From NCBI GenBank assembly GCA_946624065.1, contig CAMORT010000002.1, positions 10,542-74,541 of the forward strand: a DNA stretch of 64,000 nucleotides. The letters run 5' to 3'. Every line of letters starts with the position of its first letter. The stretch's first letter is position 1. Positions 1 to 64,000 of the stretch are shown in pieces. The DNA comes from an uncultured Bacteroidales bacterium (GTDB taxonomy: Bacteria; Bacteroidota; Bacteroidia; Bacteroidales; WCHB1-69). Below the pieces are notes generated by a model that was not told where the DNA came from, made no database searches, and saw nothing but the letters and a program-made list of their open reading frames with translations. The position numbers and the translations under genes were made by a program.

Positions 1-180
1 GATGTTAACGCTACAGTTGTTGACCTTACTGGCAAAGTGGTGCTCACCGAAGTGTTCAACCACAATGGTGGCATGCAGCAATACACACTGCCCGTTAGCA
101 CACTGTCCAGCGGTATCTATTTCTTGAACCTGCAAGGCAAGGATAGCGGAAAAGCCACATATAAGTTTATTGTAAAATAA
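1..180 (+). CDS. 3' end of a secreted protein ending in a T9SS (Por) C-terminal sorting domain; the 5' part lies outside the window
   Basis: Frame +1 is open from nt 1 to TAA at 178-180. The translation ...VVDLTGKVVLTEVFNHNGGMQQYTLPVSTLSSGIYFLNLQGKDSGKATYKFIVK* has the same CTD pattern as the C-termini of the 21482 and 57818 genes. A hairpin terminator follows. Confidence 0.7.
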   Translation, partial: DVNATVVDLTGKVVLTEVFNHNGGMQQYTLPVSTLSSGIYFLNLQGKDSGKATYKFIVK

Positions 181-199
181 GCTTGATATGAAAGAAAGA

Positions 200-228
200 A
201 AAAGGACGCCAAACGGCGTCCTTTTTTA
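200..228. terminator. Bidirectional intrinsic terminator between convergent genes
   Basis: AAAAGGACGCC-AAAC-GGCGTCCTTTT is a perfect stem with an A-run on the left and a T-run on the right. Confidence 0.7.
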
Positions 229-238
229 TTACCATGTG

Positions 239-1009
239 TTAAACAAATTTCTTTTTGACCATATTGATTATAAAACCGGGCAACAGGAAACAACAGAACA
301 AGAAGAAATAATTGATGCATCCTGGAATTTTCCGTTTACGGCCATGAAACAAAGCCCGGAGTCCGCGGTTGGCAATTTGGTGCGGTTTGAGCATCACCCC
401 GATGCGGCAGAGCCACTTGCGCAGGTTGGAAGATAGATTGTACAGGTCGGTATCGACTGCGCCAGGGCACACACAGCAGACCTTCACGCCGTAATGGCTC
501 AGTTCGAATGCCAGGGCGCGTGAGAATTTCACCAAATAGGATTTGGAACTCTCATAGGCGGCAATGGTTGGGAAACTCATAAACCCGGCAATAGAGCCGG
601 CATTGAGGATATAACCGTGTCCCTTGTCTTTCATTTCCTTACCGAACAGCACACACAAGTCGGTGGGTGTGGTTACATGCAACTGTAACATTTTGTCGGT
701 CAATGCCATGGGCTTTTCCACTACGGCTCCGAAGTAAAACATGCCGGCATTGTTGACCAGCACTTCAATGTCCATATCGTGCTCATGGCAGTAGTCGAAC
801 AACTGTTGGCCGGCGCCTGCCACAGCCAGGTCGGCCATGAGGGTGGAAACGGTTGTGTTGGGATGTTTCGCTTGCAGTGTTTTCTGTGCTTCGGCGTTCA
901 GATCGTCCCGATTGCTTACAATGAGTGTGTTGTAGCCCCGCGCCGCCAGAGCGTCCGCATAGGCCAGTCCGATGCCGGAACTTCCGCCAGTGATGAGTGC
1001 GTATTTCAT
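239..1009 (-). CDS. SDR family NAD(P)-dependent oxidoreductase
   Basis: 256 aa. N-terminal TGGSSGIG Rossmann motif (TGxxxGxG) and catalytic YxxxK (YESSK). Confidence 0.85.
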   Translation of the reverse strand: MKYALITGGSSGIGLAYADALAARGYNTLIVSNRDDLNAEAQKTLQAKHPNTTVSTLMADLAVAGAGQQLFDYCHEHDMDIEVLVNNAGMFYFGAVVEKPMALTDKMLQLHVTTPTDLCVLFGKEMKDKGHGYILNAGSIAGFMSFPTIAAYESSKSYLVKFSRALAFELSHYGVKVCCVCPGAVDTDLYNLSSNLRKWLCRIGVMLKPHQIANRGLRALFHGRKRKIPGCINYFFLFCCFLLPGFIINMVKKKFV

Positions 1010-1020
1010 AGTGATTGGGT

Positions 1021-2223
1021 TTATTGCAACATTTGTGCGGCCTTGTCCACAGCGCGCACCAGTGTGTCGATTTCTTCTTTTGTGTTGTATAGGGCAAACG
1101 AAGCACGCACGGTGCCTGGAATGCCGAAATGGTCCATGATGGGCTGAGTGCAGTGATGTCCCGTGCGCACAGCCACACCCTGATGGTCTAACAATACGCC
1201 CATGTCGTAGGGATGGATATTGCCGACCAGGAACGAGATGACCGCCGCTTTGTGCGCTGCCTGTCCGATAATGCGCAAATCCTTGATTTTGAGCAATTCC
1301 TGTGTTCCATAACGCAACAATTCCTGCTCATAGTCGGCAATGCGCTGTATGCCTGTCTGCTGCATGTACTCAATAGCCTTGCGCAGGCCAATCACATCGC
1401 CCACCGCCGGCGTGCCCGCCTCAAACTTAAAGGGCAATTCGTTGTAGGTGGTTTTCTCAAAGGTCACCGTGCTGATCATCTCTCCACCGCCCTGATAGGG
1501 CTTCATCTCATTGAGCCACCGTTCTTTACCATACATGACGCCAATGCCCATGGGCGCATACATTTTGTGTCCCGAGAAACAATAGAAATCACAATCCAGA
1601 TCCTGCACATCCACAGCGCCGTGCGCCACCGCCTGCGCCCCGTCCAACATGACCGGAATGCCGTGCCCATGCGCGATACGGATGATTTCCTTTACCGGAT
1701 TAATGGTTCCTAAAGTGTTGGAAACATGTGTGATAGCAATAATTTTCGTTTTGGGTGTGATAAGTTCTTCCAGTTTGTCCAAATAGAGTTCACCCTTTTC
1801 GTCAAAAGGCAGCACCTTGAGTTTGGCGCCGCGGTCTTCGCACAAAAACTGCCAAGGCACGATGTTGGAGTGGTGCTCCATCTCCGATATAATGATCTCG
1901 TCACCCGCTTGTATATATGTGCGTCCGAACGAGGCGGCCACCAAATTGATGGACTCCGTGGCGCCACGAGTGAAGATCACTTCGTAATCGTGTGCGGCAT
2001 GGATGAAGTTCTGCACCGCTTTGCGCGCTATCTCAAACTCCTCCGTGGCTTGCTGGCTCAAACAGTGCACCCCACGATGTATATTGCTGTTGATGGTTTT
2101 GTAATAATCTGATAATGCGTCAATTACATATGACGGTTTCTGCGTGGTGGCGGCATTGTCAAAGTAAACCAGCGGTTTGTTGTAAACCTGTTGGGTTAAT
2201 ATGGGAAAGTCTTCTCTATTCAT
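1021..2223 (-). CDS. sufS: Cysteine desulfurase, SufS-type (class V aminotransferase)
   Basis: 400 aa. PLP-lysine context FSGHKMYAPMG and active-site Cys loop RTGHHCTQP, typical of group II (SufS/CsdA) desulfurases. Confidence 0.9.
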   Translation of the reverse strand: MNREDFPILTQQVYNKPLVYFDNAATTQKPSYVIDALSDYYKTINSNIHRGVHCLSQQATEEFEIARKAVQNFIHAAHDYEVIFTRGATESINLVAASFGRTYIQAGDEIIISEMEHHSNIVPWQFLCEDRGAKLKVLPFDEKGELYLDKLEELITPKTKIIAITHVSNTLGTINPVKEIIRIAHGHGIPVMLDGAQAVAHGAVDVQDLDCDFYCFSGHKMYAPMGIGVMYGKERWLNEMKPYQGGGEMISTVTFEKTTYNELPFKFEAGTPAVGDVIGLRKAIEYMQQTGIQRIADYEQELLRYGTQELLKIKDLRIIGQAAHKAAVISFLVGNIHPYDMGVLLDHQGVAVRTGHHCTQPIMDHFGIPGTVRASFALYNTKEEIDTLVRAVDKAAQMLQ

Positions 2224-2728
2224 TATTTTCGGTTTGTTCTATGTTTTTTTCTGTTTCCTTGTCTTCAAAACGGTCTTTCATGTATCGCAGTTGTGTGGCG
2301 TACATCACAATGATGAGCACCGTCATCAGAACCGCGGAGAGCGGCATGGCCAGTTTCCCGCCAATGATGAAGTTCAATGTGCAGAATTCCAGTATCTGCC
2401 CAATGGTGTATATGTGAAAGCCAACGCTTCTGAGTTTCCAAAGCATGATGAGCGCACCGATAAAGGACGCTAATTCTGCTATAATCAACAAAATGTATTG
2501 TTTTGGAGCAATGGAAAGAAATATTTCGAAGGTTTCCTGATATTCTTCGCCGCTGAACATGGGCATGTTTTTCACCATTTCCATGGATTGTTGGATGAAA
2601 TTCGGGAAGAAGGCATACATGGAGAAAGATATGACATTCATCCCGGCGTTCAGCATGGTGCAGATGCCCAAAAACCAAAGAAGAAAGGTTCTTTGCGGTT
2701 TGTCAGGTTTTGTGTTAAAAGGTTCCAT
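2216..2728 (-). CDS. Hypothetical integral membrane protein (about 4 TM helices)
   Basis: 170-aa ORF. It overlaps the tilS stop by 14 nt and the sufS start by 8 nt, which suggests operon coupling. Several hydrophobic segments; no family recognised. Confidence 0.6.
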   Translation of the reverse strand: MEPFNTKPDKPQRTFLLWFLGICTMLNAGMNVISFSMYAFFPNFIQQSMEMVKNMPMFSGEEYQETFEIFLSIAPKQYILLIIAELASFIGALIMLWKLRSVGFHIYTIGQILEFCTLNFIIGGKLAMPLSAVLMTVLIIVMYATQLRYMKDRFEDKETEKNIEQTENNE

Positions 2729-4031
2729 TATAATGTATTTTGTAATAATTTTTCGTGTTGTTGAGGTCTATTTTATAACGATTGTCTGACCGGTGCCCAA
2801 TAATCCACACAATTTGATGGTTGATTTCCATTAACATGGTATGCTCTTTGGCAAAACGGTCGAATTTGTGGTCGGTGAAATAGTCGCTGATTTTCTGCTT
2901 GCCCGTACCACCCAACGGATAAAAATAATCACCTGATTCCCAATTTCTTATAATCACAGGAAAGGTTAAATTCTTTTCATCCAAATAGAGAATCTGGTTG
3001 TTTTTTTCAAAGCAGATATTCCCATCGTTGTATAACAGTTCAATGGAAAAGTATGCTTTCATCTCATCTAAAGAATTCAGGACCAGATATTTGGAAGATT
3101 TTTTTTCATTCTGACGGATGAGGTATTCATCACGGTTAACCAGCAATGTGTGGGTGGGGGAGTGGTATTGCGTTCCCGACTGTTTCGCATCACGGCAGAG
3201 TTCGGAAACGGTGTCCTCGCTAAAGCCATAATCCGACAGAATCTCGTACAAGATAACGCTTTGGTGCTCAATTTTTTGAAGTTTTGACCGGTCAACTCGC
3301 ACCATGCCATTGTTTTCCGAAACCAATACGGTTTTGAAGTACCCAATACTGTTCTGGTAAATGTCGAATTGTTGGCAGAGAATCTCACGGTTGTGGGAGA
3401 TGGTGTCGATGAGGTTTGGGTTGAGTTCTTTGAGAATGGGAATCACAGAGCCGCGGATGCGATTGCGCTTGATGGTTTCATCGCTGTTTGTGCAGTCGAT
3501 GGCAAAGGGAATTCCGTTTTGGCGGGCGTAGTCGCGGATTTCCTGTGCGGAGAAGTTGAGTAGAGGCCGGATGATGCGTCCGTTTTGTTCGGGAATAGCC
3601 GTGAGGCCTTTCAGGGCGCAGCCGCGGCAGAGATTCAGCAGCAGGGTTTCCGCCGCATCATCCGCTTGGTGCGCGGTGACAATGTAGTCATAATTCGTTG
3701 CGATCTCCTCAAACCATTGGTAGCGCAAGTCACGGGCCACCATTTCAATGGATTTTCCAGAGTTTTTTTGCCGTTCAAGCGTGTTGAACTCTTTGACAAA
3801 CAGGTTGTTTCCCCATTTTTTTGCCATATTTTCCACCAGTTGCATATCGCGGTTGGAATCTTCGCCGCGGAGGTGGAAGTTGCAGTGCGCCATGGCGAAG
3901 TTCAGACCGGCATCCCGAAACAGATGTGCCATAACCATAGAGTCGGCACCTCCGCTGACAGCCAGCATGAAACTGTGCGCGTGCGGGTCGCCAACCAGTT
4001 TGGATAAATGTTCGATAAACCGTTTCTGCAT
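2715..4031 (-). CDS. tilS: tRNA(Ile)-lysidine synthetase
   Basis: 438 aa. N-terminal PP-loop SGGADS in the context LAVSGGADSMVMAHL. Confidence 0.9.
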   Translation of the reverse strand: MQKRFIEHLSKLVGDPHAHSFMLAVSGGADSMVMAHLFRDAGLNFAMAHCNFHLRGEDSNRDMQLVENMAKKWGNNLFVKEFNTLERQKNSGKSIEMVARDLRYQWFEEIATNYDYIVTAHQADDAAETLLLNLCRGCALKGLTAIPEQNGRIIRPLLNFSAQEIRDYARQNGIPFAIDCTNSDETIKRNRIRGSVIPILKELNPNLIDTISHNREILCQQFDIYQNSIGYFKTVLVSENNGMVRVDRSKLQKIEHQSVILYEILSDYGFSEDTVSELCRDAKQSGTQYHSPTHTLLVNRDEYLIRQNEKKSSKYLVLNSLDEMKAYFSIELLYNDGNICFEKNNQILYLDEKNLTFPVIIRNWESGDYFYPLGGTGKQKISDYFTDHKFDRFAKEHTMLMEINHQIVWIIGHRSDNRYKIDLNNTKNYYKIHYNGTF

Positions 4032-4033
4032 CG

Positions 4034-4999
4034 CTATAGGTTCATTTCGTTTTCCATAAGGTGGAAATAGCGTCGCAAGGACATCTGCATGTACTCAAAA
4101 CTGCCGAAGTTGATGGTTTTCGGTTCCTCACCGCTTTTGATCATCACCATGCCGCAGAAGGTGTTGCCCACGTATGGGGTAATATCCAACGTGGTGGAAA
4201 AACTGAAATCGTAGTTTTGTATAACCACTTGATTATAATTCTGATACGCCTCCTCATACAGGATTTTGTTCTCTTCGCAGAAGGCCTCTAACCGTTCCAC
4301 GCACTCATCCCACATTTCGGGTTTGTCATTGCGGTTGTAGAAAAACACAACTGCGTCGTAGTTAGGCAAGGTGTCGTTGATTTCCACCATCTCGAACCGG
4401 CCCATATCGTTGATGGTAAAGACTTCGGTGACATGGTTTTCGTGGTGGTATTTCTCAGGATTCTCCATCACCTGCTGGCGAGTGGCGTGACTTACGGAGC
4501 GCACCCACTCATAGTTTTTGAACACAGCAAACGAGCCGTCAGAGTTTCGTATGGTGCTCCACTCCTCGGTTTCCAGCACATCGTTTGCCTCATTGGCGAG
4601 GTTCAGTGCCACAGGCATCAGATCCAGAATGCGCTGCGTTCCGAATCCGGAGGTGATGACCAGGTACATCCACTCGCGCGATTGTGACTGCAACAGCCAC
4701 AATTCTTTTCCTTCCGGCAGACGCTCCACGCATTGCAGTCCCCATTCTTCAGGGAATGGAATTTTGGCGGTTATCTTATATCCTTGATAATCATCATGTT
4801 TTTCCAGGAAAGATTCCATGAAATCTTCCGAAAGCGGAAACAGTTCCGTCTGGTCTGAAACATCCGTTTTCAGCGTATCGCTGATGATGGTGATGGGATA
4901 ATCGTAATTATTCTCCTCTGTGTTCTCCTGTGTTTTATGCTTGCATCCGAACAGGATAAAGGGGCAGATGAGGGCCAGAATGAAGCCTATTTTTTTCAT
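4034..4999 (-). CDS. Hypothetical lipoprotein
   Basis: Start chosen at MKKIGFILALICPFILFGC (lipobox LFGC), not at the ORF-track Met at 5026. A minus-strand -7 box at 5024-5031 lies inside the longer ORF. The stop is 2 nt before the tilS start. Confidence 0.65.
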   Translation of the reverse strand: MKKIGFILALICPFILFGCKHKTQENTEENNYDYPITIISDTLKTDVSDQTELFPLSEDFMESFLEKHDDYQGYKITAKIPFPEEWGLQCVERLPEGKELWLLQSQSREWMYLVITSGFGTQRILDLMPVALNLANEANDVLETEEWSTIRNSDGSFAVFKNYEWVRSVSHATRQQVMENPEKYHHENHVTEVFTINDMGRFEMVEINDTLPNYDAVVFFYNRNDKPEMWDECVERLEAFCEENKILYEEAYQNYNQVVIQNYDFSFSTTLDITPYVGNTFCGMVMIKSGEEPKTINFGSFEYMQMSLRRYFHLMENEMNL

Positions 5000-5023
5000 A
5001 TCAGGTAATGGTTTTTGGAAGGG

Positions 5024-5031
5024 CAAAAATA
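5024..5031 (-). promoter_or_regulatory. Bacteroidota -7 promoter box (TATTTTTG) for the lipoprotein-tilS-sufS operon
   Basis: The minus strand reads TTGTATTTTTGCCC, which matches TAnnTTTG, 25 nt upstream of the ATG at 4999. Confidence 0.5.
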
Positions 5032-5085
5032 CAAAATGTTTTTTTTCGCACCTCGTTAAACTTTCCGCAGGTTGCTATATCCAAA

Positions 5086-5093
5086 TATTTTTG
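5086..5093 (+). promoter_or_regulatory. Bacteroidota -7 promoter box (TATTTTTG) for the PPTase gene
   Basis: AATATTTTTGCC. The box ends 6 nt before the ATG at 5100, so the mRNA would be leaderless or nearly so. Confidence 0.45.
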
Positions 5094-5099
5094 CCTATT

Positions 5100-5696
5100 A
5101 TGCAATCCTATCTTTTTCTACATCCCGAAACTATCACACCGCAACAACTGGAGCAGGAGATGTTGCCCTTGCTTCCCGCATGGCGGCGTGAACAGGTGTT
5201 GAACTATACACCCTTTTCCAGTAAAGTGCTTTGTGCCAAGTCTTTCCTGCTTCTCAAAGAAGGGTTGGAGAAAGATTTCGGTATCACTCAAGAGGTTTCT
5301 TTCGATTATTTGGAGCATGGAAAACCAGTATTGAAAGAGTACCCGCATATCCATTTCAACCTCAGTCATTGCCAAAACGGCATTCTTTGTGTGATAGATG
5401 AAAAAGGTCCTGTAGGGTGCGATATTGAGGCGAAAAACCGCAAAGTCAGGGAGTCCCTGTTGCTCAAATGCTGCAATGAACGGGAGCTTGAGGAAATCCA
5501 CAGCAACCCTTGTCCCGATCAGGCGTTTATGCGCCTTTGGACAAGAAAAGAAGCCGTATTGAAATACACCGGACAGGGACTTACGCAGGATTTGCCGTCT
5601 CTTCTTTCCGATAAGTTGTTGGAAACTGTTAAGTTAGAAACCTTTCAGGAGGAAGATGTCTTCTATTCTATTTGCCAGTCCAGACAAATGAATTAG
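5100..5696 (+). CDS. 4'-phosphopantetheinyl transferase (Sfp-type)
   Basis: 198 aa from MQSYLFLHPE. Motifs GCDIE and WTRKEAVLK (W-x-x-KEA-x-x-K). The upstream part of the ORF-track ORF (from 4920) overlaps the divergent gene and its promoter. Confidence 0.8.
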   Translation: MQSYLFLHPETITPQQLEQEMLPLLPAWRREQVLNYTPFSSKVLCAKSFLLLKEGLEKDFGITQEVSFDYLEHGKPVLKEYPHIHFNLSHCQNGILCVIDEKGPVGCDIEAKNRKVRESLLLKCCNERELEEIHSNPCPDQAFMRLWTRKEAVLKYTGQGLTQDLPSLLSDKLLETVKLETFQEEDVFYSICQSRQMN

Positions 5697-6514
5697 GCCT
5701 CCATGCTTTCCAGCATATCAATGACATTGTCCAAGTAATCCACTTCGGCATTTTCAATTTCCCCTTTGTCTGCCAACTGTGCCAGGTTGGGGTCAATGGG
5801 CATTTGGGCCAACAATTTGAGGTTGAATTCTTTAGCCACCTCTTCGGCGTGGCTTTGTCCGAACACTTGGATTTTCTCGTTGCAATGCGGGCATTTCACA
5901 TAACTGTAGTTCTCCACCAGTCCGAGCACCGGAATGTTCATCATACCAGCCATATTTACGGCTTTGCTCACAATGAGGGATACGAGGTCTTGCGGAGAAG
6001 TCACCATGATGATGCCATCCACAGCCATGGTTTGGAACACGGTCAACGGCACATCACCGGTTCCGGGAGGCATGTCCACCAACAGGAAATCAATATTGTC
6101 CCAAATCACTTCAGTCCAGAACTGTTTCACCATGCCAGCTACAAGCGGTCCGCGCCATATAACAGGCGTTTTCTCGTCGTTGGTCAGCAGGTTGGCGGAG
6201 ATGACTTGGATGCCTTTTTCCGTTTCCACGGGCAGCACGCCGTCTTCTGTACCGCTGATGATGGTGTGCAGGTTGAACATTTTAGGAATGGAGGGGCCGG
6301 TTATGTCGGCATCCAGGATGCCCACGCGGTATCCTTTGCGACGCAATTGCGCGGCTAAAAGTGCTGTAACAGAGCTCTTTCCAACGCCACCCTTGCCGCT
6401 CACAATACCGATCACTTTCTTGATATTGCTTTTGGGATTCGGTTTTTCCCGTAAATCTTTTTTCTCACAATTCGATTGACTGCAGTGTTCGCAGTCGTGA
6501 TTACATTCTGCCAT
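5693..6514 (-). CDS. apbC: Mrp/NBP35/ApbC-family Fe-S cluster carrier ATPase
   Basis: 273 aa. Deviant Walker A SGKGGVGKS, CPHC motif, and a Cys-rich N-terminus (CNHDCEHC). Confidence 0.9.
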   Translation of the reverse strand: MAECNHDCEHCSQSNCEKKDLREKPNPKSNIKKVIGIVSGKGGVGKSSVTALLAAQLRRKGYRVGILDADITGPSIPKMFNLHTIISGTEDGVLPVETEKGIQVISANLLTNDEKTPVIWRGPLVAGMVKQFWTEVIWDNIDFLLVDMPPGTGDVPLTVFQTMAVDGIIMVTSPQDLVSLIVSKAVNMAGMMNIPVLGLVENYSYVKCPHCNEKIQVFGQSHAEEVAKEFNLKLLAQMPIDPNLAQLADKGEIENAEVDYLDNVIDMLESMEA

Positions 6515-6551
6515 ATAGTTGTTGTTTCTTTATTTTTATAATTTTCAAAAA

Positions 6552-6673
6552 GGGCTGCAAAAATACAAAATACCTTGAAATGCAACACAGCACAGCCCAA
6601 TGCTCCCCATGTACCCATTTCAGCCATGCACCCTTGTACCCTGTACCCCTTTTACCTCTTTCACCCTGTACCC
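6552..6673 (-). repeat. Left copy of an inverted, promoter-bearing array of degenerate 8-9-bp GGT-words
   Basis: The minus strand reads GGGTACAG GGTGAAAGA GGTAAAAG GGGTACAG GGTACAAG GGTGCATGG ... GCATTTCAAGGTATTTTGTATTTTTGCAGCCC. The last part contains the -7 box TATTTTTG (plus coordinates 6558-6565) upstream of apbC. It is homologous to 8396-8528. Confidence 0.75.
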
Positions 6674-6682
6674 GTTCTTCTA

Positions 6683-8362
6683 TCATTGATTGTGTTTTCC
6701 GACCAACCGGTATGTCTTCATGCCGCCGATAAGGTTATAGACGGTGTTGAAACCGCTTTGCATGAGGATACGGGAAGCCACATAACCGCGGAGGCCCACC
6801 TCGCAGAAAACGATTGTCTTTTTGTCTTGAGGGATATCTTCCAGAAATTCGCGAAGTTCATCCACGGGATAATTTACGGCACCTTGGATGGTTCCGGTCT
6901 TAAATTCCTGAATCTCACGCACATCTATGAGGTTAAAATCCTCGTTACGGTCAATGATTTCATCCAATTCCGCCGCCTGTATCGGATTCATCAAATGGGC
7001 GTATATGTTCTCGGCCACCATGCCGGCGAACATGACTGGACTTTTGGCTGACCCGTAAGGCGGAGCGTAGGCGTGCTCGCTGTTCACCAGATCGAAAATC
7101 GTGCCCTGGTGCTTGAGCAGTAGGGAAATCACATCAATCTGTTTGTCAACATTTTGTGTACCCACTGCCTGTGCGCCGAGGATGCGTCCGTTTTCGGGAT
7201 CAAAATTGAGTTTGAGGTGAATGGGCTGCCCGCCGGGGTAGTAGGTGGCGTGCGGTGCCGGATGCGTGATGACAGTCTGGTAAGTCATGCCCAGTTTTCT
7301 CAAAGTGTTTTCCGAAAGGCCGGTGCAAGCCGCCGTCAAGTCGAAAATCTTGGCGATGGCGGTTGATACAGAGCCTTGATACTGAACGCTTTGCGGATAC
7401 ACCATGTTCATAGCCGCCGTGCGTGCCTGCAGGTTGGCGGGACCGGCCAAAAAATTGCAATAAGGTTTTCCCGTCACGGGATGCGGATATTCGATAGCGT
7501 CGCCCACAGCAAAGATGCACTCATCGGAGGTTTGCAGATATTCGTTCACCCAGATGCCGCCGGCTTCCCCAATTTTGAGTCCGCAGGCCTTTGCCAAAGT
7601 TGTGTTTGGGCGTACACCGATGCTGAGAATAGCCAGATTGCAAGGCAGTACGGTGTTGTCTTCGAGAACAACGGCCAGTTGGCCGTCATGATCCTTAAAG
7701 CAAGAGAGTCCGTTACCTGTAATTACATTAACTCCTTTATCTACAAGATGTTGTTGGACAATAGCTGCCATAGGCCAATCCAAAGGAGTAAGCACATGGT
7801 CCGCTTTTTCCACTACGGTTACTTGGTATCCGATTTTGCGCAAGTTTTCCGCCATTTCCAAACCGATGAAGCCGCCGCCAATAACGACAGCAGCAGCATT
7901 GTCGGTGAGATTGTCAATGGCTTGCATCTTGATTTTATCGCAGTCGGCCACATTGCGCAAGGTGAAAATGTTGGGCAGATCAATGCCTTGAACATGGGGT
8001 TTCACAGGTTCCGCACCCGGTGACAACAGCAGGATGTCGTAGTCTTCCTCGTACTCTTTGCCATTGCGCAAATTCTTCACGGATACGGTTTTACGGTCAC
8101 GATTGATGGCCGTCACCTCATTCAGGGTGCGCACATCCGCGTCATAGCGGTTGCCGAAAGAGACAGGGGTTTGTAAAAACAGTTTTTTCCGGTCCTCGAT
8201 CGTGTTCCCGATATAGTAGGGAAGGCCGCAATTGGCATAGGAGATGTATTCGCCTTTCTCAAACAGCACAATCTCGGCATCCTCGTTCAGTCGTTTCAGT
8301 CTGGCGGCAGCGGAAGCGCCTCCCGCCACACCACCGATGATTACATATTTCATAAATCGCAT
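6683..8362 (-). CDS. CoA-disulfide reductase / NAD(P)H persulfide reductase with a C-terminal rhodanese domain
   Basis: 559 aa. FAD motif VIIGGVAGGASAA, redox Cys motif SYANCGLPYY, and C-terminal rhodanese active-site loop CEVGLRG. An alternative start is MKYVIIGG at 8353. Confidence 0.85.
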   Translation of the reverse strand: MRFMKYVIIGGVAGGASAAARLKRLNEDAEIVLFEKGEYISYANCGLPYYIGNTIEDRKKLFLQTPVSFGNRYDADVRTLNEVTAINRDRKTVSVKNLRNGKEYEEDYDILLLSPGAEPVKPHVQGIDLPNIFTLRNVADCDKIKMQAIDNLTDNAAAVVIGGGFIGLEMAENLRKIGYQVTVVEKADHVLTPLDWPMAAIVQQHLVDKGVNVITGNGLSCFKDHDGQLAVVLEDNTVLPCNLAILSIGVRPNTTLAKACGLKIGEAGGIWVNEYLQTSDECIFAVGDAIEYPHPVTGKPYCNFLAGPANLQARTAAMNMVYPQSVQYQGSVSTAIAKIFDLTAACTGLSENTLRKLGMTYQTVITHPAPHATYYPGGQPIHLKLNFDPENGRILGAQAVGTQNVDKQIDVISLLLKHQGTIFDLVNSEHAYAPPYGSAKSPVMFAGMVAENIYAHLMNPIQAAELDEIIDRNEDFNLIDVREIQEFKTGTIQGAVNYPVDELREFLEDIPQDKKTIVFCEVGLRGYVASRILMQSGFNTVYNLIGGMKTYRLVGKHNQ

Positions 8363-8377
8363 ATTTTAAAAGAGCGA

Positions 8378-8385
8378 CAAAGATA
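8378..8385 (-). promoter_or_regulatory. -7 promoter box (TATCTTTG) for the CoADR-rhodanese gene
   Basis: The minus strand reads CCGTATCTTTGTCGC, 16 nt upstream of the ATG at 8362. Confidence 0.5.
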
Positions 8386-8395
8386 CGGTTTTTTA

Positions 8396-8528
8396 GGGTA
8401 CAAGAGGTACAAGGGGTGCATGGGGTGAAGTGGGTACAAAGGGTAAAAGGGTGAAGTGGGTACATGGGATGTATGAGTGCATTTGGTGGTTGTACCGCAT
8501 TTCATGGTATTTTAGTATTTTTGTACCC
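8396..8528 (+). repeat. Right copy of the inverted, promoter-bearing array of degenerate 9-bp GGT-words
   Basis: GGGTACAAG AGGTACAAG GGGTGCATG GGGTGAAGT GGGTACAAA GGGTAAAAG GGTGAAGT GGGTACATG GGATGTATG ... GCATTTCATGGTATTTTAGTATTTTTGTACCC. The -7 box TATTTTTG is at 8516-8523, 20 nt before the Nif3 ATG. Confidence 0.75.
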
Positions 8529-8542
8529 TAAAAACGAAAAAA

Positions 8543-9337
8543 ATGAAAATCAAAGAAGTAACGAACTATTTGGAGGAGCGGTTTCCGCTCTGTTTGCAGG
8601 AGGATTTTGACAATTGCGGTGTTCAGTGTGGCGATGTGGAGCAAGAAATCACCGGTGCGCTGGTTTGTTTTGAGATGTCGGAAAAGGTGATAGAGGAGGC
8701 GCTTGCCATGAATGCCAATTTGGTGATCTCGCACCATCCGTTGATGCTCAAGCGTGGCATCTGCAAGATAGAGCCCACCAACCGGGTAGGCAGTGTGATA
8801 TGCAAAGCACTGGGTCACAATATGGTACTCTATTCCATGCACACCAATATTGACAGTGCCGAGGGTGGCGGAAACGATGTGTTTGCTGAGAAACTGGATT
8901 TGCGGAATGTGCGTGTGCTGGTGCCTTCGGAGGCGGAGGGAATGGCTGAACATAACGGGCTTGGTCGTATTGGCACACTGTCCGAGCCTATGCCGGTAAT
9001 GGATTTTCTGCGCTATGTAAAGACCAAGATGAATCTTCAAGTGCTTCGTTATCATGGAGATACAAGCAAAATCATAAGTACGGTCGCGGTGTGCGGCGGC
9101 GGTGGCGCTTCCTTTATTGAGGACGCATTGCGCGCCGGAGCTGACGCGTATGTGTCGGGTGACATCAAATACCACGACTTCTTCAAGGCCGAAAACAGGA
9201 TGCTTATCGCCGATATCGGACACTATGAAGGTGAGTTTTTTATTAAAGAAATAATTTATAAGGCATTAAAAGAAAAATTTAGTAACTTTGCCGCCGCTAT
9301 TTCTAAAATGGACATTTTAGAAGTTTTGTATTTATAG
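8543..9337 (+). CDS. Nif3-like dinuclear metal centre protein (GTP cyclohydrolase 1 type 2 homologue)
   Basis: 264 aa. The N-terminus ...FPLCLQEDFDNCGVQCGD and the overall layout are typical of NIF3/YbgI. The usual zinc-ribbon partner gene follows. Confidence 0.85.
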   Translation: MKIKEVTNYLEERFPLCLQEDFDNCGVQCGDVEQEITGALVCFEMSEKVIEEALAMNANLVISHHPLMLKRGICKIEPTNRVGSVICKALGHNMVLYSMHTNIDSAEGGGNDVFAEKLDLRNVRVLVPSEAEGMAEHNGLGRIGTLSEPMPVMDFLRYVKTKMNLQVLRYHGDTSKIISTVAVCGGGGASFIEDALRAGADAYVSGDIKYHDFFKAENRMLIADIGHYEGEFFIKEIIYKALKEKFSNFAAAISKMDILEVLYL

Positions 9338-9367
9338 GTATTTGATAATCAAATAATTGAAAATAAT

Positions 9368-10444
9368 ATGGCAACAAAGAAAGCTACAGAAAAAGAGGTC
9401 ACGGAAACGGTAGAGGAACCCAAAACTAAGAAAACTACAGCCAAAAAAACCGCTGTGAAGAAAGAGGAACCCGTAAAAGAAGAGCCCGTAAAGAAGACCG
9501 CTGCCAAGAAAGAAGCAGTCAAGAAAACGGCTGCCCAAAAGGAAACAGCAAAGAAAGAGCCCGCTAAAAAAGCGGCCACTAAAGCCCAGAAGGCAGAGAA
9601 ACCTGTAGTTGAGGCATCCGCATTAGAAGATGATGTTACGGTAGAAAAAACCTCTGACGGCGTGGTTGAGGTGAAAAAGCACGAAATCAACCAAAATACG
9701 GCGGAGGAACTTTCCATTGAACAGAAGTTACTTTCCTTGTATAATCTCCAGCAAATCTGCACCAAAATTGATGACATCCGTATGATCCGCGGCGAATTGC
9801 CGGAGGAAATCCGCGACAACGAGGACGAATGCGAAGGCAAGCGCACCCGTATCGCCAAATTTCAGGATGAGATTGAGAACCTCAAAACGAAAATCTCTTC
9901 TGAAAACACGAAGAAAGAGGAATCTCTCGCCGCTATTAAGAAATATGAGGAGCAGCAGAACAATGTGCGCAACAACCGCGAATACGAATCTTTGAGCAAG
10001 GAGATTGAATACCAGAAATTGGAGATTCAGGTTTCTGAGAAACACAAAGTGAAATATGAAGCCGAAATTGAGGAAAAAGAAGCCCTGATCGAGGAAACGA
10101 AAGTGAAACTTGAGGAACTCGAAGAGGTTTTGAACCAAAAGAAGGCCGAGTTGGAGGTCATCGTAGCCGATACCGAGAAGGAGGAGGAAGAGTTGCTGGC
10201 TCAAGCGGAGGTGCTGAAATCCAAGGTTGACCAGCGTTTGCTCACCGCTTTCGAGCGTATCCGCAAAAGCGCGCACAACGGTCTGGCCATCGTGAAGATT
10301 GAACGTGACGCCTGTGGCGGTTGCTTCAGCAAGATTCCGCCCCAACGCCAACTCGACATTGCGTTGCACAAAAAGATTATCGTTTGTGAGGCCTGCGGCC
10401 GTATCTTCATTGACGACAAATTGGTTCATCGCCAAGAGCAATAA
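9368..10444 (+). CDS. COG1579-type coiled-coil / C4 zinc-ribbon protein with a Lys/Ala/Glu-rich N-terminal extension
   Basis: 358 aa. C-terminal CGGCFSKIPPQ...IIVCEACGRIF zinc ribbon, a long heptad-like coiled coil, and a first ~95 aa made of KKTAxKKE/EEPVK repeats. Confidence 0.8.
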   Translation: MATKKATEKEVTETVEEPKTKKTTAKKTAVKKEEPVKEEPVKKTAAKKEAVKKTAAQKETAKKEPAKKAATKAQKAEKPVVEASALEDDVTVEKTSDGVVEVKKHEINQNTAEELSIEQKLLSLYNLQQICTKIDDIRMIRGELPEEIRDNEDECEGKRTRIAKFQDEIENLKTKISSENTKKEESLAAIKKYEEQQNNVRNNREYESLSKEIEYQKLEIQVSEKHKVKYEAEIEEKEALIEETKVKLEELEEVLNQKKAELEVIVADTEKEEEELLAQAEVLKSKVDQRLLTAFERIRKSAHNGLAIVKIERDACGGCFSKIPPQRQLDIALHKKIIVCEACGRIFIDDKLVHRQEQ

Positions 10445-10465
10445 GACTCAAACCAATAGAAGAAA

Positions 10466-10511
10466 AACCGCTTATCTGTAATTATGAAATATAGGTAAGC
10501 GGTTTTTTTTT
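10466..10511. terminator. Bidirectional intrinsic terminator
   Basis: AACCGCTTA...TAAGCGGTT stem flanked by an A-run and T9, between convergent genes. Confidence 0.7.
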
Positions 10512-10530
10512 CAGACCTGATTTTAGGTTA

Positions 10531-11019
10531 CTACTTTATATCCAGTATTCTAACCGTTTTCATCCCCGTGGGGATGGTGATGTCGAATACATCGCCAATG
10601 CGGTGACCGAAAAGTCCTTTGGCCATGGGTGAGGTGAACGGGATTTTGCCTTGGGCGGCGTTGGCTTCGTCAACACCCGTGATCTGGAGTTGCATCTCAG
10701 TTCCATTTATCCGCAACTGCACGATGGAGCCAAACGCCACTTCTCCGTTGTTCTTGTGTTCGGTCACTTTGGCAATCTTAATGCGGTTTTCTAATAATTC
10801 CAACTTGGCATTCAGGAAGTTGCGCATCACACGCGCGTCGGTTTCCTGCCCGCCCGTGTCGATGGCATCACGCTCGTCGAGAATCGCCTGGCGTTCCTGC
10901 ATCAGCAATTCCATGCCTTTAGGGGTTACATAGTTCACCACCCCAGGAGGAAGAAATGCCCGAGGCGGCACCATTGGCGTTTCTTCCTGGTCGCCTTCCT
11001 TAACAAATCCCCGACTCAT
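10531..11019 (-). CDS. GreA/GreB-family transcription elongation factor homologue
   Basis: 162 aa from MSRGFVKEGDQEE. The C-terminal Gre-type domain reads ...VAFGSIVQLRINGTEMQLQITGVDEANAAQGKIPFTSPMAKGLFGHRIGD. The longer ORF-track start (11115) would overlap the upstream gene by 94 nt. Confidence 0.8.
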   Translation of the reverse strand: MSRGFVKEGDQEETPMVPPRAFLPPGVVNYVTPKGMELLMQERQAILDERDAIDTGGQETDARVMRNFLNAKLELLENRIKIAKVTEHKNNGEVAFGSIVQLRINGTEMQLQITGVDEANAAQGKIPFTSPMAKGLFGHRIGDVFDITIPTGMKTVRILDIK

Positions 11020-11021
11020 GA

Positions 11022-11954
11022 CTAATTGTATTTTCTTCTGAGCAAGTCGCATAAAGAGAGATATGCGGTTGCCGTGGAATCCCAGAAATACTTTTTCTTT
11101 AAGTTCTCGAGACAATCAAAAGCCTCATCCATGCTGGCGCACTGGTTCAATTGCTGGATGGCGGCGCTGAAATCCTCTCCTTTGTTGTTGAACAGTTCTT
11201 TGATAAAAGTGAACTTGTCGTTTATGGAGATGGCTTTGGTAAGGTCGCCCACCTTGGCGTGTTGGAATTGTACGCCCAGGGAACGGTCTTCCTGTTGCTT
11301 GTTGAACAAGTCGTTGAGGGAGCGCGGCGCGGTTTTCGGCGCGCTTTTTTGAGGAATAAATTGCAGCAAGTCATCTTCATTCTCATCGTTCAACCGTTCG
11401 GGTTCAATGACTTGTTCCGGTTTTTGCGCCACTTTGGAAGGTTGTGGGGTGGCCGTTTTGGGCTTCACCACCTCAGGTTGTTTTTCCAAATCAAGTTTCA
11501 ATTCTTGCTGTGGCGCAGGTTTGGACTCCGGAGCCGGTTCAACTACCGGTTTGGAAGCGGGCGCTGATACGGGCTCTTTTACCGGTTCGGGAATAATTTC
11601 CTTTACGGGTTCGGGAGTCGGTTCTTTCACCGGTTCCGGTACCGGGATGGGTTCTGGTTCGGGAACAGGTTCTTCTGCCACTTCAGGTGTTTGCGGCGCA
11701 CCATAACTCTCATGCTCGGTATCGAAAAACAAATCAACATCATCTTCCATTCCTTTGTGAACCTCATATTCGGGTTCCTCTTCTTCTATCTTAGCGGGAA
11801 TCTCCAATTCCTCAATCAACTGCGACTGGAGGTACAGTTTGCGCAGTTTTTCGAGTAAAATATCCTTCTCGATTTTCGGGAGTTGGCAATTCTCATTGCA
11901 GATAACCAAAAGATTATCAATTATTTCATTAATTTGTTTAAAAGAATTTTGCAT
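11022..11954 (-). CDS. Hypothetical protein with a central Pro/Glu/Val-rich repeat linker
   Basis: 310-aa ORF with a globular N-terminus and C-terminus. Central EPVPEPEPIPVPEPVKEPTPEPVKEIIPEPVKEPVSAPASKPVVEPAPESKPAP. The stop is 2 nt from the Gre-like start. Confidence 0.7.
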   Translation of the reverse strand: MQNSFKQINEIIDNLLVICNENCQLPKIEKDILLEKLRKLYLQSQLIEELEIPAKIEEEEPEYEVHKGMEDDVDLFFDTEHESYGAPQTPEVAEEPVPEPEPIPVPEPVKEPTPEPVKEIIPEPVKEPVSAPASKPVVEPAPESKPAPQQELKLDLEKQPEVVKPKTATPQPSKVAQKPEQVIEPERLNDENEDDLLQFIPQKSAPKTAPRSLNDLFNKQQEDRSLGVQFQHAKVGDLTKAISINDKFTFIKELFNNKGEDFSAAIQQLNQCASMDEAFDCLENLKKKYFWDSTATAYLSLCDLLRRKYN

Positions 11955-11993
11955 TTTATGAAGAGTTAATGGTTATAGGTGCGCAAATATTGT

Positions 11994-12001
11994 TAATTTT
12001 G
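11994..12001 (+). promoter_or_regulatory. -7 promoter box (TAATTTTG) for tdk-pta
   Basis: GTTAATTTTGCGG, 50 nt upstream of the tdk ATG. Confidence 0.45.
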
Positions 12002-12020
12002 CGGCTCAGAAAAAATCGGC

Positions 12021-12028
12021 CAAAAATA
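12021..12028 (-). promoter_or_regulatory. -7 promoter box (TATTTTTG) for the 11954-10531 operon
   Basis: The minus strand reads TTTTGTATTTTTGGCC. It is divergent from the tdk promoter. Confidence 0.45.
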
Positions 12029-12050
12029 CAAAATTTAATCGGGCTGTCAA

Positions 12051-12641
12051 ATGTTTTTGGAAAATAAAGCAAATAGGAACACAAAAAAAGGATGGATCGA
12101 GGTGATATGCGGGTCTATGTTCTCCGGCAAAACGGAGGAATTGTTGCGTAGAATCCGCCGCGCGGAGTTCGCCCAGCAGGAAATCGAACTCTTCAAACCC
12201 GCTATAGACACGAGATACGACGAGACTGATGTGGTTTCGCACAATGAAAATTCGCGCGTTTCCACGCCTGTGCATAACTCCTCCGAAATTCTGCTCTATG
12301 TGAACATGGAATCAGTCCAGGTAGTGGCTATCGATGAAATCCAATTTTTTGATGACGGCATTGTGGAGGTCTGCAATACGCTGGCCAATGCTGGTATCCG
12401 TGTGATTGTCAGCGGGTTGGATATGGATTACTTGGGTAATCCGTTCGGTCCGATGCCCAAACTGATGGCGGTGGCGGAGTATGTGAGCAAGCAGCACGCC
12501 ATCTGCACGCGTTGCGGTGATTTGGCGCAATACTCACATCGCATTGTGGCCACAGAAGGCCAAGTGTTACTGGGCGAGAAGGACTCTTATGAACCCCTTT
12601 GCCGCCATTGCTTCAACGAGGCGATGAAGGAGGCACAATAA
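12051..12641 (+). CDS. tdk: Thymidine kinase
   Basis: 196 aa. P-loop GSMFSGKT and C-terminal zinc-binding cysteines CTRCG...CRHC. Confidence 0.92.
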
Positions 12642-12678
12642 AAAGACATTTTAATAAACTAATTAATAATAAGATACG

Positions 12679-13686
12679 ATGAATTTAATTGACAAAATCA
12701 AAGCAAATGCCATCGAAGCCAATAAAAGAATTGTTTTGGCTGAGGGTGAAGAAGAAAGAACATTGAAAGCCGCTGACATCATCCTGGACAAAGGATACGC
12801 CGGCATCGTACTGTTAGGCAATAAAGCCAAAATTGAGGCACAGGCCGCAGAATGGGGTTTGAAAAACATCGGCAAAGCCGAAATCATCGACCCGATGGAC
12901 AACCCGAAAAAGGAATATTATGCTGAAATGCTTTGCGAGATCCGCAAGAAAAAAGGCATGACCATCGAAGAGGCCCGCAAGTTGGTGGAAGATCCGCTCT
13001 ATCTGGCCACATTGCTGATTAAGAATGGTGATGCTGATGGTGAAGTTACCGGCGCACAGCACGCCACCGGCGATGTTTTGCGTCCCGCCTTCCAGATTGT
13101 GAAGACCCTCCCTGGCATTTCCGTCGTTTCCGGCGCATTCATCATGTGCTTCCCTGACAAGAAATGGGGTGACGATGGCATCATGGTTTTCGCTGATTGC
13201 GCTGCCGATCCGAATACGGACGAGAACAAGTTGGCTCAGATTGCTGTGGTTACAGCCCAAACCGCCCGCACCATCGCCGGCATTGAGCCGAGAGTGGCCA
13301 TGTTGAGTTTCTCCACTAAGGGTTCCGCTAAACACGAACTCGTGGACAAAGTGGTGAATGCCACCCGCATCGCCAAGGAAATGGATCCCAACTTGTTGAT
13401 CGATGGTGATTTGCAAGCAGATGCCGCTATTATTCCCGAAGTGGCCGCCAAGAAGGCTCCGGGCAGTCCTGTAGCTGGTAAAGCCAATGTGCTGGTATTC
13501 CCGTCACTTGAGGTGGGCAATATCGCTTACAAACTTGTGCAGCGCATGGCCGGTGCCGATGCTGTAGGTCCTGTGATGCAAGGTATGGCAGCTCCGATCA
13601 ACGACCTCTCCCGTGGATGTTCTGTGGAAGACATCGTAAGTTTGGTGGCCATCACGGCTTGTCAAGCAGCTGGCAATAAATTCTAA
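12679..13686 (+). CDS. pta: Phosphate acetyltransferase
   Basis: 335 aa. Colinear with short-form Pta (PTA_PTB family): MNLIDKIKANA...RIVLAEGEEERTLKAA...DGDLQADAA. Confidence 0.92.
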   Translation: MNLIDKIKANAIEANKRIVLAEGEEERTLKAADIILDKGYAGIVLLGNKAKIEAQAAEWGLKNIGKAEIIDPMDNPKKEYYAEMLCEIRKKKGMTIEEARKLVEDPLYLATLLIKNGDADGEVTGAQHATGDVLRPAFQIVKTLPGISVVSGAFIMCFPDKKWGDDGIMVFADCAADPNTDENKLAQIAVVTAQTARTIAGIEPRVAMLSFSTKGSAKHELVDKVVNATRIAKEMDPNLLIDGDLQADAAIIPEVAAKKAPGSPVAGKANVLVFPSLEVGNIAYKLVQRMAGADAVGPVMQGMAAPINDLSRGCSVEDIVSLVAITACQAAGNKF

Positions 13687-13704
13687 TAATAATCATTAAT
13701 ATTA

Positions 13705-13736
13705 ATGTACAGACGCGATTTATCGCGTCTGTACAT
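13705..13736 (+). terminator. Hairpin downstream of pta
   Basis: Near-perfect 32-nt palindrome ATGTACAGACGCGAT-TT-ATCGCGTCTGTACAT followed by TATATTT. Confidence 0.6.
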
Positions 13737-13755
13737 TATATTTATAACCCGCATT

Positions 13756-14346
13756 ATGAAAAAAACCGCAACCCTAATACTGGCTCTTGTGCTCGCCTTT
13801 TCCGCCGGAGCACAATCTATTCGTGTTCCCCGGACCTTGCGCTCCGGAGCAAAACAAGCCGCCCAAGCCAAAAACCCCAACGACCAAAAACTGACCTTTT
13901 TTGCTGGTGGAAACATCAATTCCAATTTCGGTTCCCAGTTGGCCCTTGCTTTGGAAGGCGGTGTGTATGCCAAACCATGGTTGCGTTTCGGTGTGGGCCC
14001 GCGCTATGAGATGACCTTCAACTACTATGCCGACAAGGTTTCCCATGCGTTCGGCGCCTCCGCCTTCGGCGAATTTATCATCGCCAACTATATTATAGGG
14101 CATGTCGGGTATGAGTTTTTGAACTATCCGACCTACGAGCAGGATGAGTTGGGCAATTTGCTGTTGGACCAACCAATCCGTAAAAACATCCATGCTTTGG
14201 CCCTGGGTATCGGATTTCAAACCCATATCAATGAGATGGTTGGTTTAGAGGCCCAGTATATCATCTATCCGGTGCAGACCAAGAATGACTACTACGCCAA
14301 ATTTTTACCCATGTTTGCGCGTATTGGTATTACCGTTGACTTGTAG
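13756..14346 (+). CDS. Putative outer-membrane beta-barrel protein
   Basis: 196 aa from MKKTATLILALVLAFSAGAQS (signal peptide). Alternating aromatic/Gly-rich strands. The ORF-track start at 13705 lies inside the pta terminator hairpin. Confidence 0.55.
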   Translation: MKKTATLILALVLAFSAGAQSIRVPRTLRSGAKQAAQAKNPNDQKLTFFAGGNINSNFGSQLALALEGGVYAKPWLRFGVGPRYEMTFNYYADKVSHAFGASAFGEFIIANYIIGHVGYEFLNYPTYEQDELGNLLLDQPIRKNIHALALGIGFQTHINEMVGLEAQYIIYPVQTKNDYYAKFLPMFARIGITVDL

Positions 14347-14360
14347 CATTTCCGGCAGGC

Positions 14361-15590
14361 ATGTCCCGATTTTCCCTTAACTTCTTGTTAGCCAGAAGGA
14401 TTCTGAAAGACAAAGGCGACCGTTTTTCCCGCCCGATTGTTTATTTGTCGGTGGGTGGCGTTTCGTTGGGACTGGTCATCATGATGATAGCCATTGGGGT
14501 GACATCGGGATACAAACAGGAGATTCGCAATAAGGTCATTGCCATGGGTTCGCACATCCGCATCACCCATTACGATCAGAATTATTCGTTTGAGCAGGTG
14601 CCCATCAATCAGCACAGCGACTGTATCCTGCAACTGAAAAACAATCCGGATGTGGTTGAGGTGCAGAATTTTGCCACGAAAGTCGGCATCATCAAGACCG
14701 ACGACCAGGTGGAAGGCGTGGTGCTGAAAGGTGTGGACAAGACTTTTTCATGGGACTTTTTTCAGAAAAACATCATTCAGGGAGAAGGGTTTTCCACTAC
14801 AGACACCACGGCATCCAACAGCATTATTGTTTCCAAGCGGATGGCTGACAAATTGCGGTTGAAAGTGGGCGACAAGGTGCACACCTATTTTGTGCAGGAC
14901 CCGCCGCGCCAGCGCAGTTTCAAGATTTCGGGCATCTATGAAACAGGTTTGCCCGAATACGACAACATGTTTGCGCTGGTGGACTTGCGGCATGTGCAGA
15001 AACTCAACGATTGGAACGACAGTCTGGTGAGCGGTGTGGAAGTGCTCACCCGCGATTACGACAAGATCGATGAGATTGGCGACTACATCCATCACCATAT
15101 CGATTATGATATGAAGGCGGAAACCATCAAGCAGATTTATCCGGAGATTTTCGAGTGGATTGCGTTGTTCGACATGAATGTGGCCGTGTTGCTCATCATC
15201 ACCACCTGTGTCTGTCTGGTAACTATGATGTCCATTTTCTTCATTATTGTATTGGAGCAAACGCAGACCATCGGCATACTCAAATCGTTGGGCATGAAGA
15301 CCAAACAGGTGGTGGGCACATTCATTTTAGTGGCTGGCGATATTTTGTTGAAAGGCATGCTGATAGGCGACGCGATAGCCCTGCTTCTTGGTTTTTTGCA
15401 GCAGAAATTCCATTTTATCCGGTTGAACCCTGACACATACTATGTCAATTATGTCCCAATTCATTTTGATTGGGTGCAGGTTTTGCTGCTGAACGCCGGT
15501 GTTTTTGCGGTTTGCATGGCCGTGTTGCTGATTCCCGCCTGGGTGGTGAGCAGGAAAATCACCCCTGTGAATGCGGTTCAGTTCGAGTAA
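14361..15590 (+). CDS. FtsX-like ABC transporter permease (LolC/E family)
   Basis: 409 aa. N-terminal TM helix, large periplasmic loop, then a C-terminal cluster of three TM helices (FtsX domain). The start RFSLNFLLARRIL is typical of the family. Confidence 0.85.
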   Translation: MSRFSLNFLLARRILKDKGDRFSRPIVYLSVGGVSLGLVIMMIAIGVTSGYKQEIRNKVIAMGSHIRITHYDQNYSFEQVPINQHSDCILQLKNNPDVVEVQNFATKVGIIKTDDQVEGVVLKGVDKTFSWDFFQKNIIQGEGFSTTDTTASNSIIVSKRMADKLRLKVGDKVHTYFVQDPPRQRSFKISGIYETGLPEYDNMFALVDLRHVQKLNDWNDSLVSGVEVLTRDYDKIDEIGDYIHHHIDYDMKAETIKQIYPEIFEWIALFDMNVAVLLIITTCVCLVTMMSIFFIIVLEQTQTIGILKSLGMKTKQVVGTFILVAGDILLKGMLIGDAIALLLGFLQQKFHFIRLNPDTYYVNYVPIHFDWVQVLLLNAGVFAVCMAVLLIPAWVVSRKITPVNAVQFE

Positions 15591-15646
15591 TAACATGATT
15601 TTCAATAAAAAATGAGTGCAAGGGTACGAGCGAATAAAAAAAAGTG

Positions 15647-15654
15647 TACTTTTG
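15647..15654 (+). promoter_or_regulatory. -7 promoter box (TACTTTTG) for rpsF-rpsR-rplI
   Basis: GTGTACTTTTGCACC. Confidence 0.55.
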
Positions 15655-15702
15655 CACCCCAATTTTATAAACATATTTTTTAACAAAAACAACTAAAAAA
15701 TT

Positions 15703-16134
15703 ATGGCAAATCAGTACGAAACCGTTTTCATTATGACGCCCGTTTTGTCTGAAGAACAGATGAAGGAAACGGTTCAAAAATTCGAGAAGGTTCTCACCGA
15801 CAAAGGCGCTGAGATCGTGCATCAAGAGAACTGGGGCCTCCGCAAGTTGGAGTATCCCATCCAAAAGAAGTCTTCCGGCTTCTATCATTTAATTGAATTC
15901 AAAGCAGAAGGTTCTGTAGTGGAGGCATTGGAGCTGCAATACCGCCGCGACGAGCGCATCATGCGCTTCCTGACCGTGAGCATGGACAAATACGCCATCG
16001 CTTACGCTGAGAAGAGACGCGCCAACCGCAAAGAGAAAGCCGCCGCTAAGGAAGAAGTGAAAGAGGAAACCCCCGTTGTGGAACAACCTCAGGAAGTTAA
16101 CAATGAGTCTAACCAAACAGAACAAGCAGAATAG
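15703..16134 (+). CDS. rpsF: 30S ribosomal protein S6 (with an acidic/Lys-rich C-terminal tail)
   Basis: 143 aa. [19 protein letters not shown]... is a canonical S6 N-terminus, in the operon order S6-S18-L9. Confidence 0.95.
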
Positions 16135-16136
16135 TT

Positions 16137-16409
16137 ATGGCACAACAGAATGACATTAAATACATTGCTCCTGTAGCAGTTGACATTAAGAAGAAAAAAT
16201 ACTGCCGTTTCAAAAAGAGCGGTATCAAGTACATCGACTACAAAGATGGTGAATTCTTGAAGAAATTCGTGAACGAACAGGGTAAGATTCTGCCCCGCCG
16301 TCTCACCGGTACTTCTTTGAAATATCAGAAGAAAGTGGCCCAGGCCGTGAAAAGAGCCCGTCATTTGGCCCTGCTTCCGTTTGTAACCGATAATTTAAAA
16401 TCTAACTAA
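16137..16409 (+). CDS. rpsR: 30S ribosomal protein S18
   Basis: 90 aa. ...[15 protein letters not shown]...LPRRLTGT... Confidence 0.95.
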
Positions 16410-16423
16410 TAGGAGGAATTGAC

Positions 16424-16882
16424 ATGGAAATTATATTGAAACAAGACGTACAGAATTTAGGCTATGCCGATGACCTCGTAAAGGTTAAAGACGGTTATGC
16501 ACGCAACTACCTCATCCCTCAAGGATTGGCAGAACTGGCAACGCCCGCAAAGAAGAAAATGCTGGCTGAAACGCTGAAACAACGCGAGTTCAAGGCAGAA
16601 AAAATCAGAAAAGAAGCTGAATTTCTCGCTGGCAAGATTGAAGGTCTCGAGGTTACCATCCCGACCAAGGCTTCTGAAAAAGGCACCATTTTCGGTTCCG
16701 TTACCTCTATCGCCGTTGCTAACGCGCTGAAAGAGCAACACGATATCGACATTGACCGCAGAAAGATCGTCATGCACGAAGACCACATCAAGGAACTTGG
16801 CCAGTACACCGCTCAAGTGAACTTGCACAAGGACTTCAACAAGGTGACTATCAAACTCAATGTTGTAGCCGAAGAAGAGTAA
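16424..16882 (+). CDS. rplI: 50S ribosomal protein L9
   Basis: 152 aa. MEIILKQDVQNLGYADDLVKVKDGYARNYLIPQGLA. Confidence 0.95.
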   Translation: MEIILKQDVQNLGYADDLVKVKDGYARNYLIPQGLAELATPAKKKMLAETLKQREFKAEKIRKEAEFLAGKIEGLEVTIPTKASEKGTIFGSVTSIAVANALKEQHDIDIDRRKIVMHEDHIKELGQYTAQVNLHKDFNKVTIKLNVVAEEE

Positions 16883-16904
16883 TAATTATTTTTCTTTCAT
16901 ATAG

Positions 16905-16936
16905 AAACTCTCTCCAATAGGGGAGAGTTTTTTTTT
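16905..16936 (+). terminator. Intrinsic terminator after rplI
   Basis: AAACTCTCTCC-AATA-GGGGAGAGTTT followed by a T-run. Confidence 0.75.
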
Positions 16937-16937
16937 G

Positions 16938-16945
16938 TATTTTTG
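16938..16945 (+). promoter_or_regulatory. -7 promoter box (TATTTTTG) for pyrH
   Basis: TTGTATTTTTGCGC. It overlaps the ORF-track Met at 16943 and so supports the start at 16964. Confidence 0.55.
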
Positions 16946-16963
16946 CGCTCAATAATAAACGAT

Positions 16964-17668
16964 ATGAAATACAAGCGAATACTTCTCAAACTCAGTGGCG
17001 AATCCCTTATGGGGGATGACGGCTATGGAATACAATACCAGAATGTGCATCACTATGCCTCCGAGATCAAGTCTGTTGTGGATTTGGGAGTGCAGGTGGG
17101 CGTAGTGATTGGCGGAGGCAACATTTTCCGGGGTGTGCAGGGCGCGTCCAAGGGTTTCGATCGCCGCCAAGGCGACCAGATGGGTATGCTGGCCACCATA
17201 ATCAACGCCATGGCCATGCAAGCCGCCTTGGAGGAGATGGGCGTGAAAGCCAAAGTGCTTACCGCCTTCGCCATTGAAAGTGTGGGCGAGCGCATCTCCT
17301 GGCGCAAAGCTGTAGAAGAACTCGAAAGCGGCACTGTGGCCATCTTCGGTGGCGGCACTGGCAACCCTTTCTTTACTACCGACTCCGGCGCAGCGCTCCG
17401 TGCCGTCGAAATCAAAGCCGACCTCTTGCTTAAGGGCACTCGCGTGGACGGTGTCTATACCGCCGACCCCGAAAAAGACCCCACCGCCACCAAATACTCA
17501 AATCTCACATTCGATGAGGCGTACCAGAAAAATCTGAAAATCATGGACATGACCGCATTTACCGTCTGCAAAGAAAATAACATGCCCATTTATGTCTATG
17601 ATGCCAACAAACCTGGAAATCTTTTAAAAGTGCTGAATGGCGAACCTATCGGCACGCTTTTACAATAA
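16964..17668 (+). CDS. pyrH: UMP kinase
   Basis: 234 aa from MKYKRILLKLSGE. Contains GGGNIFRG and other PyrH motifs. Confidence 0.93.
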   Translation: MKYKRILLKLSGESLMGDDGYGIQYQNVHHYASEIKSVVDLGVQVGVVIGGGNIFRGVQGASKGFDRRQGDQMGMLATIINAMAMQAALEEMGVKAKVLTAFAIESVGERISWRKAVEELESGTVAIFGGGTGNPFFTTDSGAALRAVEIKADLLLKGTRVDGVYTADPEKDPTATKYSNLTFDEAYQKNLKIMDMTAFTVCKENNMPIYVYDANKPGNLLKVLNGEPIGTLLQ

Positions 17669-17718
17669 TTCACGTAAGTCGCCACAGGGTGCCGGCTCAC
17701 AACTAAAAACTAAAAACT

Positions 17719-18123
17719 ATGTCTGAAGAAGCAAAAAATATTTCCGAAACTGTTTCCGCCGAAGAGGAAGCACGCATGATTAATGTGTCCAAAAACCGTG
17801 TTGTCTTCAAAGTCCATTTCTCCGTTTTTTTGGTGGTGAACTTGATTGTTTGGGTGTTATGGTTCACCTTGTTTAACGCTATTGTAACGGATCCCTATAT
17901 CAGCAGAGCCATTCTCAAGGCATTTTCGTGCATTACGCTTGTGTGGATCCTTATCGTGATTCTGCATTATCTTATTGCCTATAAATGGAATAAGACCTTT
18001 GTGGAGAAAGAGTTGAATAAAATCAAGAAACAACGTGTCAAACAATTGGCGGAAATTGAGAAAATAAAGGCCAAGATTGCCGAGGCGAAACAACAACAGA
18101 ACAACGCTGAACAAAACCAATAA
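17719..18123 (+). CDS. 2TM-domain membrane protein with a C-terminal coiled coil
   Basis: 134 aa. Two hydrophobic helices (FSVFLVVNLIVWVLWF, ITLVWILIVILHYLIAY) in the arrangement of the 2TM family, then a KQ-rich helix. Confidence 0.6.
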   Translation: MSEEAKNISETVSAEEEARMINVSKNRVVFKVHFSVFLVVNLIVWVLWFTLFNAIVTDPYISRAILKAFSCITLVWILIVILHYLIAYKWNKTFVEKELNKIKKQRVKQLAEIEKIKAKIAEAKQQQNNAEQNQ

Positions 18124-18167
18124 GCTCAAGCAGAATATTGCCATCATCAAACAATAAAAATTTTATA

Positions 18168-18175
18168 TATTTTTG
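18168..18175 (+). promoter_or_regulatory. -7 promoter box (TATTTTTG) for frr
   Basis: ATATATTTTTGCAGCC. Confidence 0.5.
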
Positions 18176-18207
18176 CAGCCGTAAAAAATTAATTTTTCAA
18201 TACTCTT

Positions 18208-18765
18208 ATGGATACACAAACCTGCTTGAAAAACGCTAAAGATAGCATGAATTCCACTGTGGCATTCTTTGATAAGGATTTACAGAAAATACGCGCCGGT
18301 AAGGCCTCCCCGCAAATGCTGGACGGGTTGAAGGTGGATTATTACGGCAATCCCACGCCAGTGGATCAGGTGGCCAACATCAACACGCCCGACGCCCACC
18401 AGATTGTGATTCAACCTTGGGAGCGCAACATGCTGCCCGTGATTGAGAAAGCGATTTTGGCGGCTAACATCGGTCTTACTCCGCAAAACAATGGTGAATT
18501 CATCCGTTTGGTGGTTCCCACGCCTACAGAGGAGCGCCGAAAAGAACTGGTGAAAAAGGCCAAACAAGAAGCCGAGCAAACCAAAGTCTCTATCCGTAAT
18601 ATCCGTCGCAACGCCAACGATGAGGCCAAAAAGCTGAAAGACGGAGGTTCTCCCGAAGATGAAATCAAGAAATTGGAGGCCGATATCCAAAAAGCCACCG
18701 ACGAAGCCATCGCCAAAGTGGATAAGATTATGGAGGCTAAAGAGAAAGAGATTATGACAGTGTAG
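18208..18765 (+). CDS. frr: Ribosome recycling factor
   Basis: 185 aa. ...KIRAGKASPQMLDGLKVDYYG...LTPQNNGEFIRLVVPTPTEERRKELVK. Confidence 0.95.
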   Translation: MDTQTCLKNAKDSMNSTVAFFDKDLQKIRAGKASPQMLDGLKVDYYGNPTPVDQVANINTPDAHQIVIQPWERNMLPVIEKAILAANIGLTPQNNGEFIRLVVPTPTEERRKELVKKAKQEAEQTKVSIRNIRRNANDEAKKLKDGGSPEDEIKKLEADIQKATDEAIAKVDKIMEAKEKEIMTV

Positions 18766-18814
18766 TAATCGATGAACGAATAACGATTTTTATTAATTTA
18801 TAAATTTTACAAGT

Positions 18815-19192
18815 ATGAATATTCCTGAAAATTTGAAGTATTCCAACGACCATGAGTGGTTGAGAGTGGAAGGTGAATTCGCATACGTAGGCATTACTGC
18901 GTTTGCTGCTAATGAACTGGGTGACATTGTGTTCCTTGACATCACCACAGAAGGTGAGACACTGGGACAGAATGAAGTTTTCGGTTCCATTGAGGCCGTT
19001 AAGACCGTTTCCGATCTCATGTTGCCTGTTGGCGGTGAGGTTGTGGAATTCAACACCGCGTTGGAAGACAATCCAGCATTGGTGAACACCGATCCTTACG
19101 GAGAAGGCTGGATTATCAAGATCAAAGTTACCGATCCTGCCGAGGCTGACACCCTTTTGGATGCCGCCGGTTATCAGGCATTGATTGGCTAA
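18815..19192 (+). CDS. gcvH: Glycine cleavage system protein H
   Basis: 125 aa. Lipoyl-lysine motif [13 protein letters not shown]-terminus [12 protein letters not shown]. Confidence 0.93.
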
Positions 19193-19211
19193 CGATTAAA
19201 ATCGTAAAAAT

Positions 19212-19247
19212 AAAACGGAGGTATCGATTGATGCCTCCGTTTTTTTG
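19212..19247 (+). terminator. Intrinsic terminator after gcvH
   Basis: AACGGAGGTATC-GATT-GATGCCTCCGTT followed by T7. Confidence 0.75.
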
Positions 19248-19260
19248 TTGTGGTACAGCA

Positions 19261-19284
19261 GGATTCCGCCGCGCGGCGGAATCC
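19261..19284. other. GC-rich perfect palindrome (possible terminator for the convergent dipeptidase gene)
   Basis: GGATTCCGCC-GCGC-GGCGGAATCC, 17 nt beyond the dipeptidase stop. No U-run on the minus strand. Confidence 0.4.
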
Positions 19285-19300
19285 TCAAAATGATGACGAC

Positions 19301-21058
19301 TTACTTGGCTTCAATATTCTTGCCACAGTCGTTCACAATCATCTTATACCATTCCTCGCGATATTTCGGCTGGTCGGGGAATGCGCATTGCGGTATTTTG
19401 GTGTCAGACACTTTGAATTTGCCATTCTCCTCTTTCTTTACATTACCGTCATGGTATTTCACCAACAGGTAGATGAAGAGGTTGTTCCATTCTTTGCATA
19501 CGCTTTTGGCTGCCGTATTGGAATAATCATTGAGGATCTCCCGTGCTTTTTCAGGATTATTTCCGAACATGTCTTTCATTTGTGAGGACATTTTATCAAT
19601 GTCTTTCACGAATTTGCCTTCCCAATAGGCCTGTTTCTCATTCACATGCTTGATCATGTCGCTGTAGCGTGTATAAACATAATTGCTTACCTTGGTGAAG
19701 GTCCAGAAAGCGGCGTCATCGGAGTATTCGACCATGGAGCCGTTGCCTTGGGCGTATTCTTTGGGGATCTTGTTGATACCGCAGAACATGGGCACATAGC
19801 AGCAGCTGGCGGCATCGTCAACGCCAAACCAGAAAATACCACCGAAGGCATTGGGAAGCCAGTTGCGGCATTGGGCCACAAAGGAGAATCCGGTCTGTTG
19901 GGTGGCAGTGGCGCGCTCGTGGATGTAGCCTTTGCCATTGTATTCCCATGTCATCGGGCGCCAACGATACGGGCAGTTGAACGGGCCTGCGCCGAGGTCT
20001 TTGGTCATATCCATAGAAGTGCCCTCGAAATGGTCACGCATCATCTGCATCATGAATTGGGCGTCGATTTTGCTCTTGTCTGCGGGTTTGATCCACAGCG
20101 GGAAGCGGTGTTTGAGGTTGTCGCCACGGGCATAATCCTCATATTTGGCCATTTCAGCGGGATTGCAGTGGTTGAAAAATGCCCACACACGGGCTTCGCA
20201 AAAACGCGCGCCATCAAAAGTGATGGGATTGTAGGTGTCGCAGAAGCTGAATTCGGCATCGGGAGCGGTTTTCGGATCTTTAGGATAAAGTCCTTTCAGA
20301 CGGGCGAAGGAGATAACATCCTCAGAATAAACGGTTTCCACAGTAGGCAGGAAAATCTTGTCCAATTCCTTGCTGGTGATGGAGGTCTTGCCGTCGCGCA
20401 GCGGGAAAGTGGAGATGCGGGATTGGTTGGCGTGACCGCTGATATATCCGTCGGGGATGCGGCGGGCTACCCAAACAGCGCCATTGCTCCAACCTTTCAC
20501 GATTCTGCCTTTGGCATCCAGCATTTTTTCGCCTTTGCCGATGAGGTCCATCACCCAAGCTTCATTTGGGTCAACAATGGAGAACGATTCGCCCTCGCTG
20601 GCATAGCCGTAGGTTGCCATTAACTCGGCAATCACCTTGATGGCTTCGCGGGCGTTTTTGGCACGCTGCAATGCGATGTAAATCAAGGAACCATAGTCAA
20701 TCATACCTTGACCGTGTTCCAGTTGCTCAATGCCTCCGTATGTGGTTTCGCCAATGGCCAGCTGCCACTCGTTCATGTTGCCGATGACGGAATAGGTGTG
20801 CGCAACCTGCGGAATTTGTCCCAGCAGTTTGCCCGTATCCCATTCGATGACATCCATCATAGTGCCGGCGGGATAGTCTTTGGCCGGACGGTAGTAGAGT
20901 TCACCATAAAGCTGGTGGGAGTCGGCGGCGTATGTCAGAAAACAGGAGCCGTCCTTGCTGGCACCCTTCGTCACAATGAAGTTGGTGCAGGCGAATGTCG
21001 TGCCCAGAGAGAGCAGACCGACAAGCAGGGTTAAGAGAGATGCTTTTTTCATAAACAA
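19301..21058 (-). CDS. C69-family dipeptidase (secreted)
   Basis: 585 aa. Signal peptide followed by FACTNFIVTKGASKDGS, the N-terminal nucleophile Cys arrangement typical of peptidase family C69. Confidence 0.85.
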   Translation of the reverse strand: MFMKKASLLTLLVGLLSLGTTFACTNFIVTKGASKDGSCFLTYAADSHQLYGELYYRPAKDYPAGTMMDVIEWDTGKLLGQIPQVAHTYSVIGNMNEWQLAIGETTYGGIEQLEHGQGMIDYGSLIYIALQRAKNAREAIKVIAELMATYGYASEGESFSIVDPNEAWVMDLIGKGEKMLDAKGRIVKGWSNGAVWVARRIPDGYISGHANQSRISTFPLRDGKTSITSKELDKIFLPTVETVYSEDVISFARLKGLYPKDPKTAPDAEFSFCDTYNPITFDGARFCEARVWAFFNHCNPAEMAKYEDYARGDNLKHRFPLWIKPADKSKIDAQFMMQMMRDHFEGTSMDMTKDLGAGPFNCPYRWRPMTWEYNGKGYIHERATATQQTGFSFVAQCRNWLPNAFGGIFWFGVDDAASCCYVPMFCGINKIPKEYAQGNGSMVEYSDDAAFWTFTKVSNYVYTRYSDMIKHVNEKQAYWEGKFVKDIDKMSSQMKDMFGNNPEKAREILNDYSNTAAKSVCKEWNNLFIYLLVKYHDGNVKKEENGKFKVSDTKIPQCAFPDQPKYREEWYKMIVNDCGKNIEAK

Positions 21059-21099
21059 TATTTTAAGATAATAAATAATTGTATCATTAAATTAGGTTG

Positions 21100-21107
21100 C
21101 AAAGGTA
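21100..21107 (-). promoter_or_regulatory. -7 promoter box (TACCTTTG) for the dipeptidase gene
   Basis: The minus strand reads TTCTACCTTTGCAACC. Confidence 0.5.
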
Positions 21108-21138
21108 GAAAAAAGATTGGATATTTCTTGATTTTTAT

Positions 21139-21146
21139 TATTTTTG
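21139..21146 (+). promoter_or_regulatory. -7 promoter box (TATTTTTG) for the riboswitch-controlled transcript
   Basis: TTATTATTTTTGCCACC, immediately upstream of the riboswitch. Confidence 0.55.
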
Positions 21147-21154
21147 CCACCGAT

Positions 21155-21325
21155 TTTATGGTGAAAGATTTTCAAGGAAATCTTGAGAGGGAAGCAGGTG
21201 AGAATCCTGCACAGTACCCGCTGCTGTGAGTTCATAAAATCCTTAGGAAAAAAGACGGTCACTGTCGCATGTGCGATGGGAAGGCCTCCGAAGGAGAACG
21301 AGTCAGAAAACCTGCCATTGAATCA
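21155..21325 (+). promoter_or_regulatory. Cobalamin (B12) riboswitch aptamer
   Basis: Hallmark conserved strings are present in the canonical order: GGTGAAAG...AGGGAAGCAGGTGAGAATCCTGCACAGTACCCGCTGCTGTGA...GTCACTG...GGGAAGG...B12 box GAGTCAGAAAACCTGCC. Not verified with a covariance model. Confidence 0.85.
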
Positions 21326-21363
21326 ACACGTTGCAAGCTTCGGGAGATAGGCTTCTGCGAAAA

Positions 21364-21431
21364 ATGGAATCTTTTTCCATGTTATTTTTCGTTTGAGACA
21401 ATTCCCGCCGCTGCACGCAACGGGATTTTTT
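21364..21431 (+). terminator. Candidate riboswitch expression platform (two hairpin + U-run elements)
   Basis: ATGGAA-TCTTT-TTCCAT followed by GTTATTTTT (21364-21390), and TCCCG-N13-CGGGA followed by T6 (21403-21431). The stems are short, so the assignment is tentative. Confidence 0.45.
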
Positions 21432-21481
21432 GATATTTGACATTATCTACAAACAATAAATAACATTAAATACAAACGCTT

Positions 21482-23101
21482 ATGAAAAAAGTTCTATTTT
21501 TTATCGCAATTTTTTGTGCAGTATTGTTCGGGGCAAAGGCTCAGAACACAGACGCCACCATCTCCAAAAATGACATCATCTATTGGGTGGGTAGCGGTGA
21601 TGATAGCGTCATCTTCGTGCTCAATATTGATACCACTTCTCTGGCATGGGGTTATCATTTCGACGCCAACAACGAGCCCACGGTTGAGGACATGATTGCC
21701 GACATTGATGCTGCCGATCCCCGCTTGGCCTACACTATCAGCTGGGAAACTTACGAATACACTTTCTATTATGTGAACCATCCGCTCAAACTGATGGCTG
21801 ACGAATTCCGTTTCAAAGTGAACGGTGTTCTGGCTTCCGTCCTTGAGGATTTCGAAGATTATGACCTCGCTGACAACATGATTGTGGTGGTCAGCACATC
21901 GGCAAGTGATACTTGGATCACCCCCATTGTTCCTGTAACGGTGGCCACCATGCCTGTGGATGCCACTATTTCCGCCGAGGACATTCTCTACTGGGTGGGC
22001 GAAGGCAGTAACGAAGCCGTCATCGCCATCAACTGGGGCGTGCCCGACACCGCACTCGCTTGGGGTTTGCGTTTCAATGACAACTTGACCGTCACTACCG
22101 CTTTGCAAGCTCTCGTCGCTGCTGAAAGCCGTCTCTCGACCAATTCCGCCATGTCAACTTTCGACTATACGGACGGGAATGTCAACCTCACCTTCCAGAG
22201 CACCTCTGGCAACTACATGCAATTCATACTCAACGGCAATCCGCAGGCCGGTCTGTCCAGTGCGGTAACCGACGGTGCGTTCCTCAAGGTGGGTGAGTCC
22301 GCCTACGGCATCGGCTACGACTCCACTGCTTTTGGAGGCAGCTGGTATCCTATGGGCGTGGTATGGCCGACCCCGATACATCCTGTTATGGCACCCGACA
22401 CCACAGCTATCCCTGAAGAGGCCACTATCGCTTTCAGCGACATTCTCTACTGGGTGGGCGAAGGCACGAACGAGGCCGTCATGGCCGTCAACTGGGCCGA
22501 CACCGCTCTGGCATGGGGTTACCGCTGGAACGGCACTGCCACCGTGGCCGACATGATGACCGACATTGCCGCCGCCGACCCGCGCTTCAGCTATACTGTC
22601 AACGGTTATCTCGATGACATTCTCTTCGTTGTGGCCGAAGGCGACACCCTCCGCAAGGTTCCCTTCAGCTATTGGGAGAGCAAGAACAACGGTGTGTCGG
22701 ATGCCGGTATGGGCCAGACCCTTGTCAATGGCGACTTCGAGAAGTGGGCTGAACCCGCCGCTGGCGTGGTTGTGGACAGCACCTACGATGAAACTTATAA
22801 CTATTGGTGGTACACTTATGTCTATCCGATGGCCATCACGCCCGTCTCCATCCCTACCTCTCATGACGGTATCAATAATCATGAGACGACGCGCATCATC
22901 GCCTATCCGAATCCTTGCACCGAGAATATTCGCGTACAAACATCTGTAAATGAGGAAGTTGTTGTGTATAACCTGCAAGGTGCCGTAATTATGAGCACCG
23001 TGGCACAGGGAGAAATCACCACTTTGGATGTAAACAATTTGCCTTCAGGTGTTTATTTTGTGAAGAGTGGCAGCAAAACCGCCAAGATTGTGAAGAGATA
23101 A
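21482..23101 (+). CDS. Secreted triple-repeat protein with a T9SS C-terminal sorting domain; function unknown (candidate corrinoid-binding protein)
   Basis: 539 aa with a signal peptide MKKVLFFIAIFCAVLFGAKAQ. Three repeats start at aa 24, 160 and 313 (nt 21551, 21959, 22418). Each opens D/EATIxxxDI(I/L)YWVGxGxxxxV.....TxLAWG. The CTD is ...IIAYPNPCTENIRVQ...LPSGVYFVKSGSKTAKIVKR. Confidence refers to the CDS call, not the function. Confidence 0.85.
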   Translation: MKKVLFFIAIFCAVLFGAKAQNTDATISKNDIIYWVGSGDDSVIFVLNIDTTSLAWGYHFDANNEPTVEDMIADIDAADPRLAYTISWETYEYTFYYVNHPLKLMADEFRFKVNGVLASVLEDFEDYDLADNMIVVVSTSASDTWITPIVPVTVATMPVDATISAEDILYWVGEGSNEAVIAINWGVPDTALAWGLRFNDNLTVTTALQALVAAESRLSTNSAMSTFDYTDGNVNLTFQSTSGNYMQFILNGNPQAGLSSAVTDGAFLKVGESAYGIGYDSTAFGGSWYPMGVVWPTPIHPVMAPDTTAIPEEATIAFSDILYWVGEGTNEAVMAVNWADTALAWGYRWNGTATVADMMTDIAAADPRFSYTVNGYLDDILFVVAEGDTLRKVPFSYWESKNNGVSDAGMGQTLVNGDFEKWAEPAAGVVVDSTYDETYNYWWYTYVYPMAITPVSIPTSHDGINNHETTRIIAYPNPCTENIRVQTSVNEEVVVYNLQGAVIMSTVAQGEITTLDVNNLPSGVYFVKSGSKTAKIVKR

Positions 23102-23132
23102 CCCCCAATTTTACCACTCATATTTTTAAAAA

Positions 23133-23171
23133 AGCCCCTGACAGGACATCCTGAAAGGGGCTTAGTTTTTT
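23133..23171 (+). terminator. Intrinsic terminator after the triple-repeat gene
   Basis: AGCCCCT...AGGGGCT stem (inner CAGG/CCTG) followed by TAGTTTTTT. Confidence 0.7.
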
Positions 23172-23200
23172 GGGGAGAAGAGAGGTTTGTTCGTAAAATT

Positions 23201-23263
23201 TATAAAGTTTATAAAGTTTGTAACCTTTTAATCTTAAGAATCTTAAAAACCTTAAGAACAAAT
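23201..23263. repeat. 9-bp-phased degenerate tandem repeat (7 units)
   Basis: TATAAAGTT TATAAAGTT TGTAACCTT TTAATCTTA AGAATCTTA AAAACCTTA AGAACAAAT, between convergent 3' ends. Confidence 0.7.
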
Positions 23264-23272
23264 TAACCCTTA

Positions 23273-24481
23273 TTATTTCTCTTCTTTGTACACGGGCAGG
23301 GGTTGGTCGATTTGCTCGTTCCAGGGCAGGCCGTAGCCGCCGATTTCCTTCATGAACGGATCCGGGTCGAACTGTTCGACATTGAAGACGCCGGTGCCTT
23401 TCCAAGTGCCAGTGAGAATCATCTTGGCACAAAGCATAGCGGGAACGCCAGTGGTGTAGGATACGGCTTGTGCGCCAACCTCTTTGAAGCAAGCGGCGTG
23501 GTCGCAGTTGTTCCAAACATAATAAGTGCGCTCCTTACCATCTTTTATACCTTTGATTTGGCAACCAATGGAGGTCTGTCCATGATAACCCTCACCCAAA
23601 GAGGAAGGTTCCGGTAAAACGGCTTTCAAGAACTGCAACGGAACAATGTCAATTCCTTGATATTTAATCGGTTTAATGCTGGTCATGCCGATTTCCTGCA
23701 GCACATTCAGCACGGTGAGATATTTCTGTCCGAAGGTCATCCAGAAACGGGCGCGCTTGATGGAGGGATAGCTGCGAACCAAAGACTCCAACTCTTCGTG
23801 ATAGAGCAGGTAGGACTCACGCTCACCGATGTTCGGGTATTCCACCGGGCGATGAATGGACATGGGATCGATTTCCACCCATTGGCCATTTTCCCAATAC
23901 TTGCCGCGTTGGGTGATTTCGCGGATGTTGATCTCAGGATTGAAGTTGGTGGCAAATGCCTTGCCATGATCACCGGCGTTGCAATCGACGATGTCCAGAT
24001 AATGGATTTCATCGAAATAGTGTTTGGCGGCGTATGCGGTGTAGATACTTGTCACACCGGGGTCGAAACCACAACCGAGCAGGGCCATAATGCCAGCTTC
24101 TTTGAAACGGTCTTGATAGGCCCATTGCCAGCTGTACTCGAATTTGGCTTTGTCGCGCGGCTCGTAGTTGGCGGTGTCCATATAGTTGGTTTTAGTGGCC
24201 AAACAGGCGTCCATCAGCGGAAGGTCCTGATACGGGAGCGCCACATTGATCAACAAGTCAGGTTTGTAGCTGTTGAGCAATTGGATGGTTTCCTCCACAT
24301 TGTCGGCATCCACCTGGGCGGTTTGGATGCGGTTGCCTCCAATTTCAGCGGCAATCTTGTCGCATTTGGATTTGGTGCGGGAGGCGAGCATGATTTCGGT
24401 GAACACTTCCGGCACGGAAGCGCATTTGTGTGCCACCACGGCTCCCACGCCGCCGGCACCGATGATAAGAACTTTTGCCAT
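23273..24481 (-). CDS. Saccharopine dehydrogenase-family protein, probable carboxynorspermidine synthase/dehydrogenase
   Basis: 402 aa. N-terminal Rossmann motif MAKVLIIGAGGVGAVVAHK. Length and layout match the carboxynorspermidine dehydrogenase subfamily. The cognate decarboxylase nspC is at 61998-63152. Confidence 0.8.
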   Translation of the reverse strand: MAKVLIIGAGGVGAVVAHKCASVPEVFTEIMLASRTKSKCDKIAAEIGGNRIQTAQVDADNVEETIQLLNSYKPDLLINVALPYQDLPLMDACLATKTNYMDTANYEPRDKAKFEYSWQWAYQDRFKEAGIMALLGCGFDPGVTSIYTAYAAKHYFDEIHYLDIVDCNAGDHGKAFATNFNPEINIREITQRGKYWENGQWVEIDPMSIHRPVEYPNIGERESYLLYHEELESLVRSYPSIKRARFWMTFGQKYLTVLNVLQEIGMTSIKPIKYQGIDIVPLQFLKAVLPEPSSLGEGYHGQTSIGCQIKGIKDGKERTYYVWNNCDHAACFKEVGAQAVSYTTGVPAMLCAKMILTGTWKGTGVFNVEQFDPDPFMKEIGGYGLPWNEQIDQPLPVYKEEK

Positions 24482-24536
24482 AGTATTGCGTTTTTAGTTA
24501 TTTCTGTTTCGAGGGTGCAAATATAAAAAAAAAGCG

Positions 24537-24544
24537 TATCTTTG
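24537..24544 (+). promoter_or_regulatory. -7 promoter box (TATCTTTG) for metK
   Basis: GCGTATCTTTGCCGCC. It implies a leader of about 115 nt. Confidence 0.55.
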
Positions 24545-24667
24545 CCGCCAGAAAACGTGGACAGATTTGTATTGCTTGCAACCACATAAAAAAATGCTAA
24601 AAAACAAACATTTCCCACACGTTTTCCTTTGTCTTTTTTTTATTAACTTTCAAAAAACATGTTAGTT

Positions 24668-25894
24668 ATGAGCTATCTATTCACATCTGAATCAGTATCT
24701 GAAGGACACCCGGACAAACTGTGTGATCAAATTTCAGACGCTTTGTTGGATTCGTTCCTGGCACAGGATCCCGAATCAAAAGTGGCTTGCGAAACCTTAA
24801 CCACCACCGGATTGGTGGTGTGCGCCGGCGAGGTGAAAACCAACGCCTACGTTTCTATTGATGATGTCGCCAGAGAGGTTATCAAAGAAGTGGGTTACGA
24901 CAAGAGCGACTATCAATTCGACTATAAATCATGCGGCATCCTGTCCGCCATCCACAGCCAGTCGGCTGACATCAACCGAGGGGTGGAGCGCGCCAACCTG
25001 GAAGAGCAAGGTGCTGGCGATCAGGGCATGATGTTCGGATACGCCTGCAACGAGATGGACAACTACATGCCCCTGCCTATTGAGATTGCCCATCGCCTGG
25101 TTCAGGAGTTGGCCACCATTCGTAAAGAGGGCAAGTTGATGACCTACCTCCGTCCTGATTCCAAATCGCAGGTTACCGTACAGTATTCCGACAACGACAT
25201 ACCCGAACGCATTGACACTATCGTGCTTTCAACACAACACGACGAGTTTGCCGACGATGACACCATGTTGAAAAAAATTGAACAGGACATTCGGGAAATT
25301 TTAATTCCGCGTGTGATTGCTGGTTGCCCCGACAAAGTAAAACTCTTATTTAAAGATGATTATAAATTGTTGGTGAATCCTACCGGCAAGTTTGTCATTG
25401 GCGGACCCAATGGGGATACCGGTCTTACGGGCCGCAAGATCATCGTGGACACATACGGAGGATACGGTGCGCACGGCGGTGGTGCTTTCTCCGGAAAAGA
25501 CCCTTCCAAAGTTGACCGTTCGGCAGCATACGCCACCCGTCACATTGCCAAGAACATGGTGGCAGCGGGGTTGTGCGACAAAGTGCTGGTGCAAGTGGCC
25601 TATGCCATTGGCAAAGCCGACCCTGTGGGTCTCTATGTCAACACATACGGCACAGCAAAAGTGTCCATGAGCGACGGTGAAATCGCCAAAAAAATCGGCA
25701 CTATTTTCAATATGCGTCCCTACAATATCATAGAACGCTTCCAATTGAAGAACCCGATTTACCAACCTACCGCCTCATACGGACATTTTGGTCGCGATTG
25801 GTACGAAAAAGAGGTCAACGGCAAGACAATCACTTTCTTCCCGTGGGAAAAGCTGGATTATGTTGAGGTTATAAAGAAGGAATTCGGATTATAA
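24668..25894 (+). CDS. metK: Methionine adenosyltransferase (SAM synthetase)
   Basis: 408 aa from [36 protein letters not shown] motif. Confidence 0.95.
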
Positions 25895-25905
25895 CCATTC
25901 TGTTA

Positions 25906-27951
25906 TTAGAATCCCCAACTTATACGCCCGCGCAGGCCAAACCCCTGCATGGGATAGTTACGGATAATCAGATAGTTCTGGTTGGCCAAGTTCAGCAATT
26001 CGAGTTTGAGTCCAAGCTTGGTCTGTCGGATGTCGAACTCATGGCTTAACGTGATGCTGTGGTCCACATAACCAGGCACCTCGTTGGCGGGGATATTCTC
26101 GCCCAATGCGTATCGCTTGCCACACAAAATGACGGCGTAAGTAATGGTAATCCAGGGAGTTTCAAATCCAAGACTTGTGGAACCTGACCATACGGGCGTA
26201 TAGGGAATCTGGTGATTGAAGGTCTTGCCGGTCGGGTCGGTACGGTCAACCGCTTTCTGATAGGTGCAGTTTCCGTTGAACCGCAAGTAGTATTTTTTGA
26301 CAAACTGATACTCCAGATTGGCGTTTGCCTCTGCCCCCGCAATCCACACAGTGCCGTAATTAAGCATGGTCCAGGAGAAAAGGTTGTGCGACGGGAACGC
26401 CACGATTTTGTCCTTCACAATGTTGAAATAGCCGTCCAAAGAGGCGGACAGATAGACTTTGCCCGCAGCCATCCGCTGTTGTTCCAGCACCGCGCCCAGG
26501 TTCCACTGGTGCGTCTTTTCCGGCTCCAAATTCAGGTTGCCCACCTCACGGTAATAGAGGTCGTTGAAAGTGGGCATACGGAAGATGTTTTTGTAGAAGG
26601 CGCGAAGCGTCACACGATCTTTCAGATTCAGGGAGGCGCTGACCGCCGGAGAGAGGTGAAGGTAGTTTTTGCCCAGTTGCTCGCCCTGCGACATGTTGTT
26701 GACGGTGGTGAACAGAAGATTGCCTACAATGGTGAACATTTTCTTTCCGCCACGCACCGACAAGGAGGTCATGGTGGTAAAACGAGCCGGATTGATGTAT
26801 TCCATGGTGGAACTATTCAACTGATTGTAAAACAGATCATTGGCTAACGATACGGAAAAATCGGCTTGCCGGTCATTTTTGGGTAATGTGTAGTTGACCA
26901 CATTGGTTAAATAGCCCTCATATTGATGGTAGTGATTGTCCAATTTGCCCGCTGCATTCAAATACTCAGGATCAAGGTAGCGAGTGTAGTCGTAATTGAA
27001 TTTTCCGCCAATCTGGTATCGCCAACCTTTTCCGAAATGGTGATAATATTGAGCTTGCGCAAAGGTGTTCCGGTTCCACAGCCGCTGCGATGAGTTGAGG
27101 TTGTAAAATACGGTGGCAGAGGGTAATCCGCGTTCCGAATCGTAATAATACCATTTCACCAAAAGCTGTTGGTCGGCGTTCATGCTGTATTTTACATTCG
27201 CCTCCAAATTCAGAGCGTTGATATCCGAATTCTGTCTCCTTTCGCGGGAAACACTGTCTGTAATGCCGCCATAATGCAGGATGTAGGGGTATTGCCCGTT
27301 TGAGTGTGTAAAATTGGCTGACAGATTCCAGATTACGAAGCGGTTTTCTCTTGTCTTGCTTTTTATCAGATTTTCTAAAAACAATTGTGGCGAAACGAAC
27401 CCATACATGCCCATGGTAAGGGCAAGTTTCATCTTGAACGGTTTGTTTGGAAAAATGTTTGAGGTATTGATATTCAGCAAATTACTATAGGAAAAGAGTC
27501 TTGCGGGTTTGAAAATGTCCAGATCCACCCCGGTGGTGAGTGTCAGAGTACCCACATTGTCAAGGGTGAGTTTTCCCAGATCTATCTGACCGGTTTGGCA
27601 GTCGGTGAGCGACATTCCATCGTAGGCGACGCCCGTGTGCTGCGAGCCCAATCCACGCACGGAAACCGTTTTCATACCTCCTGTGCCACCGTAGTCTTTG
27701 ACCACAACCCCCGACATATATTTCAGTGCATCAGACAGTTGAAGAGCCGGCAAATGTTCTATCTGGTGAACGGTGAGCGTTTGTACTGCAGCTGGACTGG
27801 TCTCTATTTTAGAATACCAGCCGCCAATTTGTACCTCTGGCAGCCAGCGGGTAGGTTGCTGTGTTGTGTCGGTTTGAGCTGCGGCAAAACGGAAACAAAA
27901 AAGGATAATCATTCCTGTTAACACAAGTCTGATCATCCTTATTTTTTTCAT
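25906..27951 (-). CDS. TonB-dependent outer-membrane receptor (non-SusC, about 680 aa)
   Basis: Start at MKKIRMIRLVLTGMIILFCFRFAAAQ (signal peptide). Plug-domain sequence ...LSDALKYMSGVVVKDYGGTGGMKTVSVRGLGSQHTGVAYDGMSL. C-terminal ...RGRISWGF. The ORF-track start at 28014 would overlap the upstream gene. Confidence 0.88.
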   Translation of the reverse strand: MKKIRMIRLVLTGMIILFCFRFAAAQTDTTQQPTRWLPEVQIGGWYSKIETSPAAVQTLTVHQIEHLPALQLSDALKYMSGVVVKDYGGTGGMKTVSVRGLGSQHTGVAYDGMSLTDCQTGQIDLGKLTLDNVGTLTLTTGVDLDIFKPARLFSYSNLLNINTSNIFPNKPFKMKLALTMGMYGFVSPQLFLENLIKSKTRENRFVIWNLSANFTHSNGQYPYILHYGGITDSVSRERRQNSDINALNLEANVKYSMNADQQLLVKWYYYDSERGLPSATVFYNLNSSQRLWNRNTFAQAQYYHHFGKGWRYQIGGKFNYDYTRYLDPEYLNAAGKLDNHYHQYEGYLTNVVNYTLPKNDRQADFSVSLANDLFYNQLNSSTMEYINPARFTTMTSLSVRGGKKMFTIVGNLLFTTVNNMSQGEQLGKNYLHLSPAVSASLNLKDRVTLRAFYKNIFRMPTFNDLYYREVGNLNLEPEKTHQWNLGAVLEQQRMAAGKVYLSASLDGYFNIVKDKIVAFPSHNLFSWTMLNYGTVWIAGAEANANLEYQFVKKYYLRFNGNCTYQKAVDRTDPTGKTFNHQIPYTPVWSGSTSLGFETPWITITYAVILCGKRYALGENIPANEVPGYVDHSITLSHEFDIRQTKLGLKLELLNLANQNYLIIRNYPMQGFGLRGRISWGF

Positions 27952-27970
27952 AGCTATAAATTTCCAAATT

Positions 27971-29065
27971 TTATACGTATTTATTTCCAAAATCAATCTG
28001 CACATTAGCCACATATTGACGAATCTGCTGTTCTTCCGATTTTTTGCAAATCAGTAATACATCGCCATTGTCCACCACGATATAATCCTCCAAACCTTGG
28101 AGCACTACCACTTTGTTTTTGGGCACATTGACCACACAGCGGCTGGTGTCGTAGGTGCGCACATGATTACCGGAGATGGCGTTGCGGTTTTGGTCTTTTT
28201 TGCGCAACTCATAAAGGGATCCCCATGTGCCTAAGTCTGACCAGCCGAACTCAGCGGCGTAAACCATCACATTGCTGGCTTTTTCCATAATGCCGTAGTC
28301 AATGGAGATGTTTTTGCAGATTTGATAGATTTCGTCAATGAAATCAGCCTCTTTTTCCGTATTGTAGAGGCCTTCACCCTTCTTGAAAAGGTCGTTCACT
28401 TCGGGCAGATGTAGTTCAAACGCTTTTTCAATTACAGGCAGTGACCACATAAAAATTCCGGCATTCCACAAGAAATCACCACTTTCTATAAAACTCTTGG
28501 CAATTTCCAGCTCAGGTTTTTCCGTGAAGGTTTTCACCGCGTAGATAGTCGCGTTTTTGTCATAACTCTTATCCTCAATGTATTGGATATAACCGTAACC
28601 GGTGTTTGGCGAGGAGGGGCGAATACCGATGGTGAGCAGCCAGTTGTTGGAGGCGACGGCAGACAATCCATTTTCAATCACGCGGGTGAAAACATCTTCT
28701 TTCAGAATAACGTGGTCAGAGGGGGCCACCACAATCACGGCATTGGGGTTTTTGGCCTTGATTTTGTAATTTGCGTATGCAATACAGGGTGCCGTATTGC
28801 GGCGATAAGGTTCCAGAATTACCTGATCTTCCGTTATTTCCGGCAGTTGGTTCAAGGTTATTTCCTTATAATTCTTGCTGGTAACGATATAGATGTTCCC
28901 CTTCGGGCATATTTTCGTAAAACGTTGGAAGGTTTTTTGTATCAAAGTTTGACCTTCTCCTAAAATATCCAAAAATTGTTTTGGAGTTTTGCTGTTGCTC
29001 ATCGGCCAAAAACGGGCACCGACGCCCCCGGCCATGATGATGCAGTAGTAATTGGGGTTTGGCAT
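27971..29065 (-). CDS. Mannose-1-phosphate guanylyltransferase-like nucleotidyltransferase
   Basis: 364 aa. N-terminal IIMAGGVGARFWPMS (GGxGxRxWPxS) motif. Confidence 0.85.
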   Translation of the reverse strand: MPNPNYYCIIMAGGVGARFWPMSNSKTPKQFLDILGEGQTLIQKTFQRFTKICPKGNIYIVTSKNYKEITLNQLPEITEDQVILEPYRRNTAPCIAYANYKIKAKNPNAVIVVAPSDHVILKEDVFTRVIENGLSAVASNNWLLTIGIRPSSPNTGYGYIQYIEDKSYDKNATIYAVKTFTEKPELEIAKSFIESGDFLWNAGIFMWSLPVIEKAFELHLPEVNDLFKKGEGLYNTEKEADFIDEIYQICKNISIDYGIMEKASNVMVYAAEFGWSDLGTWGSLYELRKKDQNRNAISGNHVRTYDTSRCVVNVPKNKVVVLQGLEDYIVVDNGDVLLICKKSEEQQIRQYVANVQIDFGNKYV

Positions 29066-29122
29066 ATTATAATTTTTTTATGACGGAAGACCTCACGGGA
29101 TCTCCTTTACTTTAGATATTGT

Positions 29123-29169
29123 GGCAGTCACATTGGACTGCTATGTGCGGCAGTCACGTAAGACTGCCG
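29123..29169. repeat. Two tandem near-identical hairpins between pgk and the nucleotidyltransferase gene
   Basis: GGCAGTC-ACATTG-GACTGC (29123-29141) and CGGCAGTC-ACGTAA-GACTGCCG (29148-29169). Confidence 0.65.
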
Positions 29170-29175
29170 TTACGA

Positions 29176-30366
29176 TTATTCGTTCAATGCTTTCACGCCG
29201 GGCAGTTCCTTGCCTTCGAGGTATTCGAGCATGGCGCCGCCGCCAGTGCTGATGTAGGACACGAAGTCGGCGAGGTCGTACTTGTTGACAGCTGCGATGG
29301 AGTCACCGCCACCGATGACGGAATAAGCACCGGCCAAGGTGGAAGCAGCTACGCTGATGGCTACTGCCTTGGTTCCTTTGCTGAATTTCTCCAACTCGAA
29401 AACGCCCACAGGACCGTTCCAAAGGATGGTTTTGGATTCTCTAAGCACTTGTGCGAAGCTGCGTTGAGTCTTGGGTCCGATATCCAGTCCTTCCCAATTG
29501 TCGGGGATATTGTTGTCTTCCGTAATCAACACATTGGCGTCATCGCTGAATTTGTCACCGCAGATGGTGTCCAAACGGCAGTAGAAGTTCTTGCCGGAGG
29601 CTTTCACCTGGTCGAGAATCTCTTTGGCCACGGGCAGCATGTCGGGCTCAAACAGCGAGTTGCCGATGGTGTAGCCCATAGCGGCCAGGAAGGTGTAGCT
29701 TAAACCACCACCCACGATGAGATTGTCAACTTTGGGCAACAAGTTGGTGATGATGTTGATTTTGGTGGACACCTTGGAACCGCCGATAATAGCGGTGAAG
29801 GGTTTCTCGCCGCCGTTCAGCACGGTTTCCAAGCTCATCACCTCATTGTAAAGAAGATAACCGGCAAAAGCTTTGCCCGGGAAAAATTGTGCGATAGTGG
29901 CTGTAGAAGCGTGCTCGCGGTGTGCGGTGCCGAAGGCGTCGTTCACATAAACGTCACCAAGACGGGCGATTGCTTTGGCGAAGTCCACATCACCTTTCTC
30001 TTCCTCGGCATGGAAGCGCAGGTTCTCCAGCAATGCGATGGAACCGGGTTTCAAACCCACAATGGTATTGGCGGTGGCATCGTCCAGCACATCGCCGGCG
30101 AAAACAACCTCCTGACCTAAAATTTCAGAAACCTTGCTGACAATGTGACGCAAAGAGTATTTGTCGTTGACTTCCCCTTTGGGACGACCCAGATGCGACA
30201 TCAGAATTACGGTGCCTCCGTCGTTCAGGATTTTGCCGACGGTTTCCTTGGTCCGGATGATGCGGGTGGAGTCCGTTACATTGAAATTGTCATCCAACGG
30301 CACATTGTAGTCCACACGGATGAGTGCTTTTTGGTTGCTGAAATTGTATTGGTCTATCGATTTCAT
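29176..30366 (-). CDS. pgk: Phosphoglycerate kinase
   Basis: 396 aa. ...KALIRVDYNVPLDD...ILMSHLGRPKG... Confidence 0.95.
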   Translation of the reverse strand: MKSIDQYNFSNQKALIRVDYNVPLDDNFNVTDSTRIIRTKETVGKILNDGGTVILMSHLGRPKGEVNDKYSLRHIVSKVSEILGQEVVFAGDVLDDATANTIVGLKPGSIALLENLRFHAEEEKGDVDFAKAIARLGDVYVNDAFGTAHREHASTATIAQFFPGKAFAGYLLYNEVMSLETVLNGGEKPFTAIIGGSKVSTKINIITNLLPKVDNLIVGGGLSYTFLAAMGYTIGNSLFEPDMLPVAKEILDQVKASGKNFYCRLDTICGDKFSDDANVLITEDNNIPDNWEGLDIGPKTQRSFAQVLRESKTILWNGPVGVFELEKFSKGTKAVAISVAASTLAGAYSVIGGGDSIAAVNKYDLADFVSYISTGGGAMLEYLEGKELPGVKALNE

Positions 30367-30432
30367 AATAATATGGGTTTGTGAAAACTGATATGATAAC
30401 TGAATAATGTTCTTTTTATTGTCCGGATGAGG

Positions 30433-31227
30433 TTAAACGGCCACATCGGCTTTGATATGCGGGTGCGGGTCGTAATTTTCCAATTGGAAATCCTCGTATT
30501 GGAAACTGAATATATCTTTAACTTCCGGATTGATGCGCATGGTGGGCAGCGGGCGCGGGTCGCGCGTGAGTTGTAACTTGGCCTGTTCCACATGGTTGGA
30601 GTAGATATGCGCATCGCCCAAGGTGTGGATGAACTCTTTTGGTTTGAGGCCGCACACTTGCGCCACCATCATCAGCAGAAGGGCGTAAGAGGCGATGTTG
30701 AAGGGTACGCCGAGAAACACATCCGCGCTGCGCTGGTAGAGTTGGAGCGATATCTCGCCGTTGTTCACATAGAACTGGAACAGCACATGACAGGGTGGCA
30801 GCGCCATTTTGTCGATTTCGCCCACATTCCAGGCGCAAACCATGAGTCGGCGCGAGTCAGGATTGCTCTTTATTTGCTCAATAAGCTGGCTTATCTGGTC
30901 CACGCTTCCGCCATCGGGCGTGCTCCATGAGCGCCATTGCTTGCCGTAAACAGGACCCAGGTCGCCGTTGGGATCCGCCCACTCGTCCCAAATGGAAACA
31001 CCATGGTCTTTCAAATACTTTATATTGGTGTCGCCTTGCAGGAACCAGAGCAGTTCGTATATAATGGAGCGCAAGTGCAACTTCTTGGTGGTCAGCAGCG
31101 GAAAACCTTGAGACAAGTCGAAACGCATTTGATGTCCGAAGATGCTGTAAGTACCTGTGCCTGTGCGATCTGCTTTATAGGAACCGGTTTCCAATATGGT
31201 GCGGAGAAGATCTTGATATTGCTTCAT
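30433..31227 (-). CDS. thyA: Thymidylate synthase (ThyA)
   Basis: 264 aa. [15 protein letters not shown]...DRTGTGT... and catalytic Cys in [13 protein letters not shown]. Confidence 0.96.
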
Positions 31228-31247
31228 TGAGAATGCGGATTAGGCGG

Positions 31248-31255
31248 CAAAGATA
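31248..31255 (-). promoter_or_regulatory. -7 promoter box (TATCTTTG) for thyA
   Basis: The minus strand reads TTCGTATCTTTGCCGCC. Confidence 0.5.
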
Positions 31256-31336
31256 CGAAATTTTCAGCAGAATTTGGTCATCTTGAATTGGGTGTTGGGC
31301 GTTGGGGCTCAGAGCATGGAGTCTGTTGAAAAAATG

Positions 31337-31344
31337 TATTTTTG
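31337..31344 (+). promoter_or_regulatory. -7 promoter box (TATTTTTG) for fabD
   Basis: ATGTATTTTTGCACCC. It implies a leader of about 95 nt that contains the word repeat below. Confidence 0.5.
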
Positions 31345-31382
31345 CACCCGATTTTATCACCACAACAAATCTTTAATCTCTC

Positions 31383-31436
31383 AACCTTATAAACTTTACC
31401 AACTTTACCAAATTTCACCTTTAACCTCATTCACCC
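31383..31436. repeat. 9-bp-phased degenerate tandem repeat (6 units) in the fabD leader
   Basis: AACCTTATA AACTTTACC AACTTTACC AAATTTCAC CTTTAACCT CATTCACCC. The reverse complement gives GGT-words (GGTAAAGTT x2, GGTGAAATT...) like those at 6552-6673 and 8396-8528. Confidence 0.7.
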
Positions 31437-31443
31437 TTTTATA

Positions 31444-32319
31444 ATGCAAGCATACATTTTTCCTGGACAAGGCGCTCAATTTCCCGGTATGGGAAAAGAT
31501 TTATATGACCAGTATTCATTGGCGCAAGAGCTTTTCGCGAAAGCGGATGAGATTTTGGGATTTCCCATATCTGATGTTATGTTTCACGGAACAGAGGATG
31601 ATTTGAAGCAGACGAAAGTCACGCAGCCAGCTGTGTTTCTGCACTCCTACATCGCTTATCGGTGCTTGGCGGAGGGGATGCCTGACATGGTGGCGGGCCA
31701 CTCTTTGGGTGAGTTCACGGCCCTGGCGGTCAACGGCTGCCTGACATTTGAAGATGCCTTGACGCTGGTGTCCAAGCGTGCCATGGCCATGCAGAAGGCC
31801 TGTGAGAGGCAGGAGTCCGGCATGGCGGTGGTGCTGAAGTTCGACGATGCCGTCACGGAACAAGTGTGCGCTGGGATTCAGGATGAGGTGGTGGTTCCCG
31901 CCAATTACAACAGTCCACAGCAGTTGGTCATCTCCGGATCTAAGGCGGGACTGGAGAAGGCGATGGAGCAGTTGCGAGCCGCCGGTGCTTCACGGATGAT
32001 GATACTCAATGTGGGTGGCGCGTTCCACTCGCCGCTCATGCAACCCGCGCAAGAGGAACTGGCTGAGGCCATCGGGCAATGTGCGTTCAGCATGCCCACT
32101 TGCCCCGTCTATCAAAATGTCACGGCCTTGCCCGCCTCCGACCCGGAGGAAATACGGCAAAATCTGCTCGCCCAACTCACCAGTCCCGTTAGATGGACGC
32201 AATCCGTGCGCAAGATGATCGAAGATGGTGCTACCGAGTTCGTAGAGTTTGGTCCTGGAAGCACCTTGCAAGGACTGATAAAACGCATCAGCCCCGATGT
32301 TCAAGTCATGGGAAAATAA
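31444..32319 (+). CDS. fabD: ACP S-malonyltransferase
   Basis: 291 aa. FPGQGAQFPGMG and active-site GHSLGE. Confidence 0.94.
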   Translation: MQAYIFPGQGAQFPGMGKDLYDQYSLAQELFAKADEILGFPISDVMFHGTEDDLKQTKVTQPAVFLHSYIAYRCLAEGMPDMVAGHSLGEFTALAVNGCLTFEDALTLVSKRAMAMQKACERQESGMAVVLKFDDAVTEQVCAGIQDEVVVPANYNSPQQLVISGSKAGLEKAMEQLRAAGASRMMILNVGGAFHSPLMQPAQEELAEAIGQCAFSMPTCPVYQNVTALPASDPEEIRQNLLAQLTSPVRWTQSVRKMIEDGATEFVEFGPGSTLQGLIKRISPDVQVMGK

Positions 32320-32456
32320 ACCGAAAAACCCAGTGCCAAAAACATCTTTTCCTCACACTTTTTTTTAATCCATTCATTATCAAAAAGAAAAAATATCAAC
32401 CTCATTTTGTTGATATTATGTATGCCATCCCCTTGTCGGATATGGCCTCGTTTTTC

Positions 32457-32464
32457 TATTTTTG
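32457..32464 (+). promoter_or_regulatory. -7 promoter box (TATTTTTG) for the class II RNR gene
   Basis: TTTCTATTTTTGAAAAC. It implies a leader of about 135 nt. Confidence 0.4.
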
Positions 32465-32606
32465 AAAACTCGTTTTATTAGCGAAACCATTTTCGTAACT
32501 ATTTATTAAATAACAACTTGTATAACTCTGTCAGGGCAATGTTTGCTGTTGTCCGGTTTTATTTCCTTTAGAATAATAACAAACCATTATAATACCAGGA
32601 GCACCT

Positions 32607-35321
32607 ATGAACAATGATTTATCCCTTTTCGGAGCAGAGGAGGAAACCAACACGATGGAAACCGTGGATGTGCAACAGCAAGTTGCCGCAGAGCTTATAC
32701 ATTCTCGTGAACAGGTTATGCAGCAAATGACCCAGAAGATGAATGTGGAAGCAAAAAATAAAATAGAAACCGAAAAACCACAAAAAACGGTTTACCAGAA
32801 GAGTGAGATTTTCCCGGATGTTGTGAAATATTTCGGTGGAGATGAACTTGCGGCTGGCGTATGGATTGACAAATATGCGCTTAAGGACAGCAATGGAAAC
32901 ATCATGGAAAGAACGCCGGAAGACATGCACCATCGTATGGCATCCGAGTTCGCCCGCATCGAGAAACGCTATGTGAATCCGATGAGCGAAGAGCAGATCT
33001 TCCATCTTTTTGACAAGTTCAAATATGTGATTCCGCAAGGAAGTCCGATGGCTGGTATCGGCAATCGCGACCAGGTGGTTTCCCTCTCCAATTGCTTTGT
33101 GATTGGCAATGACGCCAACTCCGACTCCTATGGCGGCATTATGAAGATGGATGAGGAGCAGGTGCAACTGATGAAACGGCGTGGCGGTGTTGGCCATGAC
33201 CTTTCCGATATCCGTCCTTCCGGCAGCCATGTGCAGAACTGCGCCCTCAGCTCCACAGGCGTGGTGCCTTTCATGGAACGCTACTCCAACTCCACTCGTG
33301 AGGTGGCCCAAGACGGCCGCCGCGGCGCCCTGATGCTCACGATTTCTATCAAACACCCTGATTCAGAGAAGTTTATAGATGCTAAAATGACAGAAGGGAA
33401 AGTCACTGGCGCTAATGTTTCCGTGAAAGTGGATGATGACTTCATGAAAGCCGCCAAAACAGGCACCTCTTACACGCAGCAATATCCTATCCGCTCTGAA
33501 AATCCGCAATATAAACAGGAAATAGACGCTCCCAAACTCTGGAAAAAAATCATTCACAATGCATGGAAATCCGCTGAACCGGGCATCCTTTTCTGGGATA
33601 CCATTCAGCGCGAGTCGGTGCCGGATTGCTACAAAACCGATGGTTTTGAGACTGTTTCCACCAACCCTTGCGGTGAGATTCCGTTGTGCCCTTACGACAG
33701 CTGCCGTCTGATCGCTATGAACCTCTACAGTTATGTGGAGAATCCTTTCACTGACAAGGCCTATTTCAACATGCCGCTTTTCAGAGAGCATGTGCAGTGC
33801 GCCCAACGCTTGATGGATGACCTTATCGATCTCGAGTTGGAAAAGATTGACCAGATTTTGGCTAAGATTGACAGCGATCCCGAAAGTGAGGATGTGAAGC
33901 GTGTGGAAAGAGAATTGTGGCTTAAGATCCGCAAGCAGTCCACCAAAGGCCGCCGTACCGGTTTGGGCATCACCGCCGAAGGCGATATGCTGGCAGCTTT
34001 GAACATCCGCTACGGTTCCGATGAGGGCAACGCCTTCTCCACCGAATTGCACAAGCAACTCGCTTTAGCCGCTTACCGTTCCTCCGTCACCATGGCTAAG
34101 GAGCGTGGCGCTTTTCCGGTTTACAGTTGCATCAAAGAGGGCCACAACCCCTTCATCCAACGAATTCAAAAGGCCGATCCGAAATTGTATGAGGATATGA
34201 TCCGCTACGGCCGTCGTAATATCGCTCTGCTCACCATTGCCCCCACGGGAAGCGTAAGTATCTGCACCCAAACCACTTCAGGTCTGGAGCCCGCTTTCAA
34301 TGTGTACTACAAGCGCAGAAGAAAAGTGAACCCCAACGACATGTCCATTAAGAAAAATACTGTGAAGGATGTGATGGGCGACAGTTTTGAGGAGTACATC
34401 GTATTCCACCAGAAGTTTGTCACTTGGGCGGAGACCCAAGGTTACAAATACGAGCAGATGACGACCATGAGCGAAAAGGAACTCCAGGAATTGATGCAGA
34501 AATCACCGTATTACAAGGCAACCGCCGCCGATACGGATTACATCAAGAAAGTGGAGTTGCAAGGTTCTGTGCAAAAATGGGTGGACCACTCCATTTCGGT
34601 GACGGTGAATCTGCCCAGTGATATAGACGAGCAAACGGTTGCCGACCTCTACATGAAGGCGTGGGAAGTGGGCTGCAAGGGCCTCACCGTGTATCGTGAG
34701 GGTTCTCGTGACGGCGTGCTGATTACCGCCAGCAAGGATGAGAAGAAACCCGAAAAGCAGGATAAACCCAAGAATTTCAAGCGTCCGAAAGAGCTGCAGG
34801 CTGATGTCATCCATTTCAAGAACAACAGTGAGGATTGGGTGGCTTATATCGGATTGTATAACGGACAGCCGTATGAGATTTTCACAGGAAAGACGGGTGA
34901 GGAGAGTTTCATTCTGCCCAAGTGGGTGGATCACGGCATTATCGTGAAAAACCGTCACGAGGATGGAAGCAAGTCCTATGATTTCAAATATTTGGACAAG
35001 GCAGGTTACGAAGTGATACTCCGTGGTTTGGATCGTTGCTTTGATCAGGAATTCTGGAACTATGCCAAGCTGACCTCCGCTTTGTTGCGCAACGGCATTC
35101 CGGTGAACAACATTGTAAGCATCATTTCCGGTCTCAACTTCCGTCAGGAGAGCATTAACTCTTGGCGTAATGGTGTATGCCGTGCCCTTAAGAAATTCGT
35201 TCAGGACGGAACCAAACAAAAAGGTGTGGAGTGCCCTAACTGCCACCAACTTGACACCATGGAGTTTAAAGAGGGCTGTTTGGTTTGCTCCAACTGCGGT
35301 TATTCCAAATGTGGTTCCTAA
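32607..35321 (+). CDS. nrdJ: Adenosylcobalamin-dependent (class II) ribonucleotide reductase
   Basis: 904 aa. Active-site STNPCGEIPL and the class II layout. C-terminal Cys-rich zinc ribbon CPNCHQLDTMEFKEGCLVCSNCGYSKCG. Confidence 0.9.
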   Translation: MNNDLSLFGAEEETNTMETVDVQQQVAAELIHSREQVMQQMTQKMNVEAKNKIETEKPQKTVYQKSEIFPDVVKYFGGDELAAGVWIDKYALKDSNGNIMERTPEDMHHRMASEFARIEKRYVNPMSEEQIFHLFDKFKYVIPQGSPMAGIGNRDQVVSLSNCFVIGNDANSDSYGGIMKMDEEQVQLMKRRGGVGHDLSDIRPSGSHVQNCALSSTGVVPFMERYSNSTREVAQDGRRGALMLTISIKHPDSEKFIDAKMTEGKVTGANVSVKVDDDFMKAAKTGTSYTQQYPIRSENPQYKQEIDAPKLWKKIIHNAWKSAEPGILFWDTIQRESVPDCYKTDGFETVSTNPCGEIPLCPYDSCRLIAMNLYSYVENPFTDKAYFNMPLFREHVQCAQRLMDDLIDLELEKIDQILAKIDSDPESEDVKRVERELWLKIRKQSTKGRRTGLGITAEGDMLAALNIRYGSDEGNAFSTELHKQLALAAYRSSVTMAKERGAFPVYSCIKEGHNPFIQRIQKADPKLYEDMIRYGRRNIALLTIAPTGSVSICTQTTSGLEPAFNVYYKRRRKVNPNDMSIKKNTVKDVMGDSFEEYIVFHQKFVTWAETQGYKYEQMTTMSEKELQELMQKSPYYKATAADTDYIKKVELQGSVQKWVDHSISVTVNLPSDIDEQTVADLYMKAWEVGCKGLTVYREGSRDGVLITASKDEKKPEKQDKPKNFKRPKELQADVIHFKNNSEDWVAYIGLYNGQPYEIFTGKTGEESFILPKWVDHGIIVKNRHEDGSKSYDFKYLDKAGYEVILRGLDRCFDQEFWNYAKLTSALLRNGIPVNNIVSIISGLNFRQESINSWRNGVCRALKKFVQDGTKQKGVECPNCHQLDTMEFKEGCLVCSNCGYSKCGS

Positions 35322-35353
35322 TAAGCAAAACCCATTAACCGACCTAACTATAT

Positions 35354-36082
35354 ATGACCGAAAGTAAGATTGTCAATCTCTATATTCCGTGCCAGATGGA
35401 CATGTTCCAATCCGGTACGGCATATAGTGCGTTGACGGTCTTGGAGCGTTTGGGTGACTTGTGCCAGTATTTTGATGAGCAGACCTGCTGCGGTTGCCGC
35501 TTTTACTTGGAAGGGGAAATCGTATATGCGAAAGATTTGGCCATCAAGATTATGGATAATTGCGATAAGAATATCCCTTTTGTCATTCCTGACAGCACTT
35601 GCGCCGGTTATGTGAAAACCCAATACAAGCATTTGTTGAAAAACGCTTATACGCCTACGGATTTGACTAATTTTTCGAACAATGTGCGAGAGTTGTGCGA
35701 TTACATTGTGAATGTAAAGCAGGTGGAGAGCCTGGGCAACTATTTTCCGCATAAGGTTTTCTATTTCAAGTCCTGTTCGGCGCGCAATGTGTATCCGGCA
35801 AACAACGCGCCAGAGACGCTCTTGCGCAACACACGGGGCCTAGAGTTGCTCATGGATGACGACATTCACGGTTGCTGTGGCGCAAACGGTCGTTTTTCAA
35901 AAGTGAACCCTTCCGCTTCTGAGGCACTTACGGGTGAGATTATCAGCAAGATATACAGCATGGGAGCAGAATATGTCACCTCAACGGATATCCGTTGTTT
36001 GCAGCATCTCGAAGCCTATAAATTGGCGCATGGGGTGGATTTGGAGATTATGCATATAGCCGATATTCTGAAAGGGGAATAG
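35354..36082 (+). CDS. (Fe-S)-binding CCG-domain protein (LutA / HdrB-like)
   Basis: 242 aa. Two cysteine-rich CCG motifs are seen directly (EQTCCGCRFY and IHGCCGANGRF). N-terminus VNLYIPCQMDMF resembles LutA. Confidence 0.8.
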   Translation: MTESKIVNLYIPCQMDMFQSGTAYSALTVLERLGDLCQYFDEQTCCGCRFYLEGEIVYAKDLAIKIMDNCDKNIPFVIPDSTCAGYVKTQYKHLLKNAYTPTDLTNFSNNVRELCDYIVNVKQVESLGNYFPHKVFYFKSCSARNVYPANNAPETLLRNTRGLELLMDDDIHGCCGANGRFSKVNPSASEALTGEIISKIYSMGAEYVTSTDIRCLQHLEAYKLAHGVDLEIMHIADILKGE

Positions 36083-36102
36083 TAATAATTTTTTTCCATA
36101 AT

Positions 36103-36137
36103 AAAAAAACCAGAGCACATCGTGTTCTGGTTTTTTT
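36103..36137. terminator. Bidirectional intrinsic terminator
   Basis: A7-CCAGAGCAC-ATC-GTGTTCTGG-T7, shared by the + strand CCG-protein gene and the - strand tRNA-Cys. Confidence 0.75.
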
Positions 36138-36140
36138 GTG

Positions 36141-36211
36141 AGGTCTCTTCCAGATTCGAACTGGAGTCAACGGTTTTGCAGACCGGTACCTAACCACTCG
36201 GCCAAGAGACC
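36141..36211 (-). tRNA. tRNA-Cys (GCA)
   Basis: The minus strand reads GGTCTCTTGGCCGAGTGGTTAGGTACCGGTCTGCAAAACCGTTGACTCCAGTTCGAATCTGGAAGAGACCT. It has a 7-bp acceptor stem GGTCTCT/AGAGACC, anticodon loop CTGCAAA and T-arm TCCAG-TTCGAAT-CTGGA. CCA is not encoded. Confidence 0.88.
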
Positions 36212-36225
36212 CTGTTAAGACGCTG

Positions 36226-36233
36226 CAAAGATA
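36226..36233 (-). promoter_or_regulatory. -7 promoter box (TATCTTTG) for tRNA-Cys
   Basis: The minus strand reads TTGTATCTTTGCAGCG, 15 nt upstream of the tRNA 5' end. Confidence 0.55.
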
Positions 36234-36258
36234 CAATTTTTTTTGATACCACCAAATT

Positions 36259-36693
36259 TTATTTGTTGGGGTATGGAATTACGATATCATCGCAGTATTC
36301 ACACCGGTAGGAGCGTTTTTCTTTGTCCACCAAGTGGAAAACATGGTCAAAGTAGTGCTCCACGGAGGTGACGCAACGTGGATTCTTGCAATGGATGATG
36401 TTGGTGACGGTTTCAGGAACCTCCAGTTTCACCTTTTTCACCGTTTTGCCGTTTTCAATAATGTTTACCGTAGCATTGGGGTCAATAAGGCCGAGGAAGT
36501 CGTAGTTGATATCAATAACCTCATTGATCTTGATGATGTCCTTCTTGCCCATTTTCAAACTGAAGGCATTCATAATGAGGGCCACATTGTAGTCGGCGTT
36601 TTCCAAATGCAGGTAGTTAAATACGGTCATGCCATATCCGGCTTTGATATGGTCGATGACAATACCTCTTTCTATACTGTTGATTTCTAACAT
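36259..36693 (-). CDS. pyrI: Aspartate carbamoyltransferase regulatory subunit
   Basis: 144 aa. IERGIVIDHI... and zinc cysteines CKNPRC...CEYC. Confidence 0.93.
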   Translation of the reverse strand: MLEINSIERGIVIDHIKAGYGMTVFNYLHLENADYNVALIMNAFSLKMGKKDIIKINEVIDINYDFLGLIDPNATVNIIENGKTVKKVKLEVPETVTNIIHCKNPRCVTSVEHYFDHVFHLVDKEKRSYRCEYCDDIVIPYPNK

Positions 36694-36704
36694 AGTCGAT
36701 GATT

Positions 36705-37628
36705 TTAATAGATTCCTAAAAGTTTGCAGATGAGTGCCATGCGCACATACATGCCGTTTCGGGCCTGGTTGAAGTATTGGGCGCGCGGGTCGCTGTCCAC
36801 CTCGGTGCTGATTTCGTTCACGCGTGGGAGCGGGTGCAGAATGTAGGTGTCAGGACGAGCATAGGTCATCTTTTCGGCATCCAGGATGAAACGGTCTTTC
36901 AGACGGATGTAGTCTTCCTCATTGAAGAAACGCTCGCGCTGCACACGGGTCATGTACAGGAAGTCAAGTTGACCCATATAAGGTTCCATCTGGTCCACCT
37001 CCTCGAAGGGAATGCCTTTTTTCTTGACCACCTCTTCGCGGATATATTCCGGCACACGAAGTTCTTCGGGGGAAATGAAGATGAACTTCACCCCTTCATA
37101 GTTGCTGAGGAACTTGACTAGGGAGTGCACGGTACGACCGAACTTCAAGTCACCGCAGAAACCGTAGGTCTTGTTTTCCACATTGCCGCGCAATCGCTCG
37201 ATGGTCAGGATGTCCGTCAGCGTTTGAGTGGGGTGCTGGTGACCGCCATCGCCGGCATTGATGAGCGGCATGTGGATATAATGGCTTGCCATACGCGGGG
37301 CACCCTCTTTGGGGTGACGCATGGCGGCTATATCCGCATAGCACTCAATGGTGCGCAAAGTGTCGGCAATGCTCTCACCTTTAGCGGTGGAACTGGAGTT
37401 CGGTTCCGAAAAACCGATTACCTTGCCACCCAAACGCAACATGGCTGCCTCGAAACTGAAGCGCGTGCGTGTGCTCGGTTCATAAAAAAGAGTTGCCAAG
37501 ATTTTCCCTTCGCAACTCTTACTGTATTTTTCCGGATCGGCAATGATCTGATGTGCCAAATCAAAGATTTCGCGAAATTCTTCACGTGTGAAATCCGCCG
37601 GGTCTATTAAGCATCTGTTCTTTAACAA
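36705..37628 (-). CDS. pyrB: Aspartate carbamoyltransferase catalytic subunit
   Basis: 307 aa. Motifs STRTR, HPTQ and HPLPR. Confidence 0.95.
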
Positions 37629-37697
37629 AATAAGGCCTCCTTATATTTTAGTTGATAATAATTTTCACCAAATATCCCTTATTGCCCAACCACCTTG

Positions 37698-37705
37698 CAA
37701 AAATA
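37698..37705 (-). promoter_or_regulatory. -7 promoter box (TATTTTTG) for pyrBI
   Basis: The minus strand reads TTATTTATTTTTGCAAGG. Confidence 0.5.
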
Positions 37706-37755
37706 AATAAAAAGTTTTTTTGTCTGCCTCTCCGATGCATTTTTTTTCAACAATT

Positions 37756-40700
37756 TTATTCTTGAGGCATCAATTGGAAATTCTTTAACAAAATAAACGA
37801 TGGCGAAATAATGGAAGATGGAATACCCCAGAATATATCTTGCTTGTTCATCTGTTTGGTATTCAGTTGCTTAAGAAGTTTGTTGAACACAACACGCTCT
37901 CTTGAAACACCTGATACTTTGTTCAATAGGTTGAAGTCAACGGACTCAGTTTGGGATACCCGAACGGGGAATGCCTCACCATTGGCAACTTTGATTCGGT
38001 TGACATACAGCGGCACAAGTCTAATATGACCATCGGCATCCTGCTGTTTTCCCATTTTTTCAATCCGATAGGCATATTTGTTTCCCGCTGCGCGTGCCTG
38101 CTTGAGCAATTCCTTGGTCAGCGCTCGTTCGTCCAATGTATTGTTTCCGGTTATTTCCAATATGCCTGCCCCTAATGCCGTGACCAAATACCCGTTGTTC
38201 AGACATAACTGCTGATGTCCGTTTGAGTATTTTCCGCTCTTGGTCGGAGTTCGGTTGGAGAGCAGTTCCAACAATTTACCTCTTTGAACCAATACGGTTT
38301 TCTTGTTGGGTTCCAATCCTTCCGCATCCAAAGTTTGATGCCCTATCAGATGTACGCCAGCCGTTATTTCCTGCTCATAATTGGCGGAAATATTCAACAT
38401 ATTGCTCGTAATCTGTTTGTTGAGCATCTTCATCCAAAAGTTGGGAGTATAGTTTTGAGTGTTAATGGGAGTCCGGACATTAAGCAATGAGGGTGCGCTT
38501 TCTATTAATAAGTAAGGGAGCAGCTCGGAAACAGCGTCTTTTGACAGCAGAACGGGACCATCGTAATACTCCGTGAGTTTTGGCGCATGAGCCCATTCCT
38601 GAAGGCGATGGGCCATTAAATCCACCTCTTGGTACAAGATTTCAATATCAGGCAGATCATGAAAATCGCGGTACAGCAGTTGGGTGTTGTCGTGCAGCGT
38701 GTCACCATCTTCCGTTATCGCAGACGCGTGAAGCTGAATGCAAAGAAGACGGAAGGGGCGGATATATTGGATGTTTTGCGCATTCGTGAAATACGCATTG
38801 GCTTGATACACATAAGTGGTGACTCCGGAGCTATAAAGCGTTGGATTATCATGTAAAAATCTGGCAGACAAATCGTTTGCCAAATATTCCACTTGCGAAA
38901 GGGATATTTCTTCCAGCGGTTTTTCGTTAAGCGAAGATTTGCTGAATGCCTCAGAACGGTCTTTCAGGGCATCTTTCCCATCACTGGGCACATGCGCTGT
39001 CAGTCTAACCTTTTCCTCATAATCCGTGAGCGCTTGCCGGTAGGCGTCTTCCGTGCACTGGTGCGCAGTTTGGACCATGTTCGCGTAATTGTTGTCCAAT
39101 GGCAGATTGCGTGATACCGTATTCGGACAGGAATAGAGGTTTTCGTTATTCAGCGTGTTGTCACCCACCAACAGGCGGGTATTGAGATGTCGTGTCGGTT
39201 GCTCGCATACGGAGAGCGTGCTTCCCATGGAACTTTCTACAGTATAAGTATTCGCATCGGAAATTAAATACTCAACATCGTAAGGTTTGGGATTTTTCAG
39301 CAGCATGCTGTCTGTGAAAAAACGCTGAATCTCATCTTGCATAACCTGGGTCGCAAGAGAAGGGAAGGCCAGCGGACTAGGAGTCTCGTCAAAGGAGACA
39401 GGAGCCAAAAGGGTATGTTTGGGTTGTGTTTGAAGTGGTTGAATATCAATCAGATAACATAACACAGACGGTGCGGTGCAGCGCACAGGTGCGGATGCTG
39501 TAATGGAGTTTGGAGCAATATTGAAATCGGAAATGTCGCCACCATCCATCACTTGGTTCCAAAAATGTTGGTTTTTCGGAATGGAAAGGCCTCGCACCAG
39601 TTCGTTGGCCCTGCCGTCAGCATAGACGCGAAATACCAATTGCGGCACAAATCCATCCGACTCCGAATAATGTATAGTCTGAATCCAATAGCCGTATTCT
39701 TTATTCTGGTTTTTAATCGTTTGTAACAACTTTTTAAACAAGTCGTTATCGGAGGAGTGCGGAGTGCACTCCACCCAAAGTTGGTTTTTATCCTGCCGAG
39801 CTCTTAAAATGGGATTTGACAAGGATGCGGGATCGCCGGAGAGGTAGTCATGGCAAAGAACCAGAGAGGCCGCCTGACTGGAGAACAAAACAGGGCATGT
39901 GGTTGTCGTGACGACCATAGGGGCATTGGCCTGCCGTTGCATTTTGTCGAACAAAGCGGTCTCTTCTTGCAGAATGGCATTTTTTTCAGGAAGATCCGAA
40001 GGATACTCCACCAGAAAATACTTTTCACAAGGTATGGTATAACCCTCTTCATCCGTAAGAGAGGCGGTAAGAGTTAGAAGTGTAACATTTTGATTGTGAG
40101 TTTTTTGAAATCCATTATTCCGGATATCGATCGAATGAGTGCAAGTGTAATGCAGGGTGGCCGTTCCCGACACTTGTGGACCAAAAGCGTTCCAAAGATC
40201 GGAGTATGCCTTAACCGTATTTTCCCATTCTTCCATTTGGAATCCGGAGCAGTAGTCAAGTTGGATTTCTGAAACAAACGGCGCTTCTGTCAGCGGGAAC
40301 GCATCATAATCCGTAGGTTTGCCCATTTTCTCCGAAAACTGTTTGTCCAAAAATGTTTTTTCAGCTTTAAGGTAAACATGCTGAACCTCGTGGGTAATAA
40401 TATGTTCCACTGCTGGAAAATTATAGTCAAGCGGCAGCAGAATGTTTTTTTCGGAAGAAGCGGCAATGACTTTTCCGCTTAATGGGTTGCCCACGAGTAG
40501 TTCCACCGTTAAGGTGCGGTAACTGTGGTGTTGTTTGGAGGTTAAACTCCCCATAGAAGATGCCAGGATATAGTCGTTGACAGACTCCAAATAGAAACGG
40601 AGAGAGCAAATGGGTGCTTCCCGGTTTTGGTAACGGGAATATTGTTGTTGAAGGGTATTCTGAAGGGCGTCAACAAACTGTTTCTCATCCGCCAACGATT

Positions 40701-40770
40701 GCGCTCTGCCGTTTGTGAGGAGCAGCAAACAGCAAAGGAGCAGGCAGGGGAGGAGGGTCAGTTTGCGCAT
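37756..40770 (-). CDS. Large secreted hypothetical protein made of two homologous ~480-aa halves (TldD/PmbA-like fold suspected)
   Basis: 1004 aa with signal peptide MRKLTLLPCLLLCCLLLLTNGRAQ. The internal duplication is visible, for example ICSLRFYLESVNDYILASSMGSLTSKQHHSYRTLTVELLVGN versus YDVEYLISDANTYTVESSMGSTLSVCEQPTRHLNTRLLVGD. Confidence refers to the CDS call. Confidence 0.85.
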   Translation of the reverse strand: MRKLTLLPCLLLCCLLLLTNGRAQSLADEKQFVDALQNTLQQQYSRYQNREAPICSLRFYLESVNDYILASSMGSLTSKQHHSYRTLTVELLVGNPLSGKVIAASSEKNILLPLDYNFPAVEHIITHEVQHVYLKAEKTFLDKQFSEKMGKPTDYDAFPLTEAPFVSEIQLDYCSGFQMEEWENTVKAYSDLWNAFGPQVSGTATLHYTCTHSIDIRNNGFQKTHNQNVTLLTLTASLTDEEGYTIPCEKYFLVEYPSDLPEKNAILQEETALFDKMQRQANAPMVVTTTTCPVLFSSQAASLVLCHDYLSGDPASLSNPILRARQDKNQLWVECTPHSSDNDLFKKLLQTIKNQNKEYGYWIQTIHYSESDGFVPQLVFRVYADGRANELVRGLSIPKNQHFWNQVMDGGDISDFNIAPNSITASAPVRCTAPSVLCYLIDIQPLQTQPKHTLLAPVSFDETPSPLAFPSLATQVMQDEIQRFFTDSMLLKNPKPYDVEYLISDANTYTVESSMGSTLSVCEQPTRHLNTRLLVGDNTLNNENLYSCPNTVSRNLPLDNNYANMVQTAHQCTEDAYRQALTDYEEKVRLTAHVPSDGKDALKDRSEAFSKSSLNEKPLEEISLSQVEYLANDLSARFLHDNPTLYSSGVTTYVYQANAYFTNAQNIQYIRPFRLLCIQLHASAITEDGDTLHDNTQLLYRDFHDLPDIEILYQEVDLMAHRLQEWAHAPKLTEYYDGPVLLSKDAVSELLPYLLIESAPSLLNVRTPINTQNYTPNFWMKMLNKQITSNMLNISANYEQEITAGVHLIGHQTLDAEGLEPNKKTVLVQRGKLLELLSNRTPTKSGKYSNGHQQLCLNNGYLVTALGAGILEITGNNTLDERALTKELLKQARAAGNKYAYRIEKMGKQQDADGHIRLVPLYVNRIKVANGEAFPVRVSQTESVDFNLLNKVSGVSRERVVFNKLLKQLNTKQMNKQDIFWGIPSSIISPSFILLKNFQLMPQE

Positions 40771-40779
40771 ACGCGTGGG

Positions 40780-42060
40780 TTAGTCTCTGAAGATGGTGGC
40801 GTCGCGGTCGGGACCCACAGAAACGATGGAAATCGGGGTGTGGGTTTCCTCTTCGATGAAACGGATGTAGTCCTTGAAAGTTTGGGGCAGTTCTTCGTAG
40901 CTTTTGCATTGGCTGATATCCTGCATCCAACCTTTCAGCGGGGTATAGACAGGTTCGATTTCGGCGTCGTTGTCGGTGGGCATCTTGGTGGTGAGTTCGC
41001 CGTTCACCTTGTATGCGGTGCAGATGTTGATGGTCTCGAAGTTGGACATCACATCGGCTTTGGTGAGGGCGATGTCGGTAACGCCATTGATCATGAGGGC
41101 GTACTTGAGGGCCACGAGGTCAAGCCAACCGCAGCGGCGCGGCCTGCCGGTGGTGGCGCCGTATTCGTTGCCCTGCTTGCGCAGTGTCTCACCAGTGGTG
41201 TCGAAAAGCTCCGTGGGGAAGGGGCCGCTGCCCACGCGCGTGCAGTAGGCCTTCACAATGCCGATAACCTTGCCTGCAAAGTGCGGGTCAAGACCGAGTC
41301 CGGTGAATGCGCCGGCGGCAATGGTGTTGGATGAGGTGACGAACGGGTAGGCGCCGAACTCCAGGTCCAGCATCGTGCCCTGCGCACCCTCCGCCAGCAC
41401 GGATTTCCCGTCTTGCAGATAATCGTACATCTCATATTCGCTGTCGATGAAGGTGAAAGACTTCAGCATGGCCAGCGAATCCATCCATTTCTGTTCCAGT
41501 TCGGATAATTTCTGCTTGTAGTCAAAGTTCAGACTGTCAAGTATTTGCAGATGTTGGTTTTGGATTTGTTTGTATTTTTCCAGAAATTTGGGCGAAAGCA
41601 GGTCGCAGACACGCAGACCGGTGCGGGCAGTCTTGTCCGTGTAGGTGGGTCCAATGCCCTTGAGGGTGGAACCGATTTTCATGTCGCCTTTTTGTGCCTC
41701 GTATGCCGCATCCAGCAACTTGTGTGTGGGCAGGATGAGGTGCGCCTTCTTGGAAACGAAAAGATTGTCGGTCGGGGTAAGCCCCATGGCTATCAGCGCG
41801 TTGATTTCCTCCTCAAAAGTTACAGGGTCAATCACCACACCATTACCGATAATATTGATTTTCTCCTTGTGGAAAATACCGGACGGGATAATGTGGAGCA
41901 CATGGCGGATGCCGTTGAACTCCAATGAGTGTCCGGCGTTCGGACCGCCTTGGAAGCGGGCTACCACATCGTATTTCGGGGTCACCACATCCACGATCTT
42001 GCCTTTTCCTTCATCACCCCATTGCAAACCAAGTAAAATGTCAATCTTCTTTTTTTCCAT
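40780..42060 (-). CDS. purA: Adenylosuccinate synthase
   Basis: 426 aa. GLQWGDEGKGK P-loop and GIGPTY. Confidence 0.96.
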   Translation of the reverse strand: MEKKKIDILLGLQWGDEGKGKIVDVVTPKYDVVARFQGGPNAGHSLEFNGIRHVLHIIPSGIFHKEKINIIGNGVVIDPVTFEEEINALIAMGLTPTDNLFVSKKAHLILPTHKLLDAAYEAQKGDMKIGSTLKGIGPTYTDKTARTGLRVCDLLSPKFLEKYKQIQNQHLQILDSLNFDYKQKLSELEQKWMDSLAMLKSFTFIDSEYEMYDYLQDGKSVLAEGAQGTMLDLEFGAYPFVTSSNTIAAGAFTGLGLDPHFAGKVIGIVKAYCTRVGSGPFPTELFDTTGETLRKQGNEYGATTGRPRRCGWLDLVALKYALMINGVTDIALTKADVMSNFETINICTAYKVNGELTTKMPTDNDAEIEPVYTPLKGWMQDISQCKSYEELPQTFKDYIRFIEEETHTPISIVSVGPDRDATIFRD

Positions 42061-42115
42061 AAAATGCTATAAAGTCATTGTTTAGAAATTATCGCAAACC
42101 ATGTGTTTGCAGCGG

Positions 42116-42123
42116 CAAAGATA
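42116..42123 (-). promoter_or_regulatory. -7 promoter box (TATCTTTG) for purA
   Basis: The minus strand reads GAGTATCTTTGCCGC. Confidence 0.5.
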
Positions 42124-42165
42124 CTCAAAAAATGTATTCATCTTTTTGAATATTCCAAATTTTAT

Positions 42166-42173
42166 TATTTTTG
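42166..42173 (+). promoter_or_regulatory. -7 promoter box (TATTTTTG) for trxA
   Basis: TTATTATTTTTGCGAC. Confidence 0.5.
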
Positions 42174-42238
42174 CGACTTCAATTCATATACCCTTAACTT
42201 TTGAGTTTTGATTTTTTTTAACTTTAAATTTTAATATT

Positions 42239-42553
42239 ATGGCATTAGCAATTGATTCAAGCAATTTTGAAACCCTGATTAATGGGGACAAATTGGTGGT
42301 GATTGACTTTTGGGCCCCCTGGTGCGGACCTTGTCGCCACCTCGGACCGGTTGTCGAAGAAGTGGCCGCCGAATTTGAAGGCCAGGCCGTCATCGGCAAA
42401 TGCGACACCGACGAAAACAACGATCTCGCCATGCAGTTTGGCGTGATGAACATCCCTATGCTGGTGTTTGTCAAGAACAAAGAAGTAGTTGATAGTCTCG
42501 TGGGCCTCGTTCCCAAGGACCTCATCGTCGAAAAGGTTAAACAATATCTGTAA
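42239..42553 (+). CDS. trxA: Thioredoxin
   Basis: 104 aa with WAPWCGPC. Confidence 0.95.
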   Translation: MALAIDSSNFETLINGDKLVVIDFWAPWCGPCRHLGPVVEEVAAEFEGQAVIGKCDTDENNDLAMQFGVMNIPMLVFVKNKEVVDSLVGLVPKDLIVEKVKQYL

Positions 42554-42579
42554 TAGATCATTTTTTAAATTTTCAAAAT

Positions 42580-44244
42580 ATGAATACAGCTTTATTAATT
42601 TGCATCATCGGTACGATTGTCATCATACCGTTTTTGATTTACTATGTGCGTGAAGCCAAGCTGCATCACCCGAAGGGTTTGATTGCCGCCGCTTTGAGCA
42701 ACATGGGTGAGCGCTTCGGCTACTACATCATGAACGCCGTGCTGCTGCTCTTCCTCGTTTCCAAGTTCGGTCTGCCTGATGGCACTGCTGGCGTCATCTA
42801 CTCCGTCTTCTATTTCGGCATCTATGTGCTGAGTTTGGTGGGCGGTATCATTGCCGACAAGACGCAGAACTACAACAAAACCATCCAATGGGGTTTGATC
42901 ATCATGGCTATCGGATATGTGGCTATGGCTATTCCGTTGTTCAGCAAAACCGCCGAGGGCGCCATCCTCGACAGCGGCGCTGGCTGGTGGACTATCCTAA
43001 TCATCACTTGTATGGCTCTGTTGTTCATCGCATTCGGTAACGGTTTGTTCAAAGGCAACTTGCAGGCCATCGTAGGTAAATTGTACGATGAGTTTGAGGC
43101 CGAGGCCGCTAAGAAAGGCCCCGAAGCACTGGCAGAAGCCAAAGATCGCCGCGACTCCGGTTTCCAGATTTTCTATGTGTTCATCAACATTGGCGGTTTC
43201 TTCGCCCCGTTTATCGCTCCGTTCTTGCGCGAGTGGTGGCTGAAAGCGCACCATTTGGTGTATAATGCTGACATGTCCGGTCTTTGCCACCAGTTCCTGG
43301 CTAACGGTGAGCAAACCCAGAAGTTCACGGAGACCATGCAGGCCGTGCTCCAAAGCGGTTACAATTTCACGGACACCGCTGCATTCTGCTCCGACTACAT
43401 CACCGTGTTCAACCAAGGTGTACACTTCTCCTTCATCGCATCTGTGGTGGCCATGCTTATCTCTCTGACGATTTTCATCATGAATAAGTACAAACTGCCG
43501 CAACCCGCCAAGAAAGAACAAGCCCAAGTGGTGGAATACACCCAAGAGGAGAAACTCGCCATGGCAAAGGAAATCAAACAACGTTTGTACGCTTTGTTCG
43601 CTGTGCTGGGTATCGCTGTGTTCTTCTGGTTCTCATTCCACCAGAATGGCCAGTCCCTGTCTGTGTTTGCCCGCGACTTTGTCCAAACGGAGAAGATTGC
43701 CCCTGAAATCTGGCAAGCTTTGAACCCGTTCTTTGTGATTGTGCTCACCCCGATCATCATGGTTATATTCGGCGCTTTGGCGCGTAGAGGCAAACCCATT
43801 TCCACGCCTCGCAAGATTGCCATCGGTATGGCAATCGCCGGTATGGCTTACCTCTTCCTGATGATTATCTCCATCGTGAACAACTATCCTTCAGGTACTG
43901 ATTTCCGTGCTATGGACTTGGCCCAGATGGCCGCTGCTGGTCTTGCCAAGGCCGCTCCTTGGGTATTGCTTGTTACCTATTTCTTCTTGACTGTAGCAGA
44001 GTTGTTTATCTCTCCGCTGGGTCTCTCCTTCGTATCCAAGGTGGCTCCGCGCCACATGGTGGGCTTGTGCCAGGGTTTGTGGCTTGGCGCTACCGCTATC
44101 GGCAACCTGCTGATTTGGCTCGGACCTGTGATGTACAACGCATGGCCGATCAAATACTGCTGGCTTGTGTTCGCAGTGGTTTGCTTCCTCTCCATGGCTA
44201 TCATGCTCGGCATGGTGAAATGGTTGGAGAGAGTGACGAAATAG
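42580..44244 (+). CDS. POT/PTR2-family proton-dependent oligopeptide transporter
   Basis: 554 aa, about 14 TM helices. N-terminal signature GERFGYYIMNAVLLLFL (ExxERFxYY-like). Confidence 0.85.
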   Translation: MNTALLICIIGTIVIIPFLIYYVREAKLHHPKGLIAAALSNMGERFGYYIMNAVLLLFLVSKFGLPDGTAGVIYSVFYFGIYVLSLVGGIIADKTQNYNKTIQWGLIIMAIGYVAMAIPLFSKTAEGAILDSGAGWWTILIITCMALLFIAFGNGLFKGNLQAIVGKLYDEFEAEAAKKGPEALAEAKDRRDSGFQIFYVFINIGGFFAPFIAPFLREWWLKAHHLVYNADMSGLCHQFLANGEQTQKFTETMQAVLQSGYNFTDTAAFCSDYITVFNQGVHFSFIASVVAMLISLTIFIMNKYKLPQPAKKEQAQVVEYTQEEKLAMAKEIKQRLYALFAVLGIAVFFWFSFHQNGQSLSVFARDFVQTEKIAPEIWQALNPFFVIVLTPIIMVIFGALARRGKPISTPRKIAIGMAIAGMAYLFLMIISIVNNYPSGTDFRAMDLAQMAAAGLAKAAPWVLLVTYFFLTVAELFISPLGLSFVSKVAPRHMVGLCQGLWLGATAIGNLLIWLGPVMYNAWPIKYCWLVFAVVCFLSMAIMLGMVKWLERVTK

Positions 44245-44264
44245 TAATTAATTTCACAACGAAT

Positions 44265-44298
44265 AAAAAAGGCAGACTCTAATGTCTGCCTTTTTTTT
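44265..44298. terminator. Bidirectional intrinsic terminator
   Basis: A6-GGCAGAC-TCTAAT-GTCTGCC-T8, between convergent genes. Confidence 0.8.
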
Positions 44299-45880
44299 AT
44301 TTTTTGATTACCTGTTTGGCCTTGAGGATGGTTTCGTCCGTTTCGTTGATGACGGGGTAGAAAGCGTCATTACCATATAGATTCCGCCCAATCAAGGCCT
44401 TAATCCACAATTTAAGTTCCTTTTTGGAGTTGGCGGTGAGATAGGGAGCTTTCTTACCCGTGAGTTTGGTATAATAGTTGAGCATTTGGTTCAGTTCCTT
44501 GTCTGAGAAAGAGGCTTTTGTCCTGAAGGTGACGGCATCGGGAAACTGTTTTTTCAGTTCGGTTTTGTGGTCGTTGGTGTAGTTGAAGGCGAATTGCACC
44601 AATGCGGCAGTGTTGGCCACCATATAATAGCCGTCGAGGTCATTGCCTTGATGGATGGGCACGAAATAGTCGGGCATGATGCCGCCTCCACCATACACGG
44701 TGCGTCCTCCGACGGTCTTATATGCGATGGACTTGTCCTGTTTGATGCTGTCGATATTCTCCATCTCGCCGCGGGCGAGGCGTTCGTAAATTTCTTCGTA
44801 ATAGGCCTCCGTGCCGTTCTTGTAGTCGCGTTGGATACAGCGTCCGCTGGGGGTGTGGTAGCGCGCGGTGGTGAGGCGGATGGTGGATTTGTCGGATAAG
44901 TCGAACTGTCTTTGTACCAATCCTTTGCCAAAGGAACGGCGTCCCACGATCATACCTCTGTCGTTGTCTTGCACCGCTCCTGCCACAATCTCGGCCGCCG
45001 AAGCGCTGAAGTCGTCAATGAGAACGACCAACTTGCCTTTTTCAAAGTTGCCCTTATGGGTGGCATAGATAATCTCCGGTCTGACTTTCAATCCTTCCAC
45101 CGACACAATCTTTTGGTTTTTGCCCAAAAACTCATCACACACGCCGATAGCGGCATCCAAAAAACCGCCCGAATTGCCGCGCAAGTCCAGAATCATGGAG
45201 GTCATACCCTTTTTTTTCAACTTGTAGATGGCGTCTTGGAACTCTTTCACGGTTGTGCTTCCAAATTCATTCATCTTGATATAACCGGTATGCGGATCTG
45301 TCATGTATGCCACATCAATGGTATAGGTGGGGATGACATTGCGGGTGATTTCGTATGCGTAGATGTCTTTGAACCCAGGGCGTATCACGCCTATTTTTAC
45401 CTTGGTGCCTTTTTTACCACGCAACAGTTTGAAAACCTGTTCATTAGAGGTTCCTATAATGGATTTGCCGTTTACGGTGACAATTCGGTCGCCGGCGCGC
45501 ACGCCCGACTTTTCCGCAGGACCACCTGATATGGTGGAGATTACCATTACGGTGTCGTTCATGATGTTGAACTGAATGCCCACACCCTCAAAGGCGCCAT
45601 TCAGCGACTCCATCATGGTTTTGTTCTCTGCAGGCGTGGCGTAAGCCGAGTGGGGGTCCAGACTGTGCAGCACACTGCTTATGGCTTGGTCATACACAGA
45701 ATCAATGTTGACGGAATCCACATAATATTGGTTAATGTATTGCATCACCTCGTTGAGTTTGTTGTTTTGCGTGTTCAACAAAACCGTTTTCCGCGAAGGC
45801 AGGAAATTGACTGCCACGGAAACGCCAAACAGAAAAGCGATGAGAAGGTATAAGAAGATAATCCAGTTGTTATGTTTCAT
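44297..45880 (-). CDS. S41-family C-terminal processing peptidase
   Basis: 527 aa with an N-terminal membrane anchor. PDZ region (GPAEKSGVRAGDRIVTVNG), catalytic-Ser region LRGNSGGFL, and DDFSASAAEIV. Confidence 0.88.
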   Translation of the reverse strand: MKHNNWIIFLYLLIAFLFGVSVAVNFLPSRKTVLLNTQNNKLNEVMQYINQYYVDSVNIDSVYDQAISSVLHSLDPHSAYATPAENKTMMESLNGAFEGVGIQFNIMNDTVMVISTISGGPAEKSGVRAGDRIVTVNGKSIIGTSNEQVFKLLRGKKGTKVKIGVIRPGFKDIYAYEITRNVIPTYTIDVAYMTDPHTGYIKMNEFGSTTVKEFQDAIYKLKKKGMTSMILDLRGNSGGFLDAAIGVCDEFLGKNQKIVSVEGLKVRPEIIYATHKGNFEKGKLVVLIDDFSASAAEIVAGAVQDNDRGMIVGRRSFGKGLVQRQFDLSDKSTIRLTTARYHTPSGRCIQRDYKNGTEAYYEEIYERLARGEMENIDSIKQDKSIAYKTVGGRTVYGGGGIMPDYFVPIHQGNDLDGYYMVANTAALVQFAFNYTNDHKTELKKQFPDAVTFRTKASFSDKELNQMLNYYTKLTGKKAPYLTANSKKELKLWIKALIGRNLYGNDAFYPVINETDETILKAKQVIKK

Positions 45881-45887
45881 ATTGTCG

Positions 45888-45943
45888 AGGCGTACGGCCG
45901 TACGCCTTTATTTGTTTAAGATTGGGATGCACGGCCGTGCATC
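45888..45943. repeat. Two GC-rich palindromes sharing a GYACGGCCGTRC core
   Basis: AGGCGTAC-GGCC-GTACGCCT (45888-45907) and GATGCAC-GGCC-GTGCATC (45926-45943), between two same-strand genes. Confidence 0.65.
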
Positions 45944-45944
45944 T

Positions 45945-46964
45945 TTACTGTTGTCGTTGTATGGATGTTTGGTGCAATAGTTCCAAAAACTGTGCCAGAA
46001 AATCACGATAAGCAGGATCCAGTCCTTCTTTTAGGTAGCGTTCCGTGACCTGCTGCCATTGTTTGGGCTGGACTACTGGCAGGTTGTTTTCTTTTTTGAT
46101 GCGTGCGATTTCGTCCACGATTTCCATGCGTTTGGCCAGCAATTCGCTCAGTTGGGTGTCCACATGCTCGAGCAGTGCGCGTTGTTTGATGAGTTCCGCA
46201 TTCGGCATGTCGGTTTTAAAGGTCAGAGACTGGATGAGGTCGCCCCATTGGGCAGGAGTCAGTTGCTGGGAGGCATCACTCAGGGCTTCTGCCGGACTAT
46301 AATGTGTTTCCAGCATAAGTCCGTTAAAACCATAATTCAAAGCGAGTTGTGCCACTTGAGGAATCCATTTCACATTACCGCAAAGGTGGGAAGGATCGCA
46401 CAAAATGGGCAGTTCGGGATAGTGAACTTTCAAGTCAATAGGGATTTCCCAGCAAGGGGCGTTGCGATACACATTCTCATTACCGTTGGCGAAACCACGG
46501 TGCACGGCGATAACTTGTGAGACACCCGCTTGTAAGAAACGCTCGATGTTGCCGATCCAGAGGTTGAGGTCAGGTACGATGGGATTCTTAACAAGGATGG
46601 TAAAGGGTTTCTCTTTGACCGCGTCGGCAATTTTCTGCACTTCGACGGGGTTCACGCCCGTGCGCGCACCCACCCACAATGTCGTAATGCCCGCCTTGGC
46701 GCAGGCGTCAACCTGTTTGGCAGTCATCACTTCGGTGCACACGCGGATTCCGAACCCCCGCTGCACCTCCCCTAACCAAGGCAATGCCTCATTACCCAAA
46801 CCCTTGAAACTGTTCGGGTTACTGCGCGGTTTCCATACACCTGCCCTGAAATAGTCCAACGCTATTCCAGTCCGCTTTATCTCCTGACTCAGCAGCTCGG
46901 CGGTTGTGAAGAGTTGATGTTCACTCTCCACGGCACAAGGTCCAGCAATCAAAACAGGTTTCAT
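45945..46964 (-). CDS. Bifunctional 3-deoxy-7-phosphoheptulonate (DAHP) synthase / chorismate mutase type II
   Basis: 339 aa. The N-terminus MKPVLIAGPCAVESEHQL is the KDO8PS-like DAHPS subclass. The C-terminal ~90 aa form an AroQ-like helical domain (LIKQRALLEHVDTQLSELLAKRMEIVDEIARIKKENNLPVVQPKQWQQV). Confidence 0.85.
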   Translation of the reverse strand: MKPVLIAGPCAVESEHQLFTTAELLSQEIKRTGIALDYFRAGVWKPRSNPNSFKGLGNEALPWLGEVQRGFGIRVCTEVMTAKQVDACAKAGITTLWVGARTGVNPVEVQKIADAVKEKPFTILVKNPIVPDLNLWIGNIERFLQAGVSQVIAVHRGFANGNENVYRNAPCWEIPIDLKVHYPELPILCDPSHLCGNVKWIPQVAQLALNYGFNGLMLETHYSPAEALSDASQQLTPAQWGDLIQSLTFKTDMPNAELIKQRALLEHVDTQLSELLAKRMEIVDEIARIKKENNLPVVQPKQWQQVTERYLKEGLDPAYRDFLAQFLELLHQTSIQRQQ

Positions 46965-46965
46965 C

Positions 46966-49900
46966 CTACTCTTCCTCTTCTAAGTTCGTATAGTATTTCT
47001 TCACAAATTTGTTCTTCCAACCGAGGTTGCCTAACTTATAAGAGAACGATGGCAAACCTTTGGCATTGTCAGGTGCCAGCGACTTGTTCTTCGGTTTGGT
47101 GTTCTTGATGGCTTCGTTGAAGTTTTTGTCCGAAGAATAACCCGAAACCACATTGTTGTCGAATTGGAAATAATAGTATTGGTCATCAAATTCAAAATAG
47201 AGGTAGAGTTTGTTGCGCGACCCCCGCTTTTCAATCACGATGCGGCCGGGAACCATCTTGTATATCGTTTTGGCACCGCAGATGATCAACGGAAGCGTGG
47301 TTTGCGATTTGAAGGTGGATTGGTCTTTGTCCCATTCAAAATCGATGTTGGAGAAGAGGAACTTCACCTGCAGCGCTTCGGGCAGACGGCGTTGCGTACC
47401 CAATGCCACATTGCGGGTATAGCGCTGGTATTCGGTTTTACCCAAGATGTTGTATAAGGCCATGTCGTACGCCTCATCGGAGGAAACATCCACAAAGTCC
47501 AGCGAGGTGGCGTTGTCCAATGCCTTGTTCATGCTCTTCATGGACTCTTCGTTGAAGAAGAAGTCAATGGAGGTGGTCAGATGCATTTCCGCTGAATCGG
47601 CAGTTATATAATTGATGATGGTACCATTGGTGACGAAATTCACACGTCCCAACTTGGTTCCCATATCAATGGTACCGGTACCCGTGGCCACACAATTGTC
47701 GGTGTTCAGTGTGATGATGTTGCCAGGCACAGTGGGATCCTGCAGTTTTTCCAAAGAGGCGGCCTTGTATTCGTGCGTTGCTTTGTCGTAAGTGATGTAT
47801 CCGAAAACATTGATGTATTCGGCATCGTTGAACTCATCTTTAGCTTCGCCGAATGCGGTGTAGATGCGACCTGTCTTGTTGGAGGAGGTGATGGCCACCA
47901 CCACTTTCCGGTCGTCCATGTCCTTGGTGCGGTCGTGCACTTGAAGCAAAATGTTGTTGGGGTCAACTTGTTGCAAGATCTTCATGGGCGCATGGCGGAT
48001 AGAGTCGCATCCATGGCGGATCTCAACACCACCAAAATAGGACAGGAAGGGTTGTGTGCTGTGCAACTCGGCGCGCCCGCTGAACCCGAACTGGTCGCTG
48101 AACTGGAAGTTCATCTCGGCAGGAATCTTGGCATCACCGAATGTTTCCTTGTTGAAATAGATGGTGTCAAAATAAATTTTCTGTACCCGCTGATTCTCGT
48201 CCACATAATCATAATAACCATTGGCATAGAACTTTGTGGCGGTCTGGAGACGGGTGTAGCAGTCGTATAGCTCGTGGAATTTGTTGTCCCTGCCAGCCAA
48301 AATGCGCGATTTGGGTAGCGGGTCCACATACGCTTTCTCGCGGATAATCACTTCACCATGCGCGGGAATGATGGCAGCGTCGCCAGCGTTGATGTAGCGC
48401 ACACCATGGGCAAAAATCACATTTTTGGTGAAGTCAAACTCCGCACTGAGGGCGGGGAAGTGGTATCCCACAGCTGGATCTGCCGCATATAATTCATTGT
48501 CAAGACTTTGCATATCAACCAGCTCGCGCGACGGGGTGTTGTCGATATCCACATTCTTGTATGGGTCATCCCATTTGAAACGCAATAAGGTGGAGTCGAT
48601 GGGATCCCATTCAAACTCAGAAGACTTGGCTTTAATCTCATTCTTCACAAAATAAACAATGGAAGCGGTGCCGTTGGCTTTGAAATGACCTTTACGGGTT
48701 TCAAAATTGATGTGGGAATTGTAGTTGTCGGTGGAGAATGCGATGTCCTCACCTTTGCTGATATCATAAATCCGCAAATCAGCGGTGTCGGAGAGCAATT
48801 CGTGATGTTTGAAGTCGAACAATCTGGAGGAGATGTCCGCTCTGCCAAATTTCACAATGCCGGTTCCTTGCATTCCGGAAGGCGTGATTTTGGAGTTGCC
48901 AGTAAGCAAAGTTTCATTGAACACGCTCATCGGATTCTTGATGGTGTGCACAAACATTTGATCCTTATAGGGTTCCCAGTGCAGATAACCGTCTTCCATG
49001 CTGGCGGGTGGGAATTCCACACCGCCTTGTTGTTCGGCCACAATGTGGTTGTTGGCGGAACCGTTGGTGGAATCCAAATAGAATACGAGACTGTCGGACA
49101 CCGTGTGGGAGGTGATGTAGTCGATTTCTCCATTACCACGCAATCCCCTGTTGCTCAAATCCACAACACCCTTGTATGAACCTTTTGTCCCGTACATAGG
49201 CAATCCGTTGGTGTGATGGGTGAAACCGAAGGAGAAGTCCGGTTGCACTTTCAACGGCTCGGAAATGTCGGGGAAGATGCCGCCCGACACCAGCGATCCG
49301 GTAAACTTCATGGAGTCAATGACAAAGTTGTCCAAGTTGACGATTCTGAAGGAGTTGACCGCATAATAAAAACGGTCACGCGTATAGACACCACCGAGCA
49401 CATAAGGTTTGTCATAAAACACCTTACCGCCCTTTCGTGCTTCAAAGATGGGGTATTCGGGAATGTCGGTCATGCCGGATTTGTTGCCCGGAGCATCCAC
49501 ATAAAGCACGCCGGAGAGTTCTTCAATGCGGCCTTGCACTTGACGGAGCGGATAGTCACCGTACATGTCCATTTTGCCGTTCTTGTCCTCCACATACATA
49601 ATCAAGGTGTCGATGACATTCATATCGACCAGGAAACGATCGTAGTTGAACTCGCAGTTGTGGGCGATAAAGTCAAACAGACCGCCGATGACGCGTCCGG
49701 AGAAGGTCATGTCGCGGTTTTTCTTTACCGTAACCAATTCGTTCATCGGATACACATTCACAATCTGCGGGTCGCTGAGCACAAAGAACTCACACCCCGT
49801 GATTTTCAAATCATTGGTCAGCAAATCCATGGAGGCGTAATGGTTCTTGGACTCCAGACGAATATAATCGTAGTCTTTCTTTTTAACCTGATTATTAAGA

Positions 49901-51429
49901 TATTGTGAAATCTTAGGGCGGAAGTGAATGCGGTTGTTGTTCACATCATACTCAATGAATCCGCGGGCGGCGAAGTCGAGCATCATGGCCTTGATGTCCA
50001 AAGGCGGTTTGTTGAACCAGCGGATGACATCTTCAATGGTGACATCTTCATAGCCGGCGGAGTAGAAAAGCTGCCAAAGGGTATAGAGCGGATTCACTTG
50101 GTTTACGCCGGCAATTTCGTGCATGACGGACTCATCATAATAATTTTGAGACTCGAAAAATGCGGATTGCTCACTGGTGTTGCCTACAATGGGTCGGAAC
50201 TCGATACGCTGCTCGTTGGTGTTCCATTGGATAGATTCTACCGTGATATCCAATTTATGGTATGAGTCGAAAAATGGGGATCTGCCAACCCCTTGCTTCG
50301 GGCGGGAAATGAGAAGTTCTTTGGTTTCGTTGTTGTACTTGAAATTGGCGGCAGGATGGAAAATGGAGTCCTCTTCTATATAAATGCTTACTTTGGCGTC
50401 TTCCGACAGCAGGTTGGTGGGACGAATCAGGAAGCTTTTGGAGGCGGCCTTGATAATGGGTTTCTTATCGCGAAGAATCGTGATGTTCGCCAAGGTGTCG
50501 CCGGATGAGGTTCCGTAAATGGAGGCGCCGCGCAACTCAAATCCGCCAACATAGTTCACATCCGTATATAAGTTATTGATTGCTATTGTTTTATCGTTAC
50601 TGATGAAACGGGGGTAAGTGGCCTTTTCTTCTGAAGTGGGCAGCACAGCTTTGTCAATAACGGTGCCCATAATAGGGCGGCTGAACAACTTTGGATAATG
50701 AAAGGTGATATTGGCGGCCTCCACTTTTGGAAAACGCATATCAATTTCGTAAGATTTCAATTCGGCTTTCACATTATCAGGCAAGCCAGCGCGATCCCAG
50801 TAAATGGTGCCCTGGGTGGCGTTGAATTTGATTCTGGCAGGATAGTAGCGCCCACTGACATCAACCACTGTCAAACTGTCTTTGGTAGAATGTCCTATCA
50901 AATCCACTCGTTTGAAATCGAAATAGGGTTCTTGGTCAAACCCCATTACCTCCGCTTGTCCGTCCACCACCCATTTGACATTATCTTCCTGATTCAGAAT
51001 GTTATTCCGGAAGAACCGCTCATAGAGCAGCATGTTTTTCTGGAACAAGGTGACGCTGTGCGTGGCGTGATACTCCACCATTTTCACCCAGGTCTCCGTT
51101 TCAGCGGCATATTCGCTGGACGCAAAGGCCATGTATGCGTGCATGTAGGACTGGAACTGCGGAATGGGGCGGAACTTGTGGCGCAACAAAGCGTTGGCTT
51201 CCTGAATGAACGCCAGTTGGTTCTCATAGTCGATGGAGGTGGTCCAAAAAGCGGTGAATTCCGCCAGCATGTCGTTGGCCTCTTTCTGCCGGTCTTTGGA
51301 CACGGTGGACAAATAAGATTTCATTTCCTCCACGGTGACGGTCGGGTCATTGGAGAAGGAGTTGAAACGCTGTGCGAAAACGGTGAAAACCGTGCAGCAT
51401 ACAGCGATAGTCAGAAGGATTTTTTTCAT
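46966..51429 (-). CDS. Very large secreted hypothetical protein (1487 aa)
   Basis: Uninterrupted 4.46-kb ORF with signal peptide MKKILLTIAVCCTVFTVFAQ. No motif I can assign. The start is 4 nt after the upstream stop, and the stop is 1 nt before the downstream start. Confidence 0.85.
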   Translation of the reverse strand: MKKILLTIAVCCTVFTVFAQRFNSFSNDPTVTVEEMKSYLSTVSKDRQKEANDMLAEFTAFWTTSIDYENQLAFIQEANALLRHKFRPIPQFQSYMHAYMAFASSEYAAETETWVKMVEYHATHSVTLFQKNMLLYERFFRNNILNQEDNVKWVVDGQAEVMGFDQEPYFDFKRVDLIGHSTKDSLTVVDVSGRYYPARIKFNATQGTIYWDRAGLPDNVKAELKSYEIDMRFPKVEAANITFHYPKLFSRPIMGTVIDKAVLPTSEEKATYPRFISNDKTIAINNLYTDVNYVGGFELRGASIYGTSSGDTLANITILRDKKPIIKAASKSFLIRPTNLLSEDAKVSIYIEEDSIFHPAANFKYNNETKELLISRPKQGVGRSPFFDSYHKLDITVESIQWNTNEQRIEFRPIVGNTSEQSAFFESQNYYDESVMHEIAGVNQVNPLYTLWQLFYSAGYEDVTIEDVIRWFNKPPLDIKAMMLDFAARGFIEYDVNNNRIHFRPKISQYLNNQVKKKDYDYIRLESKNHYASMDLLTNDLKITGCEFFVLSDPQIVNVYPMNELVTVKKNRDMTFSGRVIGGLFDFIAHNCEFNYDRFLVDMNVIDTLIMYVEDKNGKMDMYGDYPLRQVQGRIEELSGVLYVDAPGNKSGMTDIPEYPIFEARKGGKVFYDKPYVLGGVYTRDRFYYAVNSFRIVNLDNFVIDSMKFTGSLVSGGIFPDISEPLKVQPDFSFGFTHHTNGLPMYGTKGSYKGVVDLSNRGLRGNGEIDYITSHTVSDSLVFYLDSTNGSANNHIVAEQQGGVEFPPASMEDGYLHWEPYKDQMFVHTIKNPMSVFNETLLTGNSKITPSGMQGTGIVKFGRADISSRLFDFKHHELLSDTADLRIYDISKGEDIAFSTDNYNSHINFETRKGHFKANGTASIVYFVKNEIKAKSSEFEWDPIDSTLLRFKWDDPYKNVDIDNTPSRELVDMQSLDNELYAADPAVGYHFPALSAEFDFTKNVIFAHGVRYINAGDAAIIPAHGEVIIREKAYVDPLPKSRILAGRDNKFHELYDCYTRLQTATKFYANGYYDYVDENQRVQKIYFDTIYFNKETFGDAKIPAEMNFQFSDQFGFSGRAELHSTQPFLSYFGGVEIRHGCDSIRHAPMKILQQVDPNNILLQVHDRTKDMDDRKVVVAITSSNKTGRIYTAFGEAKDEFNDAEYINVFGYITYDKATHEYKAASLEKLQDPTVPGNIITLNTDNCVATGTGTIDMGTKLGRVNFVTNGTIINYITADSAEMHLTTSIDFFFNEESMKSMNKALDNATSLDFVDVSSDEAYDMALYNILGKTEYQRYTRNVALGTQRRLPEALQVKFLFSNIDFEWDKDQSTFKSQTTLPLIICGAKTIYKMVPGRIVIEKRGSRNKLYLYFEFDDQYYYFQFDNNVVSGYSSDKNFNEAIKNTKPKNKSLAPDNAKGLPSFSYKLGNLGWKNKFVKKYYTNLEEEE

Positions 51430-51433
51430 AATA

Positions 51434-52969
51434 CTATCCGTTGAACGGTTTGCCGTTCATATTGAACCACAAATCGATAACCTCTTTGGATTTCTTTTCT
51501 TGGATGGTGACTTTGTATAAATTCAATTTTTCGGCAATGCGCTTAACACTGTAATAATCAAGCACTTTGCAACCTTTGTGTTCTTTTTTGAGGAAGCTTT
51601 GGATAGTAGCGGAAAGGTTCTCGGGTTTGCCTTGCAGGCGGGTTTCCACAATGTTTCCAATAGGACTGATGATGCAGATTTCCTTGCCGCGAGCGCTGTA
51701 GTAGTGCGCTTCGTAATTCATGTCGTCGTTGGTCACCCATTCCGCATTCGTAACCCGCGGATATTTCAATTTGAAAACAGCTTGGATGTTTTCGGGAATG
51801 TCGGCGGCGCTGTTTTTCTTCTCGTCCAGCGACATGTTCATTTTAGCGTAGTATTTGTCCAGTTGGTCTTTCTCGTTACCTTTGATGTCGGAGGATACCA
51901 TTTCGGGATTCGCATCAATTGTACGCAGCAGTTTGCCGGTTTTGTCGAAGATAACCGTAGTGGGAATTTTGGCCTTGTAGTTGGCTTTCTCATAAAATTC
52001 CACCAGTGTTTTGTCGTTCTTGTCGGCTCTCGTCTCCTTGATAGCGGTTTTGAATTTGAATCCTTTATAGAAATCGTTGAGGTGCTTCAGCATCGGACCG
52101 GTTACTGCCTCTTCGGGGAGGGCGGTTATCGTTTTATCCCAAACACCCTCTTTGGAGAAATAGGCGGCTGTGGTTCTATCGGCATTGACGCATTTGGCAA
52201 CATATTGGTTGTCAATCTCATACCAATTCAAATCTTGAGGATGCAATACTTTTTTCACCAGAGCTTTCTTGACTGTTTCGGGAACTTCGGATTCATTTAT
52301 AGCCACATTGCCCTGTTCATCCGTAACCACAGGCTCGGGTTTGACTTTCTCTGGCTTTTCCGGTTTCTCCTTTTCCGGTTTTGCAGGTTTCGGTTCTGCC
52401 TTCACTGGAGCGGGTTTCTCGGTTTTCTTGGGTTCCGCATTCTGCTTCGGCGGATTGTTTTCCGCTATTTTTTCCTCCTTGGGTTCCACAGGATTTTTGA
52501 AGTTGTCGGGATCCGTGCGGGAGAGGAGTTCGCCTTTGTCACTGAAGGAAAGTTGCGAGGGTTTGAAACCGATGCCCTCTTGCTTCACCTCCACCATGTA
52601 GTGCAACGGAGCGTTTTCCTGCTCTTCCAAGAAGGAATTGCTAATGACGAAGTCGGGATAATTGGCTTTCACATATTCAGTGATGACAGACGGAAGCTCG
52701 TCTTTTTTGATGTCGTAGGTGGTTCGAATCCACTCGCCACCGGGCGAAATGTACGCTTTCCCAACGGAACCCTCATCCTTGAATGTGGCAATATAAACGC
52801 CAGATTCAAGCTGCCATGCGGAAACTTTCACATACGGATATTGGAAATCCATAGCTTGTGAAACCTCGGAAGGCACGTCTGCCGGCTTTATTTTTTGCGC
52901 AAACGATACGGGCAATGCAAGGAGTTGCATCGCAAATAAAATGACCGCTAATTTTACAAAATTCTTCAT
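51434..52969 (-). CDS. Secreted PepSY-like (putative beta-lactamase-inhibitor-like, DUF2874-type) repeat protein with a Lys/Pro/Glu linker
   Basis: 511 aa with signal peptide MKNFVKLAVILFAMQLLALPVSFAQ. Recurrent modules of the type VP..V......YP...V..W......YEA.F. Central linker PKKTEKPAPVKAEPKPAKPEKEKPEKPEKVKPEP. The family call rests on pattern only. Confidence 0.7.
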   Translation of the reverse strand: MKNFVKLAVILFAMQLLALPVSFAQKIKPADVPSEVSQAMDFQYPYVKVSAWQLESGVYIATFKDEGSVGKAYISPGGEWIRTTYDIKKDELPSVITEYVKANYPDFVISNSFLEEQENAPLHYMVEVKQEGIGFKPSQLSFSDKGELLSRTDPDNFKNPVEPKEEKIAENNPPKQNAEPKKTEKPAPVKAEPKPAKPEKEKPEKPEKVKPEPVVTDEQGNVAINESEVPETVKKALVKKVLHPQDLNWYEIDNQYVAKCVNADRTTAAYFSKEGVWDKTITALPEEAVTGPMLKHLNDFYKGFKFKTAIKETRADKNDKTLVEFYEKANYKAKIPTTVIFDKTGKLLRTIDANPEMVSSDIKGNEKDQLDKYYAKMNMSLDEKKNSAADIPENIQAVFKLKYPRVTNAEWVTNDDMNYEAHYYSARGKEICIISPIGNIVETRLQGKPENLSATIQSFLKKEHKGCKVLDYYSVKRIAEKLNLYKVTIQEKKSKEVIDLWFNMNGKPFNG

Positions 52970-52995
52970 AAAAACCTTTTATTAAAAACGAGGGA

Positions 52996-53003
52996 CAAAG
53001 ATA
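52996..53003 (-). promoter_or_regulatory. -7 promoter box (TATCTTTG) for the 52969-44297 gene string
   Basis: The minus strand reads ATACTATCTTTGTCCC. Confidence 0.5.
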
Positions 53004-53014
53004 GTATTTTTTTG

Positions 53015-53022
53015 TACTTTTG
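53015..53022 (+). promoter_or_regulatory. -7 promoter box (TACTTTTG) for the MORN-repeat gene
   Basis: TTTGTACTTTTGCCCC. It supports the start at 53044. Confidence 0.5.
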
Positions 53023-53043
53023 CCCCTCCTAAAAATTGATTTT

Positions 53044-54363
53044 ATGAAGAAGATAACATTTTTCGTTTTTTGCCTTCTGACAACACTCCTTCTCGGGGCC
53101 CAGGATACGGTGAAAACCTATTGGAGCAACAACAAACTGATGTCTGCTGGCGTGGAATCCAAAGGTTTGGAACAGGGACATTGGATCTATTATCACAACA
53201 ATGGAGTGAAATGGACGGAAGGTGATTATAAGGATGGAAAGAAGGTTGGCGTTTGGAAAGTGTGGTATGAGGATAGGAAACTGGCCCAGGAGTACAATGC
53301 CCAAAACGGACCGTTCAAAAGTTGGTTCCGTTCAGGCCAAGTGGAAACGGAAGGGCAGTTCGCCGATGGAAAGCGTTCCGGAAAATGGACATTCTATCAC
53401 CCGAACGGCCGCCTCTTCAAAGAAGTGAATTATGTGGAAGACAGTGTGGACGGCCATGTGGTGGAATATTATGACGACGGCAGCAAATATTTTGAAGGCG
53501 ACTATACGAAAGGCGCACTCAACGGATACGCCTGCTGGTGGAGCCGTGACGGAAAGAAACAGATGGAAGGTTCTTCTGTGAATGACCTCCAGCAAGGGGA
53601 ATGGAAATACTATAATGACAAAGGCACCATAGGCAGCAAAGGCAGTTTTGACAAGGGCTTGCAGGTGGGCGAGTGGACCTATTATTACGATGATGGTTCA
53701 GTATGGAGAAAAGGGAATTATGTGGCCGGCAAGCGCGAGGGCTTGTGGAAAGCATGGTATGAGGACGGTAAACTGCAGCGCGAGGGACCTTTCAGCCAAG
53801 ATATGGAAAACGGATTTTGGAAAGCATATTTTCCGAACGGCAAAGTGCAGGACCAAGGCTATTTCAAAGACGCGCAAATGGATGGGGAATGGACTGGCTG
53901 GTATGAAAACGGCGCGCAGAAATACTGCATGCATTACAAAAGCGGCAAACTGAATGGTCTGTACCAATATTATTGGGAGGAAACAGGCAAACTTGCCCGC
54001 CAAGGGAATTATAAGGACAATCAGAAAAACGGGTATTGGAAAGAGTATGCCCAAAACGGAAAGATTTTGAAAGAAGGGAAATATGTGAATGACATGAAAC
54101 AAGGAAAATGGTCTTTCTACAATGTGTTGGAAAAGAAAGTTCGCGAGCAGAACTTCGTGAACGATGTTCAGGATGGCCCGTTCACGGAATACTATGATAA
54201 TGGTGTGAAACATTTTCAGGGGAGTTTTAAAGGCCGTCTGCGCGACGGGAAATGGTCGTGTTGGGGCCCCAACGGGAATTTGTACTACAGCGTTATCTTC
54301 TCCAAAGGAAAGAAAGTGAAGGAACTGTATGTTGCGGAACCGAAATCGGAACGTCCTTTCTAA
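53044..54363 (+). CDS. Secreted MORN-repeat-variant (YwqK-family) protein
   Basis: 439 aa from MKKITFFVFCLLTTLLLGAQ. At least 12 copies of the ~23-aa G.W..(W/Y)(Y/H).NG......G.Y..GK..G repeat. Confidence 0.85.
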   Translation: MKKITFFVFCLLTTLLLGAQDTVKTYWSNNKLMSAGVESKGLEQGHWIYYHNNGVKWTEGDYKDGKKVGVWKVWYEDRKLAQEYNAQNGPFKSWFRSGQVETEGQFADGKRSGKWTFYHPNGRLFKEVNYVEDSVDGHVVEYYDDGSKYFEGDYTKGALNGYACWWSRDGKKQMEGSSVNDLQQGEWKYYNDKGTIGSKGSFDKGLQVGEWTYYYDDGSVWRKGNYVAGKREGLWKAWYEDGKLQREGPFSQDMENGFWKAYFPNGKVQDQGYFKDAQMDGEWTGWYENGAQKYCMHYKSGKLNGLYQYYWEETGKLARQGNYKDNQKNGYWKEYAQNGKILKEGKYVNDMKQGKWSFYNVLEKKVREQNFVNDVQDGPFTEYYDNGVKHFQGSFKGRLRDGKWSCWGPNGNLYYSVIFSKGKKVKELYVAEPKSERPF

Positions 54364-54427
54364 CATGGGTAAAAAACGCATTTCACTAACAGATTTTATA
54401 CGGAATTTGACACAAAAGACGGGAAAC

Positions 54428-55060
54428 ATGACGATTCGCATTTTTCATTTCAACCCCATACAAGTGAATACTCTGGTGTTGCATGATGACACCGGCGAGG
54501 CGCTCATTGTTGATCCCGGCAATTGTCAGAGTTATGAGGATGCGCAACTCAAAGAATATGTGCTGACGCATCAGTTGAAGGTGGTTGGCATTGTGAACAC
54601 GCATCCGCATATTGATCATATAGCAGGCAACAACTGGTGTTCCCGTGAGTTCAACGCACCCGTGTGGTGTCATGAGGCCGGCATGCCCATTTATAACAAA
54701 TCATACGCTTACGCCATGGCGTTCGGACTCTCTGTGGACGACATGCCCGCACCTGCCAAGTTTCTCCATGAGGGCGACGAGGTGTGCTTCGGAGCACAAC
54801 GCCTGCAAGTGCTCTACACCCCAGGCCACTGCGACGGCAGTATCTCCCTGTATAGCGCCGCCGACAATTTCGTGATTTGCGGTGACCTTATTTTCGAGGG
54901 CAGCGTGGGGCGCAGCGACCTTCCCACTGGCAGCCACGCATTGCTGGTGCAGATGATACAGGAAAAAATATTCACCCTGCCCGAGGATACCGTCATCTAT
55001 CCCGGGCATGGACCGAACACCACCGTTGGTTACGAAAAAACACATAATCCATTTTTATAA
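54428..55060 (+). CDS. MBL-fold metallo-hydrolase (glyoxalase II-like)
   Basis: 210 aa from MTIRIFHFNPIQVNT. HxHxDH motif NTHPHIDHIAGN, plus TPGHCDGS. Confidence 0.85.
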   Translation: MTIRIFHFNPIQVNTLVLHDDTGEALIVDPGNCQSYEDAQLKEYVLTHQLKVVGIVNTHPHIDHIAGNNWCSREFNAPVWCHEAGMPIYNKSYAYAMAFGLSVDDMPAPAKFLHEGDEVCFGAQRLQVLYTPGHCDGSISLYSAADNFVICGDLIFEGSVGRSDLPTGSHALLVQMIQEKIFTLPEDTVIYPGHGPNTTVGYEKTHNPFL

Positions 55061-55066
55061 TATCGA

Positions 55067-55678
55067 ATGAAAATCACAGACTCTATCAACAACATTCCTA
55101 AACTTTCCGAATCGGAATTGCTTTCTCTGGCTGACAGTTACCAAAATATATTGCAGAATGTGGGAGAGGATCCCAAGCGCGAGGGACTTATCAAAACCCC
55201 TATGCGTGCGGCTAAATCACTGGACTTTCTGACGCACGGATACCGCCAGGATCCTAAAAAGATTTTGGAATCCGCTCTTTTTCACGAGGATTACAAACAA
55301 ATCGTCGTAGTGAAGGATATTGAGATTTACTCCCTTTGCGAACATCACTTGCTGCCGTTTTTCGGGAAAGCCCATATCGGTTATATTCCCAATGGCACTA
55401 TCGTGGGTTTGAGCAAAATACCCCGTGTGGTAGAGTGCTATGCCCGCCGCCTCCAACTGCAAGAGCGACTGACCACTCAGATCAAGGATTGCCTTCAGGA
55501 AGTGCTCAATCCGCTTGGCGTGGCTGTGGTGATTGAGGCGCAGCACCTTTGCATGTCCATGCGAGGTATCCAGAAACAGAACTCCGTGACCACCACATCC
55601 GAATTCACCGGTGCCTTCCTCAAAAACGAGAACACCCGTCAGGAATTCATGCACCTGATTGGGGCCAACCTCCACTAA
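55067..55678 (+). CDS. folE: GTP cyclohydrolase I (FolE)
   Basis: 203 aa. [20 protein letters not shown] and ...[11 protein letters not shown]. Confidence 0.94.
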
Positions 55679-55902
55679 AGATACCTTCGCCTAAGTCGCT
55701 TGTTGCGGGGCTTGCGCTTCGCTATTTTGCGGAAATGCTCCGCCTGATACAGTATGGAGTCCTCACTGGCCTCCCCGACAATTTCTATTTTCTCGTCCTC
55801 AAGCGGTTCCTGGAGCAAACAGATGACCGTCTTTCCCACCCATGTGCGCGGTACGCATAATGTGACCGTGTCTGTTTTCGGATTCAAAATAAGTTTTTTC
55901 AT
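55675..55902 (-). CDS. Small hypothetical protein with a basic C-terminus (weak call)
   Basis: 75 aa from [26 protein letters not shown]...[14 protein letters not shown]. It converges on folE with a 4-nt overlap. No recognisable family or promoter box. Confidence 0.35.
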
Positions 55903-56188
55903 GATTTTTGCATTTTTGTTTGAGTTGAGTTTTTGACAGCTCATTTTTACGAAAACTGCCTTGTTTTACTGCTTTTTGACCGATTCCTTAGGTTTTTTGT
56001 ATCGTTCTATGTCATTTTTCTCATATTGTTTTTAACACTTTGGTAATCAATGTGTTGTTTGTAAATATACATTTTTTATTCAGAGTGTTCCAATAAAATG
56101 ACATTTTATTAAAATGCTAAAAATCAACGATTTAATTAAAATGAAGCAAAAAAAGAAAAGGAGAGGTGTTTTGATATGAAAAAAAGTG

Positions 56189-56196
56189 TACTTTTG
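56189..56196 (+). promoter_or_regulatory. -7 promoter box (TACTTTTG) for tRNA-Lys
   Basis: GTGTACTTTTGCAACC, 24 nt upstream of the tRNA 5' end. Confidence 0.55.
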
Positions 56197-56219
56197 CAAC
56201 CTCAAACAATGAGAAGGAT

Positions 56220-56295
56220 GTCCCAGTAGCTCAGCAGGTAGAGCACATCCCTTTTAAGGATGGGGTCCTGGGTTCGAATCCCAGCTGAGACACCA
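56220..56295 (+). tRNA. tRNA-Lys (UUU), CCA encoded
   Basis: GTCCCAG-TA-GCTC-AGCAGGTA-GAGC-A-CATCC-CTTTTAA-GGATG-GGGTC-CTGGG-TTCGAAT-CCCAG-CTGAGAC-A-CCA. It forms a good cloverleaf with one C4:A69 mismatch in the acceptor stem. Confidence 0.88.
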
Positions 56296-56296
56296 G

Positions 56297-56327
56297 AAGA
56301 CCGAGTGCAAACTCGGTCTTTTTTTTT
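56297..56327 (+). terminator. Intrinsic terminator after tRNA-Lys
   Basis: AAGACCGAGT-GCAA-ACTCGGTCTT followed by T7. Confidence 0.85.
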
Positions 56328-56328
56328 G

Positions 56329-56336
56329 TACCTTTG
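56329..56336 (+). promoter_or_regulatory. -7 promoter box (TACCTTTG) for the kinase-RapZ fusion gene
   Basis: TTTGTACCTTTGCAAC. It overlaps the ORF-track Met at 56334 and so supports the start at 56364. Confidence 0.55.
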
Positions 56337-56363
56337 CAACTGAAAAACCATACCTGTCCACTT

Positions 56364-57800
56364 ATGAATATATCCCATCAGCAGATTCTCTCCCAAATGG
56401 CGGCTGAGTACACCCGTCAGGAGGTTGTGCGCTGCGAACCGCTTGCGCAATCCGGCTCGCACCGGCAGTATTTCCGTGTCCATCTGCAAAACGGCAACAC
56501 CCTCATTGGCGCTTATAATGATGATGTGGCGGAAAATGTCGCCTTTTTCACCTATACTCGCTTCTTCACCGATTGCGGTTTTGCTGTACCCGAACTGTTT
56601 CTGGTTAATCCTGACCAACAGCATTACCTGCAAAGCGACTTGGGAGCCACAACCTTGTATGATTACCGCATGGCACATCGTCGCGATGACGGCACACCTT
56701 CCGATGACACCGTTGCCTATTACGAAAAAGTGGTGCGCGCTCTTCCCGCATTGCAATTGTCCGCCAAAAAGGGACTCGATTTTTCAGTGGCGTACCCTCG
56801 CGCCGCCTTCGACCGTCAGTCGATGCATTGGGATCTCAACTATTTCAAGTATTATTTCTTAAAATTAGTTAATGTTCCCTTCAACGAGCAACTTCTGGAA
56901 GATGATTTCAACAAACTGATGGAGTATCTTCTAACGGCGGAAAGTGAATTCTTCCTCTATCGGGATTTTCAATCCCGAAATATCATGGTAAAGGATGATG
57001 AGGTTTATTTTATTGATTATCAAGGAGGAAGAAGGGGCGCGCTGCAATATGATGTGGCTTCTTTGCTGTATGATGCCAAGGCGGATCTTACCCCTGAGTT
57101 GAGAGAGCGTCTTCTTAACATTTATTTGGATACCCTTGCCGAATATATGCCTGTGGACAGGAAAGAATTCATTTCTTATTTTCAGGGTTTTGTGCTGATT
57201 CGCATTATGCAGGCGATGGGCGCATACGGTTACAGGGGCTATTTTGAGCGTAAAAGTCATTTTTTGCTCAGTGTACCCTATGCTGTGCGCAATCTTAAAA
57301 GCATTTTGGACAGTTGGTCGCTGCCTATCCAGTTGCCGGAATTGACAAAAGCGCTACATTTCATTATCAACTCGGATTTTGTGAAGCCCTATCAGCCGGG
57401 TGAGCGATTAACCGTGTTGGTGCAGAGTTTCTCGTTCAAGAAATCCATTCCGCAAGATCCTTCGCCTAACGGCGGTGGGTTTGTGTTTGACTGTCGCGCA
57501 TTGCCCAACCCCGGACGCGAAAAACGCTTTGCACACAATACAGGACAAGATGCTTGCATCGTGGAGTATTTAGAGCAATATCCTGTCGTAGAGGAGTTTA
57601 AGAAACATGTGTTTGCTATTGTGGACCAGGCGGTGGACAATTACCTGGAGCGCCGTTTCGATCATTTGATGGTCAGTTTCGGGTGCACTGGCGGCCAGCA
57701 CCGTTCGGTTTATTTCGCCGAACAAACGGCCAAACATATTCGCGAAAAGTATCCCGCCGTGAATGTGGTGCTACGCCATACTGAGCAGGAGGGCAACTAG
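56364..57800 (+). CDS. Fusion protein: N-terminal APH/AmgK-like phosphotransferase domain + C-terminal RapZ (YhbJ)-like C-terminal domain
   Basis: 478 aa. The kinase-like core reads FFLYRDFQSRNIMV...VYFIDYQGGRRGALQYDVASLLYDA. The C-terminal ~130 aa read LTVLVQSFSFKKSIPQD...GFVFDCRALPNPG...NTGQD...VSFGCTGGQHRSVYFAEQ, colinear with the RapZ C-terminal domain motifs. Confidence 0.85.
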   Translation: MNISHQQILSQMAAEYTRQEVVRCEPLAQSGSHRQYFRVHLQNGNTLIGAYNDDVAENVAFFTYTRFFTDCGFAVPELFLVNPDQQHYLQSDLGATTLYDYRMAHRRDDGTPSDDTVAYYEKVVRALPALQLSAKKGLDFSVAYPRAAFDRQSMHWDLNYFKYYFLKLVNVPFNEQLLEDDFNKLMEYLLTAESEFFLYRDFQSRNIMVKDDEVYFIDYQGGRRGALQYDVASLLYDAKADLTPELRERLLNIYLDTLAEYMPVDRKEFISYFQGFVLIRIMQAMGAYGYRGYFERKSHFLLSVPYAVRNLKSILDSWSLPIQLPELTKALHFIINSDFVKPYQPGERLTVLVQSFSFKKSIPQDPSPNGGGFVFDCRALPNPGREKRFAHNTGQDACIVEYLEQYPVVEEFKKHVFAIVDQAVDNYLERRFDHLMVSFGCTGGQHRSVYFAEQTAKHIREKYPAVNVVLRHTEQEGN

Positions 57801-57817
57801 GTTCTATGTTCTAAAAA

Positions 57818-59557
57818 TCAGAACACCAAAGTTTTAAATACTCTTTCTTTTTTCTCTTGACGCACTTTTACCAAATAAATGCCGTCGTTCCAGCGGTCGG
57901 TGGGGATGTCAAGCGTCTCTTCCGCACTTTGGGTTTGGTAGAGCATTTGTCCTGCAACTGAATAGACTTCCACTTGCACATTTTTGCCGGTCTCGTTCCG
58001 AATGGATAAGATGCCGTTGGTGACGGGATTTTGAGATAGAGTGACGGGCAGATACTCGTAATCTTCCACACCACCATATATTCTGACTTCCACCACCCAG
58101 TCTTTGGTAGTGCCGTCAGGTGTGGTTACTGTATAGGTCACCGGGAACCATAAATTCACGACCTCTTCAGAATTAGGTGTACAAGACACTCCCACAGGAA
58201 GCGTGATGGTGGGTTGAATGTGAGAAAGATCGGGAACCACACAACCGAATTCATAATAGAGGGTGTCTCCATATTCGGAGAAAGAAAACACAAAATCCTC
58301 ATCAAAGTTCGTGATTTGTGGATTTAAACTTAACAGGATCCTGTAATCCAAAATGTCCGGATTCAACTCCATAATGGGCTCGAAAGTCACCAATCCGTAG
58401 CTGTTGTTGTCCGGCTGGTGATAAATCACATCCTCCGCGTGAGAAGCATCATTACCACCCCAGTAGTTGCCGATGGCACTCATGTTGCAACTGGAATTGT
58501 TGTAAAGTTCATACTCCACATTGTTATTCCCGTTGTCATAAAGAATATTTCCACCCGGATCTTCAACGGTGCCCATGTCAATATTGTGGTTGTAAATGGC
58601 GGTAATGCCCCACAAATTACCATGGATGAGGTTTCGACGGATTTTGGCACCGCAAGAGGTGGTTGATCCGTATATGCTGATAGCACTTCCACCATTGTTA
58701 GGGTTTGTTTCCAAGTTGTTGTTTCGGATGATATTGTCTTGTATGATGGCATGAATATTTGTGCCGTTTTGCGTATATCCGTATCGGTTGTGTTCAATCA
58801 CATTGTTAGAAACCAGCAATAAGGTGTTGCTAGCGCCCATATTCATGATGCCGATGCCGCCTGACATGGTTTGCGCCACGCCTTCAATATGGTTGCCTAC
58901 AATATAAATGGTATCGGCGCCACCTGCCCCTAAGTTGATTTGTGGCACATTGGCGTTGCTTAAATCATTGTTATAGAAAATGTTATTTAAAATTTTTGGA
59001 GAGCTGGTTGTGTTCACAGCCGATGCGATGGCCGCTTTCTGGTTGTCGTGGAAATAACAGTTTTGAATGGTTGGATTACAGTTCATGATGTTGATAACCG
59101 CATCACTGAAATGGGTGAATTCACAATTGTCAAACTCAACCTGAACGGGATTTAACAATTGGATATGTTGTCCGTATTGAAAGTCAACATTGGAAAAATA
59201 GCCCGAGGCGGCATTTCCCAAGCAGAGCGTGAAAAAGGATGTACCCGTGGAATCGCCGGTGATAGAGAGAGGGTTGACACGGGGTTCGGTCATGATGGCA
59301 CCGTTGATGGTTATGGTAATACCATCATCAATCTGAATACCAGTAGCATTGCCTTCCAAAAATAAGATATCGTTGGCGGAAATGGTGATGTCCTGATGAA
59401 TTTGATAATAACCGTTTTGCGAAATGCTGACTGCCCCATATGCAGCTACGCATAATGAGGACAAATTATAATTCGTGCCGTTGCCCGGACTCACCCATTG
59501 GCCGGAAGCGGTAATGGAAACGATGGTTGCGACTAAAAGGCATATAATTCTTTTCAT
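57818..59557 (-). CDS. Secreted right-handed parallel beta-helix repeat protein with a T9SS C-terminal sorting domain
   Basis: 579 aa with a signal peptide. It has Asn-rich ~22-aa turns (NNIFYNN, VSNNVIEHN, IIRNNNL, IHGN). The CTD reads ...VTLSQNPVTNGILSIRNETGKNVQVEVYSVAGQMLY...DGIYLVKVRQEKKERVFKTLVF. Confidence 0.8.
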   Translation of the reverse strand: MKRIICLLVATIVSITASGQWVSPGNGTNYNLSSLCVAAYGAVSISQNGYYQIHQDITISANDILFLEGNATGIQIDDGITITINGAIMTEPRVNPLSITGDSTGTSFFTLCLGNAASGYFSNVDFQYGQHIQLLNPVQVEFDNCEFTHFSDAVINIMNCNPTIQNCYFHDNQKAAIASAVNTTSSPKILNNIFYNNDLSNANVPQINLGAGGADTIYIVGNHIEGVAQTMSGGIGIMNMGASNTLLLVSNNVIEHNRYGYTQNGTNIHAIIQDNIIRNNNLETNPNNGGSAISIYGSTTSCGAKIRRNLIHGNLWGITAIYNHNIDMGTVEDPGGNILYDNGNNNVEYELYNNSSCNMSAIGNYWGGNDASHAEDVIYHQPDNNSYGLVTFEPIMELNPDILDYRILLSLNPQITNFDEDFVFSFSEYGDTLYYEFGCVVPDLSHIQPTITLPVGVSCTPNSEEVVNLWFPVTYTVTTPDGTTKDWVVEVRIYGGVEDYEYLPVTLSQNPVTNGILSIRNETGKNVQVEVYSVAGQMLYQTQSAEETLDIPTDRWNDGIYLVKVRQEKKERVFKTLVF

Positions 59558-59591
59558 ATTTGATTTTTTGATGATACGTGTTTTGATTTCG

Positions 59592-59599
59592 CAAAACTA
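59592..59599 (-). promoter_or_regulatory. -7 promoter box (TAGTTTTG) for the beta-helix gene
   Basis: The minus strand reads TTATAGTTTTGCGAA. Confidence 0.45.
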
Positions 59600-59621
59600 T
59601 AAAAAATATTTAACTCATAAT

Positions 59622-59629
59622 TATTTTTG
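59622..59629 (+). promoter_or_regulatory. -7 promoter box (TATTTTTG) for grpE-dnaJ
   Basis: AATTATTTTTGGCAA. It implies a leader of about 90 nt. Confidence 0.45.
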
Positions 59630-59723
59630 GCAAATTATTTGCAAGCAAAGTATTTGGCGGTTGTGCGGAATGTGCGACCGCTGTACTTGCGTGGATTGTT
59701 AAATAATTATAAATAAGTGTTTT

Positions 59724-60347
59724 ATGGACGAAAAAGAAAATATTGAACAAGAACAAACCCCTGAAGTGAACAAAGAAGTGCAGGAAGAGGTCAATCCTCA
59801 AACTGACAATTTGTCGGAGGAAACTGACAATGCGAAGAAAGGTGGCATATTTTCAAAGAAGAACAATAAGGATAAAGCTAAAATTCAGGAACTTACCGAC
59901 CAGTTGGAAAAAGCGAAAGCGGAAAAGGCAGAGTTGAATGACCGTTTCCTGCGTCTGTATTCTGAGTTTGACAATTATAAAAAGCGTGTCAGCAAAGAGA
60001 AACTGGATTTGATTTCCACCGCATCCGAAAAGGTATTTGTGAATCTTTTACCCATCATAGATGATTTTGAAAGGGCCATTTCCGCCAATGAGAAGGTGGA
60101 GGATATCAATGCGATAAAAGAAGGTTTTAACCTGATTTACAACAAGATGCTTCAATTGCTGAAACGGTTTGATGTGGAAGAGATAGCCGCCAAAGGCGAA
60201 GAGTTCAACACGGATTTTCATGAGGCGGTCACCCATTTTCCGGTAGAGAAGGAAGAAGACAAGGGTAAAGTGATTGATGTTACCGAGAAGGGTTACAAAA
60301 TCAAAGACAAAGTCATCCGATATTCCAAAGTCGTTGTCGGCCAATAA
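59724..60347 (+). CDS. grpE: Nucleotide exchange factor GrpE
   Basis: 207 aa. ...DRFLRLYSEFDNYKKR...LLPIIDDFERA... Confidence 0.94.
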   Translation: MDEKENIEQEQTPEVNKEVQEEVNPQTDNLSEETDNAKKGGIFSKKNNKDKAKIQELTDQLEKAKAEKAELNDRFLRLYSEFDNYKKRVSKEKLDLISTASEKVFVNLLPIIDDFERAISANEKVEDINAIKEGFNLIYNKMLQLLKRFDVEEIAAKGEEFNTDFHEAVTHFPVEKEEDKGKVIDVTEKGYKIKDKVIRYSKVVVGQ

Positions 60348-60409
60348 CCCTCCTTATGACCATTTTGTAATGGCAGTTTAGGACAGTCATTACCTAAAAA
60401 CTATTATTT

Positions 60410-61588
60410 ATGGCAGAAAAACGAGATTATTACGAAGTGCTGGGCGTAGAAAAAGGCGCCAGTGCTGAAGATATAAAAAAGGCATACCGGAAGTGTGCCA
60501 TGAAATACCATCCTGACCGCTGGGTGAACGGAACTGATGCGGAGAAGAAAGATGCGGAAGAGAAGTTCAAAGAGGCGTCGGAAGCATACGATGTGCTAAG
60601 CAATCCGGACAAAAAATCACGCTATGATCAGTACGGTCATGCTGGCATGGGAGGAGCCGCGTCCGATTTCTCCGGTTTTGATATCAGCGACATTTTCTCG
60701 CACTTTGCGGATGTGTTCGGTGGTGCCGCTGGTGGAGGTTTTGGGTTCGGAGACCTCTTTGGAGGCATGGGAGGTGGAAGTGCCCAACGCGTGCGCAAGG
60801 GCGGTAATATCCGGATCAAGGTAAAACTCACCTTGGAGGAGGTTGCCAACCCGACCGAGAAGAAAGTTAAAATCAATAAATATGTGGCTTGTGAGCACTG
60901 CCACGGCACCGGTGCAAAGGATGAGCATAGCAAACAGACCTGTCCTACTTGTAAAGGTCGCGGTCAAGTGGTACGCCAGCAGCGCAGTATGTTTGGCATT
61001 ATCCAACAGGCCTCTGTCTGTCCGCAGTGCAACGGATCCGGCGAGATCATTAAAGACCCTTGTCCGCACTGCCATGGCAATGGCATCGTGCAAGGCGAAG
61101 AGGTGATCAAACTCACCATCCCTGCCGGTGTGGATAACGGAATGCAGCTTACTGTGCGTGGAAAAGGCCATGCTGCTGCCAATGGCGGAGTGAACGGTGA
61201 TTTGATAGTGGCTATAGAAGTAGCTGATCATGATGTGTTTGAGCGTGACGGCAACAATCTGTATCTCAATTATTACATCAGTTTCCCGCAAGCTGCCCTT
61301 GGCTCTTCTGTAGAGATTCCGACGCTGAACGGCAAGGCGAAAATCAAAATCGCCGCCGGTACGCAAGGCGGTCAAGTGCTTCGTTTGCAAGGCAAGGGAT
61401 TGCCCGAATTGCACTCCCGTAATGTGGGCGACTTGATTGTGAATGTAAATGTTTGGACACCAAAGAGTTTGACCAAAGAAGAGAAAGAAATCATTGAGAA
61501 ATTGAGCACACACGACAATTTTGTGCCCAAGCCAGGAAAAAATGAACGCAGTGTGTTCAACCGTGTCCGACAGTTTTTCAGAGACTAA
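60410..61588 (+). CDS. dnaJ: Molecular chaperone DnaJ
   Basis: 392 aa. J-domain with KYHPDR, G/F-rich region, and four CxxCxGxG zinc-finger repeats. Confidence 0.96.
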
Positions 61589-62001
61589 AGATCTGTAAGC
61601 GGTCGGATTTCTTCCGTTTCAAAATCGATGGTGAAGAAAAAATGCGCGCTTCCGTTGGTTACGCCAAGAATGGGAGCGCGCAGTGTTTTGTTATAACGTC
61701 CCGCCTGCGCAATAACCTCTTGGGTGAGTTCCACATGCGGTGCTTTGCATTCAATGACCATGTGCGGTTTCATATCCTGACCGAAAACCACCAAATCATA
61801 ACGCTTTGTAAGACCGTTCACGGTGATGGCCCGTTCCACGGAAAGGTGCGAAGCGGGAATTCTTTTCACATTCAGCAAAAACAGGATGAGCTGCTGGCGC
61901 ACCCGTTCCTCCGGGGTCATCACCAGCCATTTTTTACGGATGGGATCGAAAACTTCGGTCTTTCCCTCCCGTTCCCGTTGTTTAAATGTGTATTCCATCA
62001 A
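61585..62001 (-). CDS. Type I restriction enzyme HsdR N-terminal domain-containing protein (stand-alone small nuclease-fold protein)
   Basis: 138 aa. ...[14 protein letters not shown]...[22 protein letters not shown]... shows the PD-(D/E)xK-like D...ExK pattern typical of this family. Confidence 0.7.
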
Positions 62002-63152
62002 CCCAATTTTGCTTTGTAGGATTCGTAATCACCTGGTTCAGAGAACAGTTCAAACTCTCCGTCCTTGTGAATCATGCCAATGGCTGGATGTGCAACGCCG
62101 TTGAAAAAGGTAGTTTTCACCATGGTGTAGTGAATCATGTCGTCAAAAACAATACGGTCACCCACCTCAAGAGGTTCATTGAAGGCGAAATCTCCCATGC
62201 CGATGTAATCGCCGGCCAGACAGGAACAACCACCAAGGCGATAGACGAATTTGTCGTTTTCGGTGGGTTCGTGTGCCCCTAAAACGGTCGGTTTATAGGG
62301 CATTTCCAGACAATCGGGCATGTGGCACGCAAAGGAAACATTGAGCATGGCAATTTTGATGCCCTTGTTTACCACGATGTCTTCCACAGTCGAAGTGAGC
62401 ACGCCGGTTTGCCAGCCCACGGCCTCGCCCGGCTCCAGAATCACATCCTCCAGATTCGGGTAGCGGTTCCGGAAGTCCTTCAGCAGTTGGATCAGGTGCG
62501 GGATGTTGTAATCCGCGCGGGTGATATGGTGTCCGCCGCCGAAGTTCACCCATTTGCATTGGCGGATGTATTTGGCGAAACGCTGTTCAAAGGCTTCCAA
62601 GCAATGCTCCAGCGCATAGCTGTCGTTTTCACAAAGCACATGAAAATGCAGTCCCTCAATGCCTTCGGGCAGATTTTCGGGCATGTCTTCGGCCAAGATG
62701 CCCAAGCGTGAGCCCGGCAGAGCGGGATTGTAAAGGTCGGTTTCAATTTCAGAATATTCGGGATTCACCCGCAAACCGAAACTTACCTTTTTGGGACAAT
62801 TGAGTGCCGTGTCCTTGTATTTGTCCCACTGACTTAACGAGTTGAATGTCAAGTGGCTGCTATAGATGAGCAGTTGTGGAAATTCATTTTCCAGATATAT
62901 GGGCGCGTAGGTGTGCGCATCGCAGCACATCTCTTCGGAAATGAGCCGTGCCTCGTTTAGCGAGGAGGCGGTAGCGCCCGCCAGATAGTGTTTTATCAGT
63001 GGGAAGGAGTGCCAAAAAGACATGCCTTTGAGCGCGCAGATAATGGAAACCCCAGCCTCCTGCTGCACCAGGTTCAGCAGTTGCAAATTGGCTTCAAGAG
63101 AGGCCTCGGACATGATGTAGCAGGGGGATGGAAGGGAATCGTACGAATTCAT
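61998..63152 (-). CDS. nspC: Carboxynorspermidine decarboxylase
   Basis: 384 aa. Layout of the PLP-dependent Orn/DAP/Arg decarboxylase group IV fold: ...CALKGMSFWHSF..., ...WVNFGGGHH..., ...YRLGGCSCLAGD... Confidence 0.85.
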   Translation of the reverse strand: MNSYDSLPSPCYIMSEASLEANLQLLNLVQQEAGVSIICALKGMSFWHSFPLIKHYLAGATASSLNEARLISEEMCCDAHTYAPIYLENEFPQLLIYSSHLTFNSLSQWDKYKDTALNCPKKVSFGLRVNPEYSEIETDLYNPALPGSRLGILAEDMPENLPEGIEGLHFHVLCENDSYALEHCLEAFEQRFAKYIRQCKWVNFGGGHHITRADYNIPHLIQLLKDFRNRYPNLEDVILEPGEAVGWQTGVLTSTVEDIVVNKGIKIAMLNVSFACHMPDCLEMPYKPTVLGAHEPTENDKFVYRLGGCSCLAGDYIGMGDFAFNEPLEVGDRIVFDDMIHYTMVKTTFFNGVAHPAIGMIHKDGEFELFSEPGDYESYKAKLG

Positions 63153-63214
63153 AATTCAAATTTCAAAGTTTAAAAATTCATCATTTCTAAACTCTACACG
63201 CTCAACTTAAAACG

Positions 63215-64000
63215 CTATTTATGGTTTTCGTGGAACAGTTTCAAGCGTTCTTCCAGCATGGGGAACTGGCGGCGCGGGGTCAGGGAGACGCAAGCGCGCA
63301 GACCTTCGGTGCGTTCGCTGCCGCAAGTCACCAATGAGATGGCGCTGATGCCGTAGTACAGGAATTCGTGCAGCAGTTCATCGCTGCTCATGCCCGGGTA
63401 GGCCACTGTGAAGTAGAATCCGTCAGCCAGATCCTTGTCGCCATCTTTGTCATAGACGATAACGAAACCGTTGTCGGTGAAGAGTTTCTTCATGATAGCG
63501 GCTTTCTCGCCATATTCTTTCACATCGTCAATGTAGTTATAGGTGCCGTCGTTGCAGGCTTTGAGGATGGCAGCCATGGCATATTGTGCGGAATGTGCTA
63601 CACCAGAGCTGATGGCATAGACGGTGCCGTAAATGATGGCACGACCCAGTTTCTTCATCTTGAAGTAGGGTTCCAAATCATCGAACTCGCGGTTGTATAA
63701 TTTGTCGGACATAATCATCAGGGCGATACGCTCGCCAGCATAGCTGAATGCCTTGGAACCGGAGATCAGCAGCGCGTAGTTGTCGGTGTATTTGCCTACG
63801 CTTGGCTGGTAGGGCGGCACACCAGGTTTGGAGATGTCCTGACGGAAATCCATGCCGAAATAAGCGAGGTCTTCGAACACGAACACATCATATTTATTGG
63901 CCATTTCGCCGATAATTTGCAGTTCCTCTTCGGTGAAGCAGATCCATGACGGGTTGTTCGGGTTGGAATACATGATGGTGTGGATGTTGCCTTTCTCGAG
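63215..64000 (-). CDS. Class I/II PLP-dependent aminotransferase, C-terminal part (5' end outside the window)
   Basis: The frame stays open to the window edge (LEKGNIHTIMYSNPNNPSW...). The SNPNNP motif and SGSKAFSYAG (PLP-Lys region) normally lie mid-protein. Confidence 0.8.
   Translation of the reverse strand, partial: LEKGNIHTIMYSNPNNPSWICFTEEELQIIGEMANKYDVFVFEDLAYFGMDFRQDISKPGVPPYQPSVGKYTDNYALLISGSKAFSYAGERIALMIMSDKLYNREFDDLEPYFKMKKLGRAIIYGTVYAISSGVAHSAQYAMAAILKACNDGTYNYIDDVKEYGEKAAIMKKLFTDNGFVIVYDKDGDKDLADGFYFTVAYPGMSSDELLHEFLYYGISAISLVTCGSERTEGLRACVSLTPRRQFPMLEERLKLFHENHK

Follow-up and report, generated by a model that had tools for sequence, protein, structure and literature searches.

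A probable local inverted duplication of a G-rich promoter-upstream spacer around the CoADR-rhodanese gene of an uncultured rumen Bacteroidales bacterium

Bacterial intergenic regions host several families of short repeats, such as VNTR-type minisatellites, the pneumococcal BOX elements, REP/REPIN, and the Correia elements. The reuse of promoters, in the form of putative mobile promoters (PMPs), was reportedly treated by Matus-Garcia, Nijveen and van Passel in 2012. PMPs are defined by an identity of at least 80% over at least 50 nt and by a location upstream of non-paralogous genes (PMC3575422). Imperfect inverted repeats, in turn, can be expanded and homogenized by template switching: in yeast, switching between the arms expands the repeat, including near promoters (PMC8604942; PMC13100816, the promoter case), and quasipalindrome mutagenesis is described in E. 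coli (PMC7202029). Lastly, invertible promoters and regions occur in Bacteroides, as in the DNA inversions of B. fragilis (PMC12068327).

The locus considered here lies in a stretch of 64 kb (hereafter, the window) and comprises the genes listed in Table 1. Their identification as apbC, CoADR-rhodanese, and nif3, proposed in a first-pass annotation of the same DNA, was confirmed by Pfam; the ApbC protein is identical across several strains. The CoADR start had been placed at 8362 and is probably at 8353, since the homologues (99% identical) are 556 aa long. The choice of the start codon also accounts for the exact look-up of the window's CoADR protein retrieving no record; the 556-aa form is on record.

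Table 1. Position of genes, promoter elements, and repeat copies in the window
Feature	Position	Strand	Details
apbC/Mrp-type Fe-S carrier ATPase gene, 273 aa (outer left neighbour)	5693..6514	-	PF10609, 2.5e-89
Ancestral apbC 5' UTR and 3' part of the -7 box	6515..6562	-	TTTTG 6558-6562; discriminator CAGCCC 6552-6557
Left copy (haplotype-A-specific segment)	6563..6688	-	Junctions from the haplotype A/B alignment
Left copy, parts			Tail GCATTTCAAGG 6573-6583; poorly conserved middle 6584-6605; GGT-word array 6606-6673
CoADR-rhodanese gene, 556 aa from ATG at 8353	6683..8353	-	Pyr_redox_2, Pyr_redox_dim, Rhodanese; alternative ATG 8362
CoADR -7 box TATCTTTG	8378..8385	-	Back-to-back arrangement with the nif3 box in L009
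Perfect 14-bp inverted repeat enclosing the right copy: left arm, TTTTTAGGGTACAA	8390..8403	+	Holds the first array word; repeat search I9
Right copy (lineage-specific insert between two formerly adjacent -7 boxes)	8396..8515	+
Right copy, parts			GGT-word array 8396-8468; middle 8469-8496; pair-specific GCATTTCATGG 8497-8507; T-rich promoter-upstream stretch 8508-8515
Only canonical G-quadruplex motif in the window (G3+ N1-7, four runs)	8413..8443	+	Regex, both strands
nif3 -7 box TATTTTTG (8516-8523) with discriminator/leader TACCCTAAAAA	8516..8534	+	14-bp inverted repeat: right arm at 8521-8534
nif3/DUF34 gene, 264 aa (outer right neighbour)	8543..9337	+	PF01784, 1.8e-75
Third, A/T-richer GGT-word array: GGTGAATGA, GGTGAAATT, GGTAAAGTT	31392..31441	-	TRF; BLAST matches to both copies

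The extended promoter consensus of this genome, derived from 23 promoters, reads T-rich..TTTTG TAnnTTTG C[AC][CG]CC; a scan with the sigma-70 model, which is uninformative for Bacteroidota, gave 0 sites. The CoADR -7 box was found where it had been annotated. The segment 6515-6562 falls outside the duplicated DNA, being identical in haplotype B (see below) and conserved in the related genomes L009, L003, and L006, and the orthologous nif3 promoter of L009 reads TATTTTTGTACGCAAAA. The -7 boxes of apbC and nif3 are ancestral, and the arrays brought in only the 5' part of the apbC box.

The first-pass annotation had described the minus strand of 6552-6673 and the plus strand of 8396-8528 as homologous; the two are indeed collinear paralogues. 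A MAFFT alignment of 6540-6690 (minus strand) with 8380-8545 (plus strand) gave a mean column identity of 78% with few indels, and a wider alignment of the two copies an ungapped identity of 70%. The best window of 50 columns contains 33 identical positions, the longest exact match is 12 nt, blastn-short returned HSPs of 27, 17, and 16 nt only, and five inverted-repeat pairs (among I1-I7 of the repeat search) connect the two regions. When 1,326 pairs of 170-nt upstream regions within the window were taken as the background, the apbC/nif3 pair scored 54, with 23 for the next best and a median of 11; hence, the similarity is real and exceeds that between random promoter regions. Moreover, the blocks AGAGGTAmAAGGGGT, TGAArTGGGTACATGGG, and GCATTTCAwGG follow one another in the same order in both copies. 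The phased 8-9-nt words previously noticed are present on both sides (GGGTnnAnn), with period-8/9 arrays detected by TRF at 6630-6673 and 8395-8452, and the internal duplication of the right copy, formerly given as ~27 nt, spans ~26 nt (8423-8448 / 8449-8474, 77%). Of the "almost identical tail", only GCATTTCAWGG is specific to the pair; the remainder is mostly generic promoter consensus, the tails alone scoring 23, compared to 19 in the promoter pair that ranks next, and the 15-mer TATTTTGTATTTTTG recurring at three other sites of the window. A further feature, missed in the first-pass annotation, is a perfect 14-bp inverted repeat (8390-8403 / 8521-8534) closing the right copy; relative to the empty site of L009, this insert is also surrounded by an imperfect 10-bp direct repeat, GGTTTTTTAG / GGTATTTTAG.

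The right array is present in 15/15 assemblies of the species (window included) and the left copy in 12/15 (haplotype A). In L090, L095, and L097 (haplotype B), whose flanks are ~99-100% identical to the window on both sides, the place of the left copy is taken by a hairpin filler (GTTCAAAGTTCA...) related to that of L009. The left copy therefore replaces ~85 nt, rather than being a plain insertion, and starts within the apbC -7 box, at its third base (TAT vs TAC), to end with the last sense codon and stop of CoADR (inner junction CAA TGA vs GAA TAG). The CoADR of the haplotype-B assembly L090 is nearer to that of the window (99.3%) than are those of the haplotype-A assemblies L092 and L001. 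Both copies have length alleles: -18 nt (L100), 0, and +9 nt (L090, L095, L097) for the right one, and -17 nt (L001), -1 nt (L087), and 0 for the left one. Because the L001 and L087 deletions break its frame, a 61-aa ORF running over the left copy (6501-6686), with an ATGA overlap with CoADR and GGT-nnn-nnn units resembling Gly-X-Y, was rejected as a coding sequence. Segregating sites amount to 8.2% in the right array, compared to 5-17% at third codon positions, which suggests a weak constraint; in the left copy they amount to 1.5-4.5%, below the neighbouring third positions, and such a value, based on small numbers, could reflect constraint rather than neutrality. In L001 the right tail shows the CAAGG of the left tail; gene conversion between the copies was looked for, and the sites were too few.

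The congeners L003, L009, L102, and L103 harbor the order nif3<-CoADR->apbC with a CoADR identity of 88-89% and no GGT arrays. The right copy is absent from L003, L009, and L102; the empty site of L009 and L102 reads CAAAGATACTGTTTTTTATTATTTTTG, with the CoADR and nif3 -7 boxes back to back and 11 nt apart in L009, whereas a G-rich insert other than the right copy occupies exactly this position in L103. The same-order congeners without arrays, together with the empty site, indicate that the arrays are derived, and the right array probably preceded the left copy, given its presence in all the assemblies and the ancestral-type filler retained by haplotype B. It had been proposed that an inverted duplication of a promoter-upstream region created a divergent promoter pair into which CoADR was later inserted as a cassette. 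The duplication stands; the insertion is refuted by the synteny check, since the congeners keep the gene order without either array and CoADR is in place in the three same-species assemblies lacking the left one.

In the sister species L006 and L007, CoADR and its promoter are inverted between the same outer genes, and in L006 the gene lies between inverted copies (146 bp, 87%) of a dispersed, unrelated hairpin element; for these reasons, both CoADR spacers appear to be rearrangement-prone. A flanking inverted repeat found in L037 is irrelevant, as it corresponds to two neighbouring genes with a common T9SS C-terminal domain. CoADR also occurs, at 90% identity, in another context (L002, L008).

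The GGT-word family is not confined to the CoADR locus, since the third array of Table 1 sits in the 5' leader of a fabD-like gene. Seven arrays, all intergenic, were counted in 1.52 Mb (0 in shuffles), and the words lie beside unrelated genes, that is, in the PGK/nucleotidyl-transferase spacer, in the fabD-like 5' UTR, and at convergent gene ends. Sister species have similar arrays, with a variable number of words, at unrelated intergenic sites, and the orthologous PGK-side array includes 9 words in L009 and 4-5 in L007. As in VNTR minisatellites, head-to-tail units (here with a period of 8-9) thus vary in number between strains; the PGK-side array and the length alleles of both copies suggest an instability of the slippage type. 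A reading of the arrays as (C-rich) Rho-utilisation sites was kept only as an idea, their orientation relative to the mRNAs being inconsistent between loci.

The complete unit, array plus tail, was searched for by its exact tail pattern, which would miss diverged tails: it gave 0 matches in the GTDB representative genomes, so either the species representative lacks the locus or the species is absent there, and this locus only in the JGI metagenomes containing the species. The window holds no array+tail copies besides the two. The literature searched describes neither the GGT-word family, nor any Bacteroidales repeat of this kind, nor G4 elements in Bacteroides promoters.

As for structure, the best 25-nt G4Hunter window scores 1.72 in the right copy and 1.36 in the left one, which has no canonical G-quadruplex motif. 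The right copy, anchored by the 14-bp inverted repeat, folds with a z of -6.3 as RNA and -3.8 as DNA; the fold of the left copy is not significant (-1.05 and -0.6, respectively). The ancestral fillers of the left site fold as hairpins (z -3.2 in L009), and no terminator-like site was found downstream of CoADR in 6515-6685 of the window. Rfam 15 gave no match in 6515-6685 or 8354-8542, even at E<=10.

With moderate confidence, we favour the explanation that the left copy arose long ago by inverted duplication of the spacer between the CoADR and nif3 promoters, itself a lineage-specific, slippage-prone, G-rich minisatellite. In a first step, which the data show, a minisatellite of 9-nt GGGTnnAnn words came to separate the -7 boxes of CoADR and nif3 in the ancestor of the species; its words belong to a clade-wide family of short-period G3-word arrays residing in spacers, where words are gained and lost and orthologous sites differ. 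In a second step, likewise evident as an event, an inverted copy of the whole spacer (array and promoter-upstream tail) was placed at the opposite end of CoADR, where it overwrote the ancestral terminator-like hairpin filler that had separated the CoADR stop codon from the -7 box of apbC. The outward-facing promoter cores of apbC and nif3, 1.9 kb apart, were the only sequence common to the two sites. Since these cores made up a short imperfect inverted repeat beforehand, the most economical mechanism would be an inward extension of that repeat, either by template switching guided by microhomology or by illegitimate recombination. The duplication is old compared to the divergence of the strains (~70-78% identity between the copies), younger than speciation, and still polymorphic.

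From a functional viewpoint, the arrays may represent near-neutral filler, and the left copy probably has, at most, side effects on expression: apbC would gain the same -33/upstream context as nif3, the loss of the hairpin after CoADR predicts a CoADR-apbC read-through in haplotype A, and the formerly overlapping CoADR and nif3 promoters would have been moved ~130 bp apart. The finding is real but fairly ordinary, namely, a local, still-polymorphic duplication of unstable intergenic filler.

Some data fit this explanation less well. The copies are ~70-78% identical, yet the presence/absence polymorphism has ~100% identical flanks, and this combination, together with the nearness of the L090 CoADR to that of the window, calls for an unfound donor or for a polymorphism that has long persisted while its flanks recombined. 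The microhomology at the inner junction is weak (GATA), template switching over 1.9 kb is inferred rather than observed, and there could be further, diverged copies without the exact tail, as the comparison was carried out without a complete genome of the species.

In principle, the word arrays might also be candidate binding-site arrays for a regulator or a nucleoid-associated protein, whose duplication would put apbC and nif3 under common control; judging from the sequence, this is unlikely. Phased degenerate words with conserved positions (GGT..A) upstream of two outward promoters, the few segregating sites of the left copy, and the recurrence of the word family in several species are in line with such a role, but the words are found where genes converge as well as beside unrelated genes, in either orientation with respect to them, and their 9-nt period is out of helical phase. 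Moreover, the right array, with whole words gained or lost, equals synonymous sites in polymorphism, and neither haplotype B nor any of the congeners has the array at apbC. The words beside unrelated genes, the polymorphism of the right array, and the array-less apbC of haplotype B likewise leave no support for the more specific proposal of a regulator coordinating thiol and Fe-S genes.

The G-rich arrays could act through non-B DNA or RNA structure, the G-quadruplex or the right-copy hairpin serving as a promoter modulator or an insulator, which we consider quite unlikely. The right copy bears the sole canonical G4 motif of the 64 kb and is much more strongly folded than shuffled sequences, the coding strand upstream of either outward promoter is the G-rich one, and L103 has its own G-rich insert at the same point. 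Nevertheless, the left copy shows neither motif nor significant fold, the arrays have no consistent orientation towards genes from one locus to another, a single 14-bp stem and G-U pairs supply most of the fold energy of the right copy, and the right copy, lying upstream of both transcription starts, is probably in neither mRNA.

It is very unlikely that CoADR is an invertible segment, flipped along with its promoter by recombination between the inverted copies in the manner of phase-variable loci. CoADR does lie between inverted repeats, as invertible segments do, and the inversion in L006 and L007 and the repeat around the L006 gene point in this direction; nonetheless, all the 15 assemblies, which are consensus sequences that could hide rare flips, show one orientation. 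A 12-nt exact match at 70-78% identity is too low for efficient RecA recombination. The genes within ~5 kb on either side (acpS, tilS, greA, tdk, pta, and one for a zinc-ribbon protein) include no recombinase according to the Pfam lists, and a flip would separate CoADR from nothing it needs, its own promoter being carried along.

Highly improbable is the possibility, also raised previously for the termini, that the copies are the ends or insertions of a miniature (MITE-like or composite-transposon-like) mobile element carrying an outward promoter. The sharp presence/absence polymorphism of the left copy, the inverted and direct repeats bounding the right one, and the occurrence of CoADR in another context would agree with it. 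However, the exact tail pattern retrieved two copies only, both at this locus, and not the multiple dispersed copies of MITEs and IS elements; the two do not share terminal repeats, as the left copy (its ends match the counterpart at 5/7) lacks the 14-bp inverted repeat, one arm of which is the ancestral core promoter of nif3; the left copy replaced DNA without a target duplication; no transposase lies nearby; and CoADR stays put where the left copy is missing. The mobile-element, invertible-switch, and thiol/Fe-S-regulator readings are, on the whole, poorly supported.

Finally, a chance or compositional resemblance of two G-rich repeats beside consensus promoters has a negligible probability and was rejected: in spite of tails barely above those of other promoter pairs and of the words existing elsewhere, none of the 1,325 other pairs exceeds 23 over the whole region, the block order is identical, and nhmmer gives the other arrays E >= 2e-5, matching the word part only.

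According to the duplication that we favour, the locus is a clean natural example of promoter-upstream DNA rewired without mobile elements, which preserves three states, i.e., the ancestral one, the intermediate one with the right array only, and the derived one with both copies, the last two still segregating in one species. The two spacers of CoADR are rearrangement hot spots, whose fillers differ per species and whose gene is inverted in one lineage, and the haplotype A/B polymorphism is a natural experiment on the effect of the filler on apbC transcription and CoADR read-through. Nothing points to a new molecular machine at the CoADR locus. The word arrays form a clade-specific class, undescribed in the literature searched, of unstable G-rich repeats that lie between the genes of uncultured rumen Bacteroidales. 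As a speculation to which we assign little probability, the unit of these G3-word arrays might be the reverse complement of TTTG-YACCC, the 3' half of the sigma-ABfr core promoter together with its discriminator; fold-back copying would seed the arrays beside promoters, slippage would lengthen them, and promoter-upstream DNA could be copied along with them, yielding inversion-prone genes flanked by inverted repeats (as CoADR in L006 and L007), and the arrays might have a real role, e.g., as G4 or protein-binding insulators between packed promoters.

Compared to the described systems, the locus resembles the B. fragilis inversions in having inverted repeats around a promoter-containing Bacteroidales segment that a sister lineage carries inverted; it differs in the single orientation of the 15 assemblies, in the absence of an adjacent recombinase, and in its long, degenerate repeats, 70-78% identical, in place of short conserved recombinase sites. 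With the VNTR, BOX, REP, and Correia families, it shares short, degenerate, head-to-tail, exclusively intergenic arrays, whose unit number varies between strains and which occupy several loci in related genomes. Unlike REP, BOX, and Correia, the arrays have no conserved terminal modules or hairpin unit, and, unlike those families in general, the words differ from locus to locus and the unit is only 8-9 nt long.

The likeness to PMPs consists of homologous non-coding DNA upstream of two unrelated genes of one genome, non-paralogous by their families (apbC, PF10609; nif3, PF01784), with no associated IS element and a potential rewiring of the upstream region of one gene. The identity stays below 80% over 50 nt (33/50 at best, 70% overall ungapped); unlike in PMPs, the core promoters of both genes are ancestral, and the copies, rather than being dispersed, lie 1.9 kb apart and inverted around one gene. 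In the case of template switching, the documented events span tens of bases, compared to arms 1.9 kb apart, and the copies are 22-30% diverged, so that the event is not reconstructable base by base and the mechanism is only inferred; the likeness lies in a short imperfect inverted repeat, formed by the outward promoter cores, that would have grown inwards by arm-to-arm copying, with one junction within the shared core.

The first-pass annotation had described the spacers on either side of the CoADR-rhodanese gene (CoADR) as homologous inverted blocks, and the region reads as described, with alignments, repeat search and upstream-pair scores in agreement. The repeat search of the window detected several inverted-repeat pairs (17-30 nt, 70-94% complementarity) between 6553-6676 and 8395-8528. 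In a MAFFT alignment, 6540-6690, read on the minus strand, matched 8380-8545 at a mean column identity of 78%; a wider alignment of the two copies had 94 matching, 40 mismatching and 24 gapped columns. Divergence between the copies is 22-30%, and their longest exact match is 12 nt. The phased words of 8-9 nt claimed for both copies were recovered by TRF as period-8/9 arrays at both sites; the internal duplication of about 27 nt claimed for the right copy is a 26-nt tandem duplication (8423-8448/8449-8474), and the gene identities proposed were correct. Of the 1,326 pairwise comparisons between 170-nt upstream regions of the window, that of apbC with nif3 scored 54, against 23 for the next best and a median of 11; the similarity of the copies is, hence, far above background.

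Features of the CoADR locus and word arrays in the window and related loci
Feature	Location	Remarks
apbC/Mrp	left neighbour	PF10609
CoADR	between copies	CoA-disulfide-reductase-like flavoprotein with C-terminal rhodanese domain
nif3/DUF34	right neighbour of right copy	
Third window array	31392-31441	A/T-richer
Other 9-nt word arrays	window 23194-23258	
Word array, 9 words	L009:16482-16556	between PGK and nucleotidyl-transferase gene
Word array, 4-5 words	L007:5143-5188	orthologous to L009:16482-16556
Word arrays	L006, two sites	profile search
Other 7-9-nt word arrays	L009:11690-11745; L037:11663-11760; L026:12328-12357	
Inverted CoADR	L006:9785-11952; L007:9858-11841	counterpart of window 6515-8542

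The near-identical tail of the two copies (GGTATTTTnGTATTTTTGyAsCC) is indeed similar, but it is not specific to the pair, being largely the promoter consensus of this genome. Twenty-three window promoters with a TAnnTTTG box, which is the sigma-ABfr -7 motif (PMC7366714), share a long consensus made up of an A/T-rich stretch, a T-run TTTTG, TAnnTTTG and a discriminator C[AC][CG]CC. When only tails were compared, the apbC/nif3 pair scored 23, just above the 19 of the next promoter pair. Specific to the pair are GCATTTCAWGG and two word blocks that keep the same order in both copies (AGAGGTAmAAGGGGT, TGAArTGGGTACATGGG). The consensus reaches well past TAnnTTTG, with a T-run ending in G upstream and a C-rich discriminator (for example, at 5023-5037, 12021-12034, 16933-16946 and 31338-31350), and the 15-mer TATTTTGTATTTTTG from the tail recurs at the first three of these sites. 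Reverse-complementing TTTG-YACCC (3' half of the -7 box plus discriminator) gives the array word GGGTRCAAR, and many divergent gene pairs of the window have back-to-back -7 boxes about 10-13 nt apart.

A scan of 185,579 representative genomes for the tail pattern was negative; in JGI metagenomes the pattern matched two strains, at this locus only, plus one chance occurrence within a coding sequence, and array and tail together matched only the two copies in the window. These searches for further copies found the unit nowhere else, and it appears to be a two-copy, locus-specific duplication. The words themselves are more widespread. A profile search with both copies retrieved word arrays at unrelated intergenic sites of relatives, and a regular expression for at least three phased words found seven arrays in 1.52 Mb (none in shuffled sequence), all intergenic and all but one in the closest clade. 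Further 7-9-nt word arrays adjoin CoADR in L037 and L026, and the orientation of the arrays relative to neighbouring genes is inconsistent. Arrays of varied 7-9-nt words (e.g., TAAAGTTTA, AATCTTAAG, AACTTTACC, GAACTTTGA, TTAATCC and CTATACC) are common in the spacers of this clade, often directly 3' of stop codons or beside terminators or promoters.

The nearest CoADR homologues belong to uncultured rumen and gut Bacteroidales; in species whose CoADR protein is 88-90% identical, 44-47% of third codon positions differ from those of the window. The order nif3<-CoADR->apbC is kept in four congeners (L003, L009, L102 and L103), and GGT arrays are absent from the CoADR locus of the first three. CoADR must, therefore, have been in place before either array; of the earlier proposal that an inverted duplication of promoter-upstream DNA was later split by a CoADR cassette, the duplication holds and the cassette is refuted. 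Back-to-back CoADR and nif3 -7 boxes (CAAAGATA-CTGTTTTTTAT-TATTTTTG) are found in L009 and L102, and this is the right array's empty site. At the same point, L103 (CoADR 88%) carries a different insert of about 66 nt (L103:2357-2500), G-rich on the nif3-sense strand and with words such as GGGGAATAGGGGTT; either the site is a hot spot for insertions, or the L103 insert is homologous to the right array but has diverged strongly. On the 3' side of CoADR, L003 has no filler, the stop codon being followed directly by the apbC -7 box, and the spacers of L009 and L011 hold hairpins, built of TTCAAAGTTCA words in the former and GC-rich in the latter.

Exact look-ups of the ApbC and Nif3 proteins and a metagenome scan yielded 14 further assemblies, 97-100% identical to the window. 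Gene orientation is the same in all 15, and all harbor the right array, which varies in length: L100 lacks 18 nt, L090, L095 and L097 have 9 nt more (an extra GGTACAAGA), and the others match the window. Twelve of the 15 have the left copy, shortened by deletions of 17 nt in L001 and 1 nt in L087; the other three (L090, L095 and L097, haplotype B) have in its place a 127-bp spacer with GTTCAAAGTTCATGGTTCAAGG..., clearly related to the L009 filler, and are about 100% identical to the window directly on both flanks. Aligning the haplotype with the left copy (A) to haplotype B places the CoADR-side junction at the last sense codon (CAA TGA vs GAA TAG) and the apbC-side junction within the apbC -7 box (TAT|TTTTGCAGCCC vs TAC|TTTTGCAGCCC). 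By this distribution, the right array is older and fixed, and the left copy is a later replacement, still segregating. Strains of the species differ by 1-6% at third positions, far less than the two copies, and CoADR of the haplotype-B strain L090 is nearer to the window than that of some haplotype-A strains; the duplication and the A/B polymorphism thus seem older than the coalescence of the flanks, which would imply recombination within the species.

Among 11 strains, 8.2% of right-array sites segregate, similar to third codon positions (5-17%), and 1.5-4.5% of left-copy sites, fewer than in the right array, though numbers are small. A perfect 14-bp inverted repeat (8390-8403/8521-8534) closes the right copy; one of its arms is the nif3 core promoter, and the first array word lies in the other. 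The fold of the right copy is much stronger than that of shuffled sequence (z -6.3 as RNA, -3.8 as DNA), and the sole canonical G4 motif of the window (8413-8443) lies within this copy. The left copy shows no significant fold (z -1.05 as RNA, -0.6 as DNA), and the fillers that it replaced are hairpins (z -3.2 in L009; a 12-bp stem in haplotype B).

As to gene calls, the longest CoADR ORF, from 8362, encodes 559 aa; close homologues all have 556 aa and start with MKYVIIGG, which favors ATG 8353 as the start. A 61-aa ORF (6501-6686, minus strand) overlaps the CoADR stop by ATGA, spans the whole left copy and ends over the apbC start; its frame is broken by the 17-nt and 1-nt indels of other strains, so that this ORF is almost certainly spurious. 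A match to the Vibrio antisense RNA V_AS7 (8166-8334, plus strand; E 3e-13) stays below the Rfam gathering score, with 74 of the 90 bits needed; it lies on the antisense strand of CoADR, in the conserved 5' region, and most likely reflects conserved coding sequence that the Vibrio RNA overlaps. The gene 3' of nif3 (9368-10444, plus strand) combines a Lys/Ala/Glu-rich, histone-H1-like (HC2) repetitive N-terminus and a C4 zinc ribbon (PF02591), and it includes 15- and 30-nt tandem repeats (9461-9556); its called product has 358 aa in most strains and 220 aa in L089 and L090.

Promoter-upstream DNA was indeed duplicated in inverted orientation at this locus. The outward-facing, mutually inverted apbC and nif3 promoter cores are the only sequence common to both sites beforehand, one left-copy junction falls inside this shared core, and the tract that was copied is bounded by the nif3 -7 box and, approximately, by the CoADR -7 box. 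These features fit a model in which a pre-existing imperfect inverted repeat would have expanded inwards, by template switching or illegitimate recombination.

The idea that CoADR is an invertible segment stays alive at low probability, and the window species itself gives no demonstration of it. In two sister species (L006 and L007), CoADR and its own promoter are inverted between the same neighbours (apbC<- CoADR-> nif3->), in L006 between inverted copies (146 bp, 87% identity) of an unrelated dispersed GC-rich hairpin element. Of this element, L007 retains a full copy plus a remnant of 20 nt, and L020 and L023 have partial copies. A CoADR-rhodanese gene with 90% identity to that of the window also lies in another context (L002:5001-6686, L008:4600-6264), where it adjoins genes for a PAD_porph/T9SS-tail protein and an S8 peptidase and has neither apbC nor nif3 close by; its neighbourhood is thus unstable even among close relatives, and the surroundings of CoADR may be regarded as a rearrangement hot spot. 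Present-day RecA-driven flipping is unlikely, given the short longest exact match and the single orientation in all assemblies. Transposition is likewise unlikely, since there are two copies only, termini are not shared, and DNA was replaced rather than inserted. Neither the reading of the arrays as termini of a mobile element nor that as sites for a thiol/Fe-S regulator was supported.

Inward expansion of inverted repeats by template switching or illegitimate recombination, the process that we favor here, has been documented at shorter range (PMC8604942, PMC13100816, PMC7202029). The locus is a new example, in a little-studied clade, of known processes, that is, promoter-region duplication and intergenic minisatellite instability.

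Follow-up and report, generated by a model that had tools for sequence, protein, structure and literature searches.

The giant open reading frame (ORF) at positions 46966..51429 on the minus strand of the window, the 64,000-nucleotide stretch of DNA from an uncultured Bacteroidales bacterium that was analysed here, is a member of a large and unnamed family of secreted proteins from Bacteroidota, and it is an orphan in annotation only. That this family is real, conserved and secreted is near certain. Based on predicted structures, we tentatively propose, with a probability of roughly 0.3, that the giant is an elongated periplasmic protein that would use an Lpt-like groove to bind LPS or lipid of the envelope. 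The initial annotation proposed this large secreted protein as a candidate for envelope biology not yet described, and this view is reasonable.

A large family of giant exported proteins

The ORF begins with ATG and runs for 1487 codons without interruption. Comparison with its closest relatives yields a pN of 0.05 versus a pS of 0.70, and 78 of 80 related loci retain an intact ORF of ~1490 amino acids, without the splitting or decay in relatives that had been considered earlier. The ORF is thus a genuine gene under strong purifying selection. Its mature product is computed to have a mass of ~168 kDa, a pI of 5.4 and a GRAVY score of -0.44.

Searches of Pfam, NCBIfam, PADLOC, PHROGs and PDB sequences returned no match to the giant. 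Tandem repeats were likewise not found, and internal profile similarity is weak (E ~1e-4). These results agree with the initial annotation, which had noted neither obvious repeats nor an assignable family. However, its description of the protein as an orphan does not survive. The giant has 186 close homologues, and an exhaustive search produced, from across Bacteroidota, 1552 homologous representatives of clusters formed at 50% identity, 911 of them with E values below 1e-30. Among the best 150 of these 1552 representatives, nearly all are full-length proteins of ~1460-1530 amino acids. Those with names are all called ‘hypothetical protein’ and come from Bacteroidales, Bacteroidia, Flavobacteriales and Cryomorphaceae.

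Approximately 40 invariant residues are retained in family members that share 27-30% identity. These include the polar residues H358, H391, S427, D519 and D521 (which form a DxD motif), S552, D645, N649, K650, S715 and D1017, and all of these except D1017 cluster in loops and at the ends of strands in the central region. Cysteines C1141 and C1246 are also invariant. This level of sequence conservation is much above what is expected for AsmA-like/TamB grooves.

The N-terminus, MKKILLTIAVCCTVFTVFAQ, carries the cleavable signal peptide that had been described initially (residues 1-19; 51373..51429, minus strand), and this is the sole hydrophobic stretch of the protein. Its hydrophobic core of ~16 residues (ILLTIAVCCTVFTVFA) leads to a predicted cleavage site between VFA and the conserved Q20. 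According to the Bacteroidetes Q-rule, glutamine is expected at position +1 of signal peptidase I substrates. Among 32 diverse family members, an [AGST]-Q pair ends the hydrophobic leader in 30, and Q is kept at +1 in the same number. Judging from these leaders, the giant is predicted to be a soluble protein exported via signal peptidase I. A lipobox with a conserved cysteine at +1 is not seen in the 30 of 32 members that carry Q there, and the leader cysteines of the giant in the window are not conserved among the 32. No second hydrophobic segment or membrane anchor was found in the giant.

A Pfam search for the C-terminal sorting domain of the type IX secretion system (Por_Secre_tail) was positive for two other proteins in the window and negative for the giant. 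An outer-membrane beta-barrel of the LptD, SusC/TonB-dependent or Omp85 type was also considered and rejected. The giant has no Pfam match to Plug, TonB_dep_Rec, Omp85 or LptD, its predicted meander turns are uniformly short on either side, its whole-chain TM-score with LptD is at most 0.20, and it has neither a C-terminal aromatic beta-signal nor a terminal aromatic residue. The C-termini of the 32 diverse members are variable and often acidic. No peptidoglycan-binding (OmpA, LysM, SPOR) or outer-membrane anchoring features were recognised in the giant.

Genomic context

In the window, the giant gene is preceded by a gene for a 511-amino-acid PepSY-like repeat protein (51434..52969, minus strand; two stretches matching PF11396, E 1.6e-9), whose product has a signal peptide ending in FAQ and a linker rich in Lys, Glu and Pro. 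Its TAG stop codon at 51434-51436 is followed by four nucleotides (tatt) and then by the giant ATG at 51429. The TAG of the giant gene at 46966-46968 is separated by a single nucleotide from the ATG at 46964 of a gene for a 339-amino-acid bifunctional DAHP synthase/chorismate mutase (DAHP/CM; 45945..46964, minus strand; DAHP_synth_1 E 1e-34, CM_2 E 3e-18). Both junctions are as initially reported.

A Bacteroidetes-type -7 promoter box, TATCTTTG (52996..53003, minus strand), lies 27 nucleotides upstream of the PepSY-like ATG and is the single minus-strand match to the consensus TAnnTTTG between 53003 and 44297. Across the whole window, the motif occurs about as often as expected (43 found versus 42 expected), and therefore the box represents a consensus match and no proof of function. 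Further downstream, a gene for a 527-amino-acid S41 C-terminal processing peptidase (Peptidase_S41 match) with a PDZ domain (44297..45880, minus strand) is followed by a bidirectional, terminator-like hairpin of 13 pairs with A and T runs on its flanks (44265..44296), which is likely to mark the end of a transcription unit.

The S41 gene is set off from the DAHP/CM gene by a 64-nucleotide spacer with two stable GC-rich hairpins (cores GCACGGCCGTGC and GTACGGCCGTAC; 45888..45943, minus strand). Two such matches were found against 0.04 expected, with a dG of -23.2 kcal/mol and a z-score of -3.85, and no U-tract follows either hairpin.

The proposal that all four genes form one unit driven by the -7 box holds in part. 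A single transcript is plausible for the PepSY-like, giant and DAHP/CM genes, but the two hairpins precede the S41 gene here and this gene is inverted in several relatives. That these proteins form a functional module, with or without the S41 peptidase, is suggested by the short gaps, the one -7 box, the terminator after the S41 gene and the recurrence in 80 GTDB loci of the PepSY-like gene upstream of the giant (45 loci) and of the S41 gene nearby (42 loci). However, synteny contradicts such a module, which we regard as very improbable. The DAHP/CM gene is found downstream in 47 of the 80 loci, and its linkage and that of the S41 gene are confined to relatives of ~73% identity or more, and neither linkage occurs in any locus at 51-63% identity or in any of the ten distant contigs. 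The S41 gene is inverted in at least five loci (L010, L018, L019, L030 and L056). Where the PepSY-like gene and the giant occur together, prmA sits between the two in most loci, and in two loci (L037 and L065) the PepSY-like gene and prmA are displaced together, away from the giant. The PepSY-like gene is not found near the giant in loci at 51-57% identity or in any distant contig, such that the pairing emphasised in the initial annotation is not widely conserved. Furthermore, it is not plausible that an enzyme of aromatic amino-acid metabolism in the cytoplasm shares a role with the giant.

The functional meaning initially attached to co-expression is thus not upheld, because the pairing is lineage-specific and the conserved neighbour is instead prmA. 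This gene lies directly upstream of the giant in 34 of the 80 loci and in eight of the ten distant contigs, and it is retained down to 25-30% identity in the order tpiA-prmA-giant. This housekeeping array is the ancestral context of the giant and suggests constitutive expression. The tight spacing with the PepSY-like and DAHP/CM genes is a matter of lineage-specific genome compaction. Neighbours across the loci comprise prmA, tpiA, clpS, the PepSY-like gene, the DAHP/CM gene, glgB and yajC/coaE. No conserved linkage to lpt (lptB, lptF, lptG, lptC, lptD), kds, lol, bam or tam genes was found among the loci and distant contigs examined, and just one locus (L093) has a gene for LptE, three genes upstream of the giant.

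Predicted architecture

The giant was modelled by AlphaFold2 as two overlapping models of 1200 residues each, with pLDDT values of 88.8 and 88.3 and pTM values of 0.56-0.59. The models predict an N-terminal bundle of seven helices (residues 29-142; 51004..51345; model m776766632e02, pLDDT mostly 84-93), followed by a first beta-meander region of ~24 antiparallel strands (residues 144-427; 50149..51000), a winged-helix-like insert (residues 433-514; 49888..50133), a second meander region (residues 524-1290; 47560..49860) and a C-terminal domain (residues 1294-1487; 46969..47550), all encoded on the minus strand. The antiparallel meander totals ~1100 residues, with the winged-helix insert as an interruption. 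Its second region holds most of the invariant polar residues (D519 and D521 at its edge, S552, D645, N649, K650, S715 and D1017) together with C1141 and C1246. The C-terminal domain is predicted to combine a seven-strand sheet with helices, two of them long and the others short, and to end in an acidic tail (EEEE).

At least one module of ~135 residues, located within residues 288-1487, is predicted to have the LptA/OstA beta-jellyroll fold. In Foldseek searches, this module superposes on LptA chain 2r1a_A with a probability of 1.00, a TM-score on the target of 0.64 and an rmsd of 3.6 Å over 134 columns. Across LptA chains 2r1a_A, C, E, G and B and 2r19_B, the corresponding values are 0.99-1.00, 0.56-0.64 and 3.6-4.2 Å over 134-138 columns. 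The likeness to LptA covers this one module. The winged-helix-like insert matches chains of the MarR family (probability 0.93-0.99, TM on target 0.36-0.42), and sequence searches with 32 diverse members gave sporadic, weak matches to FaeA, FeoC, TrmB and MksE. Because this winged helix forms part of a protein that is exported, DNA binding is not a plausible role for it, and the insert is probably a protein-interaction module.

The best whole-chain probabilities belong to lipid-carrying beta proteins, namely LptD/LptDE (0.87-0.90), ApoB100 (0.89) and viral chorein-N (VPS13-like) proteins (0.54-0.60), although every whole-chain TM-score is 0.20 or less. The top matches also include a phage tail-fibre protein (probability 0.91) and MORN proteins (up to 0.47), which indicates that part of the structural signal is generic to beta-hairpin meanders. 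ApoB100 (9ea7) resembles the giant in its extended amphipathic antiparallel sheets, but the TM-score is just 0.11 and no evolutionary link to this eukaryotic lipoprotein is shown, and hairpin-meander geometry may by itself account for the match. The LptA-like jellyroll and the winged-helix insert had been missed by eye.

Candidate functions

The giant would, under our proposal, be an elongated protein of the periplasm that forms a groove or sheet and binds an envelope amphiphile, such as LPS, a phospholipid or a lipoprotein, by its acyl part. It might either carry the bound lipid or dock by strand augmentation on jellyroll proteins (LptC, LptF/G or the LptD N-terminal domain), and could thereby act as a pre-fused, anchor-less piece of a conduit from the inner to the outer membrane. 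With LptA/OstA-like proteins (LptA, LptC and the LptD N-terminal domain), it shares the single ~135-residue module, a periplasmic location and long runs of consecutive antiparallel hairpins. However, the giant is ten times larger than these proteins and adds a helical bundle, a winged-helix insert, a distinct C-terminal domain and many invariant polar residues, and it lacks the membrane anchor of LptC and AsmA-like proteins. Neither the giant nor any of 32 diverse members matches the OstA_N, OstA_2 or LptC Pfam models at E values up to 1, and hhalign probabilities against E. coli LptA, LptC and LptD are below 1%. The same holds for E. coli TamB (0.6%).

Evidence against a lipid groove comes from the invariant polar cluster (H358, H391, D519, D521, D645, N649 and K650), which is unusual for passive grooves of this kind and is better explained by a specific binding or catalytic site. 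The giant might instead target an envelope polymer (peptidoglycan, LPS core/O-antigen or capsule) as an enzyme or glycan-binding protein of the periplasm, with a metal-dependent active or binding site in residues ~350-770 and beta domains that serve as carbohydrate-binding-type sandwiches. This alternative is doubtful, though it accommodates the central clustering of polar residues at 27-30% identity, the strong purifying selection and a housekeeping gene context suited to a core envelope function. However, no glycoside hydrolase, lyase, CBM, peptidase or transferase match was obtained from Pfam or NCBIfam with 32 members, no enzyme appears among the high-probability Foldseek matches, and structural Ca2+ sites could equally account for the invariant Asp, Asn and His residues. 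A non-transporting scaffold, acting as a periplasmic spacer, tether or assembly platform that binds partners through its winged-helix and C-terminal domains, is likewise doubtful. Such a role would suit a large, soluble, beta-rich protein that is probably elongated (its pTM is 0.56-0.59 despite a pLDDT of 88), the resemblance of its winged-helix insert and helical terminal domains to interaction modules, its tail-fibre and MORN matches, and nearby genes that encode no conserved transporter partner. Yet a pure scaffold offers no obvious role for the LptA-like module, and the giant shows no recognisable peptidoglycan-binding feature, lipobox or outer-membrane anchor.

The remaining alternative, a highly diverged TamB/AsmA-like phospholipid bridge built from a repeating beta-groove, is very unlikely and is largely refuted by sequence tests. 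The giant nearly equals F. johnsoniae TamB (Fjoh_4592, 1494 amino acids; PMC12045153) in length, and like AsmA-like/TamB proteins it is beta-rich, probably elongated and weakly similar to the chorein-N fold. Its near-C-terminal sheet and acidic tail also recall two features of Fjoh_4592, a pseudosubstrate domain and a disordered tail (PMC12045153). The chorein-N matches have TM-scores below 0.15, and the beta-rich pattern is interrupted by a helical bundle and a winged-helix insert that are foreign to TamB. However, a cleavable signal peptide takes the place of the uncleaved N-terminal inner-membrane anchor, no AsmA, AsmA_2 or TamB (DUF490) model in Pfam or NCBIfam matches the giant or 32 diverse members at E values up to 1, and no TamB chain is present among the top 50 PDB structural matches. 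A search with E. coli TamB, by comparison, readily recovers the TamB proteins of Bacteroidota (PMC12045153). The initial judgement that the giant is not TamB/AsmA-, SusC- or adhesin-repeat-like is therefore sustained, as it fails every such sequence test.

A bolder extension of the lipid-groove proposal, which we consider improbable, is that bacteria have, in this family, a third kind of bridge-like lipid conduit. Each member would be one exported, anchor-less polypeptide of ~168 kDa, composed of fused Lpt-type jellyroll/groove modules, that spans the Bacteroidota periplasm and joins inner- and outer-membrane partners by strand augmentation. If this were true, the family would replace or supplement LptA oligomers or AsmA-like proteins in mostly uncultured lineages.

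A large protein family without a name

The giant open reading frame (ORF) runs uninterrupted through 46966..51429 (-) and encodes a protein of 1487 aa with the N-terminus MKKILLTIAVCCTVFTVFAQ. The upstream PepSY-like gene ends with a TAG at 51434-51436, 4 nt before the giant ATG at 51429, and the giant TAG at 46966-46968 is separated by 1 nt from the ATG at 46964 that begins the gene for a bifunctional DAHP synthase/chorismate mutase (DAHP/CM). The ORF and both junctions are as the initial annotation described them.

The same annotation regarded the protein as an orphan, a view that was overturned by homology searches. A word-indexed search recovered 186 homologues, of which the 120 listed span 91% to 55% identity; these ~1490-aa proteins come from uncultured Bacteroidales, for the most part of rumen and gut origin, and all are called 'hypothetical protein'. 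An exhaustive phmmer search comparing query residues 288-1487 with 1.84 billion cluster representatives gave 1552 matches (911 at E < 1e-30), and nearly all of the 150 matches listed are full-length (about 1460-1530 aa). An additional profile-based search mostly returned the same close relatives. Named members are assigned to Bacteroidales, Bacteroidia, Bacteroidota, Flavobacteriales or 'Cryomorphaceae bacterium' (QTN39397.1, from a 2.84-Mb genome), again each labelled 'hypothetical protein'; the family occurs across Bacteroidota. No match to the giant was found in Pfam, NCBIfam, PADLOC or PHROGs, nor to distant members in Pfam or NCBIfam, nor in the PDB when queried with the giant sequence or a 128-sequence family profile. 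Literature searches likewise found no description of the family. Thus, sensitive searches leave the protein outside any characterised family, as initially proposed. Its interpretation as a phage or defence protein was rejected.

When compared with its closest relatives, the giant gene exhibits a pN of 0.05 versus a pS of 0.70. Splitting of the ORF in relatives was also checked, and our ORF calling revealed an intact frame, about 1494 aa long, at 78 of the 80 GTDB loci. The gene is functional and unsplit in relatives.

Export and location

The N-terminal leader is the sole hydrophobic segment of the giant, and the mature protein (~168 kDa) has a pI of 5.4 and a GRAVY of -0.44. Of 32 diverse family members, 30 have a leader with [AGST]-Q at its end (A-Q in 24 of those), and the remaining two are N-terminally truncated gene calls. 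Bacteroidetes follow a 'Q-rule', whereby a conserved glutamine at position +1 marks signal peptidase I substrates and cyclises to pyroglutamate. Because the giant has this lone hydrophobic leader but carries no lipobox, no type IX secretion system (T9SS) C-terminal domain and no aromatic C-terminus, it is a soluble exported protein rather than a lipoprotein, T9SS cargo or an outer-membrane barrel. Its C-termini are variable across the family and often acidic, whereas cysteines C1141 and C1246 are invariant. The location that most simply accommodates these sequence features is the periplasm. We conclude that the giant is a real, constrained, exported and soluble protein of a large, unnamed Bacteroidota family.

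The Pfam search that found no sorting domain in the giant did find Por_Secre_tail T9SS domains in two other window proteins, at 21482-23101 (+) and 57818-59557 (-), which indicates that the organism has a type IX secretion system. The window also encodes a second large secreted protein of 1004 aa (37756-40770 (-), leader MRKLTLLPCLLLCCLLLLTNGRAQ), which is unannotated and has no match in Pfam at E up to 1e-5 or in PADLOC and PHROGs at E up to 0.01. It was considered as a giant paralogue, and hhalign shows no relation between the two.

Transcription signals and operon structure

The initial annotation placed four genes in one transcription unit driven by a -7 box: those for the PepSY-like protein (51434..52969 (-); Pfam PepSY_like), the giant, DAHP/CM (45945..46964 (-); DAHP_synth_1 and CM_2) and an S41 peptidase (44297..45880 (-); Peptidase_S41 and PDZ). 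The sequence TATCTTTG at 52996-53003 (-) fits the Bacteroidetes -7 consensus (TAnnTTTG) and is the only minus-strand copy between 53003 and 44297, although across the whole window the pattern is not over-represented (43 observed versus 42 expected). A bidirectional hairpin of 13 pairs flanked by T and A runs resides at 44265-44296, just after the S41 gene. The 64-nt spacer between the DAHP/CM and S41 genes carries two stable, GC-rich palindromic hairpins (45888-45943) whose cores, GCACGGCCGTGC and GTACGGCCGTAC, lie 37 nt apart and are related as GxACGGCCGTxC. This pair provides the sole matches to the core pattern in the window, where 0.04 are expected, and folds as RNA with a dG of -23.2 kcal/mol (z -3.85), without a U-tract downstream. 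The hairpins may act as a partial terminator or a stabiliser, or mark a processing site. A single unit starting at the box is plausible for the first three genes, but these two hairpins make it less certain that the fourth is co-transcribed with them. Scans of the region with Rfam and Tandem Repeats Finder yielded no RNA family match and no tandem repeats.

A MORN-repeat protein (53020-54363 (+), 447 aa, eight MORN_2 stretches) is encoded divergently from the PepSY-like operon, and its -7-like box TACTTTTG at 53015-53022 (+) is arranged back-to-back with the operon box, ~10 nt apart. Synteny of the MORN, MBL-fold and folE genes is seen only in the closest relatives. The PepSY-like protein has its own leader ending in A-Q (VSFAQ), and its repeats are separated by a low-complexity linker of Lys, Glu and Pro, KPEKEKPEKPEKVKPEP; in most relatives only its C-terminal ~290 residues are conserved (tblastn matches to residues 217-510).

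Conserved gene neighbours

Gene neighbourhoods were counted at the 80 GTDB loci, all from metagenome-assembled or single-cell genomes of Bacteroidales type. DAHP/CM lies downstream of the giant at 47 of the 80, only in relatives at ~73% identity or more, and an S41 gene is near at 42 (inverted in at least five). A PepSY-like gene is upstream at 45, usually with another gene between. This intervening gene is prmA, encoding ribosomal protein L11 methyltransferase (PF06325, E 2e-39), which is directly upstream of the giant at 34 loci; prmA sometimes overlaps the start of the giant by 4 nt (L084). At two loci (L037 and L065) prmA and the PepSY-like gene form a pair apart from the giant, and thus the PepSY-like gene is linked to prmA rather than to the giant. 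There is no prmA in the window, whose lineage has lost it from the position upstream of the giant.

Ten further contigs carry other, mostly more distant members: eight proteins ~27-33% identical to the window protein, one at 55% (P0115) and one (P0350) whose 27% identity was measured only against P0199. The order tpiA-prmA-giant, sometimes followed by clpS, occurs in eight of the ten, and this arrangement spans rumen Bacteroidales to marine Flavobacteriales-type contigs with proteins ~27-33% identical to that of the window; loci with prmA immediately upstream include L007, L012, L084 and L086-L092. Other neighbours on the upstream side are glgB-like genes or yajC-x-coaE. The other two contigs have a different order, and one (L093, of the Bacteroidetes GWE2_29_8 type) carries an LptE-family gene (2925-3431) three genes upstream in the same orientation as the giant, a single case that may be coincidence.

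All conserved neighbours are housekeeping genes, and the tight spacing seen in the window is a product of compaction. The initial proposal that the giant forms a functional module with the PepSY-like and DAHP/CM proteins, although suggested by the short junctions, is therefore very improbable given the intervening prmA and the restriction of DAHP/CM to close relatives.

Predicted structure

Two overlapping AlphaFold2 models were built, each from a 52-sequence alignment at 27-82% identity, for residues 1-1200 (pLDDT 88.8, pTM 0.59) and 288-1487 (pLDDT 88.3, pTM 0.56). In the predicted layout, a signal peptide (1-19) precedes a seven-helix bundle (29-142), ~24 antiparallel strands (144-427), a winged-helix-like insert (433-514) and a long antiparallel beta-meander of many ~10-residue strands joined by tight turns (524-1290). 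Two helices (about 1294-1343), a seven-strand sheet (about 1357-1432) and short helices with an acidic tail (about 1435-1487) complete the chain. Segment-versus-segment hhalign gives weak matches (E about 1e-4) between 301-430 and 861-1000 and between 517-700 and 1001-1150.

Foldseek searches of PDB chains with these models, an approach called for by the initial annotation, produced robust local matches to E. coli LptA, with a probability of 0.99-1.00, a TM on target of 0.56-0.64 and an rmsd of 3.6-4.2 A across 134-138 columns, and to MarR-type winged-helix chains (probability 0.93-0.99). Whole-chain matches to LptD/LptDE (0.87-0.90), ApoB100 (0.89), a phage tail fibre (0.91), viral, VPS13-like chorein-N proteins (0.54-0.60) and MORN-repeat proteins (up to 0.47) are weak, with TM of 0.20 or lower. 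The fold is thus confidently predicted to be mostly beta, with at least one LptA-type beta-jellyroll and a winged-helix insert. The rest of the model looks like an extended hairpin-meander sheet, a type that lipid-groove proteins share with fibres and MORN arrays. Profile comparison of the family with E. coli LptA, LptC, LptD and TamB gave probabilities < 1% in hhalign, and the one recognisable module ties the family only loosely to Lpt/OstA jellyroll proteins, with the greater part of the chain unassigned.

About 40 positions are invariant even at 27-30% identity, many of them Gly, Pro or aromatic. The central third also holds a cluster of polar residues (H358, H391, S427, D519, D521, S552, D645, N649, K650 and S715) within motifs including DSIYHP, SPFxxSYH, KxDYDxI, KKNRDxxFxG, IDxPxNKSG and SxGIFPD. 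This pattern points to a specific binding, metal or catalytic site, or a partner interface.

Possible functions

Our leading interpretation, to which we assign a probability of roughly 0.3, is that the giant is an elongated protein of the periplasm whose Lpt-like sheet or groove modules bind or conduct an envelope amphiphile, and that strand augmentation may let it dock onto other jellyroll proteins. The more specific arrangement of a single chain forming an anchor-less lipid bridge across the periplasm is doubtful. The invariant polar cluster argues against a purely passive groove, and a periplasmic enzyme or a glycan- or metal-binding protein centred on these residues is a serious competitor, if a somewhat less probable one than an amphiphile-handling protein. 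Only slightly behind it is a structural scaffold or spacer, since extended meanders of this kind also build fibres and MORN arrays. A diverged TamB/AsmA protein is highly unlikely, as the giant failed the anchor, Pfam and hhalign tests, whereas Bacteroidota TamB proteins such as the similarly sized Fjoh_4592 (1494 aa) are readily recognised from an E. coli TamB query (PMC12045153).

Implications

The giant offers a solid way into unannotated sequence rather than a demonstrated new machine. More than 1500 sequence clusters from rumen, gut, wastewater and marine Bacteroidota encode a protein of ~1500 residues that is unnamed, lacks a solved relative and is covered by no Pfam or NCBIfam model, despite a confident structure prediction and strong selection. 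Family definition alone would give annotators a handle on this large block of sequence, and members can be recognised by their length, A-Q leader, KKNRDxxFxG, IDxPxNKSG and SxGIFPD motifs and tpiA-prmA synteny. The family also illustrates that very tight operon spacing in Bacteroidales need not mean shared function. The Lpt, Tam and Lol systems of Bacteroidota already deviate from those modelled on E. coli. The one recognisable module of the giant has the fold with which bacteria move LPS across the periplasm, and should the protein handle envelope lipids, outer-membrane biogenesis in this phylum would gain a new component.
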